This document shows, piece by piece, positions 1 through 64,000 of a stretch of 64,000 bases of DNA. Source of the DNA: Candidatus Cloacimonadales bacterium. Lineage in GTDB: Bacteria > Cloacimonadota > Cloacimonadia > Cloacimonadales > JAIOQZ01. Both the position numbers and the translations under genes were made by a program. The notes under the pieces were generated by a model. It saw nothing but the letters and a program-made list of their open reading frames with translations. It was not told where the DNA came from and ran no database searches. The first letter of the stretch is position 1, and the number at the start of each line of letters is the position of its first letter. The stretch spans positions 3,104,001 through 3,168,000 of the forward strand of contig OY762463.1 in the NCBI GenBank assembly GCA_963665815.1, read 5' to 3'.

Positions 1-1823
1 TCAAAAGAATTTTGTCTCCGGAAAACGGCTCAATAGGCGATTTTGTTGGAGCTTCTGTTTCAATATCTCAGGATGACATTTTCGTTGGCTGCCCGGGACA
101 AGACTCGCAAGTTGAGAATTCAGGAATCATTTTACGGTATGAAATCCCGGAATACAGCGTTGACTTTCATGCTGATTTCCGGAGAGCTACTGCCGGAGAT
201 ACTATACAATTTTTCAGTGGAGCAGTTGGAAATGTTACTGAGTATCAGTGGGATTTTGATAATGACGATGTTATTGATTCTTATGATGAAAATCCTCAAT
301 ACGTATATACTGATCAAGGAAATTATGATGTTAAACTTTCTGTTCGAGATGAATTTGAAATTCGAACTATGATCAAAGAGGATTACATTAAAATAAGAAG
401 CTTATGGGATAACGAACATAAGTTAACTGATAATAATTCATTGGATGATTACGAATTCGGACATGATATAGCTTTTGATAATAATAACGCAATTGTACAT
501 TCTATCGATAACTCAGGAATTCTACCTGTAAATAAAATTACTTTTCTTACAAAGAATAATGGAACCTGGAATCAGATTCAGAGTATTGTAATTGATTCAA
601 GCTCTGCCGGACCGGTTGATATTGATATCAATGGTGATTATGCAATTCTAGGTTCAGCTTATGATAATAATCATGGTTATTGCTATGTTTTCCATAATGA
701 TGGTTCTACATGGGCCATGATACAGAGCCTTAAACCTTTCGATAATGCAGAATTTGCCAGATGCGGGACTTCTGTTTCACTTTCTGACTCCTTACTGGTA
801 TGTGGTGCTGAAGAAGGAAGAGTTTATGTTTGGAAAATTGATTCCGGTCAATGGATCCCGGACCAGACTATTGAACCGTCCGACGGTCTAATAGGACAGG
901 GTTTCGGAGAATCAGTTGATATACATAATGGAAAAATATTTGTTGGCGCTCCATATAAAACAAATTCCGGATTATCAAATGCAGGTTTAATATATTTGTA
1001 TGAAGCTGATTCTACCGGTTGGACAGAAACTCAGATTATTTCTCCCATGGAACCGCAGACTAATGATTTTTTTGGAAGCGATATGAATCTTTATGGTGAC
1101 TACATGATAATTGGAAAATTCAGACAGGATATTCATTCCGGAACAGATGGAGCTGCATTTGTATTTTATAACAATGCTGGAGTTTGGAGTGAACAGCAGA
1201 AAATTTTCCCGGATCTTGTTTCTGCAGGCAGTATGTTTGGTCGCAATGTTGATATAAATGGTGAATATGCCATTATAGGAGCAAGCTATGACTCTGAATT
1301 TTCAGAAAATAGTGGAGCGGCATTTCTTTACAAAAGAAATGGATATTCATGGGAATTCTATAGCAAGCTTAATCCGGAAGAAATATGTGCAAAAGCCAGA
1401 TTTGGACATAGAGTAATGTTTAATGATGACGAGGTAATGATTTCCGCACCATTCGACAGTGAGAATGGAACAAAAGCCGGCGCAGTTTATTTCTATCCTT
1501 ACGAGCAAATTCCTGTAAAGAACATTGAAGAAGAACTTACTTATTCTGTTATCAATGCTTCTAATTATCCAAACCCATTCAACCCGAGAACTACAATTCG
1601 ATTCAGTCTTGCTAAGCAACAGAATGTAAATGTTGCAATTTATAACCTGAAAGGACAAAAAGTAAAAACTTTACTTAATGAGAACTTATCAACAGGAACA
1701 CATGAGGTTGTCTGGACAGGCGAAGATAAATCAGGCAGACTGGTTGGATCTGGCGTATACTTCTACAGAATAGCTCCACAAAGTGGTAACGCGGTTGTAA
1801 AAAAGTGTATAATGCTAAAATAG
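1..1823 (+). CDS. Secreted FG-GAP repeat/PKD protein with T9SS type-A (FlgD-Ig) C-terminal domain; 5'-truncated by the window edge
   Basis: Frame is open upstream of the TTG at 12. Contains FG-GAP-like repeats (FGESVDI, FGRNVDINGEYAIIGA), a PKD motif (YQWDFDND..NPQYVY..GNYDVKLSV) and the C-terminal NYPNPFNP...SGVYFY...KKCIMLK. Confidence 0.85.
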   Translation, partial: KRILSPENGSIGDFVGASVSISQDDIFVGCPGQDSQVENSGIILRYEIPEYSVDFHADFRRATAGDTIQFFSGAVGNVTEYQWDFDNDDVIDSYDENPQYVYTDQGNYDVKLSVRDEFEIRTMIKEDYIKIRSLWDNEHKLTDNNSLDDYEFGHDIAFDNNNAIVHSIDNSGILPVNKITFLTKNNGTWNQIQSIVIDSSSAGPVDIDINGDYAILGSAYDNNHGYCYVFHNDGSTWAMIQSLKPFDNAEFARCGTSVSLSDSLLVCGAEEGRVYVWKIDSGQWIPDQTIEPSDGLIGQGFGESVDIHNGKIFVGAPYKTNSGLSNAGLIYLYEADSTGWTETQIISPMEPQTNDFFGSDMNLYGDYMIIGKFRQDIHSGTDGAAFVFYNNAGVWSEQQKIFPDLVSAGSMFGRNVDINGEYAIIGASYDSEFSENSGAAFLYKRNGYSWEFYSKLNPEEICAKARFGHRVMFNDDEVMISAPFDSENGTKAGAVYFYPYEQIPVKNIEEELTYSVINASNYPNPFNPRTTIRFSLAKQQNVNVAIYNLKGQKVKTLLNENLSTGTHEVVWTGEDKSGRLVGSGVYFYRIAPQSGNAVVKKCIMLK

Positions 1824-1900
1824 TAGTCCATTGTAATGGATTACAACGTGATCCTTGCGAGGAATACGTTTTTAAAAGCATCTTATAAGCAATTTAATAC

Positions 1901-1930
1901 AAGCTCTGAAGAAATTCAGGGCTTTTTCTT
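1901..1930 (+). terminator. Rho-independent terminator
   Basis: agctctgaa-gaaa-ttcagggct followed by a T run. Confidence 0.8.
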
Positions 1931-1984
1931 CTTGAGGTGAATAGATGTGTCATTGCCCAGATCCGTTCAGTAAAAGTAGAGTTG

Positions 1985-2061
1985 GAGCACTTTGCGTCAT
2001 TGGAGTGTAGTTGACTCGGTTTATCAAAAGCCGTTTGATTTTGCAATTATGCAAAGCTCTC
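1985..2061 (-). repeat. MITE-like dispersed repeat, copy 1
   Basis: Ends gagcactttgcgtca / ttatgcaaagctctc. The reverse complement shares gcaaaatcaa and gtcaac..cca blocks with the copy at 5780 and cgagtcaacta with the copy at 42731. Confidence 0.6.
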
Positions 2062-2150
2062 AGATGATTTCTTTAATATGAGATTAACAGTTCCACCTTT
2101 TATTGAATGTAATGTAATCAATATATCTGTGTTTCAAATTGTTTCCACTG

Positions 2151-3029
2151 TTATAGATGTTCTCCTTCAACTTCAACGTGAATTGTCGATTCAACACCCA
2201 GTTTGTCCATTAGAGCTATTTCAATTCCTGTAGCCCGTGTATGAGCTTCTCTGAGTGTTATAGCTCCGGGCAGTTTGATATGAAATGTGATCTCTTTATG
2301 ATGCCCATAGTTGTGAACATGGATATGGTGCATATTCAGATCAGAACCTTCTTTTGCAATACATATTTCTCGTATTCTGCCTTCCAGGTCGTCAGTTATG
2401 CTCTCCCCCATAAGCGTATGGAAAGACTCCTTAAGTATACCGAATGTCGCATAGAAAATCATGCAGGAAACAATTATACTTAGTACACCATCCATCCACC
2501 AAAAGTACTTACCCAGGAAAATACCAATCAGTATTACAACTGAAGATAGTGCATCACTCCTGTGATGCCAGGCATCGGCCTTCAGAGTAGGTGAATCGGA
2601 TTTTTTGTATGCCCACAGGGCATATTGTGCCAAAGCTTCTTTCACAATTATAGACAATACTGTAACTACTATTGCAGACATTGTATAGATCGTTTCCTCT
2701 CTTACAATTATCCTCTTTATCCCTTCCCAGAAGAATTTTGCAGCAATTATACTTAACAACACTCCAATAATGTTTGTTGCAATAATTTCCGCTCTGCCAT
2801 GACCAAATGGATGTTCTTTATCCGGAGGTTTAGAAGAGTATTTTACTCCCAGAATAACGATAAGGGATGAAACACTATCAGAAAGAGTATGCCAGGCATC
2901 TGCCATAATTGCCAGAGAATGAGTCATGAGACCGACAACCAGTTTAAAAGCAAACAAGACAATGTTTGTTACAATCGATATCCAACCTTCCAGATATGCG
3001 TAATGATTCCTTTTTTTAGCATCCATCAT
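2151..3029 (-). CDS. Cation diffusion facilitator (CDF, FieF/CzcD-like) transporter
   Basis: ADAWHTLSD, PPDKEHPFGHGRAE and ADAWHHRSD motifs; C-terminal dimerisation domain. Confidence 0.93.
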   Translation of the reverse strand: MMDAKKRNHYAYLEGWISIVTNIVLFAFKLVVGLMTHSLAIMADAWHTLSDSVSSLIVILGVKYSSKPPDKEHPFGHGRAEIIATNIIGVLLSIIAAKFFWEGIKRIIVREETIYTMSAIVVTVLSIIVKEALAQYALWAYKKSDSPTLKADAWHHRSDALSSVVILIGIFLGKYFWWMDGVLSIIVSCMIFYATFGILKESFHTLMGESITDDLEGRIREICIAKEGSDLNMHHIHVHNYGHHKEITFHIKLPGAITLREAHTRATGIEIALMDKLGVESTIHVEVEGEHL

Positions 3030-4015
3030 TTTCCCCTGCCATTCCTTTGTCTTCTCAGACGTTTAAGATGTAAATCGAATGTCTCAGAGAAAATATGACC
3101 TCCTCTGCCGTCCGCAAAGAAATAAAAGTAATCAGTATTTTCAGGTTGCAGGACAGCACTGATAGCAGATTCAGATGGACTACAGATTGGAGTTGGCGGT
3201 AATCCTGTATAAAGATAAGTATTGTATGGTGAGTCTATTTTTAGATCTTTGTAATATATTTTCTTTCTGCGTTTACCTTGTTGTTCAAGGACATAGGCAA
3301 CAGTGGGATCTGCCTGAAGTTTCTGGTTTATTTCTACCCGATTCATATATACAGAGGCTATCCGGGGTTTTTCTGACTCAATTCTGGCTTCACGTTCTAC
3401 AATTGATGCCAAAGTCATAACTTCATAGAAATCAAGCTGCGTATTTACTTGAAAATCCATAACAGACATTATCTTGTAGAAATGTTTGACAATTGTTTCA
3501 ATAATGAATTCTTCACTTACATCTGCAGGGAAATGATATGTTTCCGGATAAATAAAACCTTCAAGAGATTTAACAGGGAATCCGGTAACTCTGGTGGCAA
3601 AAGTAGAATCATTAACAAGAGAATCAAATCTTGCAGCATTCACAAACTCGTGGTTATTCATGATAGCTGTTACTTTTTTGAGAGTTAAGCCTTCCGGAAT
3701 TGTTATTGGATGCATCTGCACTCTTGCTTTATGTATTTTATTCAGTATTCCCAAAATACTCACTCTACCTTTGAAAAGATAATGTCCGGGACTAAGTCTA
3801 GTTTCAATACCCTTCACTCTTGCCAATATTTTAAACCAGAAGGGATTGCGAATAATTTCGTTCTCATAAAGAATACGAGCAATTCGGCTTGCACTGTCAC
3901 CGTTTTCAATCGCAATTACTTTTTCAGGCAGTGTATATGTTTTGAAGACTGTATCAATATAAACACATGTCATCACAAAAATAAGTGCAATAATACTGAT
4001 GAAGAAAAGTCTCAT
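3026..4015 (-). CDS. mltG: Endolytic transglycosylase MltG (YceG)
   Basis: TIPEG, LEGFIYPETY, LASIVERE, LQADPTV, SPYNTY..GLPPTPI motifs. Confidence 0.95.
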   Translation of the reverse strand: MRLFFISIIALIFVMTCVYIDTVFKTYTLPEKVIAIENGDSASRIARILYENEIIRNPFWFKILARVKGIETRLSPGHYLFKGRVSILGILNKIHKARVQMHPITIPEGLTLKKVTAIMNNHEFVNAARFDSLVNDSTFATRVTGFPVKSLEGFIYPETYHFPADVSEEFIIETIVKHFYKIMSVMDFQVNTQLDFYEVMTLASIVEREARIESEKPRIASVYMNRVEINQKLQADPTVAYVLEQQGKRRKKIYYKDLKIDSPYNTYLYTGLPPTPICSPSESAISAVLQPENTDYFYFFADGRGGHIFSETFDLHLKRLRRQRNGRGK

Positions 4016-4016
4016 A

Positions 4017-4433
4017 TTACATGCTCTGAAGATATGATCGAAGAATCAGTGAGGCTGCGATCTGATCTACGATTTTCCTTCCCTGTTTGGGTGAAAGTCC
4101 CATTTTTCTTATTTCGGCTTCTGATTCTTTGCTTGTGAAACGCTCATCCTGCCATTTAACAGGAAGATCAATTGATTCTTTAAGAAGTTGACAGAAATCT
4201 CGTGTCTTACCTGTCTGAATTGTATCTTCACCGGAAAGATTGAGTGGAAGTCCTAATACAATTTCCTTAACACTCTGTTCTCTGATAATTTCGATAATTT
4301 CACTTATTACCTGAGTATCAGACTCAAGCTGAATTGTTCTGTAAGGTGATGCAATAATCCTCATAGGATCAGACAATGCAATCCCAACTCTTACAGTTCC
4401 ATAGTCTATTGCCAGTACTCGGTAATATTCCAT
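4017..4433 (-). CDS. ruvX: Holliday junction resolvase-like RuvX/YqgF (pre-16S rRNA nuclease)
   Basis: LAIDYGTVRVGIALSD, GLP, DERFTS, VDQIAA motifs. Confidence 0.95.
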   Translation of the reverse strand: MEYYRVLAIDYGTVRVGIALSDPMRIIASPYRTIQLESDTQVISEIIEIIREQSVKEIVLGLPLNLSGEDTIQTGKTRDFCQLLKESIDLPVKWQDERFTSKESEAEIRKMGLSPKQGRKIVDQIAASLILRSYLQSM

Positions 4434-4442
4434 ACTTCATCC

Positions 4443-5018
4443 TTAAACATTTGATTCATCAAGCCATTTACAAATTTTCCATTCATTATTGACTTTTCTG
4501 ACGATGAACCTCGCCTTTCCTTCGGAAGTAATACTTCCTGAAAAGTCAAAATACAGGCTTAATTTGAAATCACAGGGAATAACAATCTCATTTTCGAATG
4601 TATCCTGATCATTAATGTACCAAATATTTTCAGGGGGGATTACCAAGACAAGAGAAATATTTGAAGGTGCAGGATATTTTCCATCACTTGATCCTGATCC
4701 AAACAAGTTTCGATGGTATTCAACTTCCTGTTCTTTAAACCAATAGTTATCTTTGAGATCATCTCCATCAATATCTATACCAATTTCACTGTACTCAGAA
4801 GCAATAAGATAGAACTGAAAATCACCGGTCAAACAGGACTCATACATTTCGATATCCATATTATTGTATGATGTCTCAAGTTTGTTCAGCAAATCCACGG
4901 GAGTACCGGCCGAAGCAGGTTCAGGATCATAATCTCTGATTTCAGGATGAAACGGATTCTTACAACCCAGAATTAACAGCATTATCATCAAAACTGACAT
5001 TTTACTGATATAATTCAT
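4443..5018 (-). CDS. Lipoprotein of unknown function (NTF2-like fold suspected)
   Basis: Lipobox ILGC; C-terminal WKICKWLD; similar to the neighbouring gene. Confidence 0.65.
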   Translation of the reverse strand: MNYISKMSVLMIMLLILGCKNPFHPEIRDYDPEPASAGTPVDLLNKLETSYNNMDIEMYESCLTGDFQFYLIASEYSEIGIDIDGDDLKDNYWFKEQEVEYHRNLFGSGSSDGKYPAPSNISLVLVIPPENIWYINDQDTFENEIVIPCDFKLSLYFDFSGSITSEGKARFIVRKVNNEWKICKWLDESNV

Positions 5019-5577
5019 ATTTCATCCTTCCAATAGTATTATCTCCGTTTTCGCGATAATCGTACCATTGATAAATTTTCCAGAAACCGCTGACATTCTT
5101 CAATATAATCTTCCATTTACCTTGAAATATTTCCGTATCTGTTTCTCCTTCAACATACAGATTATAGTATCTTATCATCTCTGCCCGATTAGTTTGTATC
5201 TCATCATCATCATATTGATCGAGCTGGAGAGTTATACCATTATTATCCGAGTAACTTGTATGAAACAAATTCAGACTTTCAATTTCGGATTCACTGTTCC
5301 AGTTACTGGAAATATCATATTCAACAATATCCTGACTTGCAAAGTAATATTTGAAATCATCATCAAGAATCTCATTATACTTTGCGACATTCTGTTGGTC
5401 CTGAAAAACATAAATAATATTTTCCAACGCCTTTTCCGGCGTAACCACAAACGTATTCCACTCAGTATTGTGCTGAGGTGGATCAGACTCTCTCGGTGAA
5501 AATATTCTGCATCCCCAAAGAACCTCTATCAATAATATAATGATACTCATACGAAACAGGAAAATATATTTACTCAT
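5002..5577 (-). CDS. Lipoprotein of unknown function, paralog of 4443-5018
   Basis: Lipobox LWGC; TPEKAL and WKIYQWYD motifs. ATG at 5577 preferred; the track's TTG at 5616 is part of a TTGACA hexamer. Confidence 0.6.
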   Translation of the reverse strand: MSKYIFLFRMSIIILLIEVLWGCRIFSPRESDPPQHNTEWNTFVVTPEKALENIIYVFQDQQNVAKYNEILDDDFKYYFASQDIVEYDISSNWNSESEIESLNLFHTSYSDNNGITLQLDQYDDDEIQTNRAEMIRYYNLYVEGETDTEIFQGKWKIILKNVSGFWKIYQWYDYRENGDNTIGRMKYELYQ

Positions 5578-5779
5578 ATTAAGACTATCATTGTGATTAA
5601 AGCAATGCTCTGTCAAACATTATTTATCTGGATATGGAATCCCTGTAAACTGGTCATTACAGTGTATTAACAAGTAATTTCATAATCTTCCACATGGGGG
5701 AAAAAATGAGATATTCTCAAAAATTACTAATACTTTGTCATTTTTCGTCCCCTTTTTAGAGCTTATGAGTTATATTAAT

Positions 5780-5835
5780 GAGAACTTTGCATAATAGCAA
5801 AATCAAGTCAACCACACCAGTTATGCAAAGGTCTC
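5780..5835 (+). repeat. MITE-like dispersed repeat, copy 2 (near-perfect terminal inverted repeats)
   Basis: gagaactttgcataa ... ttatgcaaaggtctc. The inverted repeat extends to 24 bp (5771-5794 / 5821-5844) with one mismatch. Confidence 0.7.
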
Positions 5836-5861
5836 ATTAATATATAAAAAAGGAGCTGCTT

Positions 5862-6008
5862 ATGATAGAGGAGATATTGATTAAAGTCGATAAGGTGGCA
5901 GAAGTAAGAAAAACACAGGAACTGCCTAAACTGATATTGATGATCAATGACTTGAAAAGAAAGCGTCCTGTCGTAGGATCAATGAAAGATCTTGAAAAGG
6001 TGCATTAA
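5862..6008 (+). CDS. Small hypothetical protein (48 aa), not in the ORF track
   Basis: AGGAG at 5851-5855, ATG at 5862, MIEEILIKVDKVAEVRKTQELPKLILMINDLKRKRPVVGSMKDLEKVH, TAA at 6006-6008, terminator directly after. Confidence 0.6.
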   Translation: MIEEILIKVDKVAEVRKTQELPKLILMINDLKRKRPVVGSMKDLEKVH

Positions 6009-6024
6009 CTGTACGGATTTTAAC

Positions 6025-6057
6025 AAAGGCTGAGAGTTGGGTTCTCAGCCTTTATTT
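6025..6057 (+). terminator. Rho-independent terminator
   Basis: aaaggctgaga-gttgggt-tctcagccttt, then attt. Confidence 0.75.
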
Positions 6058-6235
6058 AAATATGAACCTATAAGAAATAAAGATGAATACATGACTCATG
6101 ATAGTTTTGCCTGTCAGCTATAATTTTCAGTATTGAATCAACAGTTTCGATAACAACATTTGAAGAAATATCTTGATTAATATCTGTTAACAGCTCATTA
6201 TTGATCAACATTGAAAGTCACAATATGAGAGTGCG

Positions 6236-7528
6236 ATGAAGAAGAATACAAGAAAAAATCAGTTCTGGCTGACAACCTCAATAAGAGTCCTGTTATTCAT
6301 GACCGCTTTTATCCTGCTTTCTATCTTTATAAAAAACTCATTCACAAAACTTCCAGATACAAAAGTAAAACAGAAAATGCTGGTAACAAGTATCCTTAAT
6401 AATCTGGAAAAAGGAATGCATGAGAAATCAATCATTAATTTTAATCAGAGGATTTTCCCTGAAGGTTCTTGTTTTTCTTTACTTTTGTATTCAGTCTCCT
6501 GGTCTAACATCGCAATTTTGAACCAGGATGATACTGAACTTGTCCGAAAGGCAACTAATGAAGCTGTATGGGCAATTGAAGAGTTTAGAAAAGATTATGT
6601 TACATCAATTTTTACGGACACTGAGATTGAAAACGGTATACTTTGGATGGGGCAGTTAAATCTTATGCTTGGAAAGTTTGTAACTCTTGTAAAAGATAAC
6701 CCTGAGTACTCAGATTATGTCAATATGTTCCATACATACTCAAACATATTAAATTCCGCTTACGAAGAAAGCTCATTCTGTCTACTGAACACTTATCCTT
6801 TTGGTTGCTGGACTGCAGATAATGCGACTGCAATATTGTCATTGGCATTGCACGATCAATTATTCGGATCTGATTATATTAAAACATGTTCGCGCTGGAC
6901 AAACTGGTTTCTCGAAAATCCCGACGAAACTTGCGGACTTCCTGTAGCCAAAGTAAACAATAAGAATGGTTTCCCCCATGAACCTGCACGAGGGAGCAGT
7001 AATTCGTGGATTATTACAATATTGTCCCACTTTGACACAAAAACAGCTTTTTCGCTATACAAAAAACACAGAAAACATTTCACAAACAAACTGATTGGGT
7101 TCAACACATTCCGAGAATATATGAAGGGTTCACGTTTTAAACCGGATGTAGATTCAGGACCGGTTGTTTTGGGTTCAGGGGTTACTGTATCTGCTTCGTC
7201 AATAATAACTGCTGTATTGTGTAAAGACTATGAAACGGCAAATGACATCAATATAATATTGAATATGTTTTGCTATCCCCACACATTTACCAGAAATGGA
7301 AAATCATATAGGTCTTATCTGTTTAACAAGTTTCCAATGGGAGATTTATTCATTGTCTGGCAGTATAGTATGCTGGATGTTAATGAAATTGCATCAGATA
7401 AGAATTCAGGTAAATCCAACGCATGGCTTTTCAGGCTGATTCTAATTGTTTTTCTGTTTATTACTTTGATTTATCTAAGACAAATCATCAAATCTATATT
7501 GAATCATTACCAATCTAAAAGTAAATAA
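6236..7528 (+). CDS. Membrane-anchored protein resembling the linalool dehydratase/isomerase-like (alpha/alpha) toroid family
   Basis: N- and C-terminal TM helices; TYPFGCWTADN, ARGSS, FREY and DVDSGPV motifs; family recalled from memory. Confidence 0.5.
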   Translation: MKKNTRKNQFWLTTSIRVLLFMTAFILLSIFIKNSFTKLPDTKVKQKMLVTSILNNLEKGMHEKSIINFNQRIFPEGSCFSLLLYSVSWSNIAILNQDDTELVRKATNEAVWAIEEFRKDYVTSIFTDTEIENGILWMGQLNLMLGKFVTLVKDNPEYSDYVNMFHTYSNILNSAYEESSFCLLNTYPFGCWTADNATAILSLALHDQLFGSDYIKTCSRWTNWFLENPDETCGLPVAKVNNKNGFPHEPARGSSNSWIITILSHFDTKTAFSLYKKHRKHFTNKLIGFNTFREYMKGSRFKPDVDSGPVVLGSGVTVSASSIITAVLCKDYETANDINIILNMFCYPHTFTRNGKSYRSYLFNKFPMGDLFIVWQYSMLDVNEIASDKNSGKSNAWLFRLILIVFLFITLIYLRQIIKSILNHYQSKSK

Positions 7529-7668
7529 TCTTAGTTGGACTCATTTGAACTTTTTAACTACTGCTATTAAATAAATTCCTTCGCAATTTAAGGTTTTAAA
7601 ATCTCATTGACAGCAAATAACTGCACAGAATTTTCAAACCTTAAATAAAATGGAGGATTACACTTCAC

Positions 7669-8235
7669 ATGGAGAATAAAAAGTTTGGAAATCCTGCAGT
7701 TGTTGGACTTGCAGGTTTCGGTCTCACTACATTTATATTGCAGATTCATAATCTTGGTCTCTGCGGAATTGGACCTGTATTGGCAATGGCTCTGATTTAC
7801 GGTGGTCTTGCTCAGATGATAGCCGGATTTCAAGAGCAAAAAATGGGGAACAACTTTGGATACTCAGCTTTTGTATCTTATGGTTCTTTCTGGATAGGAC
7901 TCGGCATAATCTGGTTGCTTAATCATTTTGGTATTTATAAGCTTTCAACAACCGATGTTGGCTGGTACCTCGTCGCCTGGACAATCTACACATTCATAAT
8001 GTTTATTGGAGCAATAAGAATTCATACAGCTATGGCTGTTACATTCCTGTTGCTGCTTATAGGGTTTATCCTGCTTGACCTTGGGCATTTCGGATTTCCG
8101 ATAATGAATAAAGTAGCAGGTGTTGAACTGATTGTTTGCGCTTGCTCAGCCTGGTATATGATGGCTGGCATTATCTGGAATGATCTTGCCGGTAAAACTG
8201 TTTTACCAATGGGAAAACCCTGGATAAAGTCATAA
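7669..8235 (+). CDS. satP: Acetate/succinate uptake transporter (GPR1/FUN34/YaaH, SatP)
   Basis: N-terminal FGNPAVVGLAGFG signature; YGGLAQ; six TM helices. Confidence 0.9.
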   Translation: MENKKFGNPAVVGLAGFGLTTFILQIHNLGLCGIGPVLAMALIYGGLAQMIAGFQEQKMGNNFGYSAFVSYGSFWIGLGIIWLLNHFGIYKLSTTDVGWYLVAWTIYTFIMFIGAIRIHTAMAVTFLLLLIGFILLDLGHFGFPIMNKVAGVELIVCACSAWYMMAGIIWNDLAGKTVLPMGKPWIKS

Positions 8236-8262
8236 ATAAGCTTTGTACAAAGTTACAATATT

Positions 8263-8292
8263 AAAAGGACAGAGAAATCTGGCCTTTTTTTA
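8263..8292 (+). terminator. Rho-independent terminator after satP
   Basis: aaaaggacaga-gaaa-tctggcctttttt. Confidence 0.75.
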
Positions 8293-8338
8293 TTAACGAG
8301 TTATGCCAATAATCAGAAGCTATAGAGTCTATAAAACA

Positions 8339-8367
8339 AGTAAAGGGCTGAAAATCAGCCCCTTACT
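8339..8367 (-). terminator. Terminator hairpin after the 1724-aa gene
   Basis: agtaaagggctga-aaa-tcagccccttact. Confidence 0.6.
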
Positions 8368-8401
8368 CAGTCTTTGGATTGTACTTTATTCTAAAACAAC
8401 A

Positions 8402-11400
8402 CTACTTAAGCAATGTCATCTTAGATGTTTTCTTATAATTTCCGCATTTCATCACAACAAAATAGATTCCGCTTGATACGGATTTATTCCGTTTATCTTT
8501 TCCTGCCCAGACAACCTTATGGTATCCGGCTTGTTGGGCTTCGTCTATAAGTGTAACAACTCTCTGACCTTTCAGATTGTACACTGTAATATTTACATGA
8601 GAGTTATCATTTTCTTTTGATACTGAATAGTTAAGTGTTGTCTCAGGATTAAATGGATTAGGATAGTTTCCTGAAAATTCTGTAATCTTAGGAAGCATTT
8701 CATTGTCATTAATTCCAACAATTTCCACATCTACTGTATCACTACCAATCGACTCATATATTCCATAAAGAGCGGTTACATAGTATTGACTTGTTCCAAG
8801 CTGAGGATCAAGGTCGTTAAAGACTCTTACTCCTAACGGAACTTCTCCAATACTCTGATTATCTTTATAAATTCTATAGCCGGAATGGAATGGTTCTATA
8901 CTGCATTCATCCGGAAAATCAGGAAGTTCCCAGAATAAGGTAACGGCACTTTGCAGAATCTCATACTCAAGCCCTGCCGGAGGTACGAAATAACGTGGTC
9001 TGATACAGATAAATATTGGACCGGCAGCAGGTGATTCGACTTCTGGGGTAACATTAGAATATTTCGCAGTAAGCCAGAACATATGTGTTCCGGTCGGCAA
9101 TTCATCAATTATCAACTGTAAAGAATCAGGATCATTGATTTCACCAACCATATTAGTATTTGAATCCATATAGATTCTGTATCCACTCAGTACCTGTCCA
9201 TCAGGAATGAATGAAGGTTGCAGCCATGTCAGATCAGCACCAAAAATGCTGTAATTAGATGCAGTAAAATATTCAGGAGGATAATATCCATTGAAATCAA
9301 TTTCAGAAGAAATTATTTCAGAATGAGGAGATTCACCGCCATCGTATACTGCAGTTACAAAGAACTCGTAGATTCCGTTTTGAAGCATGCTGTCAAGATA
9401 ATATGTATCTGTAACAAGAGCTTGATTTATCTGAATGCTGTCACGGTAAATGTTATATCCCTGTAGTTCTCTATCTGTTATTCTCACATCAGGTTGATCA
9501 GGCATTCCAACTACAGCTCTCATTATAAAGTTACCATCAGTTTGTACTGACCAGTTCTCATCCTGCACTTTTGAGTAAGACATGTTTGCCGGTTGATCTG
9601 TATCTTTAGCGACTGTGAATGAGTTACCTGTATTCCATTGAACGACAACATAGAAATCTTCATCAACAATTGTGTTAACACCATCTTGAGGATAAGCAGA
9701 TATCCATTGACCTGAATATGAATTTGAATTAGCGTATATCGTATCTGTAAAAATCGGATTCAGCAAATCAGGATTACCACTGCCATCATCAGGGCATACG
9801 GATGCCATAATCTGTTCCTGACTATTAAGTCTGATCCTTGCAAATATTTTTGCACTTCTCACATCTACTGAAATGTTATTAGCAAATTTAACTGCATAAT
9901 ACTCATTCCCTGAAGCCATTCCCGGCCATATCCAGATATTGGGTTCACCATCATCATGCCTGTATTCACTGAGAACCGGGTCTCGTGGTTCAGACCAGGA
10001 TAAAAATACATTATTATATCTCTGTACATTTGCAATAAGATCAACCGGAGGTATTATCTGATCTGTAACAGGTGCAAGCATGAAATTTGCCTGAGTTACA
10101 GCATTATCTACGATTGTTACAAACCTACTGTCAGAATAATAGTTTTCTGCAGAACATGTTACCTGATAATGATTAGTATATATATGAACTGAGTATTGAC
10201 CAAGGGAATCTGTTGTTACTACAGAATCTCCTATTGCTATTTCTGCACCGGTAATTGGAAGAGTGGTTTGTATATCTGTTACTGTTCCATTCAAAGTACC
10301 TGCAGGAATGTGAATACTCAGAGGTATTATGTAATTTATTATCTGATCGTCAGCAATAGTTATCGTTGTATCACTCACAAACGGATCATACCCGATTTTA
10401 CTGCAATTTACAATATGTTCACCTGGAGGAACTGATAAACTGTAAAGTCCATTTTGACCGGAAACTGTCTGTACTCCGTCTATTGTCACTGTTGCACCTA
10501 TAATTCTATTATTGCTGCTTGAGTTATAAACATATCCGGAAACAATTCCTGCAGGAGGTATCATATTCATGGTGAATGAGAAATTCTGAACCGTTCTTGC
10601 AACAACTTGAACAAGTTCAGGATGAGTGTAATCGAAATAATCTTCTACAACGGCTGTTAATTGATACTCTCCATGAGATGCATCAAGAGTATAAAAGCCG
10701 GTTGTATCTGTAACAGCACTACTTCCATTTAATGTTACTGTCACATTGCTGATTGGCAAGCCGGTATCAGCATCTGTCACATAACCCTGCAAGGTTCCAA
10801 TTCTGTCAGTGTTAACAGTAACCGGAAGAATATCAGAAGGTTGACTTGTTCCTTCCTCATAAACAGCTACTACATAATAGTTGTATGCTCCTGTAGTTAA
10901 TCCCTGATCAAAATATCTTGGAAGGGTAACAGCTTCAGTGTTAATCTGTGAACCATCCCGATAAATATTGTATGTAAGCAGATCTCTTCCAGTTAACAAC
11001 CCTTGGGCATTATCAATAGTGTGAACAATAGGATATCTGGTAATTGAAGGATTAAACACAGTAAAAGAAGATCTTTGTTCAAACAAAGAATTTTGTCTTG
11101 TTACAACAGGCGGTACATCAGTTTCATAACTTCCAATCAGTTCAAAACAGAAATCTTTTTCTGCATTTGTTGACAATGGTGGTTCGAGAGCCAGCCAGTC
11201 TGTTCCTAAGGCATACTGCCCACCCGGATTTCTCCATAGCCCCGGTGTCTGGTTATACAGATAAGGAGTAACAACAGCAAATGCCTGAGCTCCGGTTGCA
11301 TTCCAGTCAACAATAGCCTGATATGAAACCCAGTATGTTCCTGAACCCAGATATGTATTGATTGGGAAATCAACCGTGTATGTGTTATTTACTGCTGAGG

Positions 11401-13576
11401 CAGGAGCGGAAGTAAATGAAATTACCTGTTGATCCGGCATTCCTGCGGAATCTGAATAAACTTTCACTAAAAATGAAATTGGCTGATCATACTGAATAGT
11501 CCCCCATGACATCAGCATTTTAATTGATTCGACATGAGCAGAATCCTGAAGAACAAAGTCTGCAGCAGCTACTGAATTGTATCCGGTGTTTCCATTCACA
11601 TAATCCTGAGCATTATGTGCTTCAGTTTCACCTTCATTAAAAATCTGGCTCCATAATGTCCCAGCCGGTTGCCAATGAAGCTGAATATTTTCAAAATCAT
11701 CTATATAATACAATCCTTCAGGTACACCGGGAACACCATTAAATACACTCAATGCAAGTGAAACATCAGTGGTATCCCCACCTGTAACTTCCATAAAATC
11801 GGAAGACATGGCAATATATCCGTCAAGAGCAGCTCTTACCTGAATAAAACCTTCAGGAATATCTTCTATATAGTAGTATCCTGTTGAATCAGTTAACTCA
11901 GTTATATCCCCCACGGATACAACAGCATCCTGCAATGGGAGCATTGTCTCTTCCGATGTAATATAACCTTGAATATAACCGGTTGTATAAGGATCAACAT
12001 TAATTTCTATTCTATAATCACCGTCTTCTCCAACTGCACCATCAACCACAATATAATATTGCCCCGGATCAATCTGAAGATTCATAATTCCTGAGTATAA
12101 CCCAAAATAGTCATCATTATATACCAGATAACTTACATTATCAATAGGCAGATCGACACTGTATATTCCAAGCTTAGTATCAAATGATGAGCCATCAAGA
12201 GAGATATCTATCAGAGTAGGAGCATTGATAAAGATGCTATATACAACATCTTTATAATCTGCTCCCGGTAAATCGTAATTATTGGACATAGAAGAAGTCG
12301 ATCCACTGTCTGCCCAGACTGTGCCCGGAGTAAAGTCTACAACAATTGGATTATAAGCAAAATCCCCTACTAAATGTGTTTTCTCAATTCCAAGATAGAA
12401 ATCACCATTAGCGTTCTCACCATCAATAACTACATAGTATGTACCGGGATCAAGAACAAGATTTCTGAAGCCGGATGAAGTTGTACTGAAATCATTATTA
12501 TGATACAAATAATTATCTGATTGAAATTGAGTAACATTATCATCATATATTGTTATATGAGGATGAAAATTGTCGGATGCTGCGATAATATTGTAATTTC
12601 TCTGTTCTGTAGGGCTCATAACGAATACTACATCTTTTGAGTCTAATCCGGGAGTATCGTAAATATTGTTGAAGTTATCTATACTTATATTAGTTGTAAA
12701 AACCGAATCCTGAATGAAAGCAATACTTAATGGATTCATAACTTCATCACCCTGATATGACACGTACTGCATCTGTAGCTCGAATATACCGGAATTATCT
12801 ACTCCACTGTCGACAACAAGATAGTATCGACCTTCTGTTAAAGGATAATTCTGTATTGCAACACCCTGATCTCCTTCTATCAAAAAGTTTGTAGAATCAG
12901 GATTATCCATACCTGCAGCATCATACAGATAATAGCCAACATCAAAACTAACTTGATTTATTGCGGCAGAAAATAGATAGTTACCTGTAAGATCAAAAGA
13001 ATATACTACATCCTTACCATCAGTACCGGTAAAATTGTAATCGTCCACAAACTGTTGTATAGATTGATTAGTAAAATACTGATGATTATTATCAAAAATA
13101 ACATTATATGGATTTGCATAGGATTCTCCCTGCAAAGGCATATAATCAATCTGTATATGAAAGTTACCCTCAGACGGTCCACTTGCATCAAGTACAATAT
13201 AATAATCATTAGCAGAACTTAATGCCAGATTTCTGAAGGCTGCCTGAAGCCCATAGAAATCATCATTGTAATACAACTGATTATTAGGTGCAGGTACAAT
13301 ATTTGCATTATAGATTGCCAATTTAGTGTCATAGTCCGACCCTTCAGTAGAGATATTTATACTAACATTGTATGGGATCGAAAGAAAATACACTAAATCC
13401 TTACCATCTGCCCCGGGAACATCATAATCGTTATTATATGTAACATTTGAACCGGAATCACTGTACACATAAGTATGAGGGAAATCAATTATAATTGGAT
13501 CAGCTATTGTATCTCCAACAGCTGAAAGAAATGCATACATCAAAATGATTACTGCAATTAACAGATACTTCTTCAT
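8402..13576 (-). CDS. Large secreted multidomain surface protein: 4 PPC-like repeats, carboxypeptidase-regulatory-like and FnIII domains, T9SS type-A CTD
   Basis: Signal peptide; four DxKD[VL]V[YF]...YY[ILV]V[VLI]D repeats; several GTLxGxVTD...PIxxAxVxI...TDxxGxY domains; YNIYRD FnIII domains; NYPNPFNP...SKMTLLK. Confidence 0.85.
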   Translation of the reverse strand: MKKYLLIAVIILMYAFLSAVGDTIADPIIIDFPHTYVYSDSGSNVTYNNDYDVPGADGKDLVYFLSIPYNVSINISTEGSDYDTKLAIYNANIVPAPNNQLYYNDDFYGLQAAFRNLALSSANDYYIVLDASGPSEGNFHIQIDYMPLQGESYANPYNVIFDNNHQYFTNQSIQQFVDDYNFTGTDGKDVVYSFDLTGNYLFSAAINQVSFDVGYYLYDAAGMDNPDSTNFLIEGDQGVAIQNYPLTEGRYYLVVDSGVDNSGIFELQMQYVSYQGDEVMNPLSIAFIQDSVFTTNISIDNFNNIYDTPGLDSKDVVFVMSPTEQRNYNIIAASDNFHPHITIYDDNVTQFQSDNYLYHNNDFSTTSSGFRNLVLDPGTYYVVIDGENANGDFYLGIEKTHLVGDFAYNPIVVDFTPGTVWADSGSTSSMSNNYDLPGADYKDVVYSIFINAPTLIDISLDGSSFDTKLGIYSVDLPIDNVSYLVYNDDYFGLYSGIMNLQIDPGQYYIVVDGAVGEDGDYRIEINVDPYTTGYIQGYITSEETMLPLQDAVVSVGDITELTDSTGYYYIEDIPEGFIQVRAALDGYIAMSSDFMEVTGGDTTDVSLALSVFNGVPGVPEGLYYIDDFENIQLHWQPAGTLWSQIFNEGETEAHNAQDYVNGNTGYNSVAAADFVLQDSAHVESIKMLMSWGTIQYDQPISFLVKVYSDSAGMPDQQVISFTSAPASAVNNTYTVDFPINTYLGSGTYWVSYQAIVDWNATGAQAFAVVTPYLYNQTPGLWRNPGGQYALGTDWLALEPPLSTNAEKDFCFELIGSYETDVPPVVTRQNSLFEQRSSFTVFNPSITRYPIVHTIDNAQGLLTGRDLLTYNIYRDGSQINTEAVTLPRYFDQGLTTGAYNYYVVAVYEEGTSQPSDILPVTVNTDRIGTLQGYVTDADTGLPISNVTVTLNGSSAVTDTTGFYTLDASHGEYQLTAVVEDYFDYTHPELVQVVARTVQNFSFTMNMIPPAGIVSGYVYNSSSNNRIIGATVTIDGVQTVSGQNGLYSLSVPPGEHIVNCSKIGYDPFVSDTTITIADDQIINYIIPLSIHIPAGTLNGTVTDIQTTLPITGAEIAIGDSVVTTDSLGQYSVHIYTNHYQVTCSAENYYSDSRFVTIVDNAVTQANFMLAPVTDQIIPPVDLIANVQRYNNVFLSWSEPRDPVLSEYRHDDGEPNIWIWPGMASGNEYYAVKFANNISVDVRSAKIFARIRLNSQEQIMASVCPDDGSGNPDLLNPIFTDTIYANSNSYSGQWISAYPQDGVNTIVDEDFYVVVQWNTGNSFTVAKDTDQPANMSYSKVQDENWSVQTDGNFIMRAVVGMPDQPDVRITDRELQGYNIYRDSIQINQALVTDTYYLDSMLQNGIYEFFVTAVYDGGESPHSEIISSEIDFNGYYPPEYFTASNYSIFGADLTWLQPSFIPDGQVLSGYRIYMDSNTNMVGEINDPDSLQLIIDELPTGTHMFWLTAKYSNVTPEVESPAAGPIFICIRPRYFVPPAGLEYEILQSAVTLFWELPDFPDECSIEPFHSGYRIYKDNQSIGEVPLGVRVFNDLDPQLGTSQYYVTALYGIYESIGSDTVDVEIVGINDNEMLPKITEFSGNYPNPFNPETTLNYSVSKENDNSHVNITVYNLKGQRVVTLIDEAQQAGYHKVVWAGKDKRNKSVSSGIYFVVMKCGNYKKTSKMTLLK

Positions 13577-13724
13577 TTTTATCCTCCAAAGACAAAATTC
13601 ATTTTACGCACAAGATAGAAATATTTAAATTATATAACTATAAAATATTACTTATTTCTTCAATGTCAAAAAATAAAGAATATTTGTTTCAGGCAAATAT
13701 TAAATTACGAATTATTATTCCTAA

Positions 13725-15497
13725 TTATCTCCTTTTCAAGTATCTGTCTATACCCAGTGCAGCTCTGTGACCGTCGGCAATCGCAGAAATTGCGTCAGCA
13801 GTGTTGTTTACAGTATCACCTCCGGCAAAAACAATCTCATCATTGGTCTGCATCATATCATTTGTTCTTACTTTATTTCTTCTTGTAATAATTTTATCAG
13901 CCAGTTCTTCTGACAGAAATGAGTGATCCGCAGACTGTCCGATTGCCTTAATTACTGTAGTGTATTTATCTTCATGAGTTTTCCCTTCAATAAGCACGGG
14001 TGATGGTCTTCTTCCACCTTCTTTCTGTACCATTTCAGCTTCACCCCAGATCAGAATACATCCATCAGTATTTTCCTTTATTTCCAGTGGAATTGCCTGA
14101 GGAACCATTCTGACTTTTTCGGCTTTTGCTTCATGGATTTCCTCTTCATCTGCCGGCATGTCTTCGATACGTCTTCTGTATAATACAGAGACAGAAGCTC
14201 CATAGCGTCTGGCAACACGGGCAGCATCCATGGCTACGTTACCTCCACCAATTACAGCTACATTATCTCCGATTTCCACAGTTATACCTTTATTAGTTTT
14301 ATCAAGAAATTCCAACCCGTTTATCACATTCGAATTTTCTTCACCCGGTATTTCCAGTTCATAGGGTTGATCAAGCCCGGTGGCCATAAATACAGCATCA
14401 TAACCTGATACCAGTTTACTGAACTCCTCAAAATTACTTATTCTCGTATTATATTCAACTTCTACTCCAAGTGACAATATGTGATCTATATCTTTCTTTA
14501 ATGCTTCAGGCGGAAGTCTATAATCCGGTACTCCATATTTCAGAGCTCCACCAAGTCCATCGTTACGTTCGAATATTTTCACGGAGTATCCCATACCTCT
14601 CAAATAGAATGCCGCACTTAACCCGGCAGGTCCACCACCGATTATGGCGATTTTCTTATCATTTTCAGGAAATTCCCGATTAAGCACTTCTTTCATCTGC
14701 TCAGAAGAAAACTGATCGATTATATATCTTTTCAACCATCGGATTGAGATTGGATCACCTCTATGGTTCAAAGCACAAACTTCTTCACACAAATGAGTAC
14801 AAATTCTACCGCATGCACCAGATAACGGATTTGTTTCATAAAGAATCTTCAGACCTTTCTCAATGTCTCCGTCTCTTATACACTCGATATAATCCGGGAT
14901 ACTCATGTGAGCAGGACAAGTTGAAATACAGATACCGCAGGAAATACATCTGTCAGCCTCCCTGACAGCCTTTTCCAGTGAATACCCTTTAACCATTTCA
15001 ATAAATGATTTAACAGAGTTCTCTGCATCAAGCATTTCCATTTCTTCACGTTTCAGATTAAGCAGTTCATACTGTTCAGCTCTTTTGTATCCCTTTTCAG
15101 AATTATCCCATGGTTTTTCTTCTGCCCCGGGAATAAATCGAAAAACTTCCGGATCCGTATCAACCCAGGTATACTCATTTGACATCGTAAGCGAGCCTGT
15201 AGGGCAGATATCAACACACAATGCACACCAGCAGCATCTTCCATAATCAATTCGAGGTCTTAATCCACTATCTCCTTTTTGAGTTTCCTGACCTTCTACA
15301 GGCACAAGATCAATTGCTGCATTCTGGCAGATTTCTTCACAGGTTCCGCAACCAATGCATTTATCCATATCATTTATATGAAATCCCCTGTATCTGTCCG
15401 CTCCGGGGCGTTCATCGAGAGGTTTATTTATAACAAAAGGTTTGGAAAATGCTCTTTTCCAGACATATAGTGGTGATAAAACATCTTTTATGCTCAT
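13725..15497 (-). CDS. MbxN/NuoI-like 2x[4Fe-4S] subunit fused to a GltD/NfnB-like FAD/NAD(P)H oxidoreductase
   Basis: CIGCGTCEEIC and CCWCALCVDIC, then CISCGICISTCP, CGRICTHLCEEVC, GGGPAG (FAD), GGGNVA and YRRR (NADPH-type). Confidence 0.88.
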   Translation of the reverse strand: MSIKDVLSPLYVWKRAFSKPFVINKPLDERPGADRYRGFHINDMDKCIGCGTCEEICQNAAIDLVPVEGQETQKGDSGLRPRIDYGRCCWCALCVDICPTGSLTMSNEYTWVDTDPEVFRFIPGAEEKPWDNSEKGYKRAEQYELLNLKREEMEMLDAENSVKSFIEMVKGYSLEKAVREADRCISCGICISTCPAHMSIPDYIECIRDGDIEKGLKILYETNPLSGACGRICTHLCEEVCALNHRGDPISIRWLKRYIIDQFSSEQMKEVLNREFPENDKKIAIIGGGPAGLSAAFYLRGMGYSVKIFERNDGLGGALKYGVPDYRLPPEALKKDIDHILSLGVEVEYNTRISNFEEFSKLVSGYDAVFMATGLDQPYELEIPGEENSNVINGLEFLDKTNKGITVEIGDNVAVIGGGNVAMDAARVARRYGASVSVLYRRRIEDMPADEEEIHEAKAEKVRMVPQAIPLEIKENTDGCILIWGEAEMVQKEGGRRPSPVLIEGKTHEDKYTTVIKAIGQSADHSFLSEELADKIITRRNKVRTNDMMQTNDEIVFAGGDTVNNTADAISAIADGHRAALGIDRYLKRR

Positions 15498-15521
15498 TTT
15501 TTCTCCATCTCAGTTAAATCA

Positions 15522-16658
15522 TTACCGTTCAATTTCCGGAGGGTACGTATGCAGGGATGTCATCAATCCCGCAATATCAGATATATTGACACCTTCTGCA
15601 AGATGCTCCATAAGACATACAGCATGAGTATAACTCGGTCCTCTTACATTTACTCTTCTTGGATATTCAGATCCGTCAGTTACAACATAGAATCCGTATT
15701 CACCTCTTGTACACTCTGCCTTTACGTAGGTTTCTCCGGCCGGAATCTTCCAGTGAAGAACATTAGGCAGTTCAGTATGAAAAGCTCCTTTTTCAGGGAT
15801 ATGACGAAGTATCTGCCTGATCAATGAAACAGACTGCTGCATTTCTCTATACCTGAGTAAAGCTCTATTAAATGCATCAGATTTATTATCTGTCTGAATA
15901 TCAAATTTCAGTTCTTTATACATAACAAAAGGAGTATCTTTTCTGACATCTCGCAGCATTCCGGCAGCTCTGGCATTAGGTCCTACAATTCCGTACTCAT
16001 CTATCATATCCTGAGTTATAAGCCCCAGATCAATTGCTCTATCTTTAAATACTGCATTCTGGAACATTACCTTGTGAATATCATCAAGCAATATTTCAAT
16101 CTTATCCATTGTATCAAGAACTCTTTGAGCAAAACCTTCCGGCATATCTCCTCGAACACCTCCCGGCAGCATATACATATGATAAACGCGACCGCCTGTC
16201 AATTCTTCAAAAAGATCCAGCATATAGTCTCTGTGAGCAACCGCCCACTGACCTACTGTTCCCTGACCGAATGCACCAGCCTGTCCTCCGATCCACATAA
16301 GAAAACTCGTAAGACGGGACATTTCAAGATTCAGTGTTCTCAGCCATAAAGCCTTTTCCGGTACTTTTATTCCTGCCAGATCTTCTATGGCAGCTGCAAA
16401 GCAATATTCGTTAAAATCTGGTTCAGGTACAGCAATTCGGCAAACCAGAGGAAAACACTGAATAAACTTACGTCTTTCCATAAGTTTTTCAAAACCTCTG
16501 TGCAGATAACCAACATGTGTTTTGCATTCGATAACTTCATCACCGCAAATAGTGAGTTCAAGAGACATGTTTCCGGTTATACCCGGATGGTTAGGTCCCT
16601 GCCATATTTTCAGATATTTATGAGAACTTAAATCCGTATATTTTTCTTTTTCAGACAT
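15522..16658 (-). CDS. mbxL: MbxL/NuoD-like large subunit without a NiFe site
   Basis: GPNHPG, GYLHRGFEK, RIAVPEPD, RGPSY, C-terminal SLHTYPPEIER. Confidence 0.88.
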   Translation of the reverse strand: MSEKEKYTDLSSHKYLKIWQGPNHPGITGNMSLELTICGDEVIECKTHVGYLHRGFEKLMERRKFIQCFPLVCRIAVPEPDFNEYCFAAAIEDLAGIKVPEKALWLRTLNLEMSRLTSFLMWIGGQAGAFGQGTVGQWAVAHRDYMLDLFEELTGGRVYHMYMLPGGVRGDMPEGFAQRVLDTMDKIEILLDDIHKVMFQNAVFKDRAIDLGLITQDMIDEYGIVGPNARAAGMLRDVRKDTPFVMYKELKFDIQTDNKSDAFNRALLRYREMQQSVSLIRQILRHIPEKGAFHTELPNVLHWKIPAGETYVKAECTRGEYGFYVVTDGSEYPRRVNVRGPSYTHAVCLMEHLAEGVNISDIAGLMTSLHTYPPEIER

Positions 16659-16660
16659 TT

Positions 16661-17131
16661 TTACTCCATGAGAGCTTTTGTAATAATTGATTTTTCATCT
16701 GCTGCAACTTTTCTGGTTACTTTGGAGATATCTCCACCAAATAATTGTCCCATCAGCTTAATATTCATGGAAGCTATATTGACTTTACCTTCTCTGTCTT
16801 GAAATACGGCAAGTCTGCAAGGCATTATTGCAGTAATGAACATATTTTTGTCTTTAGAAAGAATTTCATTTACGTTATCCGGTTTACATATTGAAAATGT
16901 TACAACTCTTACGTTAGTATTGTAACCAAAATTCCTCATACATTCATCAATCTCATAGATTCTCTGAATTTCCCATTCATGATCCAGAATCGAATTTTCG
17001 ATTTTTGAAACAGTCTGATCGAATGACAGTTTCGAAGGCACAACCTTAATCATGGCAGGAGGTCCGAACTTAAGCACAATTACAAGTGTAAGTATTATTC
17101 CAACAGCAAAGCCAATAAAAAATTTCTTCAT
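16661..17131 (-). CDS. DUF302 family protein with N-terminal membrane anchor
   Basis: SKLSFDQTV, SICKP and IMPCRLAVF motifs. Confidence 0.8.
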   Translation of the reverse strand: MKKFFIGFAVGIILTLVIVLKFGPPAMIKVVPSKLSFDQTVSKIENSILDHEWEIQRIYEIDECMRNFGYNTNVRVVTFSICKPDNVNEILSKDKNMFITAIMPCRLAVFQDREGKVNIASMNIKLMGQLFGGDISKVTRKVAADEKSIITKALME

Positions 17132-17671
17132 TTATTTATCCTCATTAAGTAAATCGTTTTTGTATAACTGATCTTTCATATATTCAGCCGGATCGTTTGT
17201 AGTTCTTCCCGGTCTTGGGAAATAAGTCTCTTCAGAGTATTTTTTTGTATCAAAATCTCTTCTGTATGGCGGTATACCGTCCCATCCTTCAAGAATAAAG
17301 GGATCGTCGAGTCCAGGGCTGCCAGGAAACTCAATACCAAACATCTCTTTCAACTCGCGCTGATATGTTTTTGCCTGTTTCCATAACTCATGTATGGACA
17401 CCATTTCAGGTTTATTGCGATCAATAAAAACTCTGATAGCAATATCATGGGCAGTCTTGTAGTTATGAACAATATATGTGAGTTGAAATTTCTCATGCTC
17501 CAGATGATCAACTGCAGTTATCAGTACAAGATGAGTATAATCAAGTTGAAACTTCAGTTCATAGAACAGCGACAGAAGGCTTTCTTCTTTTATTGTAATA
17601 AAGCTTACATACTCTTTATCAACTCTGTCTGAGCCACTATATTTTTTAAGTAATCCATCTAAAAAGTCCAT
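17132..17671 (-). CDS. mbxK: MbxK/NuoC-like subunit
   Basis: ITAVD, SIHELW..A..YQRELKEMFGIEFPG, PPYRRDF. Confidence 0.88.
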   Translation of the reverse strand: MDFLDGLLKKYSGSDRVDKEYVSFITIKEESLLSLFYELKFQLDYTHLVLITAVDHLEHEKFQLTYIVHNYKTAHDIAIRVFIDRNKPEMVSIHELWKQAKTYQRELKEMFGIEFPGSPGLDDPFILEGWDGIPPYRRDFDTKKYSEETYFPRPGRTTNDPAEYMKDQLYKNDLLNEDK

Positions 17672-17687
17672 TAAATCTCCTGCTATC

Positions 17688-18275
17688 CTACCAGCTATAG
17701 TCCGGCATGTCCCAATGTTTTATAATTTTCTTCTGATTCTCTTTATACCAGTCGAAGTTTTCAGCATAATGGTTTGCACCTTCAGCCTTTCCTTCTCGAA
17801 TCAGTTGTTTAAGCTTCTGAAATCCGGCAATAATTGATTCCGGTCTGGGCATACAGCCTGCGATGTAGACATCAACTGGAATATAATGATCAAGCCTGTT
17901 TATAGTATTATAGCTATCCCAATACATACCGCCGTTAATTGTACAGCTTCCCAGCCCTATTACAAATTTTGGATTCTGCATCTGCTCGTATGAACGGATA
18001 ATTCTTTTGAGGGTTTTTACAGAAGCATATCCTCCAATGATAAAGACAGAAGCTTGTCTTGGAGTTGGTCTTGCCGCAATACCATATCTGTACATGTCAT
18101 ATCTTGCTGTCATCAATGGTCGCAGTTCCACAGCACCGCACCCCGTACCAAAACCAAGAATCCATAATGAATTAGCTCTCGCCCAGTTCAGGAAGTTCTC
18201 AACATATTTGTTCAATGCTTTAACCGGTTTCGGTCTCTCCTGACAGAAAAGTTCGTTGTTCATATTATCATTCAT
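17688..18275 (-). CDS. mbxJ: MbxJ/NuoB-like Fe-S small subunit
   Basis: WARANSLW, GTGCGAVE, TPRQA, GSCTINGG, PVDVYIAGCMPRPE. Confidence 0.9.
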   Translation of the reverse strand: MNDNMNNELFCQERPKPVKALNKYVENFLNWARANSLWILGFGTGCGAVELRPLMTARYDMYRYGIAARPTPRQASVFIIGGYASVKTLKRIIRSYEQMQNPKFVIGLGSCTINGGMYWDSYNTINRLDHYIPVDVYIAGCMPRPESIIAGFQKLKQLIREGKAEGANHYAENFDWYKENQKKIIKHWDMPDYSW

Positions 18276-18300
18276 ATATCACCTGACAATTTTCTATTTG

Positions 18301-19251
18301 TTATTTAAAGTATAGAGCAAATATTATACTGATTATTCCCAGTATCAGTGGGTACTTCAGGAAAAAACGTATAGACTGCTCAGTTCTGAAACGAGGGAAA
18401 GCAACTCCAATAAAAACGCTGAACATATAGATAAAGAATGTTTTTATAACCATTATTGCAATTGCAACTAAATGTTCAACAAAAGTTCCGGCAGCAACAG
18501 CAGTTCCTCCAAAGAATAAATTCATGAACAGTACAAGCTTAGCTGCATTGAAAACTGATCTGTTTGTTTGCAGCACACCTAAGAATCCACTGTGAAACTC
18601 AGTTGGAGGTCCGATTGCTATTTCCTGAGGAGCAAGAACAATATCAAAAGGAGAGTGCATATTCATTCCCAGCATTGCGATCATTGCAGTAATAACAGCT
18701 AAAGGATTTGTGAAAAGTGTCCAGTTAAGTATACTTCCCTGCTGAGCTGCTACAATGTCCACAATCGATAATGTATTATACTGTATCATCAGCGAAATTA
18801 TTGAAAGAGTAAACGGTAGTTCAAAGGCTGTCATTTGAGAAAGCCCCCGGGCAACACCAACAGCGCTGTAAGGGTGTCCGCTCTCTCCTGCCCCAAGTGC
18901 CATACCAAGCTGTCCAAAGAACATAAAGTACAGTACAAGCAGGATATCTCCAGCAAAATGAAAGTTTGCAAACATGATTGAATTGTGAATTATAGGTATG
19001 AACATAAGAGTTCCAATCCCACCGGCAAGTCTGAAAACCGGTCCCAGATAGAACATTACTCCGTGAGTAATCATTGTTCTTTTACCATAGGTTTTGATTA
19101 TATCCATATAAGGCTGCCATAATGGAGGACCAAATCTTCCGTGTACTCTGGCGACTATTTTTCTGACTGTCCCGTTGAGAATCAGTCCATAGTTAACTAT
19201 AACAAATAAGCTTATAAAAGCATTACCCACAGATTTCAGTATATCAGACAT
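18301..19251 (-). CDS. mbxM: MbxM/NuoH-like membrane subunit
   Basis: RKIVARVHGRFGPPLWQPYMDIIK, PFDI..APQE, FPRFR. Confidence 0.9.
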   Translation of the reverse strand: MSDILKSVGNAFISLFVIVNYGLILNGTVRKIVARVHGRFGPPLWQPYMDIIKTYGKRTMITHGVMFYLGPVFRLAGGIGTLMFIPIIHNSIMFANFHFAGDILLVLYFMFFGQLGMALGAGESGHPYSAVGVARGLSQMTAFELPFTLSIISLMIQYNTLSIVDIVAAQQGSILNWTLFTNPLAVITAMIAMLGMNMHSPFDIVLAPQEIAIGPPTEFHSGFLGVLQTNRSVFNAAKLVLFMNLFFGGTAVAAGTFVEHLVAIAIMVIKTFFIYMFSVFIGVAFPRFRTEQSIRFFLKYPLILGIISIIFALYFK

Positions 19252-22200
19252 TTATTACTCCTGATAAGAAAAAGATTGCTATGATGTATAATACAACCTG
19301 TAATGCATAGACTTGAGCATTACCGGAGAAAATGTATTTCAGACCCGATGCTATCGCATGATTAAGATCATAGATAAACTCCCAGAATTTTTCCACAGAT
19401 GAGTTAAGCAGAGGTGAGAAAGCTTTTTTGTAGAATGGGAAGAAATTATAGGCATAATGTGTAGTTTCAGGTTTATATGGCCGCTCTGCCGCAAAGACAA
19501 TATTGAACTGACCAACTTTCTGAATTTTTCTCGTTGCAGCCAGCAGAATAAGAAATGCAAAGCCAAATACTCCCATTGTAACATTCATTACAAGGCTTCC
19601 ATTCCAGCTTGTAATTGAGCTTTTCAATAAATTACCATCCCAGACAAGACTGTGTCCGAAGATATCAGATACTGCACTCTGCACAGGTTTTACGATAGTA
19701 GAAGGGAACATTGAGAACAGCATGATAACACCTATCAGAATAAACTGAGGAATGATATACCATACAGGAGCTTCCTTGACTGCTTTATGTTCTGTTTTTG
19801 CCTGTCCGAGGAATATCGTATGAATGAGCCTGAACAGATAAAGAAACGCTATAGTGCTTATGAAGAATGCAGCTCCAGCCTGTAGATACCAGCCTTTCTC
19901 AAGCAGTCCGGTGTAAAGAAGCCATTTGCTGCCGAAACCTGCAAGTGGTGGTACTCCGGATATTGCAATTATCCCAATCAATACTGAGATGAATGTCAGA
20001 GGCATTTTCTTGATCAGCCCACCTGTCTTGTACATTGACATTGTATCCGTACGGAGATGTACTCCTGAAACTGCAAGGAATACAAGACCTTTAAAAACAA
20101 GGTGAAGGACTGTCAGATAGAGTGCCGAAATCCAACCAATATCGCTGAACATGGATATTGACAGGATAATGTATCCAATCTGTCCCATACTTGAATATGC
20201 CAGCAATTTCTTATAGTTTTCCTGGAACACTGCCAGAAAAGTTCCTGTAAACGCAGTCAAAATACCGATAATACTCAGTATCTGCATAATCAGTTCATTG
20301 CTCATCAAAAGAGGAGCCATAAGAATACTGAACAGGAAAAAACCATAAATACCTATCTTACTGAGCACAGATGAGAAAAATGTGGATATAATATCATCTG
20401 ATCGTGTATAAGCATCCGGAAGCCAGATATGAACACCACAGGCACCGGATTTAATAAGGAATGCCATTGATAGCAAGATGTAAACAATTATACCTGCTTG
20501 AGGAATTCCTACAAAGCTGATCATATATGTATTGTCGATGTATTTCCCTGCATAACTGAATCCCAGTAATAAAAGCACTGCAGATCCAAGGGAGAACATA
20601 ATATATTTGAGACCGGCAGCTTCTGTTTTTCTGTTATACAGAACAAGGAAGTAGGAGGATATTGTAATAAACTCCCATTGAACGAAAAACTGCAATGTTC
20701 TCTGAGCAACGATAAGAATAATTAAAGAGGATATCATCATTGCAAGGAATGGATAAAAACCCTGTTCTTTACCTTTTCTGTTCATTGAAGCAAAGACAAA
20801 GAGTAAAGATGCTGCCAGAAATATCCCTCCAAATATAAGTCTCAGATTACCGATATCACTTCCATAAAGCCTATACAACATCCAGGAATATCCTGAAATG
20901 GAAGCAATAAGCACTATTGACTTAGCTTTTGCTGTCAACCAGTCCAGAGTAAAGAAAATCATCAGGAAAAAAACAGGTGCATAAGTTATGTAATTCATTT
21001 GTTTTATAGGATTCAGTACAACACCGACAAGGAATAGAAGGAACAAAACAGCTATAACAGGAATAACCTGCATAAATCCATGATCAGTATTCCTGTTTAC
21101 AGGTTCAGCTGAATCTGTTTTTCTTACAAGAACTTTTCCCATCCACTTCAGCATGTAATATGATTCCAGAAGGACTCCCAGACCAATAGCAAAACTATAG
21201 AATGGATTCATGTTCTTCATCATTATGTTAAACAGTTGCCATTTACTCCAGAATCCCGGGAAAGGTGGTAATCCGATTAAAGCCAGAATAAAGATTACGA
21301 AAAAGATAAGAAGATCAGGGTGTTTCCTGAGATTCGTCCATTCATTAACTCGCTTTTCTTTTATAATACCGCTTATCCAGAATAAACCTGATTTTGCGAG
21401 GAAATGGTTGATGAATAAACCACCTGCGATTTTCAAAATCATATGATTATCCACATTTATGCTGAATAAGAAGACAATTGCAGCAATAATAAGATTTACC
21501 TGAGCAATTGAAGAATAGCCCAGCAGTCTGTTTGCAGCTTTCTGTCTCAAAGCAATTAGATTCATAAATACAAAAGATGCAACGGACAGAATAAACAGCA
21601 GATTTGCTGTATGTAGTGTTTTAAATATCAACAGACCTGTCAGTGGTAGAACTTTATAAAAGGCATAAACGCTTGCAGCTGTAATTACTGACGAGAACAT
21701 CGCTCCTGTACCTGAGTCCGCAGATTCGTAAACAGATAGTCCCCAGCCATTGGCAGGAAAAGGTTTCAGTTCAACAAATAGTGCTCCCAGAATGAAAACG
21801 ATTGCTCCTGCAAGTACTTTTTCAGCCTTGAACAATGTAAATTCTCTGGATACAGAAAGAAAATCCAGATGCAGTGAACCGCTTAAGTAATAAAGCATGA
21901 TTATTCCCAGGAGTAATACAATAGATGTTATTCCCGATGCAACCATATACTGAAATCCCGCAGAATACGATCTTTTGTCTCGACCTGAATATATAATTGC
22001 TGCTGATGAAAGAGACATAATCTCAATGAATACAAACAGATTAAATATATCTCTGGTCAGAATAATTCCGTTTATTCCTATAAACAGTGTAATTATGAGC
22101 ATGATAAAGTATTTGCTGCCCCTGACCATTTTCTGAGAATTATACATGATAGTAAGTATACCTGTAAAATTCACGAGAGTTAATAAAATTGATTCGATTA

Positions 22201-22435
22201 TTCCCATGTGAAGACTTATTGAGAAAGGAGGTTTTGAGCCTGCAGTAAACATTGAAACACTGATTTGTGTTCCGGACTGAGTCATATTCCAGAGCCAGAT
22301 GCCCGGAATTACTGCCGCTGCTGTCATAATAAGTCCGGAAACAATCACGGAGAACTTTCTGCTAACTTTATCAAACAGTGGTATAAGGAATACACCTGCC
22401 AGCATAACTATCAAGATATATATTGGGTTTACCAT
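19244..22435 (-). CDS. Fused MbxH+MbxH' (double MrpD/MrpA-like proton-translocating subunit)
   Basis: 1063 aa containing two complete antiporter modules: DIFNLFVFIEI...LGYSSIAQ...GLPPFPGFWSK and FFVQWEF...HIWLPDAY...LAYSSMGQ...GVPPLAGFGSK. Confidence 0.9.
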   Translation of the reverse strand: MVNPIYILIVMLAGVFLIPLFDKVSRKFSVIVSGLIMTAAAVIPGIWLWNMTQSGTQISVSMFTAGSKPPFSISLHMGIIESILLTLVNFTGILTIMYNSQKMVRGSKYFIMLIITLFIGINGIILTRDIFNLFVFIEIMSLSSAAIIYSGRDKRSYSAGFQYMVASGITSIVLLLGIIMLYYLSGSLHLDFLSVSREFTLFKAEKVLAGAIVFILGALFVELKPFPANGWGLSVYESADSGTGAMFSSVITAASVYAFYKVLPLTGLLIFKTLHTANLLFILSVASFVFMNLIALRQKAANRLLGYSSIAQVNLIIAAIVFLFSINVDNHMILKIAGGLFINHFLAKSGLFWISGIIKEKRVNEWTNLRKHPDLLIFFVIFILALIGLPPFPGFWSKWQLFNIMMKNMNPFYSFAIGLGVLLESYYMLKWMGKVLVRKTDSAEPVNRNTDHGFMQVIPVIAVLFLLFLVGVVLNPIKQMNYITYAPVFFLMIFFTLDWLTAKAKSIVLIASISGYSWMLYRLYGSDIGNLRLIFGGIFLAASLLFVFASMNRKGKEQGFYPFLAMMISSLIILIVAQRTLQFFVQWEFITISSYFLVLYNRKTEAAGLKYIMFSLGSAVLLLLGFSYAGKYIDNTYMISFVGIPQAGIIVYILLSMAFLIKSGACGVHIWLPDAYTRSDDIISTFFSSVLSKIGIYGFFLFSILMAPLLMSNELIMQILSIIGILTAFTGTFLAVFQENYKKLLAYSSMGQIGYIILSISMFSDIGWISALYLTVLHLVFKGLVFLAVSGVHLRTDTMSMYKTGGLIKKMPLTFISVLIGIIAISGVPPLAGFGSKWLLYTGLLEKGWYLQAGAAFFISTIAFLYLFRLIHTIFLGQAKTEHKAVKEAPVWYIIPQFILIGVIMLFSMFPSTIVKPVQSAVSDIFGHSLVWDGNLLKSSITSWNGSLVMNVTMGVFGFAFLILLAATRKIQKVGQFNIVFAAERPYKPETTHYAYNFFPFYKKAFSPLLNSSVEKFWEFIYDLNHAIASGLKYIFSGNAQVYALQVVLYIIAIFFLSGVINV

Positions 22436-22776
22436 TTGAGCTCCTTATAATCATCAACTGACAATGATTTTCCGGATTTCACCATATTTATTGCATAAGC
22501 CAGCATAACTGCCGTTACAGCCAGCCCGATCACAATTGCTGTCAGTACAAGAGCCGAAGGAACAGGATCTACTACATTCACGCTGCCCGGTGTAATTTTA
22601 TCTGTAAAAATCGGTGCTGTAGCATTTTTCATATATCCAAGAGACACAATTATCAAGTGTACTCCTGTATCTATTATTGAAAAACCAATAATAATTTTTA
22701 TTATATTTTTTCGTGTCAGCATTGCCCACAAACCTATTATAATTAAAGCGATACCTATAAACAGTGTTATTTTCAT
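22429..22776 (-). CDS. mrpC: MrpC/MbxG subunit
   Basis: NIIKIIIG, VDPVPSALVLTAIVIG. Confidence 0.9.
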   Translation of the reverse strand: MKITLFIGIALIIIGLWAMLTRKNIIKIIIGFSIIDTGVHLIIVSLGYMKNATAPIFTDKITPGSVNVVDPVPSALVLTAIVIGLAVTAVMLAYAINMVKSGKSLSVDDYKELKW

Positions 22777-22777
22777 A

Positions 22778-23473
22778 CTACTTCTCCATATTCTTCAGGA
22801 TTCCGCTTATTTCCGCACCTACTTTTATGCCGATTACAGAATATATTAATGGAATTGCTCCTGCACTGAATAACTTGAGATATTCACCTATACCGATAAA
22901 TCTCGGATCAAGAAAACCATTTCCAATAATAAAAGCTTTGTTTGAAACTAACAGTAAACCTGATAAACCCAGAAGAATATATATTACTCCTGAAGACGAT
23001 TCCAGCCAGTGCAGAATAGACTCATTAGTATTTGATGCTACATCAGAAAGTATCATCAAAACAAAACCGGAAGCAATAATAACTCCCCCCTGAAATCCTC
23101 CACCGGGAGAAAGATGACCATGAGAAAAGACGTAAATTCCAAGAACAACTATTGCTCCTAACAGCACGGATGTACCTGATTTCAGTATTTCAGAAGATTG
23201 TTTTCTCTTGAATTTTTTCCTTCTGCCAAGAAGAAAGCCGACTGCAGCAGTAGCAATAAAAAGAACCGTTACCTCTCCAAGTGTATCCAGTCCTCTGTAT
23301 GTTACAACAACAGCAGTAACTACATTGGGAGAATTCAGATCTTTTGGTGCTCCTTCCACATATTCCTTAGATACAAGCCCAAGCTCATCGTGTGGTTCAA
23401 TGAATAATGTCAAATACACCAGAATAGTAATTACAAGGAAAATTGCCAGAATAGTAAGAACTCTGTTAATCAT
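22778..23473 (-). CDS. mrpB: MrpB/MbxE-F subunit
   Basis: NVVTAVVVTYRGLDTLGE, HGHLSPGGGFQGG. Confidence 0.9.
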   Translation of the reverse strand: MINRVLTILAIFLVITILVYLTLFIEPHDELGLVSKEYVEGAPKDLNSPNVVTAVVVTYRGLDTLGEVTVLFIATAAVGFLLGRRKKFKRKQSSEILKSGTSVLLGAIVVLGIYVFSHGHLSPGGGFQGGVIIASGFVLMILSDVASNTNESILHWLESSSGVIYILLGLSGLLLVSNKAFIIGNGFLDPRFIGIGEYLKLFSAGAIPLIYSVIGIKVGAEISGILKNMEK

Positions 23474-23777
23474 TTATTTCCTCCCTGTCCAGCATATCAT
23501 TTGATTCTGAAAGATGAGAGTCATCCGCATTTTCCTTTTCCAGAATATCTCTGATTCTTCTTACAGCAAACAGGAAAACAATGGAAGTCAGTACAGATCC
23601 GATTGCTGCCTCTGTCATTGCCACATCAGGAGATGCCAGAATAAGATACAGAATACTGGCAATTAGACTTATAATTCCGGAAGCTATGATAGCAGAAATC
23701 AACTGACCTGAATAAACAGCATAAATTGCTGATATTATCATAATGAATCCTGCAGTAACTATTATTATTGTAGTCAT
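23466..23777 (-). CDS. DUF4040/MbxD subunit
   Basis: SPDVAMTEAAIG motif. Confidence 0.88.
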   Translation of the reverse strand: MTTIIIVTAGFIMIISAIYAVYSGQLISAIIASGIISLIASILYLILASPDVAMTEAAIGSVLTSIVFLFAVRRIRDILEKENADDSHLSESNDMLDREEIND

Positions 23778-24118
23778 TTACTCTCCTCACAATCTGATTT
23801 ATCAGTCTGAAGATCATCCCTGACTGTTTTTTCTGACATAAAAGTTTTAACACAATGTGCAGCCCTTGCCAATGCATGAGATGAAATCGGATTAGTAAAA
23901 AGAATGAAGACCATAAGAAGTATAATTTTCCCACAGCCAACTGTCTCAAAAAAACCTATGCTTATACCTGCGAGAAAAAGGATAGACCCTAATGTTGAGG
24001 TTTTTGTACCTGCCTGCATTCTATTATAAAGATCAGGCATTCTTATTAGCCCAAGAGACCCAAGCAGAAAGAAAATCGATCCTGCCAATGCAAATAAAGC
24101 CCCAATAATCTGAGCCAT
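23774..24118 (-). CDS. mrpG: MrpG/MbxC subunit
   Basis: GLIRMPDLYNRMQAGTK, TNPISSHALARAA. Confidence 0.9.
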   Translation of the reverse strand: MAQIIGALFALAGSIFFLLGSLGLIRMPDLYNRMQAGTKTSTLGSILFLAGISIGFFETVGCGKIILLMVFILFTNPISSHALARAAHCVKTFMSEKTVRDDLQTDKSDCEESK

Positions 24119-24378
24119 CAGAAACCTCCTTCAAGGTATCTTGCTACAGCAACAACCCCAAGGAAACTTATAAAACCGTAGACCAGTGCAACATCAATGT
24201 ACATTCTACGTCCTGACGTTGCTGCAAGAAAAACAATCAATCCGATTCCTATTATTGTCATTACATCAAGTGCTACAATTCTATCAGCAGGCGATGGACC
24301 TTTCAGGAATCTGAAAAAGCTAAGCAGAAATGCAACAAGTGCTATTATTGCACTGATATTGTATATTAGTTCAGCCAA
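24118..24378 (-). CDS. mrpF: MrpF/MbxB subunit
   Basis: RFLKGPSPADRIVALD, IDVALVY. Confidence 0.9.
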   Translation of the reverse strand: MAELIYNISAIIALVAFLLSFFRFLKGPSPADRIVALDVMTIIGIGLIVFLAATSGRRMYIDVALVYGFISFLGVVAVARYLEGGF

Positions 24379-24868
24379 AAATCACCTCCAGATACTTTTC
24401 GAAACTACCGACAATAGCTCTGGTTGTACTTTCAATATCTTTAGTTCCTACATCAATCCAGTGTATATAGAAAAAATCCTCATCTGTTTCAACGGTAAGT
24501 GTGCCGGGAGTAAGAGTTATAGAATTAGCAAGAAATAATCTTCCAATTCTTGATTTAAGTTTTGTACGAACTTTTACAATTCCGGGATTAATCGGAATTT
24601 TGGGATGAAGCACCCTGAAAGCAACATCAATGTTTGATTTGATAAGCTCTACAATGAATACAAAGATATAAATTATCAAATAAAGTAATGATTTGGGATT
24701 TAATCTGATTTCTGCAAAAATACTGTCACACCTTAAAAGGAAAATAGATACAAGAATACTTACTATTGCCCCCATTATCAGTTCCTGATTATCTTTCACA
24801 CCGGTAAGTGCAATCCAGACAATAAACAGAAACAGAGTAGAAACAATGAAATGCTTTAATTTTCTCAT
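24371..24868 (-). CDS. mrpE: MrpE/MbxA subunit
   Basis: SNIDVA, PGIVK, LANSITLTPGTLT. Confidence 0.92.
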   Translation of the reverse strand: MRKLKHFIVSTLFLFIVWIALTGVKDNQELIMGAIVSILVSIFLLRCDSIFAEIRLNPKSLLYLIIYIFVFIVELIKSNIDVAFRVLHPKIPINPGIVKVRTKLKSRIGRLFLANSITLTPGTLTVETDEDFFYIHWIDVGTKDIESTTRAIVGSFEKYLEVIFG

Positions 24869-24917
24869 GGATTATTTCTTTCCTCTTTTTAAAATTTCAT
24901 AATGTTAACTAAGTTAA

Positions 24918-24983
24918 AGTATAAAACTGAAAACCCAATAATGCAAGTTTTTTTCTTGCATATGAATACTTTTTTCAGATAAT
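24918..24983. promoter_or_regulatory. Back-to-back divergent sigma70-type promoters (mbx operon / 2-hydroxyacid dehydrogenase)
   Basis: Minus strand TTGCAT-N17-TATACT (24946-24918); plus strand TTGCAT-N16-GATAAT (24956-24983). Confidence 0.5.
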
Positions 24984-25002
24984 TAGTTCTCAAGGAGATA
25001 TT

Positions 25003-25962
25003 ATGAAAGTTTTTCTTACAAGAATGATACCGCAGAAAGCTATAGAAGCTTTTAAAGATAATTTTGAATTAAGTTTTAATAAAGATGATAGAGTCCTGAA
25101 AAAATCTGAAATTGTAGAAGGTGTAAAAAAATGTGATATATTATGCTGTATGCTTAATGATAGGATTGATCGAGATATAATTGAAGCAAACAAAAGTTTG
25201 AAAGCAATATGTAATTATGCTGTTGGATTCAATAATATTGATATTCAGGCAGCTGCAGAAAAAAACATACCTGTTACAAATACTCCGGGAGTACTTACAG
25301 AAACAACTGCTGAGCTTGCATGGGCATTAATGTTCGCCTGTTCAAGAAGAATTGCAGAGTCCGACAAATTCGTAAGAGCAGGAAAATTTCACTGCTGGGC
25401 TCCAACTATGCTGCTTGGTACAGATTTGTATGGTAAAACACTGGGAGTAATCGGTGCAGGACGAATTGGTCAAGCATTTGCAGAAAAAGCAAAAGCATTT
25501 AACATGAGGATCTTGTATAATAACAGATCAGCAAAACCGGATTTTGAAAAGAGATGTTCCGCTGAAAAGGTTTCTCTGGAAAAGATTCTGGCTGAATCGG
25601 ATTTTCTCAGCCTTAATGTACCGCTTACAGATGAGACTCATCACCTTATTACTCTTAAAGAACTCAAACAGATGAAAAAAACAACTATTATTATAAATAC
25701 TTCACGAGGTTCAGTTATTAAAGAAGACGATTTGTGCCATGCTCTGGAGAATGGGATTATAGGTGGGGCTGGTCTGGACGTTTATGAGTTCGAACCGGAT
25801 GTCACGCAGAAACTGAAAAAGCTGAATAACACTGTCCTTACACCGCATATAGGGAGTGGAAGTGTGGAAACAAGAACTAAAATGGGATTAATGATGTGTG
25901 AAAATGCAATAGCTATAAGAGATGGAAAAACTCCACCGAATCTCGTTAAACAGGAGAAGTAA
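25003..25962 (+). CDS. D-2-hydroxyacid dehydrogenase (glyoxylate/hydroxypyruvate reductase, D-glycerate dehydrogenase)
   Basis: AVGFNNID, NTPGVLTETTAE, GAGRIG, INTSRG, LDVYEFEP, TPHIGS. Confidence 0.92.
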   Translation: MKVFLTRMIPQKAIEAFKDNFELSFNKDDRVLKKSEIVEGVKKCDILCCMLNDRIDRDIIEANKSLKAICNYAVGFNNIDIQAAAEKNIPVTNTPGVLTETTAELAWALMFACSRRIAESDKFVRAGKFHCWAPTMLLGTDLYGKTLGVIGAGRIGQAFAEKAKAFNMRILYNNRSAKPDFEKRCSAEKVSLEKILAESDFLSLNVPLTDETHHLITLKELKQMKKTTIIINTSRGSVIKEDDLCHALENGIIGGAGLDVYEFEPDVTQKLKKLNNTVLTPHIGSGSVETRTKMGLMMCENAIAIRDGKTPPNLVKQEK

Positions 25963-26759
25963 TGGCTATAATTGAAAAAGGTAAGAAAACCGTTATTGGT
26001 ATGATCCATACTCTTGCTTTACCGGGAACTCCCAAATATAGAGGATCAGTTGATGAGATTGTGGATAAAGCCTGTAAAGAAACCGAAACTTATTCTGAAT
26101 ACGGAGTAAACACTATAATTCTGGAAAACATGCATGATGTACCTTACATGAACAGAAAAGTCGGACCTGAGATTACAGCTGCCATGACTACTGTTGCCTT
26201 GAATGTGAAAAAAATGTTCTCTGGAAATATTGGCATTCAGATTCTGGCAGGAGCAAATGAAGCAGCACTTGCTGTAGCCCTTGCAGCCAATCTCCAGTTT
26301 ATACGAGCTGAAGGTTTTGTTTACTCTCATGTTGCAGATGAAGGTTTAATGAATGCCTGTGCAGGAGAACTGCTGAGATATAGAAAGCAGATCGGTGCTG
26401 ACCATATACAGGTATTTACGGATATTAAAAAGAAACACTCTTCTCATTCCATAACCGATGATGTAAGCCTTGTTGAGACTGCAAAAGCAGCGGAATTCTT
26501 CCTGAGTGACGGACTTATTGTTACAGGCTCTTCAACAGGACTGCCGGCAGATGTTAATGAAGCGTCACAACTATATCATTCAACGGATCTGCCTGTATTG
26601 ATAGGTTCAGGCATAACATCCTCAAATATTGCAGAATATCTTTCTTTTGCAGATGGTTTTATTGTAGGCTCTTTTTTTAAAGAGAACCATTACTGGGAAA
26701 ATAAACTGGACCCTGCAAACATTGAATCACTATTCAATGCAATGTCTAAACATAATTAA
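25962..26759 (+). CDS. BtpA/SgcQ family TIM-barrel protein
   Basis: IGMIH..LPG.P, ENMHDVPY, ADEG, DIKKKHS, IVTGSSTG, GSG. Confidence 0.9.
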   Translation: MAIIEKGKKTVIGMIHTLALPGTPKYRGSVDEIVDKACKETETYSEYGVNTIILENMHDVPYMNRKVGPEITAAMTTVALNVKKMFSGNIGIQILAGANEAALAVALAANLQFIRAEGFVYSHVADEGLMNACAGELLRYRKQIGADHIQVFTDIKKKHSSHSITDDVSLVETAKAAEFFLSDGLIVTGSSTGLPADVNEASQLYHSTDLPVLIGSGITSSNIAEYLSFADGFIVGSFFKENHYWENKLDPANIESLFNAMSKHN

Positions 26760-27063
26760 CATTATTTTGTTGTTTACTAAGTTAAATATTTATTTTACTT
26801 AAACAAATATATTAAAATAAAAAAATTATTGACACGATTCATATACAAGATTTTTGAGTACGTCTCAGGATTTAGTATGCTGTTACTTTATAATTGTTTA
26901 ATAGCATAATAAATGATTATAGAGAAAAGTTTTTGCAACTAAATCTGGATAAACTTGGAAATTATATAGAATTTATATTCTTATAGTATCAATTTGATAG
27001 TATTATCCAGATTATTATTATGTGAGAACATGTAAGTAATTGCAAAATAACAGAAAATGATTT

Positions 27064-27079
27064 TGGCATACTAATTGCA
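27064..27079 (+). promoter_or_regulatory. Sigma-54 (-24/-12) promoter
   Basis: TGGCATACTAATTGCA with exact GG-N10-GC spacing, 35 nt upstream of the TonB receptor ATG. Confidence 0.7.
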
Positions 27080-27114
27080 TCCTGAACTAAGTAATAAAAA
27101 TTTCAGGTGGTGTT

Positions 27115-29463
27115 ATGAAAAAAAGAGCAGTCTTACTTGTTCTAATTATGTTTTTTTCAATATATGTCTATGCAGCGTCAGTTAGTGGATATGTTGTTGA
27201 AAAAGAAACCGGTGAGCCAGTTATCGGTGCTGCGGTATTTGTTATGGGAACAAATCTTGGACAGTTTACAAACAAAAAAGGTTATTTTGTCCTTAATAAT
27301 GTACCGGAAGGTGATGTAAAAATAGTAATCCAGAAATACGGTTTCAAGCCCAAAACTTTCCCTTATACAATGAATGAAGATTCTGAGGAATTTTTATCTG
27401 CTGAAATCGAAAAAGCTGTTATAAAAGGGCAGGAAATAAAAGTAGTTGATAAAGCAGTTAAAAGAAAGATTAACTCCAGAATCGTAAAAGTAGGAACAGT
27501 TACCCAAGATACTGAAATGCTGAAAGAAGTTGTGGGAGTAGCTGAAGCAGATGTATTCAGATCTCTACAGTCATTACCTGGTGTAACCCCTGTATCGGAT
27601 TTTTCAAGTGGATTATATGTTCGTGGCGGAAGCCCGGATCAGAATCTTATTCTTCTGGACAATATTGATGTATACAACCCTTCCCACTTTGGTGGTCTAT
27701 TCAGTACTTTCAATACAGATGCTGTTAAGAATGTCGAGCTTATGAAAGGTGGATTCCCGGCAAAATATGGTGGAAGACTTTCTTCTGTTCTTGATATTAC
27801 GAATAGAGAAGGCAACAGAAAGAAAATGAAAACTATAGCGAGAGTAAGTATTCTCAGTGCAAGTGCTACAATTGAAAGTCCATGGAAGATTAATAATGAA
27901 AAAGGTTCAGTCATGGGATCTTTCAGAAGGACATATCTTGATCTTGCTGATAAAATGCTGGATCTGGGTTTACCGGATTTCTATTTTTATGATGGTCATT
28001 TCAAGGTAAACTATGATGTTTCACAAAAGGACAGACTCAGTACAAGTGCTTATTTTGGTAAAGATGTTCTTGAAATGGATACAGGAAGTAATCTGGATAT
28101 AAGCTGGGGAAACGAAACAGGAACAATGCAGTGGACACATATATTCGGTTCACGTCTTTTTTCTCAGTTCATTCTGGCAGGATCTCACTTCAAGTCTTCT
28201 CTGAAATATTACAATGAAGAATCCAGCTTTGACAGAATAAATGACATAAAAGATTTTACAACAAAAGCAATCTTTACCTGGACTCCTGTTGCTGAGCATG
28301 TAATAGATTTTGGTGCGGAGACAAAGTATAACAAGATTATATTTAAAACAGAATCAAATGCACAACTTGACTCCCTGACTTTCCCAAAAATTGATATTAA
28401 TTCAATTACAAGTGCAGCCTACATTCAAGATAGTTGGGATTTCACTCCCCTCTGGACATTCCAGCCGGGAATTAGATTTACATATATTACAGGTAAAACA
28501 AATTATAAAAAAGACGATACTGAAACAAGCTACTTCAAGGTATCCCCAAGAGCAGCTTTGCGATACAAGTTAACCGAAAACAGTAATGTGTTTGCCTCTT
28601 ATGGTAAATATTATCAGTATCTCAGTCTTATAAGTGGTGATGAAGCCAGTCCTCTGGATTTATGGTTTCCTATAGATAACACTGTTCCACCGGGAGAATC
28701 AGACCATTATATTGCAGGTTATAAAGCTGAATTCTGGGAAAAACTTGGATTCGACTTTGAAGTATTCTACAAGACTTACGATAATCTGGTTGAATTCAGA
28801 CCTGAAGTAGACTTCGAATGGAATAACGATACCGGTACACTTTCAGACGCACTGAATCTTGGTAAAGGATATTCATGGGGTGCTGATGTACTTTTGAGAA
28901 CAGACTATAATTCACTCAAAGGGTTTATTGGATACACATTCAGTAAAACCAAAAGAAAAATAAATTATACTAACATTGATCCTGAAACCAGTGAAGAAAA
29001 GTATTACTATCCTAAGTATGACAGAACAAATCAGATTAATGTTGTTCAGAATCTTAACGTAAGTGAATTACGCGGAAGATATTACCTGGGAGCTGAATTT
29101 ATTGCCGGTGTAAGCTACTCTTACATGACTGGTCAACCAACACAGAAGCCGGAGCATATTATTCTCAGTGATGAATATCCTGCAAACCCTAAATTCCTTT
29201 ACAGTTACAAGGATGCAGAAAGACTTCCTGCTTATTCAAGATTTGATTTCAGCCTGAAATTTAAGTGGAAGAAATCATGGGGAAACATAGAACCTTACTT
29301 TGAAGTTGTTAATATGTTCAACCATCATAATGTATGGTTCAGAAGATATCTCCCGGATGCAAAACTCGGAGAAAATGAAGGAGAAGTAACCTTCTCAGTA
29401 AAAGAAGAAGATGCAATGATGTTTCCGAGAATCCCGTTTATTGGCGTAAACATTGAGTGGTAA
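27115..29463 (+). CDS. TonB-dependent receptor with N-terminal carboxypeptidase-regulatory-like domain
   Basis: Signal peptide; plug motifs LPGV, VRGGSPDQN, GGFPAKYGGRLSSV; barrel ending in terminal W. Confidence 0.93.
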   Translation: MKKRAVLLVLIMFFSIYVYAASVSGYVVEKETGEPVIGAAVFVMGTNLGQFTNKKGYFVLNNVPEGDVKIVIQKYGFKPKTFPYTMNEDSEEFLSAEIEKAVIKGQEIKVVDKAVKRKINSRIVKVGTVTQDTEMLKEVVGVAEADVFRSLQSLPGVTPVSDFSSGLYVRGGSPDQNLILLDNIDVYNPSHFGGLFSTFNTDAVKNVELMKGGFPAKYGGRLSSVLDITNREGNRKKMKTIARVSILSASATIESPWKINNEKGSVMGSFRRTYLDLADKMLDLGLPDFYFYDGHFKVNYDVSQKDRLSTSAYFGKDVLEMDTGSNLDISWGNETGTMQWTHIFGSRLFSQFILAGSHFKSSLKYYNEESSFDRINDIKDFTTKAIFTWTPVAEHVIDFGAETKYNKIIFKTESNAQLDSLTFPKIDINSITSAAYIQDSWDFTPLWTFQPGIRFTYITGKTNYKKDDTETSYFKVSPRAALRYKLTENSNVFASYGKYYQYLSLISGDEASPLDLWFPIDNTVPPGESDHYIAGYKAEFWEKLGFDFEVFYKTYDNLVEFRPEVDFEWNNDTGTLSDALNLGKGYSWGADVLLRTDYNSLKGFIGYTFSKTKRKINYTNIDPETSEEKYYYPKYDRTNQINVVQNLNVSELRGRYYLGAEFIAGVSYSYMTGQPTQKPEHIILSDEYPANPKFLYSYKDAERLPAYSRFDFSLKFKWKKSWGNIEPYFEVVNMFNHHNVWFRRYLPDAKLGENEGEVTFSVKEEDAMMFPRIPFIGVNIEW

Positions 29464-29472
29464 GGAGTTAAA

Positions 29473-30390
29473 ATGAGAAATTCAATATTAATAATTATAC
29501 TAGTCACTATGCTCTGTCTCACACTCATGGGCTGTGAAGATTACACAAGTGGATCAAGACATAAAAAAGATACATATAAGTTCATTTATGGAAAATTAAT
29601 TCATGGAGAACCAATTAACGGAATGAATAATATTAAAGTTTCAAATTCAATCAAACTTCCAAGTACAATTCATATTTTTGATTTGTTTGACTCACTTGCA
29701 ACAGTTCAAGTTAAAGAAATTGAAACCGGAAATGCTGTCGACTTGATGTTTGCCATTGAGTATGGTGGATACATTGATCCAACCGAATCATTAATTCCGC
29801 AAGCCGGTAATACCTATGAGTTATCAGTAGTTACCGGAACAGATTCACTCTGGGCTGTTACGACAGTACCTGACTCAATCTTTCTGGAACTTGATACATC
29901 TGTATATAAAGATTCTCAGGATGAACTGGATGGTGTTGAAATGGAATTCAGTAAGATTGCAACAGATTATCCATTTAATATAATTACTCAGAATAATGAA
30001 AGCATAGAACTGCATTCATATTTCTATTGTCTTGATGAATGGGATGAAGTAATGTATATAGAGAATGACTTTGTTGATTCTGATTCACTGGAAAGCGAAG
30101 AAGACTTTGAAGACGAGTTAACCGGATATCCTCGAAAAACTCAAAACCTGTATACAATGAAACCGGAGTTACTTGATGATAACTATTACAATATCAAGTT
30201 TGATTTCTTTAAAGATAGTTTCGTCTTCACTGGAAGATATTATATTCGTGTTCACAGTATTGATGAAAACTACTACAAATATCTTTATAAGCCTGATGGT
30301 TATAAATTCGGTGGAATTAACGGTGGGGCATACGGATATTTTGGTTCAGCAACAGGTAAAGAATTCTACACTAAAGTCGTGGACAAATAA
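29473..30390 (+). CDS. Lipoprotein partner of the TonB receptor (DUF4249-like)
   Basis: Lipobox LMGC; GNTYELSV, SIDENYYKY, INGGAYGYFG. Confidence 0.7.
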   Translation: MRNSILIIILVTMLCLTLMGCEDYTSGSRHKKDTYKFIYGKLIHGEPINGMNNIKVSNSIKLPSTIHIFDLFDSLATVQVKEIETGNAVDLMFAIEYGGYIDPTESLIPQAGNTYELSVVTGTDSLWAVTTVPDSIFLELDTSVYKDSQDELDGVEMEFSKIATDYPFNIITQNNESIELHSYFYCLDEWDEVMYIENDFVDSDSLESEEDFEDELTGYPRKTQNLYTMKPELLDDNYYNIKFDFFKDSFVFTGRYYIRVHSIDENYYKYLYKPDGYKFGGINGGAYGYFGSATGKEFYTKVVDK

Positions 30391-30419
30391 CAAAACTCAA
30401 TTGATTAATTGAAATATAC

Positions 30420-30450
30420 AGCCTCGGAGAAATCCGGGGCTTTTTTCTTT
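30420..30450 (+). terminator. Rho-independent terminator
   Basis: agcctcgga-gaaa-tccggggct followed by a T run. Confidence 0.8.
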
Positions 30451-30743
30451 GGACAGTCCCTATGTATAAGCTATTTGTAGTGCATTGACTGTGTTATAAA
30501 TGCGAAGAATAAGATCACAAGAAAACTGTAGGTTGTAACACAATTTGCACTTCTCTATTTGTATTCTTTCAGAAACATCTATGGGGTTTTAACTATTCCA
30601 AATGTGTTCCACTTGAGTCAACCGTCCGGTTGTCTCAATAAATGTGTGAACCGTGATTTGCAGGATTTAAGGATTACATGATTCTGAACGATGCCAGGTT
30701 ACGTTTCTACGGTTTCTCAAAATAACTCAATTCCCCAAAAAAT

Positions 30744-30774
30744 AAAAAAACAGCCTCCCGAATGAGAGGCTGTT
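30744..30774 (-). terminator. Rho-independent terminator of the 2088-aa gene
   Basis: aacagcctc-ccgaatga-gaggctgtt preceded by an A run (U tract on the minus strand). Confidence 0.8.
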
Positions 30775-30846
30775 ATAGAAGTTTAATTTACACATCATTC
30801 CAAAGGTTCTGAGACCATTTGGAAGGTGTATAAAATCAGCTAATAC

Positions 30847-33800
30847 TTATTTAAGCATCAGCATTTTCTTAGTTTGTGATACTTCAGAGGTTTGCAGTCT
30901 GTAGAAGTATACTCCACTTGATACTGAGTTTCCTCTGTCATCTTTACCATTCCAGGTAACCTTGTGGTTATCTGCTTCCATTTCTTCACTTACAAGCGTT
31001 CTTACTTTCTGTCCGTTGATATTGTAGATAGCAAGTTCTACGTTTCCGGCTTTCTTAAGTGAGAATTCAATGTGTGTAGTAGGATTGAATGGGTTAGGAT
31101 AGTTACCTTTGAGTTCTGTTACAAGATTTACATCATCAGGATCATTTGCAACTTCTTCAAATGTGAAATCGTAATCTGGAGCTGCTGCTGTACCTGTTTC
31201 GTAAATGGCAGTTACTCTAGCTGTAAGTTGTTCACCTATTGCGAAGCCATTAACAGTGAAGAATGTATCTGATGTTGTTTGATTGATAATATCAATTTCA
31301 ACTCTGAAGTACATGAATTGACGTTCGTCTTCTTCATTCTCAGCTTCTCTTTCAACGTATGAAACGCCTTCTGCGAGTGCTGATTCTCCATCTGTTCTTG
31401 TTCCGTACAATCTGTCTCCATGCTGCCATACAAGGATACGATCATTGTTAAGCCATTGAATGTTTGTAGGAGCAATAAGGATTTCATCAAGAGTAACATC
31501 AACAGGAGTATTGTCACCATTTACAATAACAATATTCTGTTGTTCGTGAATGTTACAGTCCGGAAGTGAAGCTGTAAGATTGTATGTTCCCGGAAGGACT
31601 TCGTTGAGAAGAACAACACCGGTATCATCTGATGTTTCAGTATATGTGTTTGTTCCATCAGTAAGTTCAACAACTGCACCGGTTGGTGAATTAAGATTTG
31701 TTGTGATGTTAACAGTAAAGTGACCGTATTCGATAAGAATAATATCAAGATCAACTGTTGCATCCGCAGCTATAACTACGTTAGATTCAGTTTGATCAAT
31801 ATATCCGTCTTTAGTTGCATTAACAGTATATGTTCCCGGAGTAACCTGTACAAATGTGTAGTTACCCTGAGCATCTGTTGTTGTTGTAATAGCAAGTTGT
31901 TCGATTTCAACAAGAGCTCCTGCAACTTCAACATTAGCATGATCGTATACGGTACCCATAAGGATTGCTCCCTGGGTCATAGTGAAGTCAACGTTTGTGA
32001 GGTTGTCCTGAGTTACTACGACATTAGTTTGTGTATTATTATCGTAGTTTGTAAGAGTTGCTGTAACCGTGTATGTATCAGCAGGAACATTGAGGAATTG
32101 ATAGAACCCATTATTACCTGTATATTGTACAGTCTGAAGTTCTTCAATCAGTACTTGAGCGTTAAACAGTGGGTTTCCATTGATATCACGTACATAACCT
32201 TGAATACCAGTTTGTGATGGCTGAACATCAACAGGAAGTGGAGCTGAATTATCGTTTCCTGCACTCTCATCACCTGCCATTACAACTTTACCGAAGATAT
32301 TCTGATTTCCTTCCATTCCATCCTGTGGAATCCAGGTAATTACATAATCATTAATCTGATCGTTTGCAATTGTAGTTCCTGCAACAGTTCCTAATTCTGT
32401 ATCAGGTGCAAGCATGAGTTTTACATCGAATGTATTCTGTGTATTGAGTCCATTGTTTCTAACTGAGATAGTGTAATCTGATGGAGAACCAACCATAGGT
32501 GTTGTTGATCCGATAACAGAAATAGCCATAAGATCATCATTCGGTGGTGTAGTAATATTAATTCCAACATCATCAACATAGCAGTTAGGTCCATAACCTG
32601 AAACACCATGGAATTTCAAGTAGATTGTCTGTCCGCTGAATGCATTGATATTAACAGTTTCCTGTATAAAAGTTCCCGGAGCTGTACTTTGAGCACCATC
32701 CTGTGAATCGAATTGATCACCTGCTCTGGTCCATACGTTTGTCCAGTTGTTTGCATCAGTAGAAACAAAAACAGTCAGTGCATCATTTGGGTATGTAGCA
32801 TTATAAAGGTGAGACCACTTGAATACCAGATCAGCATCACCGGTCAAAGCGATTGGTGGAGACATCATGACAGCGTCATTAGGTTCTTGCCAGCCCCAGT
32901 AATTACAAAATGCACTGGAAGATCCTGTATCTTGTGCCCAGCTTTGAGTTCCCCCTGTAAGAATCCAGTTCTGTGGCGGCCATATATCGAAGTTTTCTGT
33001 ATATGGGAACATTGTAACTGTAGGATCGGAACGTACAGTGAAAGACCATTCAGGACATCCTGTTGTGCTTCCCATGGCGTTTCTAGGCACGACTTTCCAG
33101 TAGTAAGTAGCATTATATGTTAGAGCTGAGAATTGGTATGATTCTGTTGTTACAACAAGTCCATCTTCTATATCATAGTTTCCTGTTGCTGTACCAAAAT
33201 AAAGCAGATAGTCATCTGCACCCATTGCCGGGTTCCATGTAAGCTGTCCTGATTCAAGGACATTTGTCTGCATGAAAGTTGGTGAGAGAACAGTTGTACA
33301 TGATGGAGCCACTCCGGCTTCAAACACATTCAAGTCGTCCATATAAAGAGCAGCATTAGCCCAGCTTGTACCAATGCGAGATCTGATTCTGAGTTTGTAA
33401 GCAGATGCTATATTGTATCCTGAGAGATCAATATTTACATTGAACCAACCTTCGGTATCTGTACTATCTACAAATATATCGTTATTCCAGACATTATTTT
33501 CCATAATATCTATATGGATTTCCTTTGCAATAGTCTGATCAGTAACACTCCAACCAAAGAATCCAAACCAACCATCAAAGTAAACTTGATTTCCTGCTGA
33601 ATATGGAGCCATTGTGACAACTGCTGAGTTTTCAGATGTAGAACCCCAGGTGTTGTGTCCAAGTCTTGCACTGTACATTCCACCGTGGAATTGTTCAGAT
33701 GTGACTTCACAAATACCTGTTTCAGATAACTCAGGATACCAGGCATCACCGATCATTACCGACTCCCATCCTTCGAAGAAGTTAAGATTCTGAGTAGGAT

Positions 33801-36800
33801 CTATAGCTGTATCGAATGTCCATTCTGGACAGGTGGTAGCTTGACCATTTACATTCTCCGGAACTACTTTCCAGAAATATTGTTGGTCAAAGGATAATCC
33901 TGTATATTCATAAGAAGTTTCGGTTAACTGCATTCCATTGATAATGTTATAATTACCTGTTGCTGTGCCGAGATATAAATTATAGTATTCAGCTCCAAGC
34001 GCAGGCATCCATTCTAACACACCATAGTCATATACAGCCTGAGCAGTATCCAATGGTTCAACAGGTGTTGTACATGGTGGAATAGCGCTGTTTTCGTATA
34101 CGTTAATATCATCAATCCAGACATTACTGCTCCATGAATCGGCAGTATTGATAGTTCTGAATCTTATTTTAGTCAAATTTGAAGTATTATAAGGATTTAA
34201 ACTGATGCTTTGATTATACCAGTTTTCATTCTGGGACTGAATAGTCCAGACATCATTGTTCCATGCACCATCTGCAAAAATATCAACTGCAATTGTCATG
34301 CGCATTGCGTTATCATTAACATTTCCACCTGAGAAAGCATACCAGAAATCAAGCAGTACTTCTGAAGTACCTGTATACGGTGCAATAGTAAGAATTGCTG
34401 AGTTTTCTACAGGAATACCCCAGTTTACACCTGTTGTATGTAAAGAGTATGATCCACCATGGAAGTTTTCCATACTTGCTTCTATCACAGATTGTGGATC
34501 TGAAGTTGTTCTCCAGAAAGATTGAATTGCTCCGGATTCCCAGTCTTCATTAAAACTGATTGTCTGTGCAGGATCTGCAACTGTAGTGAAAGTCCACTCT
34601 GCACACAAAGTTGCCTGTCCATTGTTATTTTGAGGGACAATTTTCCAATAATATGACGTTGAATATTGAAGTCCTGAGTAATCATAATGTGTATCTGTAA
34701 GTACCATTCCATTTATAACATCATAAGTGTCCTGAGCAGTACCAAGATAAAGCAGATAAGAACTTGCAGCTTGTGTAAGAGTCCACTCCAATGTACCATA
34801 ATCCCATTCGGTTGTACTCATATCCAACGGCTGAACAAGAGCTGCACATGCAGGGGCTGCTGAGCTCTCGTATACAGTAAGATCATCAATCCAGACATTA
34901 CTGTCCCATGTGGATCCTGTATTTGTCATGTTCAATCTTACTTTATATCCATTTGTCAAGTCGTATGAGGATAAGTTAATAGAACACAGATACCACATTT
35001 CATCAGAAGATTGATCGTTCCAGACATCATAGTTCCATTGTCCTCCTGCGTATATGTCTACTGACATTTCCATAGGGTATGCCGTATTTTGGACATTTCC
35101 ACCGGTAAATGCATACCAGAAATCTAATACAACATCAGTTGTTCCTGTGTACGGAGCAAGAGATAAAGTTGCCTGATCAACTGTAACATTCTGCCAGTTC
35201 ATACCTGTAGAATGAAGTGCATATGATCCTCCGTGGAAGTTATCCATACTAACGTCAACTGTAGAGAGATCAGTAGTCGAAATTTGCCAGTGGGCAGGTA
35301 TCATAGCTGTTTCCCAGTCCTGTGTATAATCAAGTGGCTGAGATGGATCTATTATAGTTGTAAATGAGTAAACCGGACAGTTTGAAGCTGATCCGTATTG
35401 ATTTACAGGAACAACTTTCCAGTAATATGTTGTTGAGTATTGGAGACCATAGTATTCGAATCTGCTTTCAGTTGTATTAACTCCGTCAAACACATCCCAT
35501 GTCCCATCAGCTGTGCCCATGTATATATTGTAGCTGTCTGCTCCAAGTACTTGATTAAATACTAACATTCCTGTATCCCACTGGTCAATGCTCATGTCAG
35601 CAGGATTAAGGTAAGTTGTACATCCGGGAGGATTCTGTCCGTCGAAAACTGTTACAGCATCAACATATAAGTTTGGACCATAACCTGAATTACCTCTGAA
35701 ACGAATAACAATATTTTGTCCTGCATAAGATTGCAGTGAAACTGTTTCTGTTACAAAGGATCCTGGTGCCATACTCTGAGCTCCATCCTGAGAATCGAGT
35801 TGGTCACCACCCTCAGCCCATATTGACTGCCATGGACCGTTATCAGCTGAGACTTCAATTACAAGTGAGTCTTCAGGATAAGCTGAGTTATAAAGATGTG
35901 ACCACATGAATCCGAGTGAGTAATCTGATCCTGCTGGTATGGCAAGCGGAGGTGTTGTCATTTCTGCATAATTTGGAACTGGCCAACCCCAGAAATTACA
36001 AAATGCTGAACTTGTTTCTGTATGTTGTGCCCAATTTTGTGTTCCTGCGTGAATCCAGTCAACAGGAGGCCATACATCAAAGTTTTCAGTCCATGGAAAT
36101 GTGGTAACAGCTCCAACTGAAGTTCTGAACGACCATGTACCACCATCCGTGGTCAATCTTGTAGTTGAGTTATGAAGGACAAGTTTCCATTCGTAGTTTG
36201 TGGAAAGATTAAGCCCTGAATATGTATATGAGCCTGTTGTTCCTGTAGCACCAGCTGCTGCTCCGGTAACAACTTCAGTCATGTTTCCTGCAGGTCCAAA
36301 CCAGAGGTCGTATGTTTCAGTGTCAGCTCCGAATTCCCAGGTAAGAGTTCCATTAACAGGGACATTAACAGCTCCGTTTACAGGCACAGGATTCTGTGCA
36401 AACTCAGGATAACCTGCTTCTACAGTATAGAAGCTGATTGCCATTTGCTGAGAAAGGTTTGTAAGATCATCAAAACAGTACTGAAGTCCAATTGAACCAT
36501 CTGAGTTTTCAATACCAATTGTTCCATCATTAGTTTCAAGTGAAGGATCAACTGTTTCGTATTGAATAACAATATCACCATTAGCTTTTAAAATTATTTG
36601 TGCATCAAGATATCCCGGATCTTCGCCTGGATACTCGTGATAGTTTAAAAAGGTCACCAGAAGAGCATTTGCTCCATCATATGTGATATTTTCATAATAC
36701 ACTATTGCATTGTTGGCAGGGGTCTGCGTACTGACAGGATCCATATCTCTCCAGTACCATGCAATCATATCGTTTGGCTGATTAACATCCGGGATTGCTA

Positions 36801-37113
36801 CGTTGGTAAGATTGCTTGTGTCTCCTGAGAAAGACAGAAAGCCGTTTGAACTGATATAGAAATCAGTTTTGGTTTGTCCGTAGAAATTAAAATTGAAACC
36901 TATTGGATAAGGTCCAACAATATTATCGTCTACTTGCCCTCCAATAAGTGTAGCATTAACTGTATCCGGTTGAATCCAACTGTAGGTTGGACCAGTCGCA
37001 TCATTACTGTTTTTCCATGAATATCCGTATGCATCGGGTCCCCCGGAAGTTTGCGCATACATGAATAGAAAGGAAAAAACAAATAAAACTAATAATACTT
37101 GCTTTTTAAACAT
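30847..37113 (-). CDS. Very large secreted surface protein: alternating FnIII-like and jelly-roll/MAM-like repeats, carboxypeptidase-regulatory-like domains, T9SS type-A CTD
   Basis: Signal peptide; GPDAYGYSW N-terminus; repeated YYWKVVP and FHGGxY units; NYPNPFNP...SSGVYFY...KKMLMLK. Confidence 0.85.
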   Translation of the reverse strand: MFKKQVLLVLFVFSFLFMYAQTSGGPDAYGYSWKNSNDATGPTYSWIQPDTVNATLIGGQVDDNIVGPYPIGFNFNFYGQTKTDFYISSNGFLSFSGDTSNLTNVAIPDVNQPNDMIAWYWRDMDPVSTQTPANNAIVYYENITYDGANALLVTFLNYHEYPGEDPGYLDAQIILKANGDIVIQYETVDPSLETNDGTIGIENSDGSIGLQYCFDDLTNLSQQMAISFYTVEAGYPEFAQNPVPVNGAVNVPVNGTLTWEFGADTETYDLWFGPAGNMTEVVTGAAAGATGTTGSYTYSGLNLSTNYEWKLVLHNSTTRLTTDGGTWSFRTSVGAVTTFPWTENFDVWPPVDWIHAGTQNWAQHTETSSAFCNFWGWPVPNYAEMTTPPLAIPAGSDYSLGFMWSHLYNSAYPEDSLVIEVSADNGPWQSIWAEGGDQLDSQDGAQSMAPGSFVTETVSLQSYAGQNIVIRFRGNSGYGPNLYVDAVTVFDGQNPPGCTTYLNPADMSIDQWDTGMLVFNQVLGADSYNIYMGTADGTWDVFDGVNTTESRFEYYGLQYSTTYYWKVVPVNQYGSASNCPVYSFTTIIDPSQPLDYTQDWETAMIPAHWQISTTDLSTVDVSMDNFHGGSYALHSTGMNWQNVTVDQATLSLAPYTGTTDVVLDFWYAFTGGNVQNTAYPMEMSVDIYAGGQWNYDVWNDQSSDEMWYLCSINLSSYDLTNGYKVRLNMTNTGSTWDSNVWIDDLTVYESSAAPACAALVQPLDMSTTEWDYGTLEWTLTQAASSYLLYLGTAQDTYDVINGMVLTDTHYDYSGLQYSTSYYWKIVPQNNNGQATLCAEWTFTTVADPAQTISFNEDWESGAIQSFWRTTSDPQSVIEASMENFHGGSYSLHTTGVNWGIPVENSAILTIAPYTGTSEVLLDFWYAFSGGNVNDNAMRMTIAVDIFADGAWNNDVWTIQSQNENWYNQSISLNPYNTSNLTKIRFRTINTADSWSSNVWIDDINVYENSAIPPCTTPVEPLDTAQAVYDYGVLEWMPALGAEYYNLYLGTATGNYNIINGMQLTETSYEYTGLSFDQQYFWKVVPENVNGQATTCPEWTFDTAIDPTQNLNFFEGWESVMIGDAWYPELSETGICEVTSEQFHGGMYSARLGHNTWGSTSENSAVVTMAPYSAGNQVYFDGWFGFFGWSVTDQTIAKEIHIDIMENNVWNNDIFVDSTDTEGWFNVNIDLSGYNIASAYKLRIRSRIGTSWANAALYMDDLNVFEAGVAPSCTTVLSPTFMQTNVLESGQLTWNPAMGADDYLLYFGTATGNYDIEDGLVVTTESYQFSALTYNATYYWKVVPRNAMGSTTGCPEWSFTVRSDPTVTMFPYTENFDIWPPQNWILTGGTQSWAQDTGSSSAFCNYWGWQEPNDAVMMSPPIALTGDADLVFKWSHLYNATYPNDALTVFVSTDANNWTNVWTRAGDQFDSQDGAQSTAPGTFIQETVNINAFSGQTIYLKFHGVSGYGPNCYVDDVGINITTPPNDDLMAISVIGSTTPMVGSPSDYTISVRNNGLNTQNTFDVKLMLAPDTELGTVAGTTIANDQINDYVITWIPQDGMEGNQNIFGKVVMAGDESAGNDNSAPLPVDVQPSQTGIQGYVRDINGNPLFNAQVLIEELQTVQYTGNNGFYQFLNVPADTYTVTATLTNYDNNTQTNVVVTQDNLTNVDFTMTQGAILMGTVYDHANVEVAGALVEIEQLAITTTTDAQGNYTFVQVTPGTYTVNATKDGYIDQTESNVVIAADATVDLDIILIEYGHFTVNITTNLNSPTGAVVELTDGTNTYTETSDDTGVVLLNEVLPGTYNLTASLPDCNIHEQQNIVIVNGDNTPVDVTLDEILIAPTNIQWLNNDRILVWQHGDRLYGTRTDGESALAEGVSYVEREAENEEDERQFMYFRVEIDIINQTTSDTFFTVNGFAIGEQLTARVTAIYETGTAAAPDYDFTFEEVANDPDDVNLVTELKGNYPNPFNPTTHIEFSLKKAGNVELAIYNINGQKVRTLVSEEMEADNHKVTWNGKDDRGNSVSSGVYFYRLQTSEVSQTKKMLMLK

Positions 37114-37491
37114 AATTTCTCCTTTTTCGCTTCTATACTTACTAGTTGTAATTTTGACAATTTAATATCGATAAAATAATATTAGTCAACATATTTTTAT
37201 ATATTTTATACCGTAAATTAAAGACAACGTCAAAATTTTTTAATGATTATGAATTCATTTTCTGTGCAGAGACTCATTTAACAGATGTAAATTCACAGGT
37301 TTGTAGTTGTTTATGTTAACTAATAGTAGATTGTTTGTATCCATAAAAAGTGTTTGATTGACAGCTTTAAGTTATTGGTACTCTCTTTATTGTTTGTAGA
37401 TTTGATACAGCAATGAATAGGATAGTATATCACTGATATTTGCAATAATTTTTCTTGACTCATTATTGAACAGTATATTTTTTGCTTCAAC

Positions 37492-37579
37492 GCTGAAGTG
37501 GTGGAATTGGTAGACACGCTAGGTTCAGGGTCTAGTGAGCAATACGCTCGTGGGGGTTCGAGTCCCCCCTTCAGCACCA
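37492..37579 (+). tRNA. tRNA-Leu (CAG)
   Basis: GCTGAAG/CTTCAGC acceptor stem, GGTAGAC D-loop, CTAGG-TTCAGGG-TCTAG anticodon arm, long variable arm, GTTCGAGTC T-loop, encoded CCA. Confidence 0.97.
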
Positions 37580-37594
37580 ATTAATGGTGTCCAC

Positions 37595-38143
37595 ATGCAA
37601 TACAATAAAAACTCTCTCCGCTTTCTTGACTCTCCTGACAGACTGAAGTATCTGGCTTTCCTTACAGCTTTTACAGTCATTCTGCATATACTTGAAACAT
37701 TTATTCCCAAACCTGTACCCTTTTTGAGATTTGGACTTGCAAATATTATTGTTCTAATGCTTGTTGTTTGTCGTTATTTTAAAGAAGCTGTTGCTGTTGC
37801 TGTCCTGAAAACAATAACCGGCGGTTTGTTCACAGGTATGCTACTTACACCGGGAACTCTCATAGGATTGAGTGGATCAGCGCTTTCGATATCTGTCATG
37901 TCTTCATTGATATATTTCAAAGTTCCATTCAGTATAATTGGATTGAGTATAAGCGGTGCAGTAGCTCATAATTTCGGGCAAATTCTTGTATTAATGTTTA
38001 TAATGCAGGAATCAGGTATAATTTATTTGACTCCATTGCTTATTGTTATAGGAATTGTCAGTGGGGCAGTAATCGGTTATATTGCCCATGTTTTTCTGAT
38101 TGAAATAGAGAAAAGAATTCAACTTAAAAAAGTTGAAGAGTAA
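37595..38143 (+). CDS. Gx transporter family membrane protein (heptaprenyl diphosphate synthase component I-like)
   Basis: LETFIPKPVPFLRFGLAN and GAVAHNFGQ motifs. Start moved to ATG 37595 because the track's start lies inside the tRNA. Confidence 0.85.
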   Translation: MQYNKNSLRFLDSPDRLKYLAFLTAFTVILHILETFIPKPVPFLRFGLANIIVLMLVVCRYFKEAVAVAVLKTITGGLFTGMLLTPGTLIGLSGSALSISVMSSLIYFKVPFSIIGLSISGAVAHNFGQILVLMFIMQESGIIYLTPLLIVIGIVSGAVIGYIAHVFLIEIEKRIQLKKVEE

Positions 38144-38153
38144 AAGGTATAAT

Positions 38154-40367
38154 ATGAAAGTTGTAGTATATAAGAAATATGTTTATAGATTGTTAGCTGC
38201 TTTTTTTCTGATATGTCTTTTCGGAGCATCAGCTGTTGCGGGAATTTTTTACTCATTTAAGGATGAGCTTCCTCCATTGAGTGAACTGAAAAATTATGAT
38301 ATGAAGACAGGCTCGGAAGTCTATGATATAAACAATAATCTCATTCACACTTTTGCTGTAGAGAAAAGACAGCTTGTTAAACTCAGTGAGATTCCCCAAT
38401 ATGCAATTGATGCTCTTATGGCAACTGAAGATAAAGACTTTCGTAAACACTGGGGTGTTGATCTTAGAGCTAATCTCAGAGCAGTTCTGGTTGATATTTT
38501 AAGAGGATCTCTGGATCAGGGAGCTAGTACAATTACTCAGCAACTATCAAGAAATATGTTTCTAGGGTATGAAAAGCAAATTTCAAGGAAAATAAAAGAA
38601 ATAATACTTTCGGTACAAATAGAAAGAATGTACTCAAAGGATGAAATTCTGGAGATGTACTTCAATAAGGTTCCTTTCGGTCCGGGTATATACGGTATTG
38701 CTACAGCAAGCAGGATTTACTTTAACAAAACTCCTATGGAACTTACAATTGCCGAGGCAGCTTTAATAGTTGGAATTACACAGTATCCCTCAGGACATTA
38801 CCCTAAAAGGTATCCTGAAAATGCTATTAGAAGAAGAAATATTGTATTAAGAAGGATGTTTCTGGAAAATAAGATAACTAAAGAACAATACGAAAAAGCT
38901 AAAAATGAAGAGCTTGTATTGTATGAACACAGAGAGAAAAGAGCTGCTGACGACTATTTCGTAGAGCACATCAGAAGACCTTTGGAAAAAAAATACGGTA
39001 CAACAAGATTGTTTACCGGAGGATTAAAGATCTATACAACATTGGATATTGATCTTCAGCAATACTCGGATTCTGTATTGAATGAGCATTTAACAGCATT
39101 CGAAGAAAAGAATGACTTTGAGTTTAAATATTCTGATTTTCCTGCAGACACACTTGACATTGTTACTCCATATGTACAGGGAGCTGTGCTGGTAATGGAT
39201 GCTGAAACAGGTTATATTTATACTATGATTGGTGGACGTTCCTTCAATCACAGTAAATATAATCGAATGACTCAGGCTAAGAGACAGCCGGGCTCAGCAT
39301 TTAAGCCTATATTATATTCTTCAGCATTGGAGAATGGTTATACTCTGGCTACAGTGATTAAGGATGAGCCTATAGTTTTTCTGGAAGCTGATACATTATT
39401 TTACAAACCAAACAACTATTCCAGAGCTTTCTACGGGTATACCAGAATGAGAGATGCTCTTAAGAACTCCAGAAATATTTATGCTATTAAGATGATAACA
39501 GATTTAGGACCGAGGAAAGTTTCACGTCTGGCAAAACGTTTTGGCTTAACAACCAGAATTGCTCCGATCTATTCTCTTGCAATAGGTACCGAAGTAGTTC
39601 GCCCAATAGAACTGATCAGTGGATATTCCACATTCCCGAACGGTGGGGAAAGGGTAAATCCTGTCTTTATTCGAAGAATAGAGGATATGGACGGTAAAAT
39701 TCTTGAGCAGGCAGCACCTGAGAGAATCAGAGTAATCGATGAGAAGGTTGCTTATCTGATGCTGACTCAGATGAAATCAGTGGTTGAAGAAGGTACGGCA
39801 CAGGGAATAAGATGGCGCGGATACAGGTGGCCGGCGGCAGGTAAAACCGGTACAACGGATGATTTTCGTGATGCCTGGTTTATTGGTTATAATAAAAGAT
39901 ATATCTGTGGAATCTGGGTTGGATTTGATGATAATACACCTCTTGGAAAGAAGAACTCAGGAGCAACTGCAGCTCTTCCTCCATGGCCATATATAATGAG
40001 AAAGAAACTTGAGATGGATGCTCCTTTGAACAGTAGAGGAAAACCTATAATAGATAGTTCCGAGCTGGAATTTCAAAAGCCCAATGGGATTATTCAAGTG
40101 GAAATATCTAAGAAAACCGGATTTCTTCCTCAGAGTGAGCATGACGACACAATTATGGAATATTTCATTGCCGGAACGGAACCAAATCCACTTTCCGACA
40201 GTCTGGCATATAACTTCTATCCGACAATGTACAGAGAGAATGATAAAGATACTCTGATCTTTGATCTTGGTGGTGTTTTGCCGGATTCCATTCTGGCAGA
40301 TACTCTCAGACTTGATTCTTTACTCTTTAAATATGATAGCTTAAACGTTAAGATTATAGAATTGTAA
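38154..40367 (+). CDS. Class A penicillin-binding protein (PBP1A)
   Basis: TGase motifs TEDKDF.H.G, GASTITQQL, RKIKE; TPase motifs SAFK, SRN, KTGT. ATG start at 38154 preferred. Confidence 0.93.
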   Translation: MKVVVYKKYVYRLLAAFFLICLFGASAVAGIFYSFKDELPPLSELKNYDMKTGSEVYDINNNLIHTFAVEKRQLVKLSEIPQYAIDALMATEDKDFRKHWGVDLRANLRAVLVDILRGSLDQGASTITQQLSRNMFLGYEKQISRKIKEIILSVQIERMYSKDEILEMYFNKVPFGPGIYGIATASRIYFNKTPMELTIAEAALIVGITQYPSGHYPKRYPENAIRRRNIVLRRMFLENKITKEQYEKAKNEELVLYEHREKRAADDYFVEHIRRPLEKKYGTTRLFTGGLKIYTTLDIDLQQYSDSVLNEHLTAFEEKNDFEFKYSDFPADTLDIVTPYVQGAVLVMDAETGYIYTMIGGRSFNHSKYNRMTQAKRQPGSAFKPILYSSALENGYTLATVIKDEPIVFLEADTLFYKPNNYSRAFYGYTRMRDALKNSRNIYAIKMITDLGPRKVSRLAKRFGLTTRIAPIYSLAIGTEVVRPIELISGYSTFPNGGERVNPVFIRRIEDMDGKILEQAAPERIRVIDEKVAYLMLTQMKSVVEEGTAQGIRWRGYRWPAAGKTGTTDDFRDAWFIGYNKRYICGIWVGFDDNTPLGKKNSGATAALPPWPYIMRKKLEMDAPLNSRGKPIIDSSELEFQKPNGIIQVEISKKTGFLPQSEHDDTIMEYFIAGTEPNPLSDSLAYNFYPTMYRENDKDTLIFDLGGVLPDSILADTLRLDSLLFKYDSLNVKIIEL

Positions 40368-40368
40368 G

Positions 40369-41484
40369 ATGACAATACTGATTATAATCTACGCTGTTTC
40401 AGCACTTCTATATCTGTACTATAATTTCATTTTTCTGAAAGGGCTTGATAAAGAACAGGACATAAGTCTGACATCAAAACCTTTCGTGTCAGTAGTGGTT
40501 GCTGCGAGAAATGAAGAAAAGCGACTACCTTATCTGCTCACAAGTCTGATAAATCAATCATATCCTGCTGCCATGTTTGAAGTTATTGTTGCTAATGATT
40601 CCTCAGATGATGATACTGCCGGGGTTGTCAGGAAATTTGCTGAAAAATGGAATAATATAAAATTAGTGAATGTAACAGGAAGAGAGAATGTCAGGTCTCC
40701 CAAAAAAAATGCGCTGGGTCAGGCTATTGCTGCAGCAAAAGGCGAGATAATACTTTCTACTGATGCTGACTGTATCACAGGTATTCACTGGATATCTTCC
40801 ATGGTTGCTTCTTATGATGATGATACCGCAATGGTTGCCGGATATTCTTCCACAGATCCCGGAAAATGGAAGAAAATTTCCTTTATCAGGAAATTTGAAC
40901 ATGTTGATTCACATATAATTTTTGCTGCTGCTGCCGGAGCTTTGAATAATGCCAAATATTTTTCCTGTTCCGGTCAGAACATATCATATCGAAAAAGTGC
41001 TTTTGAGGCAGTTGGTGGTTTCGAATCCATTAAACATATTTTATCTGGAGATGACATTAATCTTATGCAGCTTATTCGCCGAACCGGTAAGAAAATAAGA
41101 TTTTGTATGAATTATCACAGTTTTGTGAAGACCAGACCTATTGACAGCCTCGGAGCATTTCTCAATCAACGAGCCAGATGGGCATCAAATACATCCTGGC
41201 AGATTATCCTTAATCCTGAATTCTTTGTTTATCTGCTTGGAACATTTATTACAAATATAGGTCTGATACCAATGTTTTTTGTAAATACATGGATTGCCTC
41301 AGCTGTTTTTACCGCAAAGTTGATCTCTGATTTCGTTTTTTTTAGAGTTTCATTTATGAAGTTTAATATAGACAAAGAAAAAATGGTGTTTTTCCCAATC
41401 TGGTTTATCTGTTATCCGTTTTATGTGTTTGCTTCAGCGATTTCAGGTATGGCAGGTTTATTTTCCTGGCACGGAAGAAAATAG
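40369..41484 (+). CDS. Family 2 glycosyltransferase (membrane-bound)
   Basis: VSVVVAARNEE, NDSSDD, TDADC, SGDD, QRARW. Confidence 0.9.
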   Translation: MTILIIIYAVSALLYLYYNFIFLKGLDKEQDISLTSKPFVSVVVAARNEEKRLPYLLTSLINQSYPAAMFEVIVANDSSDDDTAGVVRKFAEKWNNIKLVNVTGRENVRSPKKNALGQAIAAAKGEIILSTDADCITGIHWISSMVASYDDDTAMVAGYSSTDPGKWKKISFIRKFEHVDSHIIFAAAAGALNNAKYFSCSGQNISYRKSAFEAVGGFESIKHILSGDDINLMQLIRRTGKKIRFCMNYHSFVKTRPIDSLGAFLNQRARWASNTSWQIILNPEFFVYLLGTFITNIGLIPMFFVNTWIASAVFTAKLISDFVFFRVSFMKFNIDKEKMVFFPIWFICYPFYVFASAISGMAGLFSWHGRK

Positions 41485-41493
41485 GAGTATATT

Positions 41494-42708
41494 ATGAATT
41501 ACATAATTTTTGATGATGCGGAACGAAGCAATTTCTTTCCATTAACATTAAACAGATCAACTGGTGATCTAAGGGTTGGGATTCTGAAACTGCGTCAAAG
41601 GCTGTTTACTGATTTTGATATGGATGATATGAATATTCTTATTCATTCTGATCTCAAGGATATATACGAAGAACGTCATCCGGAATGGAATATCAATGAG
41701 TTTCATGGGGATGATTATATATTCATTAACTCAAGATTGAAAATTAATCCTGAACTTGTTGATAGAATAAAAAAACTTGGTTCAGGAACTGGTTTTAAAT
41801 CAGATAACAGCATTGCAGCCTTCAGAATGAACTTCGAAGATGGAGAAGTGAGTTCAGAAAATTTTGAGCCAAATAGTATTGATTGGTATGATCTTAACAG
41901 TACAGATCCTTGTTTCTGGAATAATGTTTCTGATTTCATCAAAGAGAATGCAGAATATATAGACAGGGATTTCAGAGCTTATTTTTATGAAAAGGATAAC
42001 TATTTTGAAACAGAGATGGGTGTGATGGTGCTTAATCCATATAACATCTGGCTTGGTGAAGGATGCCGTATACAACCGGGAGTAGTGATTGATGCTACTG
42101 AAGGTCCTGTTGTGATTGATGAAGATGCAATGATTATGGCTAACTCTGTGATTATTGGACCTGTATACATTGGCAAAAAAACAAAAATCAAAGCAATGGC
42201 AAAGATTTATGAAGGAACTACAATAGGTCCTGTCTGTAAGATTGGGGGAGAAGTTGAAGAATCAATCATTCATGGATATTCTAATAAACAGCATGATGGA
42301 TTTCTTGGGCATGCTTATCTTGGTGAATGGGTGAATCTCGGAGCTGATACTAATAACAGTGATTTGAAGAATAATTACGGAAATGTGAAGATATATAATT
42401 ACCGTACAGAATCGATGATAGATTCGGGAACTCAGTTTATGGGGTCAATAATTGGTGATCATACGAAAATTGGAATTAACTGCTCATTGAATACAGGTGT
42501 TGTTATTGGTATGGGTTGTAACCTGTATGGTAGAGATTTGATAACCGGATTCATCCCTGATTTTAGTTGGGGAGAAACGGGCAGGCTTACGGATTACCGT
42601 CTTGATAAGTTTTTTGATACAGCCGCAATTGTCAAGCAGAGAAGAAAGCTTGAGTTTTCGGAAACAGAAAAAGTACTTTACAACAAATTAGTAAAAAAAG
42701 GATTATGA
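41494..42708 (+). CDS. GlmU-like sugar nucleotidyltransferase with hexapeptide-repeat domain
   Basis: FFPLT..R...LRVGI, hexapeptide repeats, NKQHDGFLGHAYLGEWVNLGA..NSDLKN. Confidence 0.85.
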   Translation: MNYIIFDDAERSNFFPLTLNRSTGDLRVGILKLRQRLFTDFDMDDMNILIHSDLKDIYEERHPEWNINEFHGDDYIFINSRLKINPELVDRIKKLGSGTGFKSDNSIAAFRMNFEDGEVSSENFEPNSIDWYDLNSTDPCFWNNVSDFIKENAEYIDRDFRAYFYEKDNYFETEMGVMVLNPYNIWLGEGCRIQPGVVIDATEGPVVIDEDAMIMANSVIIGPVYIGKKTKIKAMAKIYEGTTIGPVCKIGGEVEESIIHGYSNKQHDGFLGHAYLGEWVNLGADTNNSDLKNNYGNVKIYNYRTESMIDSGTQFMGSIIGDHTKIGINCSLNTGVVIGMGCNLYGRDLITGFIPDFSWGETGRLTDYRLDKFFDTAAIVKQRRKLEFSETEKVLYNKLVKKGL

Positions 42709-42730
42709 TTCAATTCATAAAAAAATAAAT

Positions 42731-42858
42731 GAGAAATTTGTATAAAGTTTCGATGAGATTTTAGAAATCATTGAGAAAGTCTTTCAGTAAGCTCATTTTG
42801 AGTCATTATTTGATAAATTCTAAAATCGAGTCAACTATTCCAATTATGCAAAGATTTC
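42731..42858 (+). repeat. MITE-like dispersed repeat, copy 3
   Basis: gagaaatttgtataa ... cgagtcaactattccaattatgcaaagatttc. Confidence 0.6.
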
Positions 42859-42867
42859 TAAATGATT

Positions 42868-43022
42868 AAGAGCTTTGCATTATAGCAGGATATTCAGATT
42901 TGGCTCTATTTTTCGATGAAATTGTAAAATTCATCAAGACAGTCTTTCAAAGACTTATATTTTGATCCGAATCAGGATAAATTTTGAAATGTATCAGAAT
43001 AAACCAATTACGCAGATGTCTC
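42868..43022 (+). repeat. MITE-like dispersed repeat, copy 4 (tandem with copy 3)
   Basis: aagagctttgcattatagca ... ccaattacgcagatgtctc; internal tttcgatga, agtctttca and gataaatt blocks shared with copy 3. Confidence 0.55.
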
Positions 43023-43053
43023 TGATTGAATTAGAGATAAATATGAGGTATTA

Positions 43054-43884
43054 ATGGAAAATGCACTTGTAGAAGTGGAATATAGAAACGGAAGAATCGG
43101 TTATTTTACTAATGCTGATTCGCTGAATATTGAACCTGATTCCTGGGTTATTGTCCAGGTTGACAGAGGTGTTGACATTGCACGTGTTATTAACACACAA
43201 GTGGAAGCAGAGAGCATTGTCGATAAAATAGATACTACTGATTTGCTTAAAGTAGTTCGCAGTCTTACTGAAGAAGACGATCAGAAGCTAATTGAGCTTG
43301 AAGAAAAAGAAGATGAAGCACACAGAAAATTTATGGAACTTGTTGTGAAATATCCATTTGATATGAAGCTTATAAAAACAAATTATCAGTTTGATCTTAA
43401 CAAACTTACTTTCTTCTTTACTGCAGATGGCAGAGTTGATTTCAGAGAGTTTGTAAGAGAGCTCGCTTCTAACTTCAGAACCAGAATAGAACTGCACCAG
43501 ACAACCGGTAGAGATGTTGCCAAGCAGCTTGGTGGTATTGGGATGTGTGGAAAGAACTATTGCTGTGCTACTTTTCTCAGACAATTCAGTCAGATTACTA
43601 TCAAAATGGCTAAAGATCAGAACCTTTCAGGCAATTTGTCAAAGATTTCAGGACCTTGCGGAAGACTGCTCTGTTGCCTGCACTACGAAGAAAACTATTA
43701 TATGGAGATATCCAGAGATTTTCCTGAAGTTGGTGAAGAAATATTTTACAATGATATGAAAATGTACGTATATAAGAATGATTTCTATAACAAGAAAGTT
43801 CATCTTACTTCAGAAGACCAGGTCTCAGAAGTTATTGATCTTAAACAGTATCATAAATTAAGCAAAAGAAGATTTAACAAGTGA
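43054..43884 (+). CDS. ricT: PSP1/RicT (YaaT) family Fe-S protein
   Basis: RVDFRE.V.ELA..F.TRIEL, GxCG..CC, ISGPCGRLLCCL.YE. Confidence 0.9.
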   Translation: MENALVEVEYRNGRIGYFTNADSLNIEPDSWVIVQVDRGVDIARVINTQVEAESIVDKIDTTDLLKVVRSLTEEDDQKLIELEEKEDEAHRKFMELVVKYPFDMKLIKTNYQFDLNKLTFFFTADGRVDFREFVRELASNFRTRIELHQTTGRDVAKQLGGIGMCGKNYCCATFLRQFSQITIKMAKDQNLSGNLSKISGPCGRLLCCLHYEENYYMEISRDFPEVGEEIFYNDMKMYVYKNDFYNKKVHLTSEDQVSEVIDLKQYHKLSKRRFNK

Positions 43885-44918
43885 AACATGTATTAGGTTT
43901 ACTACCTGAAGAAATAGAAGCCGATTTTCTTGAGCTGGGTGAAAAGAAATTCAGGGCAAAGCAGTTTACAAGATGGATTTTCAGGAACAGGATACTTGAG
44001 CTGGATAAAATGACAAACCTGTCTCCAAAACTGTATCCCGGATTAGACAGAGTTTTCGATCTCGAATTACCTGAGATTAAGAAGATAAGCCGTTCTGAGG
44101 ATGGTTCGAGGAAATATGCTCTTGCATTGAAAGATAAGCTTGTTATTGAGATGGTTATCATGCCTTCGGAAGAGAAAACGACATTATGTATCTCGTCACA
44201 GGTTGGATGTAAAAGAGCATGTAGTTTTTGTGCTACAGCAGCTATGAGGCTGAAACGTAATCTCGAAGTACATGAGATTATTGCACAGGTTTTTATAGCA
44301 TTGAATGAGCTGAAAGAAAATGAGAGATTAACTAATATTGTCTTTATGGGAATGGGGGAACCTCTCGATAACTTCAAAAATGTGATGAAATCTGTTGAAA
44401 TTCTCAGAAATGAAAGCTGTTTTCAGTTTAGCCCAAGAAGAATTACAATATCTACCTGCGGAGTAATTCCCGGAATTCGAGAACTGATAAATTCGAAAGT
44501 GAAAGTGAAGCTTGCAGTTTCTCTGAACTCAGCAATTGATGAAAAGAGAACAGAGTTAATGCCGGTCAATAAACTGTATCCTCTGGATGATCTGAAGAAA
44601 GTGCTTATTGACTATACAAAAAACTCAAAATTCAGAATAACGTTTGAGTATATTCTGATAAAGAATAAAAACATGGAACCCGAAGATATTAAAGCTTTGA
44701 AGAAATATACCGGTGATATTTCATGCAAAATTAACCTTATACCATGGAACAGTGTAAGTTCCAAAAGAGACTATATGGCACCTGCTCCGGCAGACGTTGA
44801 TAATTTTGCTGCTGAACTGAAAGTTTTAAGTGCTGCAATTACAGTAAGACAAAGTAAAGGTCAGGATATTGCGGCAGCTTGCGGACAGCTGGCAGCCAAG
44901 ACAAAAAATATGAGGTAG
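43881..44918 (+). CDS. rlmN: Dual-specificity RNA methyltransferase RlmN
   Basis: CISSQVGCKRACSFC, MGMGEPL, INLIPWN, IAAACGQL. Confidence 0.96.
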   Translation: MKHVLGLLPEEIEADFLELGEKKFRAKQFTRWIFRNRILELDKMTNLSPKLYPGLDRVFDLELPEIKKISRSEDGSRKYALALKDKLVIEMVIMPSEEKTTLCISSQVGCKRACSFCATAAMRLKRNLEVHEIIAQVFIALNELKENERLTNIVFMGMGEPLDNFKNVMKSVEILRNESCFQFSPRRITISTCGVIPGIRELINSKVKVKLAVSLNSAIDEKRTELMPVNKLYPLDDLKKVLIDYTKNSKFRITFEYILIKNKNMEPEDIKALKKYTGDISCKINLIPWNSVSSKRDYMAPAPADVDNFAAELKVLSAAITVRQSKGQDIAAACGQLAAKTKNMR

Positions 44919-44920
44919 CA

Positions 44921-45703
44921 ATGAAACATATTAAAGATCTTGCAATTGATTTGTTTGATATTGGTCATGAAAAACCATGTCAATGTGGTGGAGAGCATGA
45001 AATCTGCCTTTCCTGTAAAGTATGCAGAAAGGATGAAGAGGATAAACTGGCAACGGATTTTGAGAATCTTGCACAGTACATTGATCATACTATTTTAAAA
45101 GCAGATGCATCTGTTAATGATGTAAAGAAAATATGTAATGAAGCGGAAACATTTAACTTTGCTTCAGTATGTGTTAATCCAGCTTTTATTAAACTTGCAT
45201 CATACCAATTGAATACAGTTCCGGCTTGTTCGGTTATTGGTTTTCCACTTGGTGCTAACAGGACTGAGACCAAGGTTTTTGAGACACTGAGAGCTATCGA
45301 AGACGGAGCAGATGAAATTGATATGGTAATGAGTATAGGTCAGATGATAACAAAACATTACAGCGATGTTTTCAATGATATTAAAGCAGTTGCAGATATG
45401 TGCCGTTCAAGAAAGAAGCTTCTCAAAGTGATAATTGAAACTTGTTATTTAAGTACTACAGGTAAAATTGTTGGATGTCTGTTAGCTAAAAAAGCCGGTG
45501 CAGAATTTGTTAAAACTTCAACCGGATTTGGAAGTGGTGGAGCAACTGTGGAAGACATCGAACTTATGAGAGCTACAGTAGGACCGAAACTTGGTGTTAA
45601 AGCTTCAGGTGGTATAAGAGATAAAGAAACAGCAATAAATATGCTTAAAGCCGGAGCAAACAGAATCGGTGCAAGCCAGAGTATATATATAGTATCAACT
45701 TAA
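44921..45703 (+). CDS. deoC: Deoxyribose-phosphate aldolase with Cys-rich N-terminal extension
   Basis: IDHTILK, GFPLGA, DEIDMV, KTSTGF, KASGGIR; GAGG RBS before ATG 44921. Confidence 0.95.
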   Translation: MKHIKDLAIDLFDIGHEKPCQCGGEHEICLSCKVCRKDEEDKLATDFENLAQYIDHTILKADASVNDVKKICNEAETFNFASVCVNPAFIKLASYQLNTVPACSVIGFPLGANRTETKVFETLRAIEDGADEIDMVMSIGQMITKHYSDVFNDIKAVADMCRSRKKLLKVIIETCYLSTTGKIVGCLLAKKAGAEFVKTSTGFGSGGATVEDIELMRATVGPKLGVKASGGIRDKETAINMLKAGANRIGASQSIYIVST

Positions 45704-45717
45704 AGTCAGGGAGCAAA

Positions 45718-47100
45718 ATGGATATTAAATTAGCCGGATATAATATTGATACAAGTTTAATAAAAGATATAAAAAATCAGGCTGCTGCAACACCGGAAAC
45801 AATTTCGGCAGCTTATGCAAGAATCAGTCGTTCATCTCTCAGTGTGACCGAATTACGTGAAAATTCAATTGCTGAAGTTGAGAATGCCAGAAAGTCCAAT
45901 GATAACATTATCTTCGAGATGGGACATTCATCTGTTGCGGAACATGCTGTGTTTAATTTTGATCTGATTGGTGTCTCCAGATATCTGTCCGAGATTATAC
46001 AGAAAAGCAGGTTAGCCTCATTCACAGAGAAGTCTCAGAGATATGTTACTCTTTCCAATGATTATGTTATTCCTGAAGAGATCGAAAACTCTGTACTGAA
46101 AGAAGAATATACATCAATGGTTGAAAAACAGTTTAACTTTTACCGAAAACTTTATGATGCAGCAAAATCCATGCTGGTTGTTGATGATTTCGGTGGTTCT
46201 AAAAAGCTGATGTATAACAGAGCAAAGGAAGATGCTCGTTATGTACTTCCTCTGGCAATGGAAAGCCAGATGGGAATGACTATCAGTGCCAGGAATCTGG
46301 AAAGACTGTTAAGAAGGCTTGACTGCTGCGATTTAACAGAAGCATCTGTTTTAAAAGAAAAGATAGAGTCTCTCGTTAAACACATCGCTCCATCATTAAT
46401 AAAATACACTACTAAAGAAGATTACTATATGAACTGCCTTGATATGTCGGATATTACTCAGACACAGTCCAATTTCCAGCAGGTTCATCTCACGGATTAT
46501 ACTGAAGATGCCGATTTGAAGATACTTGCATCATTAATCTTTGAGGAGACAGGTGGTAGTTACCTAAAAATACTTGAGAATTTAAAGGGAATGGCAAAGA
46601 AAAAGATTGGGAATATGTACAACAGTATTTTCTGCGGTATGAAAGCATATCATAATCCACCAAAGGCCTTCGAAATGGCTGAATTCTCATTTCAAATGCA
46701 CATGTCTTCAAGTTGTTTTGCTCAATTGAAGCGACATCGAATGCTCAGTTTAATATATTGTAGGAACAGAAGAAACTTTGTTATGCCGGAATTACTGATT
46801 ATGACCGGATTAGGAATGGAAATAGACTCTATTCATCTGGAAACATTGAAGCTTTATGATAAAATGGAAGAAATTAAAAAAGGTCTCGGAGACTACATTC
46901 TGATGAATGGTCATGGTGTAGATGTTATTCTTAAAGCAAACCTCAGAGAGCTCTATCATGTTTCTCGACTCAGATCAGATTCACATGCTCAATGGGAAAT
47001 ACGAGAGTTGTCTCTTATAATGGATCAGATTATTATGCGATGTGCTCCTTTTGCCGCAAAATATATTATGGGTAAGGATCAGTTTCAGGAGAATGTGTGA
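45718..47100 (+). CDS. thyX: FAD-dependent thymidylate synthase with tandem Thy1 domains
   Basis: GHSSVAEH, SFTEKSQRY, EDARYVLP in domain 1; QLKRHR, NLREL.H..RLR, HAQWEIR in domain 2. Confidence 0.88.
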   Translation: MDIKLAGYNIDTSLIKDIKNQAAATPETISAAYARISRSSLSVTELRENSIAEVENARKSNDNIIFEMGHSSVAEHAVFNFDLIGVSRYLSEIIQKSRLASFTEKSQRYVTLSNDYVIPEEIENSVLKEEYTSMVEKQFNFYRKLYDAAKSMLVVDDFGGSKKLMYNRAKEDARYVLPLAMESQMGMTISARNLERLLRRLDCCDLTEASVLKEKIESLVKHIAPSLIKYTTKEDYYMNCLDMSDITQTQSNFQQVHLTDYTEDADLKILASLIFEETGGSYLKILENLKGMAKKKIGNMYNSIFCGMKAYHNPPKAFEMAEFSFQMHMSSSCFAQLKRHRMLSLIYCRNRRNFVMPELLIMTGLGMEIDSIHLETLKLYDKMEEIKKGLGDYILMNGHGVDVILKANLRELYHVSRLRSDSHAQWEIRELSLIMDQIIMRCAPFAAKYIMGKDQFQENV

Positions 47101-47439
47101 ATTAACTTGTAAAAGTGATATCTTGAGATTGTGACTGACAGGAATATGGATTTTTAGTATTTGATACAATGTATTATTTTATTTGTGATGTAAATATTAT
47201 TATATCAAATATTCACAAATTTTTACATGTGCATTAACAATATACTGATATCAAAAGAATTGAATAGTATTTTTGTCCACTCAGTGTCAGCTTGATTGTT
47301 ACTTTAATACAACAAATTAATTGACGAATAAATTGTGATTATAATTTTGAAGTTTAATTATTCTATACCATTTTGAGAATAATATTGAGACTAACTACTG
47401 AAACATTTATATGAGAGTGTAAATGTTAAAGAGGTTTAA

Positions 47440-48624
47440 ATGTATATTTTGATTATAGCTACTATTGGGTTACTTGTCTTTTGGTTAGTCGAGTATATGA
47501 GGCACTCTAAGAACGTTGCCAGTATCCCTCACAGGATACATGTTAACGGCACACGAGGAAAGTCATCTGTTACTCGTCTGATCGGTGCCGGACTCAGAGC
47601 CGGGGGAGTAAAAACCCTTGCAAAGACTACCGGAACCATGCCTCGTCTAATTATGGAAGACGGGACAGAAGCATCCATTGAAAGGCTGTTCGGAGCAAAT
47701 ATTATTGAACAGAAATATGTGTTCCGTTATGCAGGTAAGCATAAGCCTGATGCAATGGTTATTGAGTGTATGGCGGTTAATCCACTTTATCAATGGATTA
47801 CCGAGAGACGTTTTGTAAAATCGACAATTTCTGTTATCACAAATGCCAGAATGGACCATATTGACTTAATGGGAAATACTCTTGACAGTATTACCAAATG
47901 TCTATGCAACACAATACCTAAGAATGGAGTATGTCTTACTTCCGAAGATAAGCAATTTGGAGTAATGAAGGAAGTTGCAGATAAAAGAGGTACTGAAATC
48001 GTTTGTGTAAAACCGGATAGTATTACTCTTGAGGATCTGGACGGATTCTCATATATTGAGCATGCCGATAATATTGCTCTTGCTCTGGAAGTCTGTAGAA
48101 GACTGGGTGTAGACAGAAAAACAGCATTAAAAGGTATGCAGGGAGCAAATCCTGATCCGGGAGCACTGAAAAAATATCGAGTGGAAGATAAGGGTAAAGT
48201 AATTGAGTTTTACAATGTTTTTGCTGCAAATGATCCGAATTCAACTCACATGATTTATGAATTGATAGCCGGAAGGCTTGATAATCAGCAGAAAATGATT
48301 ATGTTGAATACCAGAAGCGACAGATTTTTCCGATCTGAACAGCTTGCTGAAGTATGTGCAGACCTTGATTTTGATTATCTGATTCTGACGGGTGAAAGAA
48401 CCGGACAATTAAAACAATTTGCAATTGGTCTTGGAATTCCTGCGGCTAAAATAATTGAACTGCCAAACCATATGGCAGCAGAAAAAGTTTATAACAAAGT
48501 ACTTGAGATTACCAAAAAAGAATCGCATATTGTTGGGATAGGTAATATTGCAGGTAAAATTAAATATGGAGCACAGATAGTGAAATATTTCAAAGTCAAA
48601 TCAGAAGGGGGAGCTCGTGGTTGA
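47440..48624 (+). CDS. pgsB: Poly-gamma-glutamate synthase PgsB/CapB
   Basis: IHVNGTRGKSSVTRLI, KTTGT, ANIIEQ, ECMAV.P, FAANDP. Confidence 0.95.
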   Translation: MYILIIATIGLLVFWLVEYMRHSKNVASIPHRIHVNGTRGKSSVTRLIGAGLRAGGVKTLAKTTGTMPRLIMEDGTEASIERLFGANIIEQKYVFRYAGKHKPDAMVIECMAVNPLYQWITERRFVKSTISVITNARMDHIDLMGNTLDSITKCLCNTIPKNGVCLTSEDKQFGVMKEVADKRGTEIVCVKPDSITLEDLDGFSYIEHADNIALALEVCRRLGVDRKTALKGMQGANPDPGALKKYRVEDKGKVIEFYNVFAANDPNSTHMIYELIAGRLDNQQKMIMLNTRSDRFFRSEQLAEVCADLDFDYLILTGERTGQLKQFAIGLGIPAAKIIELPNHMAAEKVYNKVLEITKKESHIVGIGNIAGKIKYGAQIVKYFKVKSEGGARG

Positions 48625-49069
48625 AGAAGTAGTTAAAGCGGCCGTCGGGTTGGGTGTTGTTACCAGCCTGGTATTTACAGAACTTCTCGGTGCATCTGCC
48701 GGAGGGATTATTGTTCCCGGTTATATTGCATTGCAATTGGACAGGCCTTTTAATATTGCAGGAACACTTGCTGTTAGTCTTGTTACCCTGCTTGTAATAA
48801 AGATCATTTCTCAGTTTACACTGGTTTACGGAAAACGAAGAATGGTTCTCTGCATTCTGATTGGATTCATTCTTGGCTGGGCTTCAAAACCATTGTTTAA
48901 TCATATTACTATTGGTGATATCGAAATGCAGTCTATCGGGTTTATTATTCCGGGACTCATAGCAAACTGGATGGAAAGACAAGGCGTCTGGAAAACAGTG
49001 TCTGTTATGCTTCTCGCAGCAGTAATTGTAAGACTTCTTCTTATAATAATCTTCCCGGGGAGGTTCTAA
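48617..49069 (+). CDS. pgsC: Poly-gamma-glutamate biosynthesis protein PgsC/CapC
   Basis: GGIIVPGYIAL, YGKRR, IGFIIPGLIANW.ERQG. Confidence 0.93.
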   Translation: MVEEVVKAAVGLGVVTSLVFTELLGASAGGIIVPGYIALQLDRPFNIAGTLAVSLVTLLVIKIISQFTLVYGKRRMVLCILIGFILGWASKPLFNHITIGDIEMQSIGFIIPGLIANWMERQGVWKTVSVMLLAAVIVRLLLIIIFPGRF

Positions 49070-50197
49070 ATGTTCAGACCATCATTAAGAAAACTAAGTA
49101 CATTAATTTTCCTCGGTGTTCTGGCTGTTATACTTTTTTATGTTACTCAGGGAAGTTTCAGAACAGTTAAAGACGAACAGAAAGTAAAGGCAGCTAAGCT
49201 TATGGAAGAGTGTATGGACATTCTCAAGAGTGAAGCAATGGAAAAAGGTTATGAAATTGATCCAGCCAATGACCCTAATGCAACAGGTTTGATTGGTGTA
49301 AATAGAAGAGAATCTAAAATCACTACAAGTTATGGTGTGCTTTCAAGAAGGCTTACTGCTCTTAACCCTAATCTCAGTGCTGTTGCTGTTGATCTTCTCA
49401 GATTGATAGACATTGCAGAAGGAGATTATGTTGCAGTTGGTCTTACCGGTGCTAATCCCGGTGCAAACCTGGCAGTATATTCTGCAATTCAAACCCTGGG
49501 ATTAAAACCTGTTGTAGTAACATCTGTTGGTTCTGCCGAATTCGGAGCAAACAGAGAAGATTTCACCTGGCTTGATATGGAATCAATACTATTTAATAAA
49601 AATAAAATTAATTTTAAGTCTGACTTTGCATCACTTGGTGGAAATAAGGACCGTGGCGGTGGACTTGGTAAAAACGGAAGAGAGCTTCTCGAAGAAGCAA
49701 TAGTAAGAAACTCGCTTGAACCTGATTTTTTCAAAATGAAAAAATTCGATACTGCTGAAATGATTGCCAAAAGATTTGATGCATATAATTCCAAACTTCC
49801 TGCTGACAAGAAATTCAAGGCTTTTATCAATATTGGTAGTGGATATGCAAATATTGGTGATCTTCAAAATAATAAAAGCTTAACAGAAGGTGTTAACGAG
49901 AAGATAGCTGAACTTGATTTTGCTAATCCCGGTGTTATGATGAGATTTGCCGAATGGGTTCCTGTTATTCATATTGATAATGTAGTTAAACTTGCTGAAA
50001 AATATAGTCTTCCTATAGATCCAGAGCCTGTTCCTGAAGTAGGAGAAGGTAAGGTTTTCGAATCAAGACAGAGAAATGTTATTGTAGCAGTGATTAGTTT
50101 ACTGGTAATTCTGATAGCAATATCTATAGCAATATATTTTGATAGAAAAGACAGGCATTTCACAGAAAACATTGTGGATCCTGATAATGATTTATAA
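49070..50197 (+). CDS. pgsW: Poly-gamma-glutamate system protein PgsW
   Basis: DPN.TGLIG, ITT, LNPN, SVGSAEFGAN, FINIG motifs; located directly after pgsBC. Confidence 0.8.
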   Translation: MFRPSLRKLSTLIFLGVLAVILFYVTQGSFRTVKDEQKVKAAKLMEECMDILKSEAMEKGYEIDPANDPNATGLIGVNRRESKITTSYGVLSRRLTALNPNLSAVAVDLLRLIDIAEGDYVAVGLTGANPGANLAVYSAIQTLGLKPVVVTSVGSAEFGANREDFTWLDMESILFNKNKINFKSDFASLGGNKDRGGGLGKNGRELLEEAIVRNSLEPDFFKMKKFDTAEMIAKRFDAYNSKLPADKKFKAFINIGSGYANIGDLQNNKSLTEGVNEKIAELDFANPGVMMRFAEWVPVIHIDNVVKLAEKYSLPIDPEPVPEVGEGKVFESRQRNVIVAVISLLVILIAISIAIYFDRKDRHFTENIVDPDNDL

Positions 50198-50220
50198 TAA
50201 AAAGCAATGTTTTGCTTTAC

Positions 50221-50245
50221 AGGGGAAACATCAAATGTTTCCCTT
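50221..50245. other. Intergenic hairpin without a U tract
   Basis: aggggaaacat-caa-atgtttccctt. Confidence 0.5.
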
Positions 50246-50270
50246 GATTATTATCTGATTTGGAGATGAC

Positions 50271-51290
50271 ATGAATAAATTATACGTAATTCTTATACTT
50301 GTGGGGCTTGTGTTTAATTTGAGTGCAGGCTGGGAACTGAGTGGAAGCCTTGAAACTACATATTCCAATAATGCATTCAATCTTTCAGACAAGGATCTGG
50401 AAAGTCATGAAGATGGTGACGAAGATCTCAGTTTTGTTGATACCAGCGATGATATGATGCTTAAACCATCAATTGATGTGAAATATAAGTTTGAACTTGG
50501 CAAAAGAAAACATTTGAGACTTAGTTCCAAGCTTAATTATATTGCTTACACTAATAATACAGACAAGAGTAAATACAGCTCTTTGTCTTATGTAGAATAC
50601 AGAAATGATAAACTGACACTTAAGGGTATATATGCTTTTTATGCTGATAACTATTCCAGACAGTATAAAGACAGGGATGGAACTGATGAATATGAAGAAT
50701 TTGCTTATGATAAAGATCAGTTCAAACTTTCTGCAAAATACAGGATTTTCAAAAAAGACTGGGTTGATGTTTACGGAAGTTACGAAATGTACCGTCATAA
50801 TAAGTATTGGGTAGAGCAGGACGGTGATGCAATGGAGATAGGTGTGGGTTGGAAACACTCATTTAAGACATTCTATCTTGACGGCGGATACGCCTATAGA
50901 AAATTTGATTGCGATAATGGTATCAGTGACTCATCACTTGATTCTTATTATACAGATACGACATACGAAAGCAATATCTTTAATGTCGGTTTGAAAAACA
51001 AAAAAGTCCGCATCATGAAGAAAAAGTATATCAGACCTTTCATTAAGTATAAGGTTGAATACAGATATTATCAATCTGATAATGTTCTTGACGATATCCA
51101 TGCCGGACGTGATGATGTTAAAAATGATTTCCGTTTGGGATCAGATTTGATTCTGTCAGATAACTGGATGATTGTATTTACATACAGACACCAATACCGA
51201 AAAGTAAAAAGTTCAGTAAATTCTGGTTTATCTGATTCAAAAAATTATCTTACAGATGAGTTCTCTCTTGAACTCCAATATGAATTTTAG
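50271..51290 (+). CDS. Putative outer-membrane beta-barrel protein
   Basis: Signal peptide, alternating aromatic/hydrophobic strands, C-terminal FSLELQYEF. Confidence 0.7.
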   Translation: MNKLYVILILVGLVFNLSAGWELSGSLETTYSNNAFNLSDKDLESHEDGDEDLSFVDTSDDMMLKPSIDVKYKFELGKRKHLRLSSKLNYIAYTNNTDKSKYSSLSYVEYRNDKLTLKGIYAFYADNYSRQYKDRDGTDEYEEFAYDKDQFKLSAKYRIFKKDWVDVYGSYEMYRHNKYWVEQDGDAMEIGVGWKHSFKTFYLDGGYAYRKFDCDNGISDSSLDSYYTDTTYESNIFNVGLKNKKVRIMKKKYIRPFIKYKVEYRYYQSDNVLDDIHAGRDDVKNDFRLGSDLILSDNWMIVFTYRHQYRKVKSSVNSGLSDSKNYLTDEFSLELQYEF

Positions 51291-51306
51291 ATAATAAGAG
51301 GTTTGT

Positions 51307-51618
51307 ATGATGAAATTCGAAAAGGATCGTGACAAGATCCGGGAATTTTTCGATTTACTTGAAGATGAACATTATGAATTAAGAAAATTCAGCCACCCTG
51401 TGCTTGTATATAAATCAGATGAAGACAATGTTTATTATTCTCTCTGGGAAGAATCTCTGCTTCAGAGGTTCGGTATAAAGAACGTTGACGGATGGGATTA
51501 CAAACATGATATCATGTTTTGTCCTGACTGGGTAACCGGTGAGGATGAGGATGATTATGATGATGATGATGACGATCTCGATTTATCTTCATTAAAAAAA
51601 TATATGACAGATGAATAG
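51307..51618 (+). CDS. Small acidic hypothetical protein
   Basis: GAGG RBS; 103 aa with an Asp-rich tail. Confidence 0.65.
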   Translation: MMKFEKDRDKIREFFDLLEDEHYELRKFSHPVLVYKSDEDNVYYSLWEESLLQRFGIKNVDGWDYKHDIMFCPDWVTGEDEDDYDDDDDDLDLSSLKKYMTDE

Positions 51619-51672
51619 GGGTTGACAATTTTATAAAGCTGAGATTTCTTACACTTTTATAAGAAATTTTAT

Positions 51673-51935
51673 AGTGTGCTAGGTGGGGAGCTAGCGGTGC
51701 CCTGTACCCTCAATCCGCTATAGAGGGACTGAATTCCCGCACTAGAATGCTGATTTTTGATCACTTTACAGAAAGTGGTGTTGAGAATCAAGCCCAGCGC
51801 AATTACGTGCTGTGAACCATGTCAGGTCCGGAAGGAAGCAGCATTAAGCAGACTTCGTGATGTGCCGTTGGTCCACTTGATTTGAGCTAACTACTGTTTT
51901 GAGGTCCGAATAAGTATCAACTGCGGGTGCACACT
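51673..51935 (+). ncRNA. ffs: Large (Alu-containing) bacterial SRP RNA
   Basis: S-domain TGTCAGGTCCGGAAGGAAGCAGCA; Bacillus scRNA-like 5' GGGGAG.TAGCGGTGCCCTGTACC..CAATCCGCT; terminal pairing AGTGTGC/GCACACT. Confidence 0.93.
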
Positions 51936-51951
51936 TTATTCTGGAGAAATT

Positions 51952-53256
51952 TTGGCTGCAAAATATAAAGTACCTAGAGGTACATACGATATTCTACCTG
52001 ATGTATCTGATAAATGGATATATCTGGAAAACATGTTTAAAAAACTGGCATTATCTTTTGATTATAAGCTGATTGTTACACCAATATTCGAAAAGTCCGA
52101 CCTGTTTGAAAGAAGTGTCGGAGATACATCTGATATTGTCGAAAAGGAAATGTATAAATTTCAGGATAAAAAGGGCAGGATGTTTGCTCTCAGACCTGAA
52201 GGAACTGCTCCTGTTGTCAGAAGTTATGTCGAAAACAATCTTGGAATTGGTAACTCAGTCGTGAAGCTTATGTATCATGGTCCGATGTTCCGTTATGACA
52301 GACCTCAGAAAGGACGTTACAGACAATTTTATCAATATGGCGTTGAGGCTATTGGTTCTAATAATCCTTATATTGATGCAGAAGTAATTACTCTTGCATA
52401 TTCATTCCTGAAGAATCTGGGACTCAGCAATTTTAATCTTGAGATTAACAATATAGGCTGCCCTGTCTGTTCAAAAGACTACGATAAAGCTCTGGTCGAA
52501 TACTTTGAGCAGTATAGAGAACAATTATGCCCTGACTGTCAGAAAAGAATGCATAAGAATCCGAAAAGACTTCTTGACTGTAAGGTTAAGACATGTAAAG
52601 AAATCGGAGCAGATGCACCGGTGATAACCGACTATCTTGACGATGAATGCAGAACTCACTTTGAGCAGGTACAGAACTATCTTACTCAGATGGATGTACC
52701 TTTTGAAGTAAATCCCCGCATAGTGAGAGGACTTGATTATTATACCGGAACAGCATTTGAAATTATTAATAATGGACTGAAAACTCAGAATGCGCTGCTT
52801 GGAGGAGGCCGATACAATAGCCTTACTGAGCAGGTTGGTGGAAAACCACAACCGGGAATCGGATTTGCCGGAGGATTTGAAAGGCTCTTGATTGCAATAG
52901 AAGAAGCAAACCTGGAACTGCCTTTCGAAAACTTGCCGGATGTCTATATGATTGATCTGGGTGAAAAGGCTCAGAATATGATGCCCGGACTGATTTTGAA
53001 TCTTAGAAACAACGGATTACATGTTAGTTATGATATAGATAAAACATCAATGAAAGCGCAGATGAAGGCAGCTGATAAATCCGGTGCACAATGTGTTATT
53101 ATCATCGGAGATGAAGAAATTGAGAATAATGCTGTCAATGTTAAGAATATGAATTGCAGAACTCAGAAACAAGTTAAACTTGATGCTGTAAGAGAACTGA
53201 ACAATGAGAGTTTTGCTGAATTAATGGCTGAATTAGCCGATTTACAGGAGAAATAA
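51952..53256 (+). CDS. hisS: Histidine--tRNA ligase
   Basis: PRGTYD, LRPEGTA, FRYDRPQKGRYRQFYQ, RGLDYY, GGGRY; TTG start after GGAG. Confidence 0.97.
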   Translation: MAAKYKVPRGTYDILPDVSDKWIYLENMFKKLALSFDYKLIVTPIFEKSDLFERSVGDTSDIVEKEMYKFQDKKGRMFALRPEGTAPVVRSYVENNLGIGNSVVKLMYHGPMFRYDRPQKGRYRQFYQYGVEAIGSNNPYIDAEVITLAYSFLKNLGLSNFNLEINNIGCPVCSKDYDKALVEYFEQYREQLCPDCQKRMHKNPKRLLDCKVKTCKEIGADAPVITDYLDDECRTHFEQVQNYLTQMDVPFEVNPRIVRGLDYYTGTAFEIINNGLKTQNALLGGGRYNSLTEQVGGKPQPGIGFAGGFERLLIAIEEANLELPFENLPDVYMIDLGEKAQNMMPGLILNLRNNGLHVSYDIDKTSMKAQMKAADKSGAQCVIIIGDEEIENNAVNVKNMNCRTQKQVKLDAVRELNNESFAELMAELADLQEK

Positions 53257-54780
53257 ATGGCAAAGAAAAATAGAACAGCAATAGAACCAACCAGAAGTGA
53301 AAACTATCCACAATGGTACCTGAACGTTATAAAAGCGGCAGAGCTTGCTGAAAATAGTGACGTAAGAGGTTGTATGGTTATTAAACCCTGGGGATACGCT
53401 ATCTGGGAAAACATGCAGAGAGCTCTGGATGATATGTTCAAGGAAACGGGACATGTGAACGCTTACTTTCCTCTCTTTATTCCAAAGAGTTATTTTGAAA
53501 AAGAAGCTGAGCATGTGGAAGGTTTTGCTAAAGAATGTGCTGTTGTTACACATTCAAGACTGGAGGACGATGGTAATGGTGGATTAAAAACTGCCAGTCC
53601 GTTAACTGAGCCTTTAATTATCAGACCTACCAGTGAAACTATCATTGGAGCATCTTTCAGTAAATGGATTAACTCATACAGGGATTTACCCTTACTGATC
53701 AACCAATGGGCGAATGTTGTTCGTTGGGAAATGCGAACAAGGCTATTCCTGCGTACTTCTGAATTCTTGTGGCAGGAAGGACATACGGCTCATGAAACAG
53801 AGCAGGAAGCAATTGATGAGACATTCAAAATGCTGGATGTTTATGCTGATTTCCTTGAGAATCACCTTGCTGTTCCGGTTATTAAGGGTCGGAAAACGGA
53901 ATCAGAGAAATTCCCGGGAGCTATTGATACATATTGTGTTGAAGCAATAATGCAGGATAACAAAGCTCTGCAAGCGGGAACCTCACATTTTCTGGGACAG
54001 AATTTTGCCAAAGTGTTTGATATCAAATATCTGAGTAAAGAAGGTAAGGAAGAATTTGCATGGACAACATCCTGGGGTGTTTCAACTCGTTTAATCGGGG
54101 CTCTATTGATGACTCATAGTGATGATAACGGACTTGTAATTCCTCCAAGAGTCGCACCTGCTCATATAGCTGTTATTCCATTTTCGAAAACTGAAGATGA
54201 CAAGAAAATGGTAGATGAGTTTATTGATAAACTTAACAGCAGATTGAAAGACATTCGATATCATGGTAAAAAACTCATTGTGAGAGTTGATGATAGAGAT
54301 GTAACGGGAAGTGAAAAATCATGGTACTGGATTAAAAAAGGAATGCCGATAAGGATTGAGATTGGACCTCGAGACATTCAGAAAAATTCTGTTTTCCTCG
54401 GTAGAAGGGATCTAGGTCCAAAAGATAAAAAAGCATATAACGTAGATGAATTTGTAGATTCAGTATGCTCAATACTGGATGATATCCAAAATAACTTATA
54501 TAACAGAGCTCTGGAATTCAGGAAAGAGAAATCTGTTATAATTGATGAAAAGGAAAAATTTTACAGTTTCTTTACTCCTGAGAATGAAGAAAATCCTGAG
54601 ATTCATGGTGGCTTTGTTTATTCTCACTGGTGTGGCTCAGCAGAATGTGAAGAGAAGATTAAGAATGATCTGAAAGTTACAATTCGCTGTATACCTCTTG
54701 AAAATGAGCAGGTTGATGGAAAATGTATCTGCTGTGGAGGAGAGAGTAAAGAACGTGTATTATTGGCAAAGAGTTACTAA
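53257..54780 (+). CDS. proS: Proline--tRNA ligase (archaeal/eukaryote-type)
   Basis: KEAEHVEGFAKE, RPTSET, EFLWQEGHT, QAGTSHFLGQNF, Zn-binding C-terminus ending AKSY. Confidence 0.97.
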   Translation: MAKKNRTAIEPTRSENYPQWYLNVIKAAELAENSDVRGCMVIKPWGYAIWENMQRALDDMFKETGHVNAYFPLFIPKSYFEKEAEHVEGFAKECAVVTHSRLEDDGNGGLKTASPLTEPLIIRPTSETIIGASFSKWINSYRDLPLLINQWANVVRWEMRTRLFLRTSEFLWQEGHTAHETEQEAIDETFKMLDVYADFLENHLAVPVIKGRKTESEKFPGAIDTYCVEAIMQDNKALQAGTSHFLGQNFAKVFDIKYLSKEGKEEFAWTTSWGVSTRLIGALLMTHSDDNGLVIPPRVAPAHIAVIPFSKTEDDKKMVDEFIDKLNSRLKDIRYHGKKLIVRVDDRDVTGSEKSWYWIKKGMPIRIEIGPRDIQKNSVFLGRRDLGPKDKKAYNVDEFVDSVCSILDDIQNNLYNRALEFRKEKSVIIDEKEKFYSFFTPENEENPEIHGGFVYSHWCGSAECEEKIKNDLKVTIRCIPLENEQVDGKCICCGGESKERVLLAKSY

Positions 54781-54782
54781 TT

Positions 54783-55109
54783 ATGAAGTTCTGGCTTAAA
54801 CGGGAATCAACGTTTATATATCTTGATCAGCTATTGAAGGCTGCGGGTATATTTGAAGATTACGAAGAGATAAAAGACAAAATCAACAGAGCATATATTT
54901 CTGTAAACGGATCAGTAGAGACCAAAAGAAGAAAGATGCTGGTTGAGGGAGATATCGTAAGCTTCAGGGACTACCATATTAAGATTGTCGGTTCTAAAGA
55001 GGCAAAGATTCAGAGAATCCGAAAGAATGCTTCCGGAGTTATAAAACACGGAGAGTCTCTGCCGAACTGGACTGAGTTCAAAGTAAAAAACAAGAACAAT
55101 AAGGAATAA
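54783..55109 (+). CDS. S4 RNA-binding domain protein (YaaA/YbcJ-like)
   Basis: IYLDQLLKAAG...VNG.VETKRRKML..GD. Confidence 0.8.
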   Translation: MKFWLKRESTFIYLDQLLKAAGIFEDYEEIKDKINRAYISVNGSVETKRRKMLVEGDIVSFRDYHIKIVGSKEAKIQRIRKNASGVIKHGESLPNWTEFKVKNKNNKE

Positions 55110-56320
55110 TGTTGATAGCAAAAGTTATTTCTATTGGTAATGAAATACTTATTGGTAAGACCGTAAATACTAATTTGACATTCATAGGCAGACAGTTATC
55201 ATCTCTTGGGATTCAGATTGTAAAGAATCTGGTAATCCGGGATGATTATGATACAATTAAAAAAACTATTTTAACCGAGTTCAAAGATTGTGATTTACTT
55301 ATTACAACCGGAGGACTCGGTCCTACTACTGACGATATAAGCAAAAATGCAATTGCAGAGGCTTTTAACAAAAAGCTTATCTATTCTGAAGGGCTATGGA
55401 AAAGAATTGAAGAAATCTTCAAAGGCAGAGGTATTGCAATACCGGATACGAATAAAGGTCAGGCATTGTATCCTGAGGATTTCGAGCTTCTTGACAATGC
55501 AATAGGCACAGCTCCTGGATTAATGTATAGATTTGATAAAAAAATTTTTATCGCCATGCCGGGTGTTCCACGAGAAATGAAGTATATCACTGATAATTCA
55601 ATTTTACCATTACTATCAGAATATTCAGAGGATTTTTTCCTCAAGGAAATTCATACTGCTGAGATACCGGAATCAGAGATTGCAGAGCGTCTTCAGGATA
55701 TGGAAGTACCTGAAAACATGAATGTTGCGTTCCTCCCTTCAGCAGGCAGAGTGACAATCAGATTATATGGTCAGAACAAGGTTGGAATTGAGTCGATTGA
55801 AAAAAAAGTGATAAAAAGGTTGCATAAATTTGTTTGGGGTTACGATGATGTTACACTTGTACAAACATTGTTTAAATTTATCAGCGAAAGAGAATTTACC
55901 CTCTCAGTAGCTGAGTCTTGTACAGGTGGTCTACTTCAGAAACTGATAACAGACGAGCCGGGAGCATCTGCTATATTTAATGGCGGAGTTACAGCTTATT
56001 CGAATGAAGTGAAAATCAGTTTGCTGAATGTCAGTCGAGATACTCTTGCAGAGCATGGTGCCGTAAGTTACAAAACGGCAGAAGAAATGGCTGATGGAGT
56101 AAGGAAAGCTTTGAATGCAGATATTGGAGTTAGTGTAACCGGAGTCGCCGGACCTGATGGTGGTTCGGAGAGTAAACCTGTTGGAACAGTGTTTATTGGA
56201 TATTCGGATAAAAACACAACTTTTTCTGTGAAATACAATCTGTTTGGAAACAGAAGTATGATAAGAAGTAAGGCTGTAGACAGAATGATTCTGACAATAA
56301 TCAGGGAGTTAAGGAAATAG
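55109..56320 (+). CDS. cinA: CinA (NMN deamidase-related, competence/damage-inducible) protein
   Basis: GNEILIG..VNTN, GGLGPTTDD, PGVPREM, AESCTGG, TGVAGP.GG. Confidence 0.93.
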   Translation: MLIAKVISIGNEILIGKTVNTNLTFIGRQLSSLGIQIVKNLVIRDDYDTIKKTILTEFKDCDLLITTGGLGPTTDDISKNAIAEAFNKKLIYSEGLWKRIEEIFKGRGIAIPDTNKGQALYPEDFELLDNAIGTAPGLMYRFDKKIFIAMPGVPREMKYITDNSILPLLSEYSEDFFLKEIHTAEIPESEIAERLQDMEVPENMNVAFLPSAGRVTIRLYGQNKVGIESIEKKVIKRLHKFVWGYDDVTLVQTLFKFISEREFTLSVAESCTGGLLQKLITDEPGASAIFNGGVTAYSNEVKISLLNVSRDTLAEHGAVSYKTAEEMADGVRKALNADIGVSVTGVAGPDGGSESKPVGTVFIGYSDKNTTFSVKYNLFGNRSMIRSKAVDRMILTIIRELRK

Positions 56321-57567
56321 TGAAAACTTTAGTAATAGGCAGTGGTGGTCGTGAGCATGCAATAGCTGATGCACTAAATAAGAGCTCTATAATAGAAAAA
56401 GTTTATGTCAGCCCGGGAAATTCAGGAATGTCTAATGTCGCAGAAACTGTCTCATTATCAGGTTTTGATGCAATAGCTGAATTTGTTCAGGTTAACAACA
56501 TCAGTTTTGTTTTTATTGGTCCGGAGCAACCTCTTGCTGATGGTATTGTTGATTATCTGAAAGAGAGAAACATAGCTGTTATTGGTCCGGATAAAGCAGG
56601 TTCACAAATAGAAAGCTCTAAAATATGGTCTAAAAATCTGATGAAAAAATATGGAGTTCCTACTGCAGAATACGGAGTTTATGATAATTATGAAAGTGCA
56701 TGTAAAGGACTGGATAGCTTTGAACTTCCTGTTGTAATCAAGGCTGATGGTCTGGCAGCCGGGAAAGGTGTAATTATCGCCGAGAGCAGACAGGAAGCTG
56801 AAGATGCTTTAAAAGTTATGATGACAGAAATGAAGTTTGGAGAATCAGGCAGTTCGGTTGTTATTGAAGAGTTTCTCGAAGGATGGGAAACTTCAATTTT
56901 TGCATTATCTGATGGTGAGAACTATGTCTCAACTGTCTTTTCTCAGGATTTCAAAAGAGCTTTTGATAATGATAAAGGACCTAATACCGGTGGTATGGGG
57001 GCGTATGCTCCTGTAGTTGAAGCTGAACAGTACAGAGATGTAGTGCATACAGATATTTTTGACAGAATATTTTCGGGAATGAAGACGGAAGGTATAATCT
57101 ATACCGGTATTTTATATGCAGGTCTGATGATCACTGAAAACGGACCTAAAGTGATTGAGTTTAACTGTAGATTCGGTGATCCTGAAACAGAAGTAGTTTT
57201 ACCGCTTCTGAAATCCGATTTTGGACAAGTTTGTAAGGCATTAGTCGATAATGCAGTTAACAAAGTTGAACTGGAATGGGAAAATTGTGCTGTAACTGTC
57301 GTCGCTGCTTCCGGAGGATATCCAGAAGCATATAAAAAAGGAATGCCTATTGAAATTCCTGAATTGGAAAAGGGCAATGAATTTATTTACTATGCAGGCG
57401 TAAAGTCTGATAATGATAAAATGCTAACTGATGGTGGGCGTGTTTTAATGGCTGTAGCTGTCAAGGACAGCATGGAAGAAGCTCGACACAGTGCTTACAA
57501 AATAATTGATCAGATAAGTTTTAATAAAATGCAGTATAGAAATGATATTGCAAAGAAAGCCAGATAA
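56320..57567 (+). CDS. purD: Phosphoribosylamine--glycine ligase
   Basis: GSGGREHA, KADGLAAGKGV, GPNTGGMGAY, EFNCRFGDPE. Confidence 0.97.
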   Translation: MKTLVIGSGGREHAIADALNKSSIIEKVYVSPGNSGMSNVAETVSLSGFDAIAEFVQVNNISFVFIGPEQPLADGIVDYLKERNIAVIGPDKAGSQIESSKIWSKNLMKKYGVPTAEYGVYDNYESACKGLDSFELPVVIKADGLAAGKGVIIAESRQEAEDALKVMMTEMKFGESGSSVVIEEFLEGWETSIFALSDGENYVSTVFSQDFKRAFDNDKGPNTGGMGAYAPVVEAEQYRDVVHTDIFDRIFSGMKTEGIIYTGILYAGLMITENGPKVIEFNCRFGDPETEVVLPLLKSDFGQVCKALVDNAVNKVELEWENCAVTVVAASGGYPEAYKKGMPIEIPELEKGNEFIYYAGVKSDNDKMLTDGGRVLMAVAVKDSMEEARHSAYKIIDQISFNKMQYRNDIAKKAR

Positions 57568-57577
57568 TGAGGTATAA

Positions 57578-60500
57578 ATGAGATACAGAATAATCCTGAC
57601 TTTAATGTTAATCTTTTCAGGATTGATTTTTGCCGATAACATCGAAGTTTTGAATCAGACAGAAGACGCTGTTACTTTAAGGTTTACCATACCTGATTAT
57701 ACAATTTCACAGGTACGGAAAGAAGGGCAGCTTTTTAATGTTATTGAATGTAAAGAAGCAATTTCTTCATCAGAAGAAGGTTCTCCGATATTACCGTATT
57801 TTACTGAAGTGATCGGACTCCCTGCAGATGGGCAGATGCATATATCAATATTGAATTCACAGAAGGAGTATTCTGACAATATGAGGATTATCCCTCAGGA
57901 AATGATAACTCCGGTTGACGAATCATATGAAAAATCTTTTTATATTGATAATGCAGTATATTCATCAAGAAAATACATTCCTGAAAATATAGTATCTGAC
58001 GAGGGTACTGCATTATACAGAAACTGGAACTTCGGAACAATCCGAATTAATCCGTTTCGGTTCAATCCTCTTTCCGGAAGATTAGAAATTATCAATTCAA
58101 TGGATATTCAAATAAACATATCCGGTACAAAAACAGTGCCTCATTCAATGAGAAGCTCAAATATACCAGGTATGGAAATGGTGAGTGAGCTTGCTGTTAA
58201 TGGTAATATTTCCAGAAACTGGGTAAATCCTATTGCTCAGACCAGTCAGAGTGATAATAATACAAGATCAATGAACAGATCAAATGATATTGAAGAAATA
58301 CAGATACTTGTAAGCAGTGATGGAATATACAAAATTTATTATAGAGATCTGGTTGACTCTCTGGTTATAAGAGAAAACTTTACTGGTAGCAGTGTATTTG
58401 ATTGGGATAACATTGATCCCAGATATCTGGAATTATATGATGAAGACGGAATTGTACCTATTCATTTCCCCGGAGAGATTGATGGTCATTTTTCACGTGG
58501 TGAATACTTTGAATTTTATGGGAAGTTCCATAGAGGCGAAACCTGCTATTATGATGATTATACATGTGAGAATGTCTATACACTTAGATTAGTTCCATAC
58601 TATGGAGCAAGAATGGCTGTTGAAAATGGCGGACTCCAGGTGACAAATCCATCAGATTATATTTCTCCTCGTGCATACAGGCAAAAAGTTCATTTCGAAA
58701 AGCAACTACAGTTTCAGAAACTTGGTTACAATCGATTTAACAACCGTGAAGACAGGTATTTCTGGGCTTCGATAACTGCCCCTCATTTGCTTACTATACC
58801 TTTTAATCTGCAATATCCATATGAGGCAGGGACAAGATATTTTGATGCTAAAGTCGTTCTTTTTGGAGCAACTCATAATACTTTAGATCATCCTGACCAT
58901 AATGCTGTTGTAAGAATGAATTCCGAATTGATTGGCGATCAGGAATGGTACCTGCAGTATGAAGAGGTTTTCGAAAATGATGATTATCTGCCTAATACAT
59001 CTTTGAATCATGGAAGTAATAACTTGTATATAAGTTTACCAGGAGTTGAAGGTGTTGCCCAGGAACAGGTACTTCTTGATTACTTTGAACTTGATTATTG
59101 GCGTATGTATAAAACAGATGAGGATTTTATAGAATTTTCTAAACCCTCTAACAGGTCAACAGGGTTGTATCAATTTGAATTACAATATTTTAGTTCTGAA
59201 GATGTGTCTGTATATAAAATAGGATCTTCCATCATGGAAAATGTGGAAATTATTCCTGCTGAAAATGATACAGTGTTTGAAGTACGTTTTCAGGATGATG
59301 TTCTTTCTGATGATATTATGTACTATGCTGTTTCTGAGTCCAATAAGAAATCTCCAATAAAAGTAAGATTTAACTATCCGTCAAATCTGAAATCCGAGCA
59401 GAATTATGCTAATTATGTTATAGTTACCGGTACACAGTTTGTTGATTGTGATGGAACAACACTACTCCATAATTTATGGGAGGAGTATGATGTTAATGTA
59501 TATGGACATAATATTGAAGTAGAAGTTGTTGACGTACAGGATATTTATGATGAGTTCAATTCCGGTATTGAATCAGCTGATGCAATAAAAGATTTTTTCA
59601 GCTATGTTTTCAATAATTGGAATGATGCACAGACATTAGGTTATAGTCTGTTTACCCATGCTCTTTTATTAGGAGAGGGAATTACTGAGCAATTGGATAA
59701 CTCAATAAACAGAAAGTATGACATTGTTCCCCCTATTCTTGTTTGGACCGAAAAACAAGGTGCAACTGCAAGTGATAACAAATACGCCTGTGTGATTGGA
59801 TCGGATAATGTTCCGGATTTTTCAATTGGCAGATTAAACGTATATACTGAAGAGCAAGTTGAAGCTGTTGCCAGAAAGACATTGCGTTACATTACAGAAC
59901 CTCAGACACAGCAGTTATGGACAAACCATGTTGTGTTGTGTGCAGGTGGTAAATCAGATGATACTCATGATCTCTTTTCCCGACAAAGTGAATCTCTTCG
60001 TAAAGGGTTTATTGATGCTTCTTTTGATGTCAGTCGAGTTTATCTGAAAACGCTTACGGTTCCTAATGTATATGGGGGAAATACATCAAATCTTCTGGAA
60101 GATATTAATGATGGTGCTTTCTTTGTACAATTTATGGGACACGGTGGTGGACAAACCTGGGATGATAATGATTTACTTAACATACAACATATTGAGACTT
60201 TTACAAATACCGCTTATCCATTCGTAAGTAGTATGTCTTGTTATGGTTCTGCGTTTGAGACTCCCGGATTAGGTAGTATGGGAGAAGCTTTAACAGTCCA
60301 TTCCAATGGTGGTGCGATTGCCCACGTAGGTTTTGCCGGTCTTGGTTACGAAATCGGTGATGAGTATTTTTCACGTTACTTATTTGATGCTTTGTTTTAC
60401 AGAAATCTTGGTAATGTTGGTTCTATTGTTGACTTTGCTAAAACAAAGATTACCCTGAAGAGACTGGTAAGTTCTCCATCTCTTGGACAGGGTTGCATAC

Positions 60501-62593
60501 TTCACGGCGATCCAATGATAAAATTCATACTACCGGAAAGAGATATACAAGTTAATGTCTCTGATTTTGCTCCTGAAGAAGGAGATACTATACGAATATC
60601 AGCGACGTTCCCTTCAGATGTTGTTGGTGCGAGAGTTAATGTATGCTCGGATGATGAAATTCCTCTCAGAGACTTTTATGAAGTCTCAACTCCTGGTGGG
60701 ATATTAATTTATGATTATGTTGTTCCTGCAAATTTCAATGAGAATAACTATCTCAGAGAAATAAGGGTCTTGGGATATTCTCACAATATGCTGTATTCTG
60801 GTTATTCAGAGTTTTTTGTAGGGGATGATGCAGTTTTTGACAGTAGAGTAGAGCCACCTACATTTTCGGTATATGATTCTTTATACATTTCTACGCAAGT
60901 TGCACTTGAAAATGGTTTTCAGGAGTTTACGGTTATTACGGAATATGATTCAATATACACACAAAATGATACAACAGTTGTAATTATGAACAATCTGGAA
61001 GAAGTTAATATGGTATATTCAGCTGAGGACGGTAGATACAGAAGTGAACGCCCTCTCAGAAAATTGAGATATGATACTGAAATGAAATACTATTTCCATA
61101 TTGTAAAATCAAATGGTACTCAAAGCGATTATAGAAATGAAGATAGAATATTTGAAATAAATTGTCCGGATCTAATTATATTGTCTGTACAGGTAATTGA
61201 GGAGAATGAGAAGCCTGCTCTGAAGGTTCAGATGAAAAATCAGGGTAAATTGGCTTCCGAGCAAACCACTATGCGACTTCTAATTTACAACAATGATGGT
61301 TGGCAAGAGATGAATTTCACTGATATTCCATCCCTGCAGGTTAATGAGATATATATTCGTACAATTGACCTTTCCGGTATAACAACGGAAGGAACAATAA
61401 TTGTGATGATTAATCCAGATGAGACTTTTATTGAAACTGGATATCAAGAGAACACAAAGCAGTTAACTTTTGATATGAATCTTTTCACAGTTGATGAAAA
61501 TGGGACAGTTGTTCTCAGCCCGGATGGAAACTTGAATTGTACTATACCGGATGGAATATTCGATAGAGTTGCAATGGGCTCAGTTTCAAGAAGAGATTTG
61601 TATACTCCTGTAAATCAGGATGATATTGGAAGTAATGTTTTGGGTGGAGACAATAGTGCAGCAGCATATGAAATCTTTATGATAGATGAAGATTTTTATG
61701 CAGATAGTCTGAAAACTATTCCGAATAATGGCAGTATATCTCTTTCATTCAGTATTAATCCTGCGGATTCTTTGACCGCTTTGGCAATTGCAGATAATCA
61801 ACTGGCAGTGTATCGCTGGGAAGAAGATTTTGAAAAATGGATTTTTCAGGGAGGATTGATTTCTCGGGATAAAACGAGGATTACTAAAGAAATAACTAAA
61901 TTTGGTACATATGCTGTAATGATAAATAAAGACAGAGAGAGACCGATAGTTAAAGCCAATGTAGAAAATCAGGAATTTACTCATGGTGGATATATCTCTG
62001 GTACAGGTATAATATCGTTTGTTCTCTCAGATGGGAATGGGATTGATATCTTTGATAATCAGATCAGGATGTATCTGAATGGAGAAAAAATAGACAAAAG
62101 TGACTATACGATTGCAGCAAGCAAGGGTAATCTTACTCATATTCCTTTGAAATATAAACTGGATCTTGAAAAGGGTGAATACAACCTTATTATTGATTGT
62201 CAGGATGTAAATGGAAACTTCAGCGAACATAAAATACAATTTATTGTGAATAATCATTTTGATATCATAAATGTTGGTAACTATCCTAATCCGGTTATTA
62301 CAAAGACTTACGAAAGTGATAACTCGGGAAGAACTAGATTTACATATGTTCTGACAGATGATGCCGATTATGTGAGTATCAGAATTTATACTGTTAGTGG
62401 TCGACTTGTAAAATCGTTTAATGATCTCAATAGTTCTGTGGGATATCATGAATTTCCACGTACGATAAGAGGATGGGATTGTAGAGATGAACTAGGTCGG
62501 GAATTGGCTAATGGAGTTTACTTTTATAGGATTACTGCCAGAAAAGGTGGAAAGACTATTAAGAAAACGGAAAAAATGGCTATATTAAAATAA
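57578..62593 (+). CDS. C25 family cysteine peptidase (PorU/gingipain-like) with propeptide and T9SS-type CTD
   Basis: Signal peptide; C25 propeptide; DIYDEFNSG, ASDNKY, IGRL; catalytic-type MGHG and MSC; LHGDP; NYPNP...NGVYFY...KMAILK. Confidence 0.88.
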   Translation: MRYRIILTLMLIFSGLIFADNIEVLNQTEDAVTLRFTIPDYTISQVRKEGQLFNVIECKEAISSSEEGSPILPYFTEVIGLPADGQMHISILNSQKEYSDNMRIIPQEMITPVDESYEKSFYIDNAVYSSRKYIPENIVSDEGTALYRNWNFGTIRINPFRFNPLSGRLEIINSMDIQINISGTKTVPHSMRSSNIPGMEMVSELAVNGNISRNWVNPIAQTSQSDNNTRSMNRSNDIEEIQILVSSDGIYKIYYRDLVDSLVIRENFTGSSVFDWDNIDPRYLELYDEDGIVPIHFPGEIDGHFSRGEYFEFYGKFHRGETCYYDDYTCENVYTLRLVPYYGARMAVENGGLQVTNPSDYISPRAYRQKVHFEKQLQFQKLGYNRFNNREDRYFWASITAPHLLTIPFNLQYPYEAGTRYFDAKVVLFGATHNTLDHPDHNAVVRMNSELIGDQEWYLQYEEVFENDDYLPNTSLNHGSNNLYISLPGVEGVAQEQVLLDYFELDYWRMYKTDEDFIEFSKPSNRSTGLYQFELQYFSSEDVSVYKIGSSIMENVEIIPAENDTVFEVRFQDDVLSDDIMYYAVSESNKKSPIKVRFNYPSNLKSEQNYANYVIVTGTQFVDCDGTTLLHNLWEEYDVNVYGHNIEVEVVDVQDIYDEFNSGIESADAIKDFFSYVFNNWNDAQTLGYSLFTHALLLGEGITEQLDNSINRKYDIVPPILVWTEKQGATASDNKYACVIGSDNVPDFSIGRLNVYTEEQVEAVARKTLRYITEPQTQQLWTNHVVLCAGGKSDDTHDLFSRQSESLRKGFIDASFDVSRVYLKTLTVPNVYGGNTSNLLEDINDGAFFVQFMGHGGGQTWDDNDLLNIQHIETFTNTAYPFVSSMSCYGSAFETPGLGSMGEALTVHSNGGAIAHVGFAGLGYEIGDEYFSRYLFDALFYRNLGNVGSIVDFAKTKITLKRLVSSPSLGQGCILHGDPMIKFILPERDIQVNVSDFAPEEGDTIRISATFPSDVVGARVNVCSDDEIPLRDFYEVSTPGGILIYDYVVPANFNENNYLREIRVLGYSHNMLYSGYSEFFVGDDAVFDSRVEPPTFSVYDSLYISTQVALENGFQEFTVITEYDSIYTQNDTTVVIMNNLEEVNMVYSAEDGRYRSERPLRKLRYDTEMKYYFHIVKSNGTQSDYRNEDRIFEINCPDLIILSVQVIEENEKPALKVQMKNQGKLASEQTTMRLLIYNNDGWQEMNFTDIPSLQVNEIYIRTIDLSGITTEGTIIVMINPDETFIETGYQENTKQLTFDMNLFTVDENGTVVLSPDGNLNCTIPDGIFDRVAMGSVSRRDLYTPVNQDDIGSNVLGGDNSAAAYEIFMIDEDFYADSLKTIPNNGSISLSFSINPADSLTALAIADNQLAVYRWEEDFEKWIFQGGLISRDKTRITKEITKFGTYAVMINKDRERPIVKANVENQEFTHGGYISGTGIISFVLSDGNGIDIFDNQIRMYLNGEKIDKSDYTIAASKGNLTHIPLKYKLDLEKGEYNLIIDCQDVNGNFSEHKIQFIVNNHFDIINVGNYPNPVITKTYESDNSGRTRFTYVLTDDADYVSIRIYTVSGRLVKSFNDLNSSVGYHEFPRTIRGWDCRDELGRELANGVYFYRITARKGGKTIKKTEKMAILK

Positions 62594-62602
62594 TGGTGAA
62601 AC

Positions 62603-63631
62603 ATGAAGAATTATAAAACTAGAATCAAAAGAATATTTGTCGCATTAATAATGTTAATCCTGTATATGCCACTACAGGCTGGTGTTTATACAGGAGATTT
62701 TATATTTATAGGAACCGGTGTTAAATCCCTCAGTATGGGAGGGGCATTTTCAGCAGTTGCCGATGACCCTTCTGCTGTTTACTGGAATCCTTCAGGAATA
62801 GCACAGATAAGGAAAATTAAACTGGATTTCAACCATTCTTTCTTATATAGTAATATGGCAAGTTATGATGTGTTTACTTATTGCCAACCTCTTCCTAATT
62901 CTGTAACAATAGGACTTAACTGGACAAGGCTTACAATACCGGATATCAAGCATTTCAGTGAGTCTCATCTGATTGGATTGAGCAGCGATAAAAGAGCAGC
63001 AAACATTGATCTTCAACTGACAGGAATTGCAGACTCTTATTTTGATAACACAGATGATATTTTCTATTTCAATTTTGCAAAAAATATTCATAGAGATATT
63101 AACTTCGGCTGGTTTTTCTTTAAACTACCTGTTGATTTCAATTTTGGTGTAAACGTCAAATATATAAAAAGAGTTATTGATGACAAATCTGGAACAGGTG
63201 TCGGTTTTGATTTTGGTTTTATGGCACGAACAGATTTAGCAACATTGCTGGATGTTCCATGGATGGGAGATATATCTTTTGGCTATGTTATGAAGGATAT
63301 TGGCGGTACAACAATTTCATGGGATACAGACTCAAAGCATGAGGATGAAATTGACTATAATAAGAGGATTTCTTTTGCAGTAATTCAACCGGTGCCAAAG
63401 TATAATTCTGTTTTGACACTATCAGCCGATATTCATCGGGAAGATGAAAAAGTGTTACATCTCGGTTCTCAAGTTCAGTTCAGAAATAATTATTTTTTCA
63501 GAGCAGGATATTACGAAGAAAATTTCTCAGGTGGATTGGGATTTAAAATTAGAAATGTCACCATTGACTATGCAATTATTAGTAATGTACTTGGTCCAAC
63601 TAACAGACTCGGTGTATCCTTAGAGTTTTAG
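62603..63631 (+). CDS. PorV/PorQ-family outer-membrane beta-barrel
   Basis: GVKSLSMGGAFSAVADDPSAVYWNPSG N-terminal signature; FRAGY; terminal F. Confidence 0.85.
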   Translation: MKNYKTRIKRIFVALIMLILYMPLQAGVYTGDFIFIGTGVKSLSMGGAFSAVADDPSAVYWNPSGIAQIRKIKLDFNHSFLYSNMASYDVFTYCQPLPNSVTIGLNWTRLTIPDIKHFSESHLIGLSSDKRAANIDLQLTGIADSYFDNTDDIFYFNFAKNIHRDINFGWFFFKLPVDFNFGVNVKYIKRVIDDKSGTGVGFDFGFMARTDLATLLDVPWMGDISFGYVMKDIGGTTISWDTDSKHEDEIDYNKRISFAVIQPVPKYNSVLTLSADIHREDEKVLHLGSQVQFRNNYFFRAGYYEENFSGGLGFKIRNVTIDYAIISNVLGPTNRLGVSLEF

Positions 63632-63639
63632 GAGATAAT

Positions 63640-64000
63640 ATGAAATTTTATAGACTTCTAATTTTGATTGCTTTATTGTTAACTGCTATGTTAACTGCTT
63701 GTGATGACGGCAGTTCATCTGGTCCGGGAGATCCTCCGTGGAAACCGGATTTGATTCATCATATTGGGGATGCAGGTGATGTTGGACAAAAAAGCTATAT
63801 TGTGAATACACCTGATGGTGAAATAACAAACACAATAAATGTAGTGAATGACCATAATAATGGTATTGATGCGGTTTCAGATGGAAACTGGATTAAGATT
63901 CAATGGGTTCCATTTATAGATGATATTGAATATGTGAGAATTTATAGATTCAGAAAAGAACTTACCGGGATTGTTGATCACGTTCTTCTGGATTCAATAA
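63640..64000 (+). CDS. Lipoprotein, 3'-truncated by the window edge (not in the ORF track)
   Basis: AGGAG RBS; MKFYRLLILIALLLTAMLTA-C lipobox; frame open to the window end. Confidence 0.75.
   Translation, partial: MKFYRLLILIALLLTAMLTACDDGSSSGPGDPPWKPDLIHHIGDAGDVGQKSYIVNTPDGEITNTINVVNDHNNGIDAVSDGNWIKIQWVPFIDDIEYVRIYRFRKELTGIVDHVLLDSI

Follow-up and report, generated by a model that had tools for sequence, protein, structure and literature searches.

The closest described relative of the complex reported here is MBS, the membrane-bound sulfane reductase of Pyrococcus furiosus, formerly called Mbx (PDB-id 6U8Y), which has 13 subunits in the order A-E, G, H, H', M, J, K, L, N and is fed by free ferredoxin. 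PMC7684303 places its catalysis at the proximal cluster, which is bound only by MbsJ C28, C93 and C123, and describes mutants in which the vestigial MbsL cysteines proved not to be catalytic. According to the same source, complex I, MBH and MBS all couple redox chemistry to pumping at the J/L/M chamber and a conserved loop. In bacteria, mbx-like operons of Thermotoga and proteobacteria carry a gltD-like flavoprotein in place of NuoI (Degli Esposti 2015, PMC4758237). Our literature search found no biochemical characterisation of any bacterial member or of an identical architecture. Here, we describe such an operon from a member of the Cloacimonadota, a host that agrees with the syntrophic or fermentative context assumed in a previous sequence-only reading.

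The operon occupies positions 13725-24868 of a 64,000-nucleotide stretch of DNA, hereafter the window. It comprises 13 intact ORFs, all on the minus strand and transcribed from 24868 to 13725, and neighbouring ORFs overlap or stand a few bases apart. Domains were assigned by Pfam and are listed in transcription order (Table 1). Judged by sequence, the set of 13 genes is complete and codes for a predicted membrane ion pump that resembles complex I and belongs to the archaeal MBS type. Gene order and content are those of the sequence-only reading, with one correction: the gene that it called B has the MnhB domain, but it also bears an MbhE domain that had been omitted. Subunit A heads the operon in related loci as well.

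Table 1 Genes of the operon at 13725-24868 of the window, in transcription order.
Gene product	Position	Strand	Domain evidence
Subunit A (MrpE/MnhE-like), first gene	24371..24868	-	PF01899 MNHE 1.3e-42
Subunit B (MrpF-like)	24118..24378	-	PF04066 MrpF_PhaF 6.3e-18
Subunit C (MrpG-like)	23774..24118	-	PF03334 PhaG_MnhG 2e-26
Subunit D (MbhD, formerly DUF4040)	23466..23777	-	PF13244 MbhD 7.4e-19
Subunit E (MbhE and MnhB domains)	22778..23473	-	PF04039 6e-18; PF20501 2.2e-08
Subunit G (MrpC/NuoK-like)	22429..22776	-	PF00420 Oxidored_q2 3.4e-23
Fused H+H' antiporter-like subunit, 1063 aa	19244..22435	-	2x Proton_antipo_M in one ORF
Subunit M (NuoH-like, membrane anchor of peripheral arm)	18301..19251	-	PF00146 NADHdh 2e-52
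Subunit J (NuoB-like), 3-Cys proximal [4Fe-4S] site	17688..18275	-	Oxidored_q6
Subunit K (NuoC-like)	17132..17671	-	PF00329 Complex1_30kDa 6.4e-26
Membrane-anchored DUF302 protein, between K and L	16661..17131	-	PF03625, 25.4 bits (cut-off 23)
Subunit L (NuoD-like)	15522..16658	-	Complex1_49kDa
Subunit N (NuoI-like) fused to NfnB-type module, 590 aa, last gene	13725..15497	-	Fer4 x2, Fer4_20, Pyr_redox_2

Subunits L, J, M, K, HH' and the N domain were compared with solved structures. In each of the six comparisons Pyrococcus MBS scored highest, well ahead of the other structures except in the case of K. Subunit L scored 309.9 bits with 6u8y_L, against 216.2 with Nqo4 and 121.4 with MbhL; the corresponding scores of J were 224.5 (6u8y_J), 134.6 (NdhK) and 86.6 (MbhJ), and those of M were 182.6 (6u8y_M) and 71.1 (MbhM). 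The N domain, residues 6-178, matched 6u8y_N with 89 bits, the runner-up reaching 49, while for K the difference was marginal (48.3 bits with 6u8y_K and 45.9 with ND9). These scores and the gene order bear out the kinship to MBS that had been proposed. The H+H' fusion, also proposed, is genuine: one ORF has separate stretches that match MbsH (residues 8-299 with 6u8y_H, 141.6 bits) and MbsH' (residues 534-1053 with 6u8y_X, 196.2 bits). H and H' form one polypeptide in the Cloacimonadota and Spirochaetota loci and two in the complete gammaproteobacterial locus L029; they are apparently split in L028 too, a truncated gammaproteobacterial locus. Besides this fusion, the window's complex differs from MBS in having an extra DUF302 gene, in being bacterial and of mesophile type (37 % GC), and in subunit N, which carries an NfnB-type module for NADPH, FAD and two [4Fe-4S] clusters.

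The proximal cluster site of MBS is retained. Residues C45, C110 and C140 of window J correspond to MbsJ C28, C93 and C123 in a gap-free alignment with the same loop length, and the three cysteines are present in all 25 J subunits of the family. The position of MbsJ C25, which is not a ligand, is Gly42 in the window and Gly in 23 of the 25. The coupling loop between TMH5 and TMH6 of M is also kept, with D203, E210 and E218 in place of MbsM D196, E203 and E211. Two of the five charged-axis residues of MbsM are not kept in window M (E104 is replaced by F111 and E193 by S200), and the vestigial MbsL C85 and C385 correspond to Ala76 and Tyr372.

Complex I (Nuo) and MBH (6CFW) share with the window's complex a common ancestry of L, J, K, N and M and of the antiporter modules. 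NCBIfam labels subunits of the window's complex as NuoB, NuoD and NuoH, the genome has one UbiA-family gene beside a polyprenyl synthase gene, and complexes of Cloacimonadota MAGs have been annotated as Mrp-linked 'Group 4g' hydrogenases (Williams et al. 2021, PMC8542988). A quinone-reducing variant of complex I or a group-4 [NiFe] hydrogenase is nevertheless extremely improbable, being contradicted by the motifs of L, the genome searches and the tree of L. Neither end of window L has a CxxC NiFe motif, NiFeSe_Hases has no match in the genome, and the scores with MBH fall far below those with MBS. The quinone residues H38 and Y87 of Nqo4 are replaced by T28 and V77; L of MBS, too, is devoid of the quinone His/Tyr pair and of a NiFe site. 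Window J has a single Cys where complex I carries a tandem pair, and the operon is devoid of NuoEFG, of whose input module the NADPH module would be a functional analogue. By profile search, L is the sole PF00346 match in the genome, in which no second complex-I-type gene was found; nor were MenD, MqnA or NqrA of a quinone pathway found in this single-contig genome, which is 98.66 % complete. A tree built from 135 NuoD-like proteins places window L within a clade of 13 members with MBS motifs (support 99), separate from the NiFe-motif clade, Fpo and the Nuo/Ndh-like bulk. The view that the complex is neither a hydrogenase nor a true complex I thus holds, and the phylogeny suggested along with it, run here for L, agrees.

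Subunit N was read previously as a fusion with a flavoprotein that has two further Fe-S motifs, FAD and an NADPH-type motif, and every one of these motifs is present. The full set of 16 cysteines that four [4Fe-4S] clusters require is in place, as are the GxGxxG of FAD and a second Rossmann motif followed by YRRR..DMPAD, a stretch that 26 of 28 fused homologues share. Residues 153-589 align over their whole length with Thermotoga maritima NfnB (4YLF_B, 264 bits), P. furiosus NfnI-L (5JCA_L) and large subunits of the Stn/NfnABC type (8OH5_C, 9BOV_A), at 250-296 bits. The highest score is with 9n5u_A (296 bits), and GltD (185 bits) is more distant than these NfnB-type proteins, which have in common with N both cluster motifs as well as the FAD fold and the YRR..MPA stretch, the last seen in T. 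maritima NfnB. Over its full length (residues 1-589) N matches NCBIfam NF010590 with 690 bits, below the model cut-off of 946, and is therefore not the same equivalog.

Since the nearest relatives of the flavoprotein module are bifurcating NfnB/NfnI-L and Stn/NfnABC-type proteins, its FAD could be thought to split the electron pair of NADPH, one electron passing to the acceptor at the J site and one to ferredoxin. We consider such flavin-based bifurcation highly unlikely, and do not expect it of the module of window N. Unlike NfnB systems, the operon encodes no NfnA-like second branch ([2Fe-2S]/FAD), and the module is covalently attached to a dicluster domain of NuoI type that belongs to a membrane complex. 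Many enzymes that do not bifurcate use GltD/NfnB-like modules simply as NAD(P)H wires. With a polysulfide-level acceptor, moreover, the sum would be endergonic by the generally known potentials.

The reading that we prefer, tentatively and at somewhat less than even chances, is that the operon encodes a bacterial complex of the Mbx/MBS type in which NADPH-driven reduction of sulfane sulfur is coupled to ion pumping. Reduction of polysulfide by NADPH and reverse flow to NADP+ were the candidate roles put forward in the sequence-only reading. The Mrp-derived subunits A-G, H+H' and M would form the ion-translocating membrane arm, and J, K, L and N the peripheral arm, with the NADPH dehydrogenase module of N at the place that archaeal MBS offers to free ferredoxin. 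NADPH would pass a hydride to FAD, from which single electrons would travel along four [4Fe-4S] clusters, two in the NfnB-like and two in the NuoI-like part, to the proximal cluster of J. This cluster has three Cys ligands only, as in MBS, and its free iron would reduce a substrate other than a quinone or protons within the L/J/M chamber; sulfane sulfur, as polysulfide or persulfide, is the most probable one. The reaction at the J site would then drive the conserved loop of M as well as the antiporter modules, so that Na+ or H+ is exported. NADPH may come from the genome's Stn/NfnABC-like complex; a cluster of NuoE-like, NuoF-like and 1103-aa NfnB-like genes lies in the genome. In Spirochaetota the source may be NfnAB, as NfnA and NfnB lie directly downstream of N in nine of their loci. 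If NADPH were so supplied, the pump could draw on electrons of NADH as well as of ferredoxin.

Given standard potentials of -320 mV for NADPH and about -260 mV for polysulfide, this transfer would yield about -11 kJ per 2 e-. The estimate is similar to the 12 kJ/mol/2e- of MBH, and Fd-driven MBS has 42 kJ/mol/2e- (PMC8165549); the small driving force of NADPH beside that of ferredoxin counts against NADPH-driven sulfur reduction. So do the replaced MbsL cysteines and the MbsM residues that are not kept, and a genome search for a YeeE/YedE sulfur transporter found none. Hints of a link to sulfur come from the 4.36-fold induction of T. maritima mbxA upon S0 addition (PMC9431562), from a BigR/SqrR/YgaV-like ArsR regulator downstream of the operon in seven Spirochaetota loci, and from the recruitment of DUF302, genes of which sulfur oxidisers carry in their sox clusters (PMC5037610, PMC11034169). 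The window operon and the six other Cloacimonadota operons examined have no BigR-like regulator and no Nfn next to them, which also weighs against this reading, and our literature search found no documented sulfur reduction by the Cloacimonadota lineage.

Older literature sees bacterial Mbx as an ion-translocating ferredoxin:NADP+ oxidoreductase, the reading of PMC4758237 and of the Mesotoga preprint 10.1101/322537, citing Schut 2013. Reduced ferredoxin would dock either on N or at the NfnB-like clusters, and FAD would reduce NADP+ while ions are pumped, as in an NADP-specific Rnf. This view counts against the preferred one. In its favour, transfer from ferredoxin to NADP+ is exergonic, NfnAB adjacency in the nine Spirochaetota loci is in keeping with an NADPH pool used in common, whichever way electrons flow, and NfnB proteins alone can carry out NADPH-linked Fd:NADP+ transfer (PMC12221290), so a ferredoxin site may persist. 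We nonetheless regard it as unlikely. The cluster chain would have both of its substrate sites at the distal end, and the path of electrons between them would leave out the J/L/M chamber with the conserved loop, so that no coupling mechanism is evident. The strict three-Cys, open-iron proximal cluster of all 25 members would be left unexplained. For Pyrococcus, this model was dropped after MBS activity was found (PMC7684303). The genome, which also encodes FeFe hydrogenases, already has two Rnf-type clusters. Rnf is a functional analogue only, an ion-translocating link of low-potential carriers to pyridine nucleotides in fermenters; its proteins and cofactors are unrelated, and it uses NAD+, not an NfnB-type NADPH site.

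Complex-I-type machines are reversible, and the narrow gap between the NADPH and polysulfide potentials would make direction sensitive to conditions. The ion gradient could thus lift electrons from a sulfide/polysulfide-level or mid-potential donor to NADP+, or the complex could act as a redox valve fed by ferredoxin and NADPH. Gammaproteobacteria include members (L028, L029), and a sulfur-oxidising symbiont of Riftia expresses an 'Mrp-Mbx' together with the rTCA cycle, the authors leaving its direction unsettled (PMC11636981). For the window's complex this is a distinctly unlikely mode, as its host is a fermenter-type member of the Cloacimonadota (FeFe hydrogenases, Rnf) with a surplus of reductant and no need of uphill NADPH synthesis. 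The two gammaproteobacterial members, moreover, deviate exactly in the nucleotide motif, being devoid of the YRR NADPH-type motif that Cloacimonadota and Spirochaetota members carry, and therefore may not guide the reading of the window's complex.

The fused design has been published before and is common among anaerobic bacteria. Among the 201 Cloacimonadota genomes sampled it turned up in 75, and many Spirochaetota carry it too. The rarity implied when the complex was called rewired does not stand: this is the ordinary bacterial form, and an NCBIfam model exists for it (NF010590/PRK13984, 'putative oxidoreductase'). The Thermotoga fusion named in the sequence-only reading is indeed published, and its gene closes an operon linked to Mrp, as in the window; the gammaproteobacterial members end with rubrerythrin, in agreement with the same source (PMC4758237). 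The description in that source, by which the Thermotoga member was compared, mentions no DUF302 insertion.

The DUF302 gene is the new element. It lies within the operon in nine Cloacimonadota genomes, inserted at two distinct sites that differ between Cloacimonadota families. The AF2 model of its product (pLDDT 83) has a helix at residues 2-27 followed by the DUF302 fold, and its best structural match is 1q9u (TM 0.72/0.86). Residues C82 and C105 are invariant in all 14 homologues.

The operon consists of 13 intact open reading frames on the minus strand, in which neighbouring genes overlap or lie a few bases apart, within a window of 37 % GC. By Pfam assignment, the first six genes in transcription order encode MnhE, MrpF, MnhG, MbhD (the former DUF4040), MbhE with MnhB, and a NuoK-like protein. 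The seventh encodes a 1063-aa protein with two Proton_antipo_M domains, which represents subunits H and H' fused. Genes 8 to 10 are NuoH-like, NuoB-like and NuoC-like, respectively, and are followed by a DUF302 protein (gene 11), a NuoD-like protein (gene 12) and, as gene 13, a 590-aa subunit N carrying two Fer4 domains, Fer4_20 and Pyr_redox_2. These reading frames and assignments bear out the gene content and order that had been proposed from the sequence alone. On both sides, the operon is flanked by genes that are unrelated by Pfam. A scan for promoters and terminators gave 54 promoter-like sites, compared with 42 expected. The nearest public locus is found in a 'Candidatus Cloacimonadales' MAG, whose N protein is 92 % identical.

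Location of the features discussed. Positions refer to the window unless a related locus (L) or a sampled Cloacimonadota genome (G) is named; G000 is the host genome.
Feature	Location	Strand	Remarks
MBS/Mbx-type operon	24868-13725	-	13 genes
DUF302 gene	16661-17131	-	PF03625, 25.4 bits against a cut-off of 23; between K and L
DUF302 genes in related operons	L062, L064, L066:3964-4443, L067-L070
DUF302 homologue outside the operon	L056:1483-3419		downstream of thioredoxin, DsbD_TM (CcdA-like) and thioredoxin_3 genes, same strand
Downstream flank	8402-13576		1724-aa protein with type-IX-secretion sorting tail
Upstream flank	27115-29463 (receptor)		divergent; 2-hydroxyacid dehydrogenase, BtpA, TonB-dependent receptor
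Four very large or repeat-rich proteins	8402-13576, 30847-37113, 57578-62593, 12-1823
CapC-type poly-gamma-glutamate synthesis gene	48617-49069		amid several reading frames without Pfam match (47440-51618)
NuoE-like, NuoF-like and 1103-aa genes	L065:1305-6862 (G000:C1:2127804-2133361)		elsewhere in the host genome
IS200-like transposase	L065:7190-7678		just downstream of the preceding cluster
NfnA and NfnB after fused N	L009, L010, L020, L021, L022, L024, L025, L030, L031	same as N	Spirochaetota
ArsR-family regulator	L006, L010, L014, L017, L018, L019, L022		Spirochaetota
Rubrerythrin gene	L028:7901-8404, L029:11818-12336		last gene of both gammaproteobacterial operons
Fused N with in-frame TGA	G168:C68:9976-11565		match ends at residue 529, near the contig end

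For each of six subunits searched against all solved structures, the best match was the sulfane reductase MBS of Pyrococcus furiosus (6U8Y; formerly Mbx). Subunit L matched it with 309.9 bits, the next being Thermus Nqo4 with 216.2, while MbhL of the membrane-bound hydrogenase MBH reached 121.4. The corresponding values were 224.5 bits for subunit J (next NdhK, 134.6; MbhJ, 86.6) and 182.6 for subunit M (MbhM, 71.1); for subunit K the lead was marginal, with 48.3 bits against 45.9 for ND9. Residues 6-178 of N matched with 89 bits, compared with 49 for the next, a NuoI, and the N- and C-terminal halves of the antiporter protein correspond to MbsH (141.6 bits) and MbsH' (196.2 bits), respectively. 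The MBS gene set and order, MbsA-E, G, H, H', M, J, K, L and N, is also found in the window, although the latter has the extra DUF302 gene and the H+H' fusion. Moreover, MbsN is a stand-alone protein that receives electrons from free ferredoxin, whereas N of the window is fused to a 430-residue NfnB-type NADPH flavoprotein. Because of this fusion, the complex is not MBS in the strict, characterised sense. Reverse or dual-donor operation of the complex seems quite unlikely to us.

Subunit L was also searched against 1.84 billion representative proteins, with 8268 matches at E <= 0.001, of which 553 reached E <= 1e-30. From the 150 matches listed, 24 representatives that covered fewer than 330 query positions were left out, and the other 126 were combined with the window and eight loci in a 135-row FastTree tree, whose supports are SH-like only. 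The 'quinone-type' motif rule matched 0 of these rows, and such rows are labelled 'other'. In this tree, which holds no named Thermococcales sequence, subunit L of the window lies inside a 13-row clade (support 99) that has the motif R-I-(C/A)-V-P in all members and CxxC pairs in none. The most distant members of this clade, P0128 and P0129, have 6u8y_L as their best solved match, with 363 and 347 bits, whereas complex I reaches 259 at most. A separate 14-row clade (support 99) contains all 13 rows that have CxxC motifs of the NiFe type, and the window clade is also apart from the Methanosarcina FpoD cluster and from the large Nuo/Ndh-like remainder.

According to the report on the MBS structure (PMC7684303), catalysis takes place on the proximal [4Fe-4S] cluster of MbsJ, which is ligated by C28, C93 and C123 only, C25 being too distant, as a result of a cluster-binding loop three residues shorter than in MBH. 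The same report describes C85 and C385 of MbsL as vestigial NiFe cysteines, non-catalytic according to mutants, and states that MbsL lacks both H38 and Y87 of Nqo4 and E21 of MbhL. Window J aligns without gaps to MbsJ through the cluster region, where C45, C110 and C140 correspond to C28, C93 and C123, and Gly42 to C25. A three-cysteine proximal [4Fe-4S] site with a shortened loop, as in MBS, is predicted for this subunit. The three cysteines are invariant in all 25 J subunits of the family, and 23 of them have Gly at the C25 position, the two gammaproteobacterial loci alone having Cys there. In subunit L (27 sequences), the position of Nqo4 H38 is Thr in 25, including Thr28 of the window, and Glu in two, and that of Y87 is always Val (Val77 in the window). 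The MbsL C85 position is occupied by Cys in 20 and by Ala in seven, among them the window (Ala76), and the C385 position by Tyr in 21, including Tyr372 of the window, and by Cys in six. The TMH5-6 loop of subunit M is kept, D203, E210 and E218 being equivalent to D196, E203 and E211 of MbsM; Phe111 and Ser200 stand in place of MbsM E104 and E193. Judged by these residues, the parts responsible for chemistry and coupling in MBS are conserved, and the signatures of hydrogenases and quinone reductases are absent.

Two familiar identities were considered and rejected. Complex I has Nqo4 His38 and Tyr87 and the tandem Cys of NuoB, none of which is kept in the window, where a single Cys in the motif GTGCGA replaces the tandem in J. 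Nothing points to a quinone pool in the organism (host genome, a single contig of 3.96 Mb, 98.66 % complete), because NqrA, MqnA and MenD had no match there in family-model searches, which by themselves do not prove absence. One UbiA-family gene is present and adjoins a polyprenyl synthase. Group 4 [NiFe] hydrogenases (MBH, Ech, Hyc) have CxxC pairs in the large subunit, whereas subunit L of the window has neither the N- nor the C-terminal NiFe-binding CxxC motif, lies outside the NiFe-motif clade and does not match NiFeSe_Hases (PF00374), for which the whole host genome gave no match either. In view of these signatures, reduction of quinone or protons by the complex is hardly credible. The gene for subunit L is the only NuoD-type gene of the host genome, which also has two Rnf-type clusters and four FeFe-hydrogenase matches. 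The sequence-only reading, an energy-conserving MBS relative that is neither a hydrogenase nor a true complex I, proved sound overall in its MBS kinship and in the lack of NiFe and quinone signatures. Subunit L branches inside neither Nuo nor the group-4 hydrogenases in the FastTree tree, and literature searches found no biochemical characterisation of an identical architecture or of any bacterial member.

At the input end, residues 153-589 of N align end to end with NfnB-type proteins, namely 9n5u_A (296 bits), T. maritima NfnB (4ylf_B, 264 bits), the large subunit of P. furiosus NfnI (256 bits) and the Stn/NfnABC-type chains 8oh5_C and 9bov_A (250-261 bits). The small subunit of glutamate synthase scored lower against the flavoprotein part (185 bits). 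Pfam E-values were 2.4e-28 for Fer4_20 and 1.2e-34 for Pyr_redox_2. The NuoI-like part contains the motifs CxxCxxCxxxC and CxxCxxCxxxCP, and the NfnB-like part contains two further four-cysteine motifs, the FAD motif GGGPAG, and GGGNVAMD followed by YRRR..DMPAD, which corresponds to YRR..EMPA of NfnB. All elements of NfnB/GltD-type flavoproteins, the two [4Fe-4S] motifs, the FAD fold and the NADPH Rossmann fold with YRR, are present in N. We take YRR to be a mark of NADPH specificity, on the basis here of identity with NfnB only. The cysteine motifs are complete in all 28 fused homologues except that of L009, a locus that starts at a contig end and leaves the first motif uncovered; YRRR is found in 26 of the 28, and the two gammaproteobacterial members have another sequence. 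N matches the NCBIfam model NF010590 (PRK13984, 'putative oxidoreductase') over its full length, residues 1-589 of 590, with 690.3 bits, below the curated equivalog cut-off of 946. N has the NF010590 architecture, but by this score belongs to a more distant branch of it. In bacterial Mbx of this type, as in the window, a NuoI dicluster and a GltD/NfnB flavoprotein form one polypeptide, encoded last in an Mrp-linked operon. In the bifurcating transhydrogenase NfnAB, NfnA is encoded alongside NfnB, whereas no NfnA partner ([2Fe-2S], FAD, NAD) is encoded in the window operon; bifurcation by the complex, which does have the NfnB-type component, is very unlikely.

The only other Fer4_20 protein of the host genome is the 1103-aa gene product encoded with NuoE-like and NuoF-like proteins, which combines Fer2_4, NfnB-like, Nqo3-type Fe-S and molybdopterin-like domains. 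This cluster resembles the electron-bifurcating transhydrogenases of the Stn/NfnABC type, which are structural matches of window N, and is a possible source of NADPH for the complex. In nine Spirochaetota loci, NfnA and NfnB directly follow fused N, so that an NADPH-forming partner is available in both lineages. Seven Spirochaetota loci have a gene for an ArsR-family regulator after the operon or after NfnAB. Among solved structures, this regulator is closest to the persulfide/sulfide-responsive BigR (3pqj, E 8.6e-10), followed by HlyU and YgaV, and it matches more weakly the ArsR-family entries 6o8k-6o8o, which we take to be SqrR. A cysteine in 'HILCAL' is invariant in the four regulators aligned and presumably lies in the helix that holds the redox cysteine of BigR. 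Neither NfnAB nor the ArsR-family regulator nor rubrerythrin adjoins the Cloacimonadota operons.

Subunit N has thousands of relatives, the best 120 of which are all 588-612 aa long and 57-92 % identical, with names that include Cloacimonetes, Spirochaetota and Marispirochaeta. The same gene order, with fused N as the last gene, was found in 25 related loci that have both K and L, as far as each contig reaches. Six of these are from Cloacimonadota, 15 from Spirochaetota, two from Gammaproteobacteria, and one each from an uncultured bacterium and 'Sabulitectum'; H and H' are separate genes in the complete gammaproteobacterial locus L029. At E <= 1e-100, fused N occurs in 75 of the 201 sampled Cloacimonadota genomes, in 56 of the 151 that are of high quality, and in 37 of 61 genera. 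The in-frame TGA of the copy in one genome may reflect faulty assembly, or the gene may be broken. The window operon typifies a widespread architecture already in print and is a new member of it in Cloacimonadota.

The undescribed element is the recruitment of DUF302 into the operon at two positions. The protein has 156 aa, and its AF2 model (pLDDT 83) comprises an N-terminal helix, residues 2-27, followed by a domain that superposes on 1q9u with TM 0.72/0.86. The model matches 1q9u, 7tj1 and 1j3m with E-values of 5e-10 to 8e-07, and the Atlas neighbours of the protein are all DUF302. Homologues with 22-96 % identity are found in 38 of the 201 Cloacimonadota genomes. Among the 25 loci with K and L, only the closest relative, L002, has DUF302 in the operon. 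From coordinates and fetched loci, the gene lies between K and L in genomes G000, G001, G143, G165, G162, G192 and G168; in G178 it adjoins L where the contig ends. The position between K and L is found in two Cloacimonadota families, and in G021, of a third family, the gene lies between E and G. That the gene entered the operon at two different places speaks for a functional link between DUF302 and the complex. The transmembrane helix, C82 and C105 (in 'MPCR') are kept in all 14 homologues aligned. DUF302 genes are also described inside sox clusters of sulfur oxidisers in two reports (PMC5037610, PMC11034169). Outside the operon, the gene was found in eight other fetched loci, in varied contexts that are not conserved; thioredoxin, DsbD_TM and thioredoxin_3 lie upstream in one of five loci. 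Complex prediction of L, K and J with the soluble part of DUF302 gave a score of 0.00, below the mark, a value that argues against binding no more than for it, and probed the wrong face if the domain is periplasmic.

The anatomy is most simply read as a linear wire, in which electrons would pass from NADPH through FAD and four [4Fe-4S] clusters to the three-cysteine cluster of J and then to a substrate in the L/J/M chamber, whose chemistry would drive the conserved M loop and the Mrp-type modules. That this wire performs NADPH-driven sulfane-sulfur reduction coupled to pumping is plausible, if a little short of probable. Sulfane sulfur is suggested as the substrate by the strict conservation of the open-iron proximal cluster and by the kinship to MBS, with S0 induction in Thermotoga, the BigR-like regulators and DUF302 as circumstantial hints. 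Reduction of polysulfide or dimethyl trisulfide with Na+ export is the known activity of MBS and is only predicted for the window complex. At standard potentials, each electron pair passed from NADPH to polysulfide would release only about 11 kJ. The figure quoted for MBH is similar, 12 kJ/mol/2e- (PMC8165549), which makes pumping conceivable but tight. In T. maritima, mbxA rose 4.36-fold after S0, and the complex is described as a putative Fd-dependent sulfur reductase in that report of 2022 (PMC9431562). An older model describes a ferredoxin:NADP+ oxidoreductase: Degli Esposti 2015 (PMC4758237) read the flavoprotein fusion of Mbx as the site of NAD(P)+ reduction, and a Mesotoga preprint (10.1101/322537), citing Schut 2013, names Mbx an NADP:ferredoxin oxidoreductase. 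This model lacks a coupling mechanism, since both substrate sites would be distal to the chamber, and we consider it unlikely. Sulfane-sulfur reduction can be extended to a broader, rather doubtful proposal. An ion-pumping NADPH:sulfane-sulfur (persulfide/polysulfide) oxidoreductase, acting with an Nfn/Stn enzyme that forms NADPH, would enable fermenting Cloacimonadota and Spirochaetota to use zero-valent sulfur, be it intracellular or environmental, for respiration on electrons of both NADH and ferredoxin. The DUF302 protein of Cloacimonadota, with its membrane anchor and two cysteines, would be an accessory subunit that had gone unrecognised, or a partner that handles sulfur, and would have been recruited into the operon at least twice. 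A search of the host genome for sulfur-transport genes gave one TusA-domain gene and no YeeE/YedE transporter.

Among the complex-I relatives of fermentative anaerobes to which no reaction has yet been assigned, the Mbx family with fused N is probably the most common; it is carried by those 75 Cloacimonadota genomes, by many Spirochaetota, by Thermotogae and by some Proteobacteria. Metabolic reconstructions divide between hydrogenase, Fd:NADP+ oxidoreductase and sulfur reductase, and the choice of label alters the predicted ATP yield and the hydrogen and sulfide output of digesters and sediments. Williams 2021 reported a 'Group 4g NiFe hydrogenase linked to Mrp' in Cloacimonadota MAGs (PMC8542988); should those genes encode the present complex, the label of hydrogenase would be an error, because subunit L has no NiFe ligands. 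The strictly kept MBS-type three-cysteine cluster, the lack of any site for NiFe or quinone and an NADPH-type input linked to Nfn/Stn narrow the options, and the recruitment of DUF302 adds a new clue. The old question of what bacterial Mbx does is now well posed, and the proposed reaction is a hypothesis directly testable in cultivable carriers.

Elsewhere in the window, three of the four very large or repeat-rich proteins carry a type-IX-secretion C-terminal sorting domain over the E-value threshold, and among these large proteins are a C25 (gingipain-family) peptidase of 1671 aa and a CarboxypepD_reg-repeat protein of 2088 aa. The window also has a CapC-type gene, and poly-gamma-glutamate synthesis has been reported in Cloacimonadota (PMC8542988).
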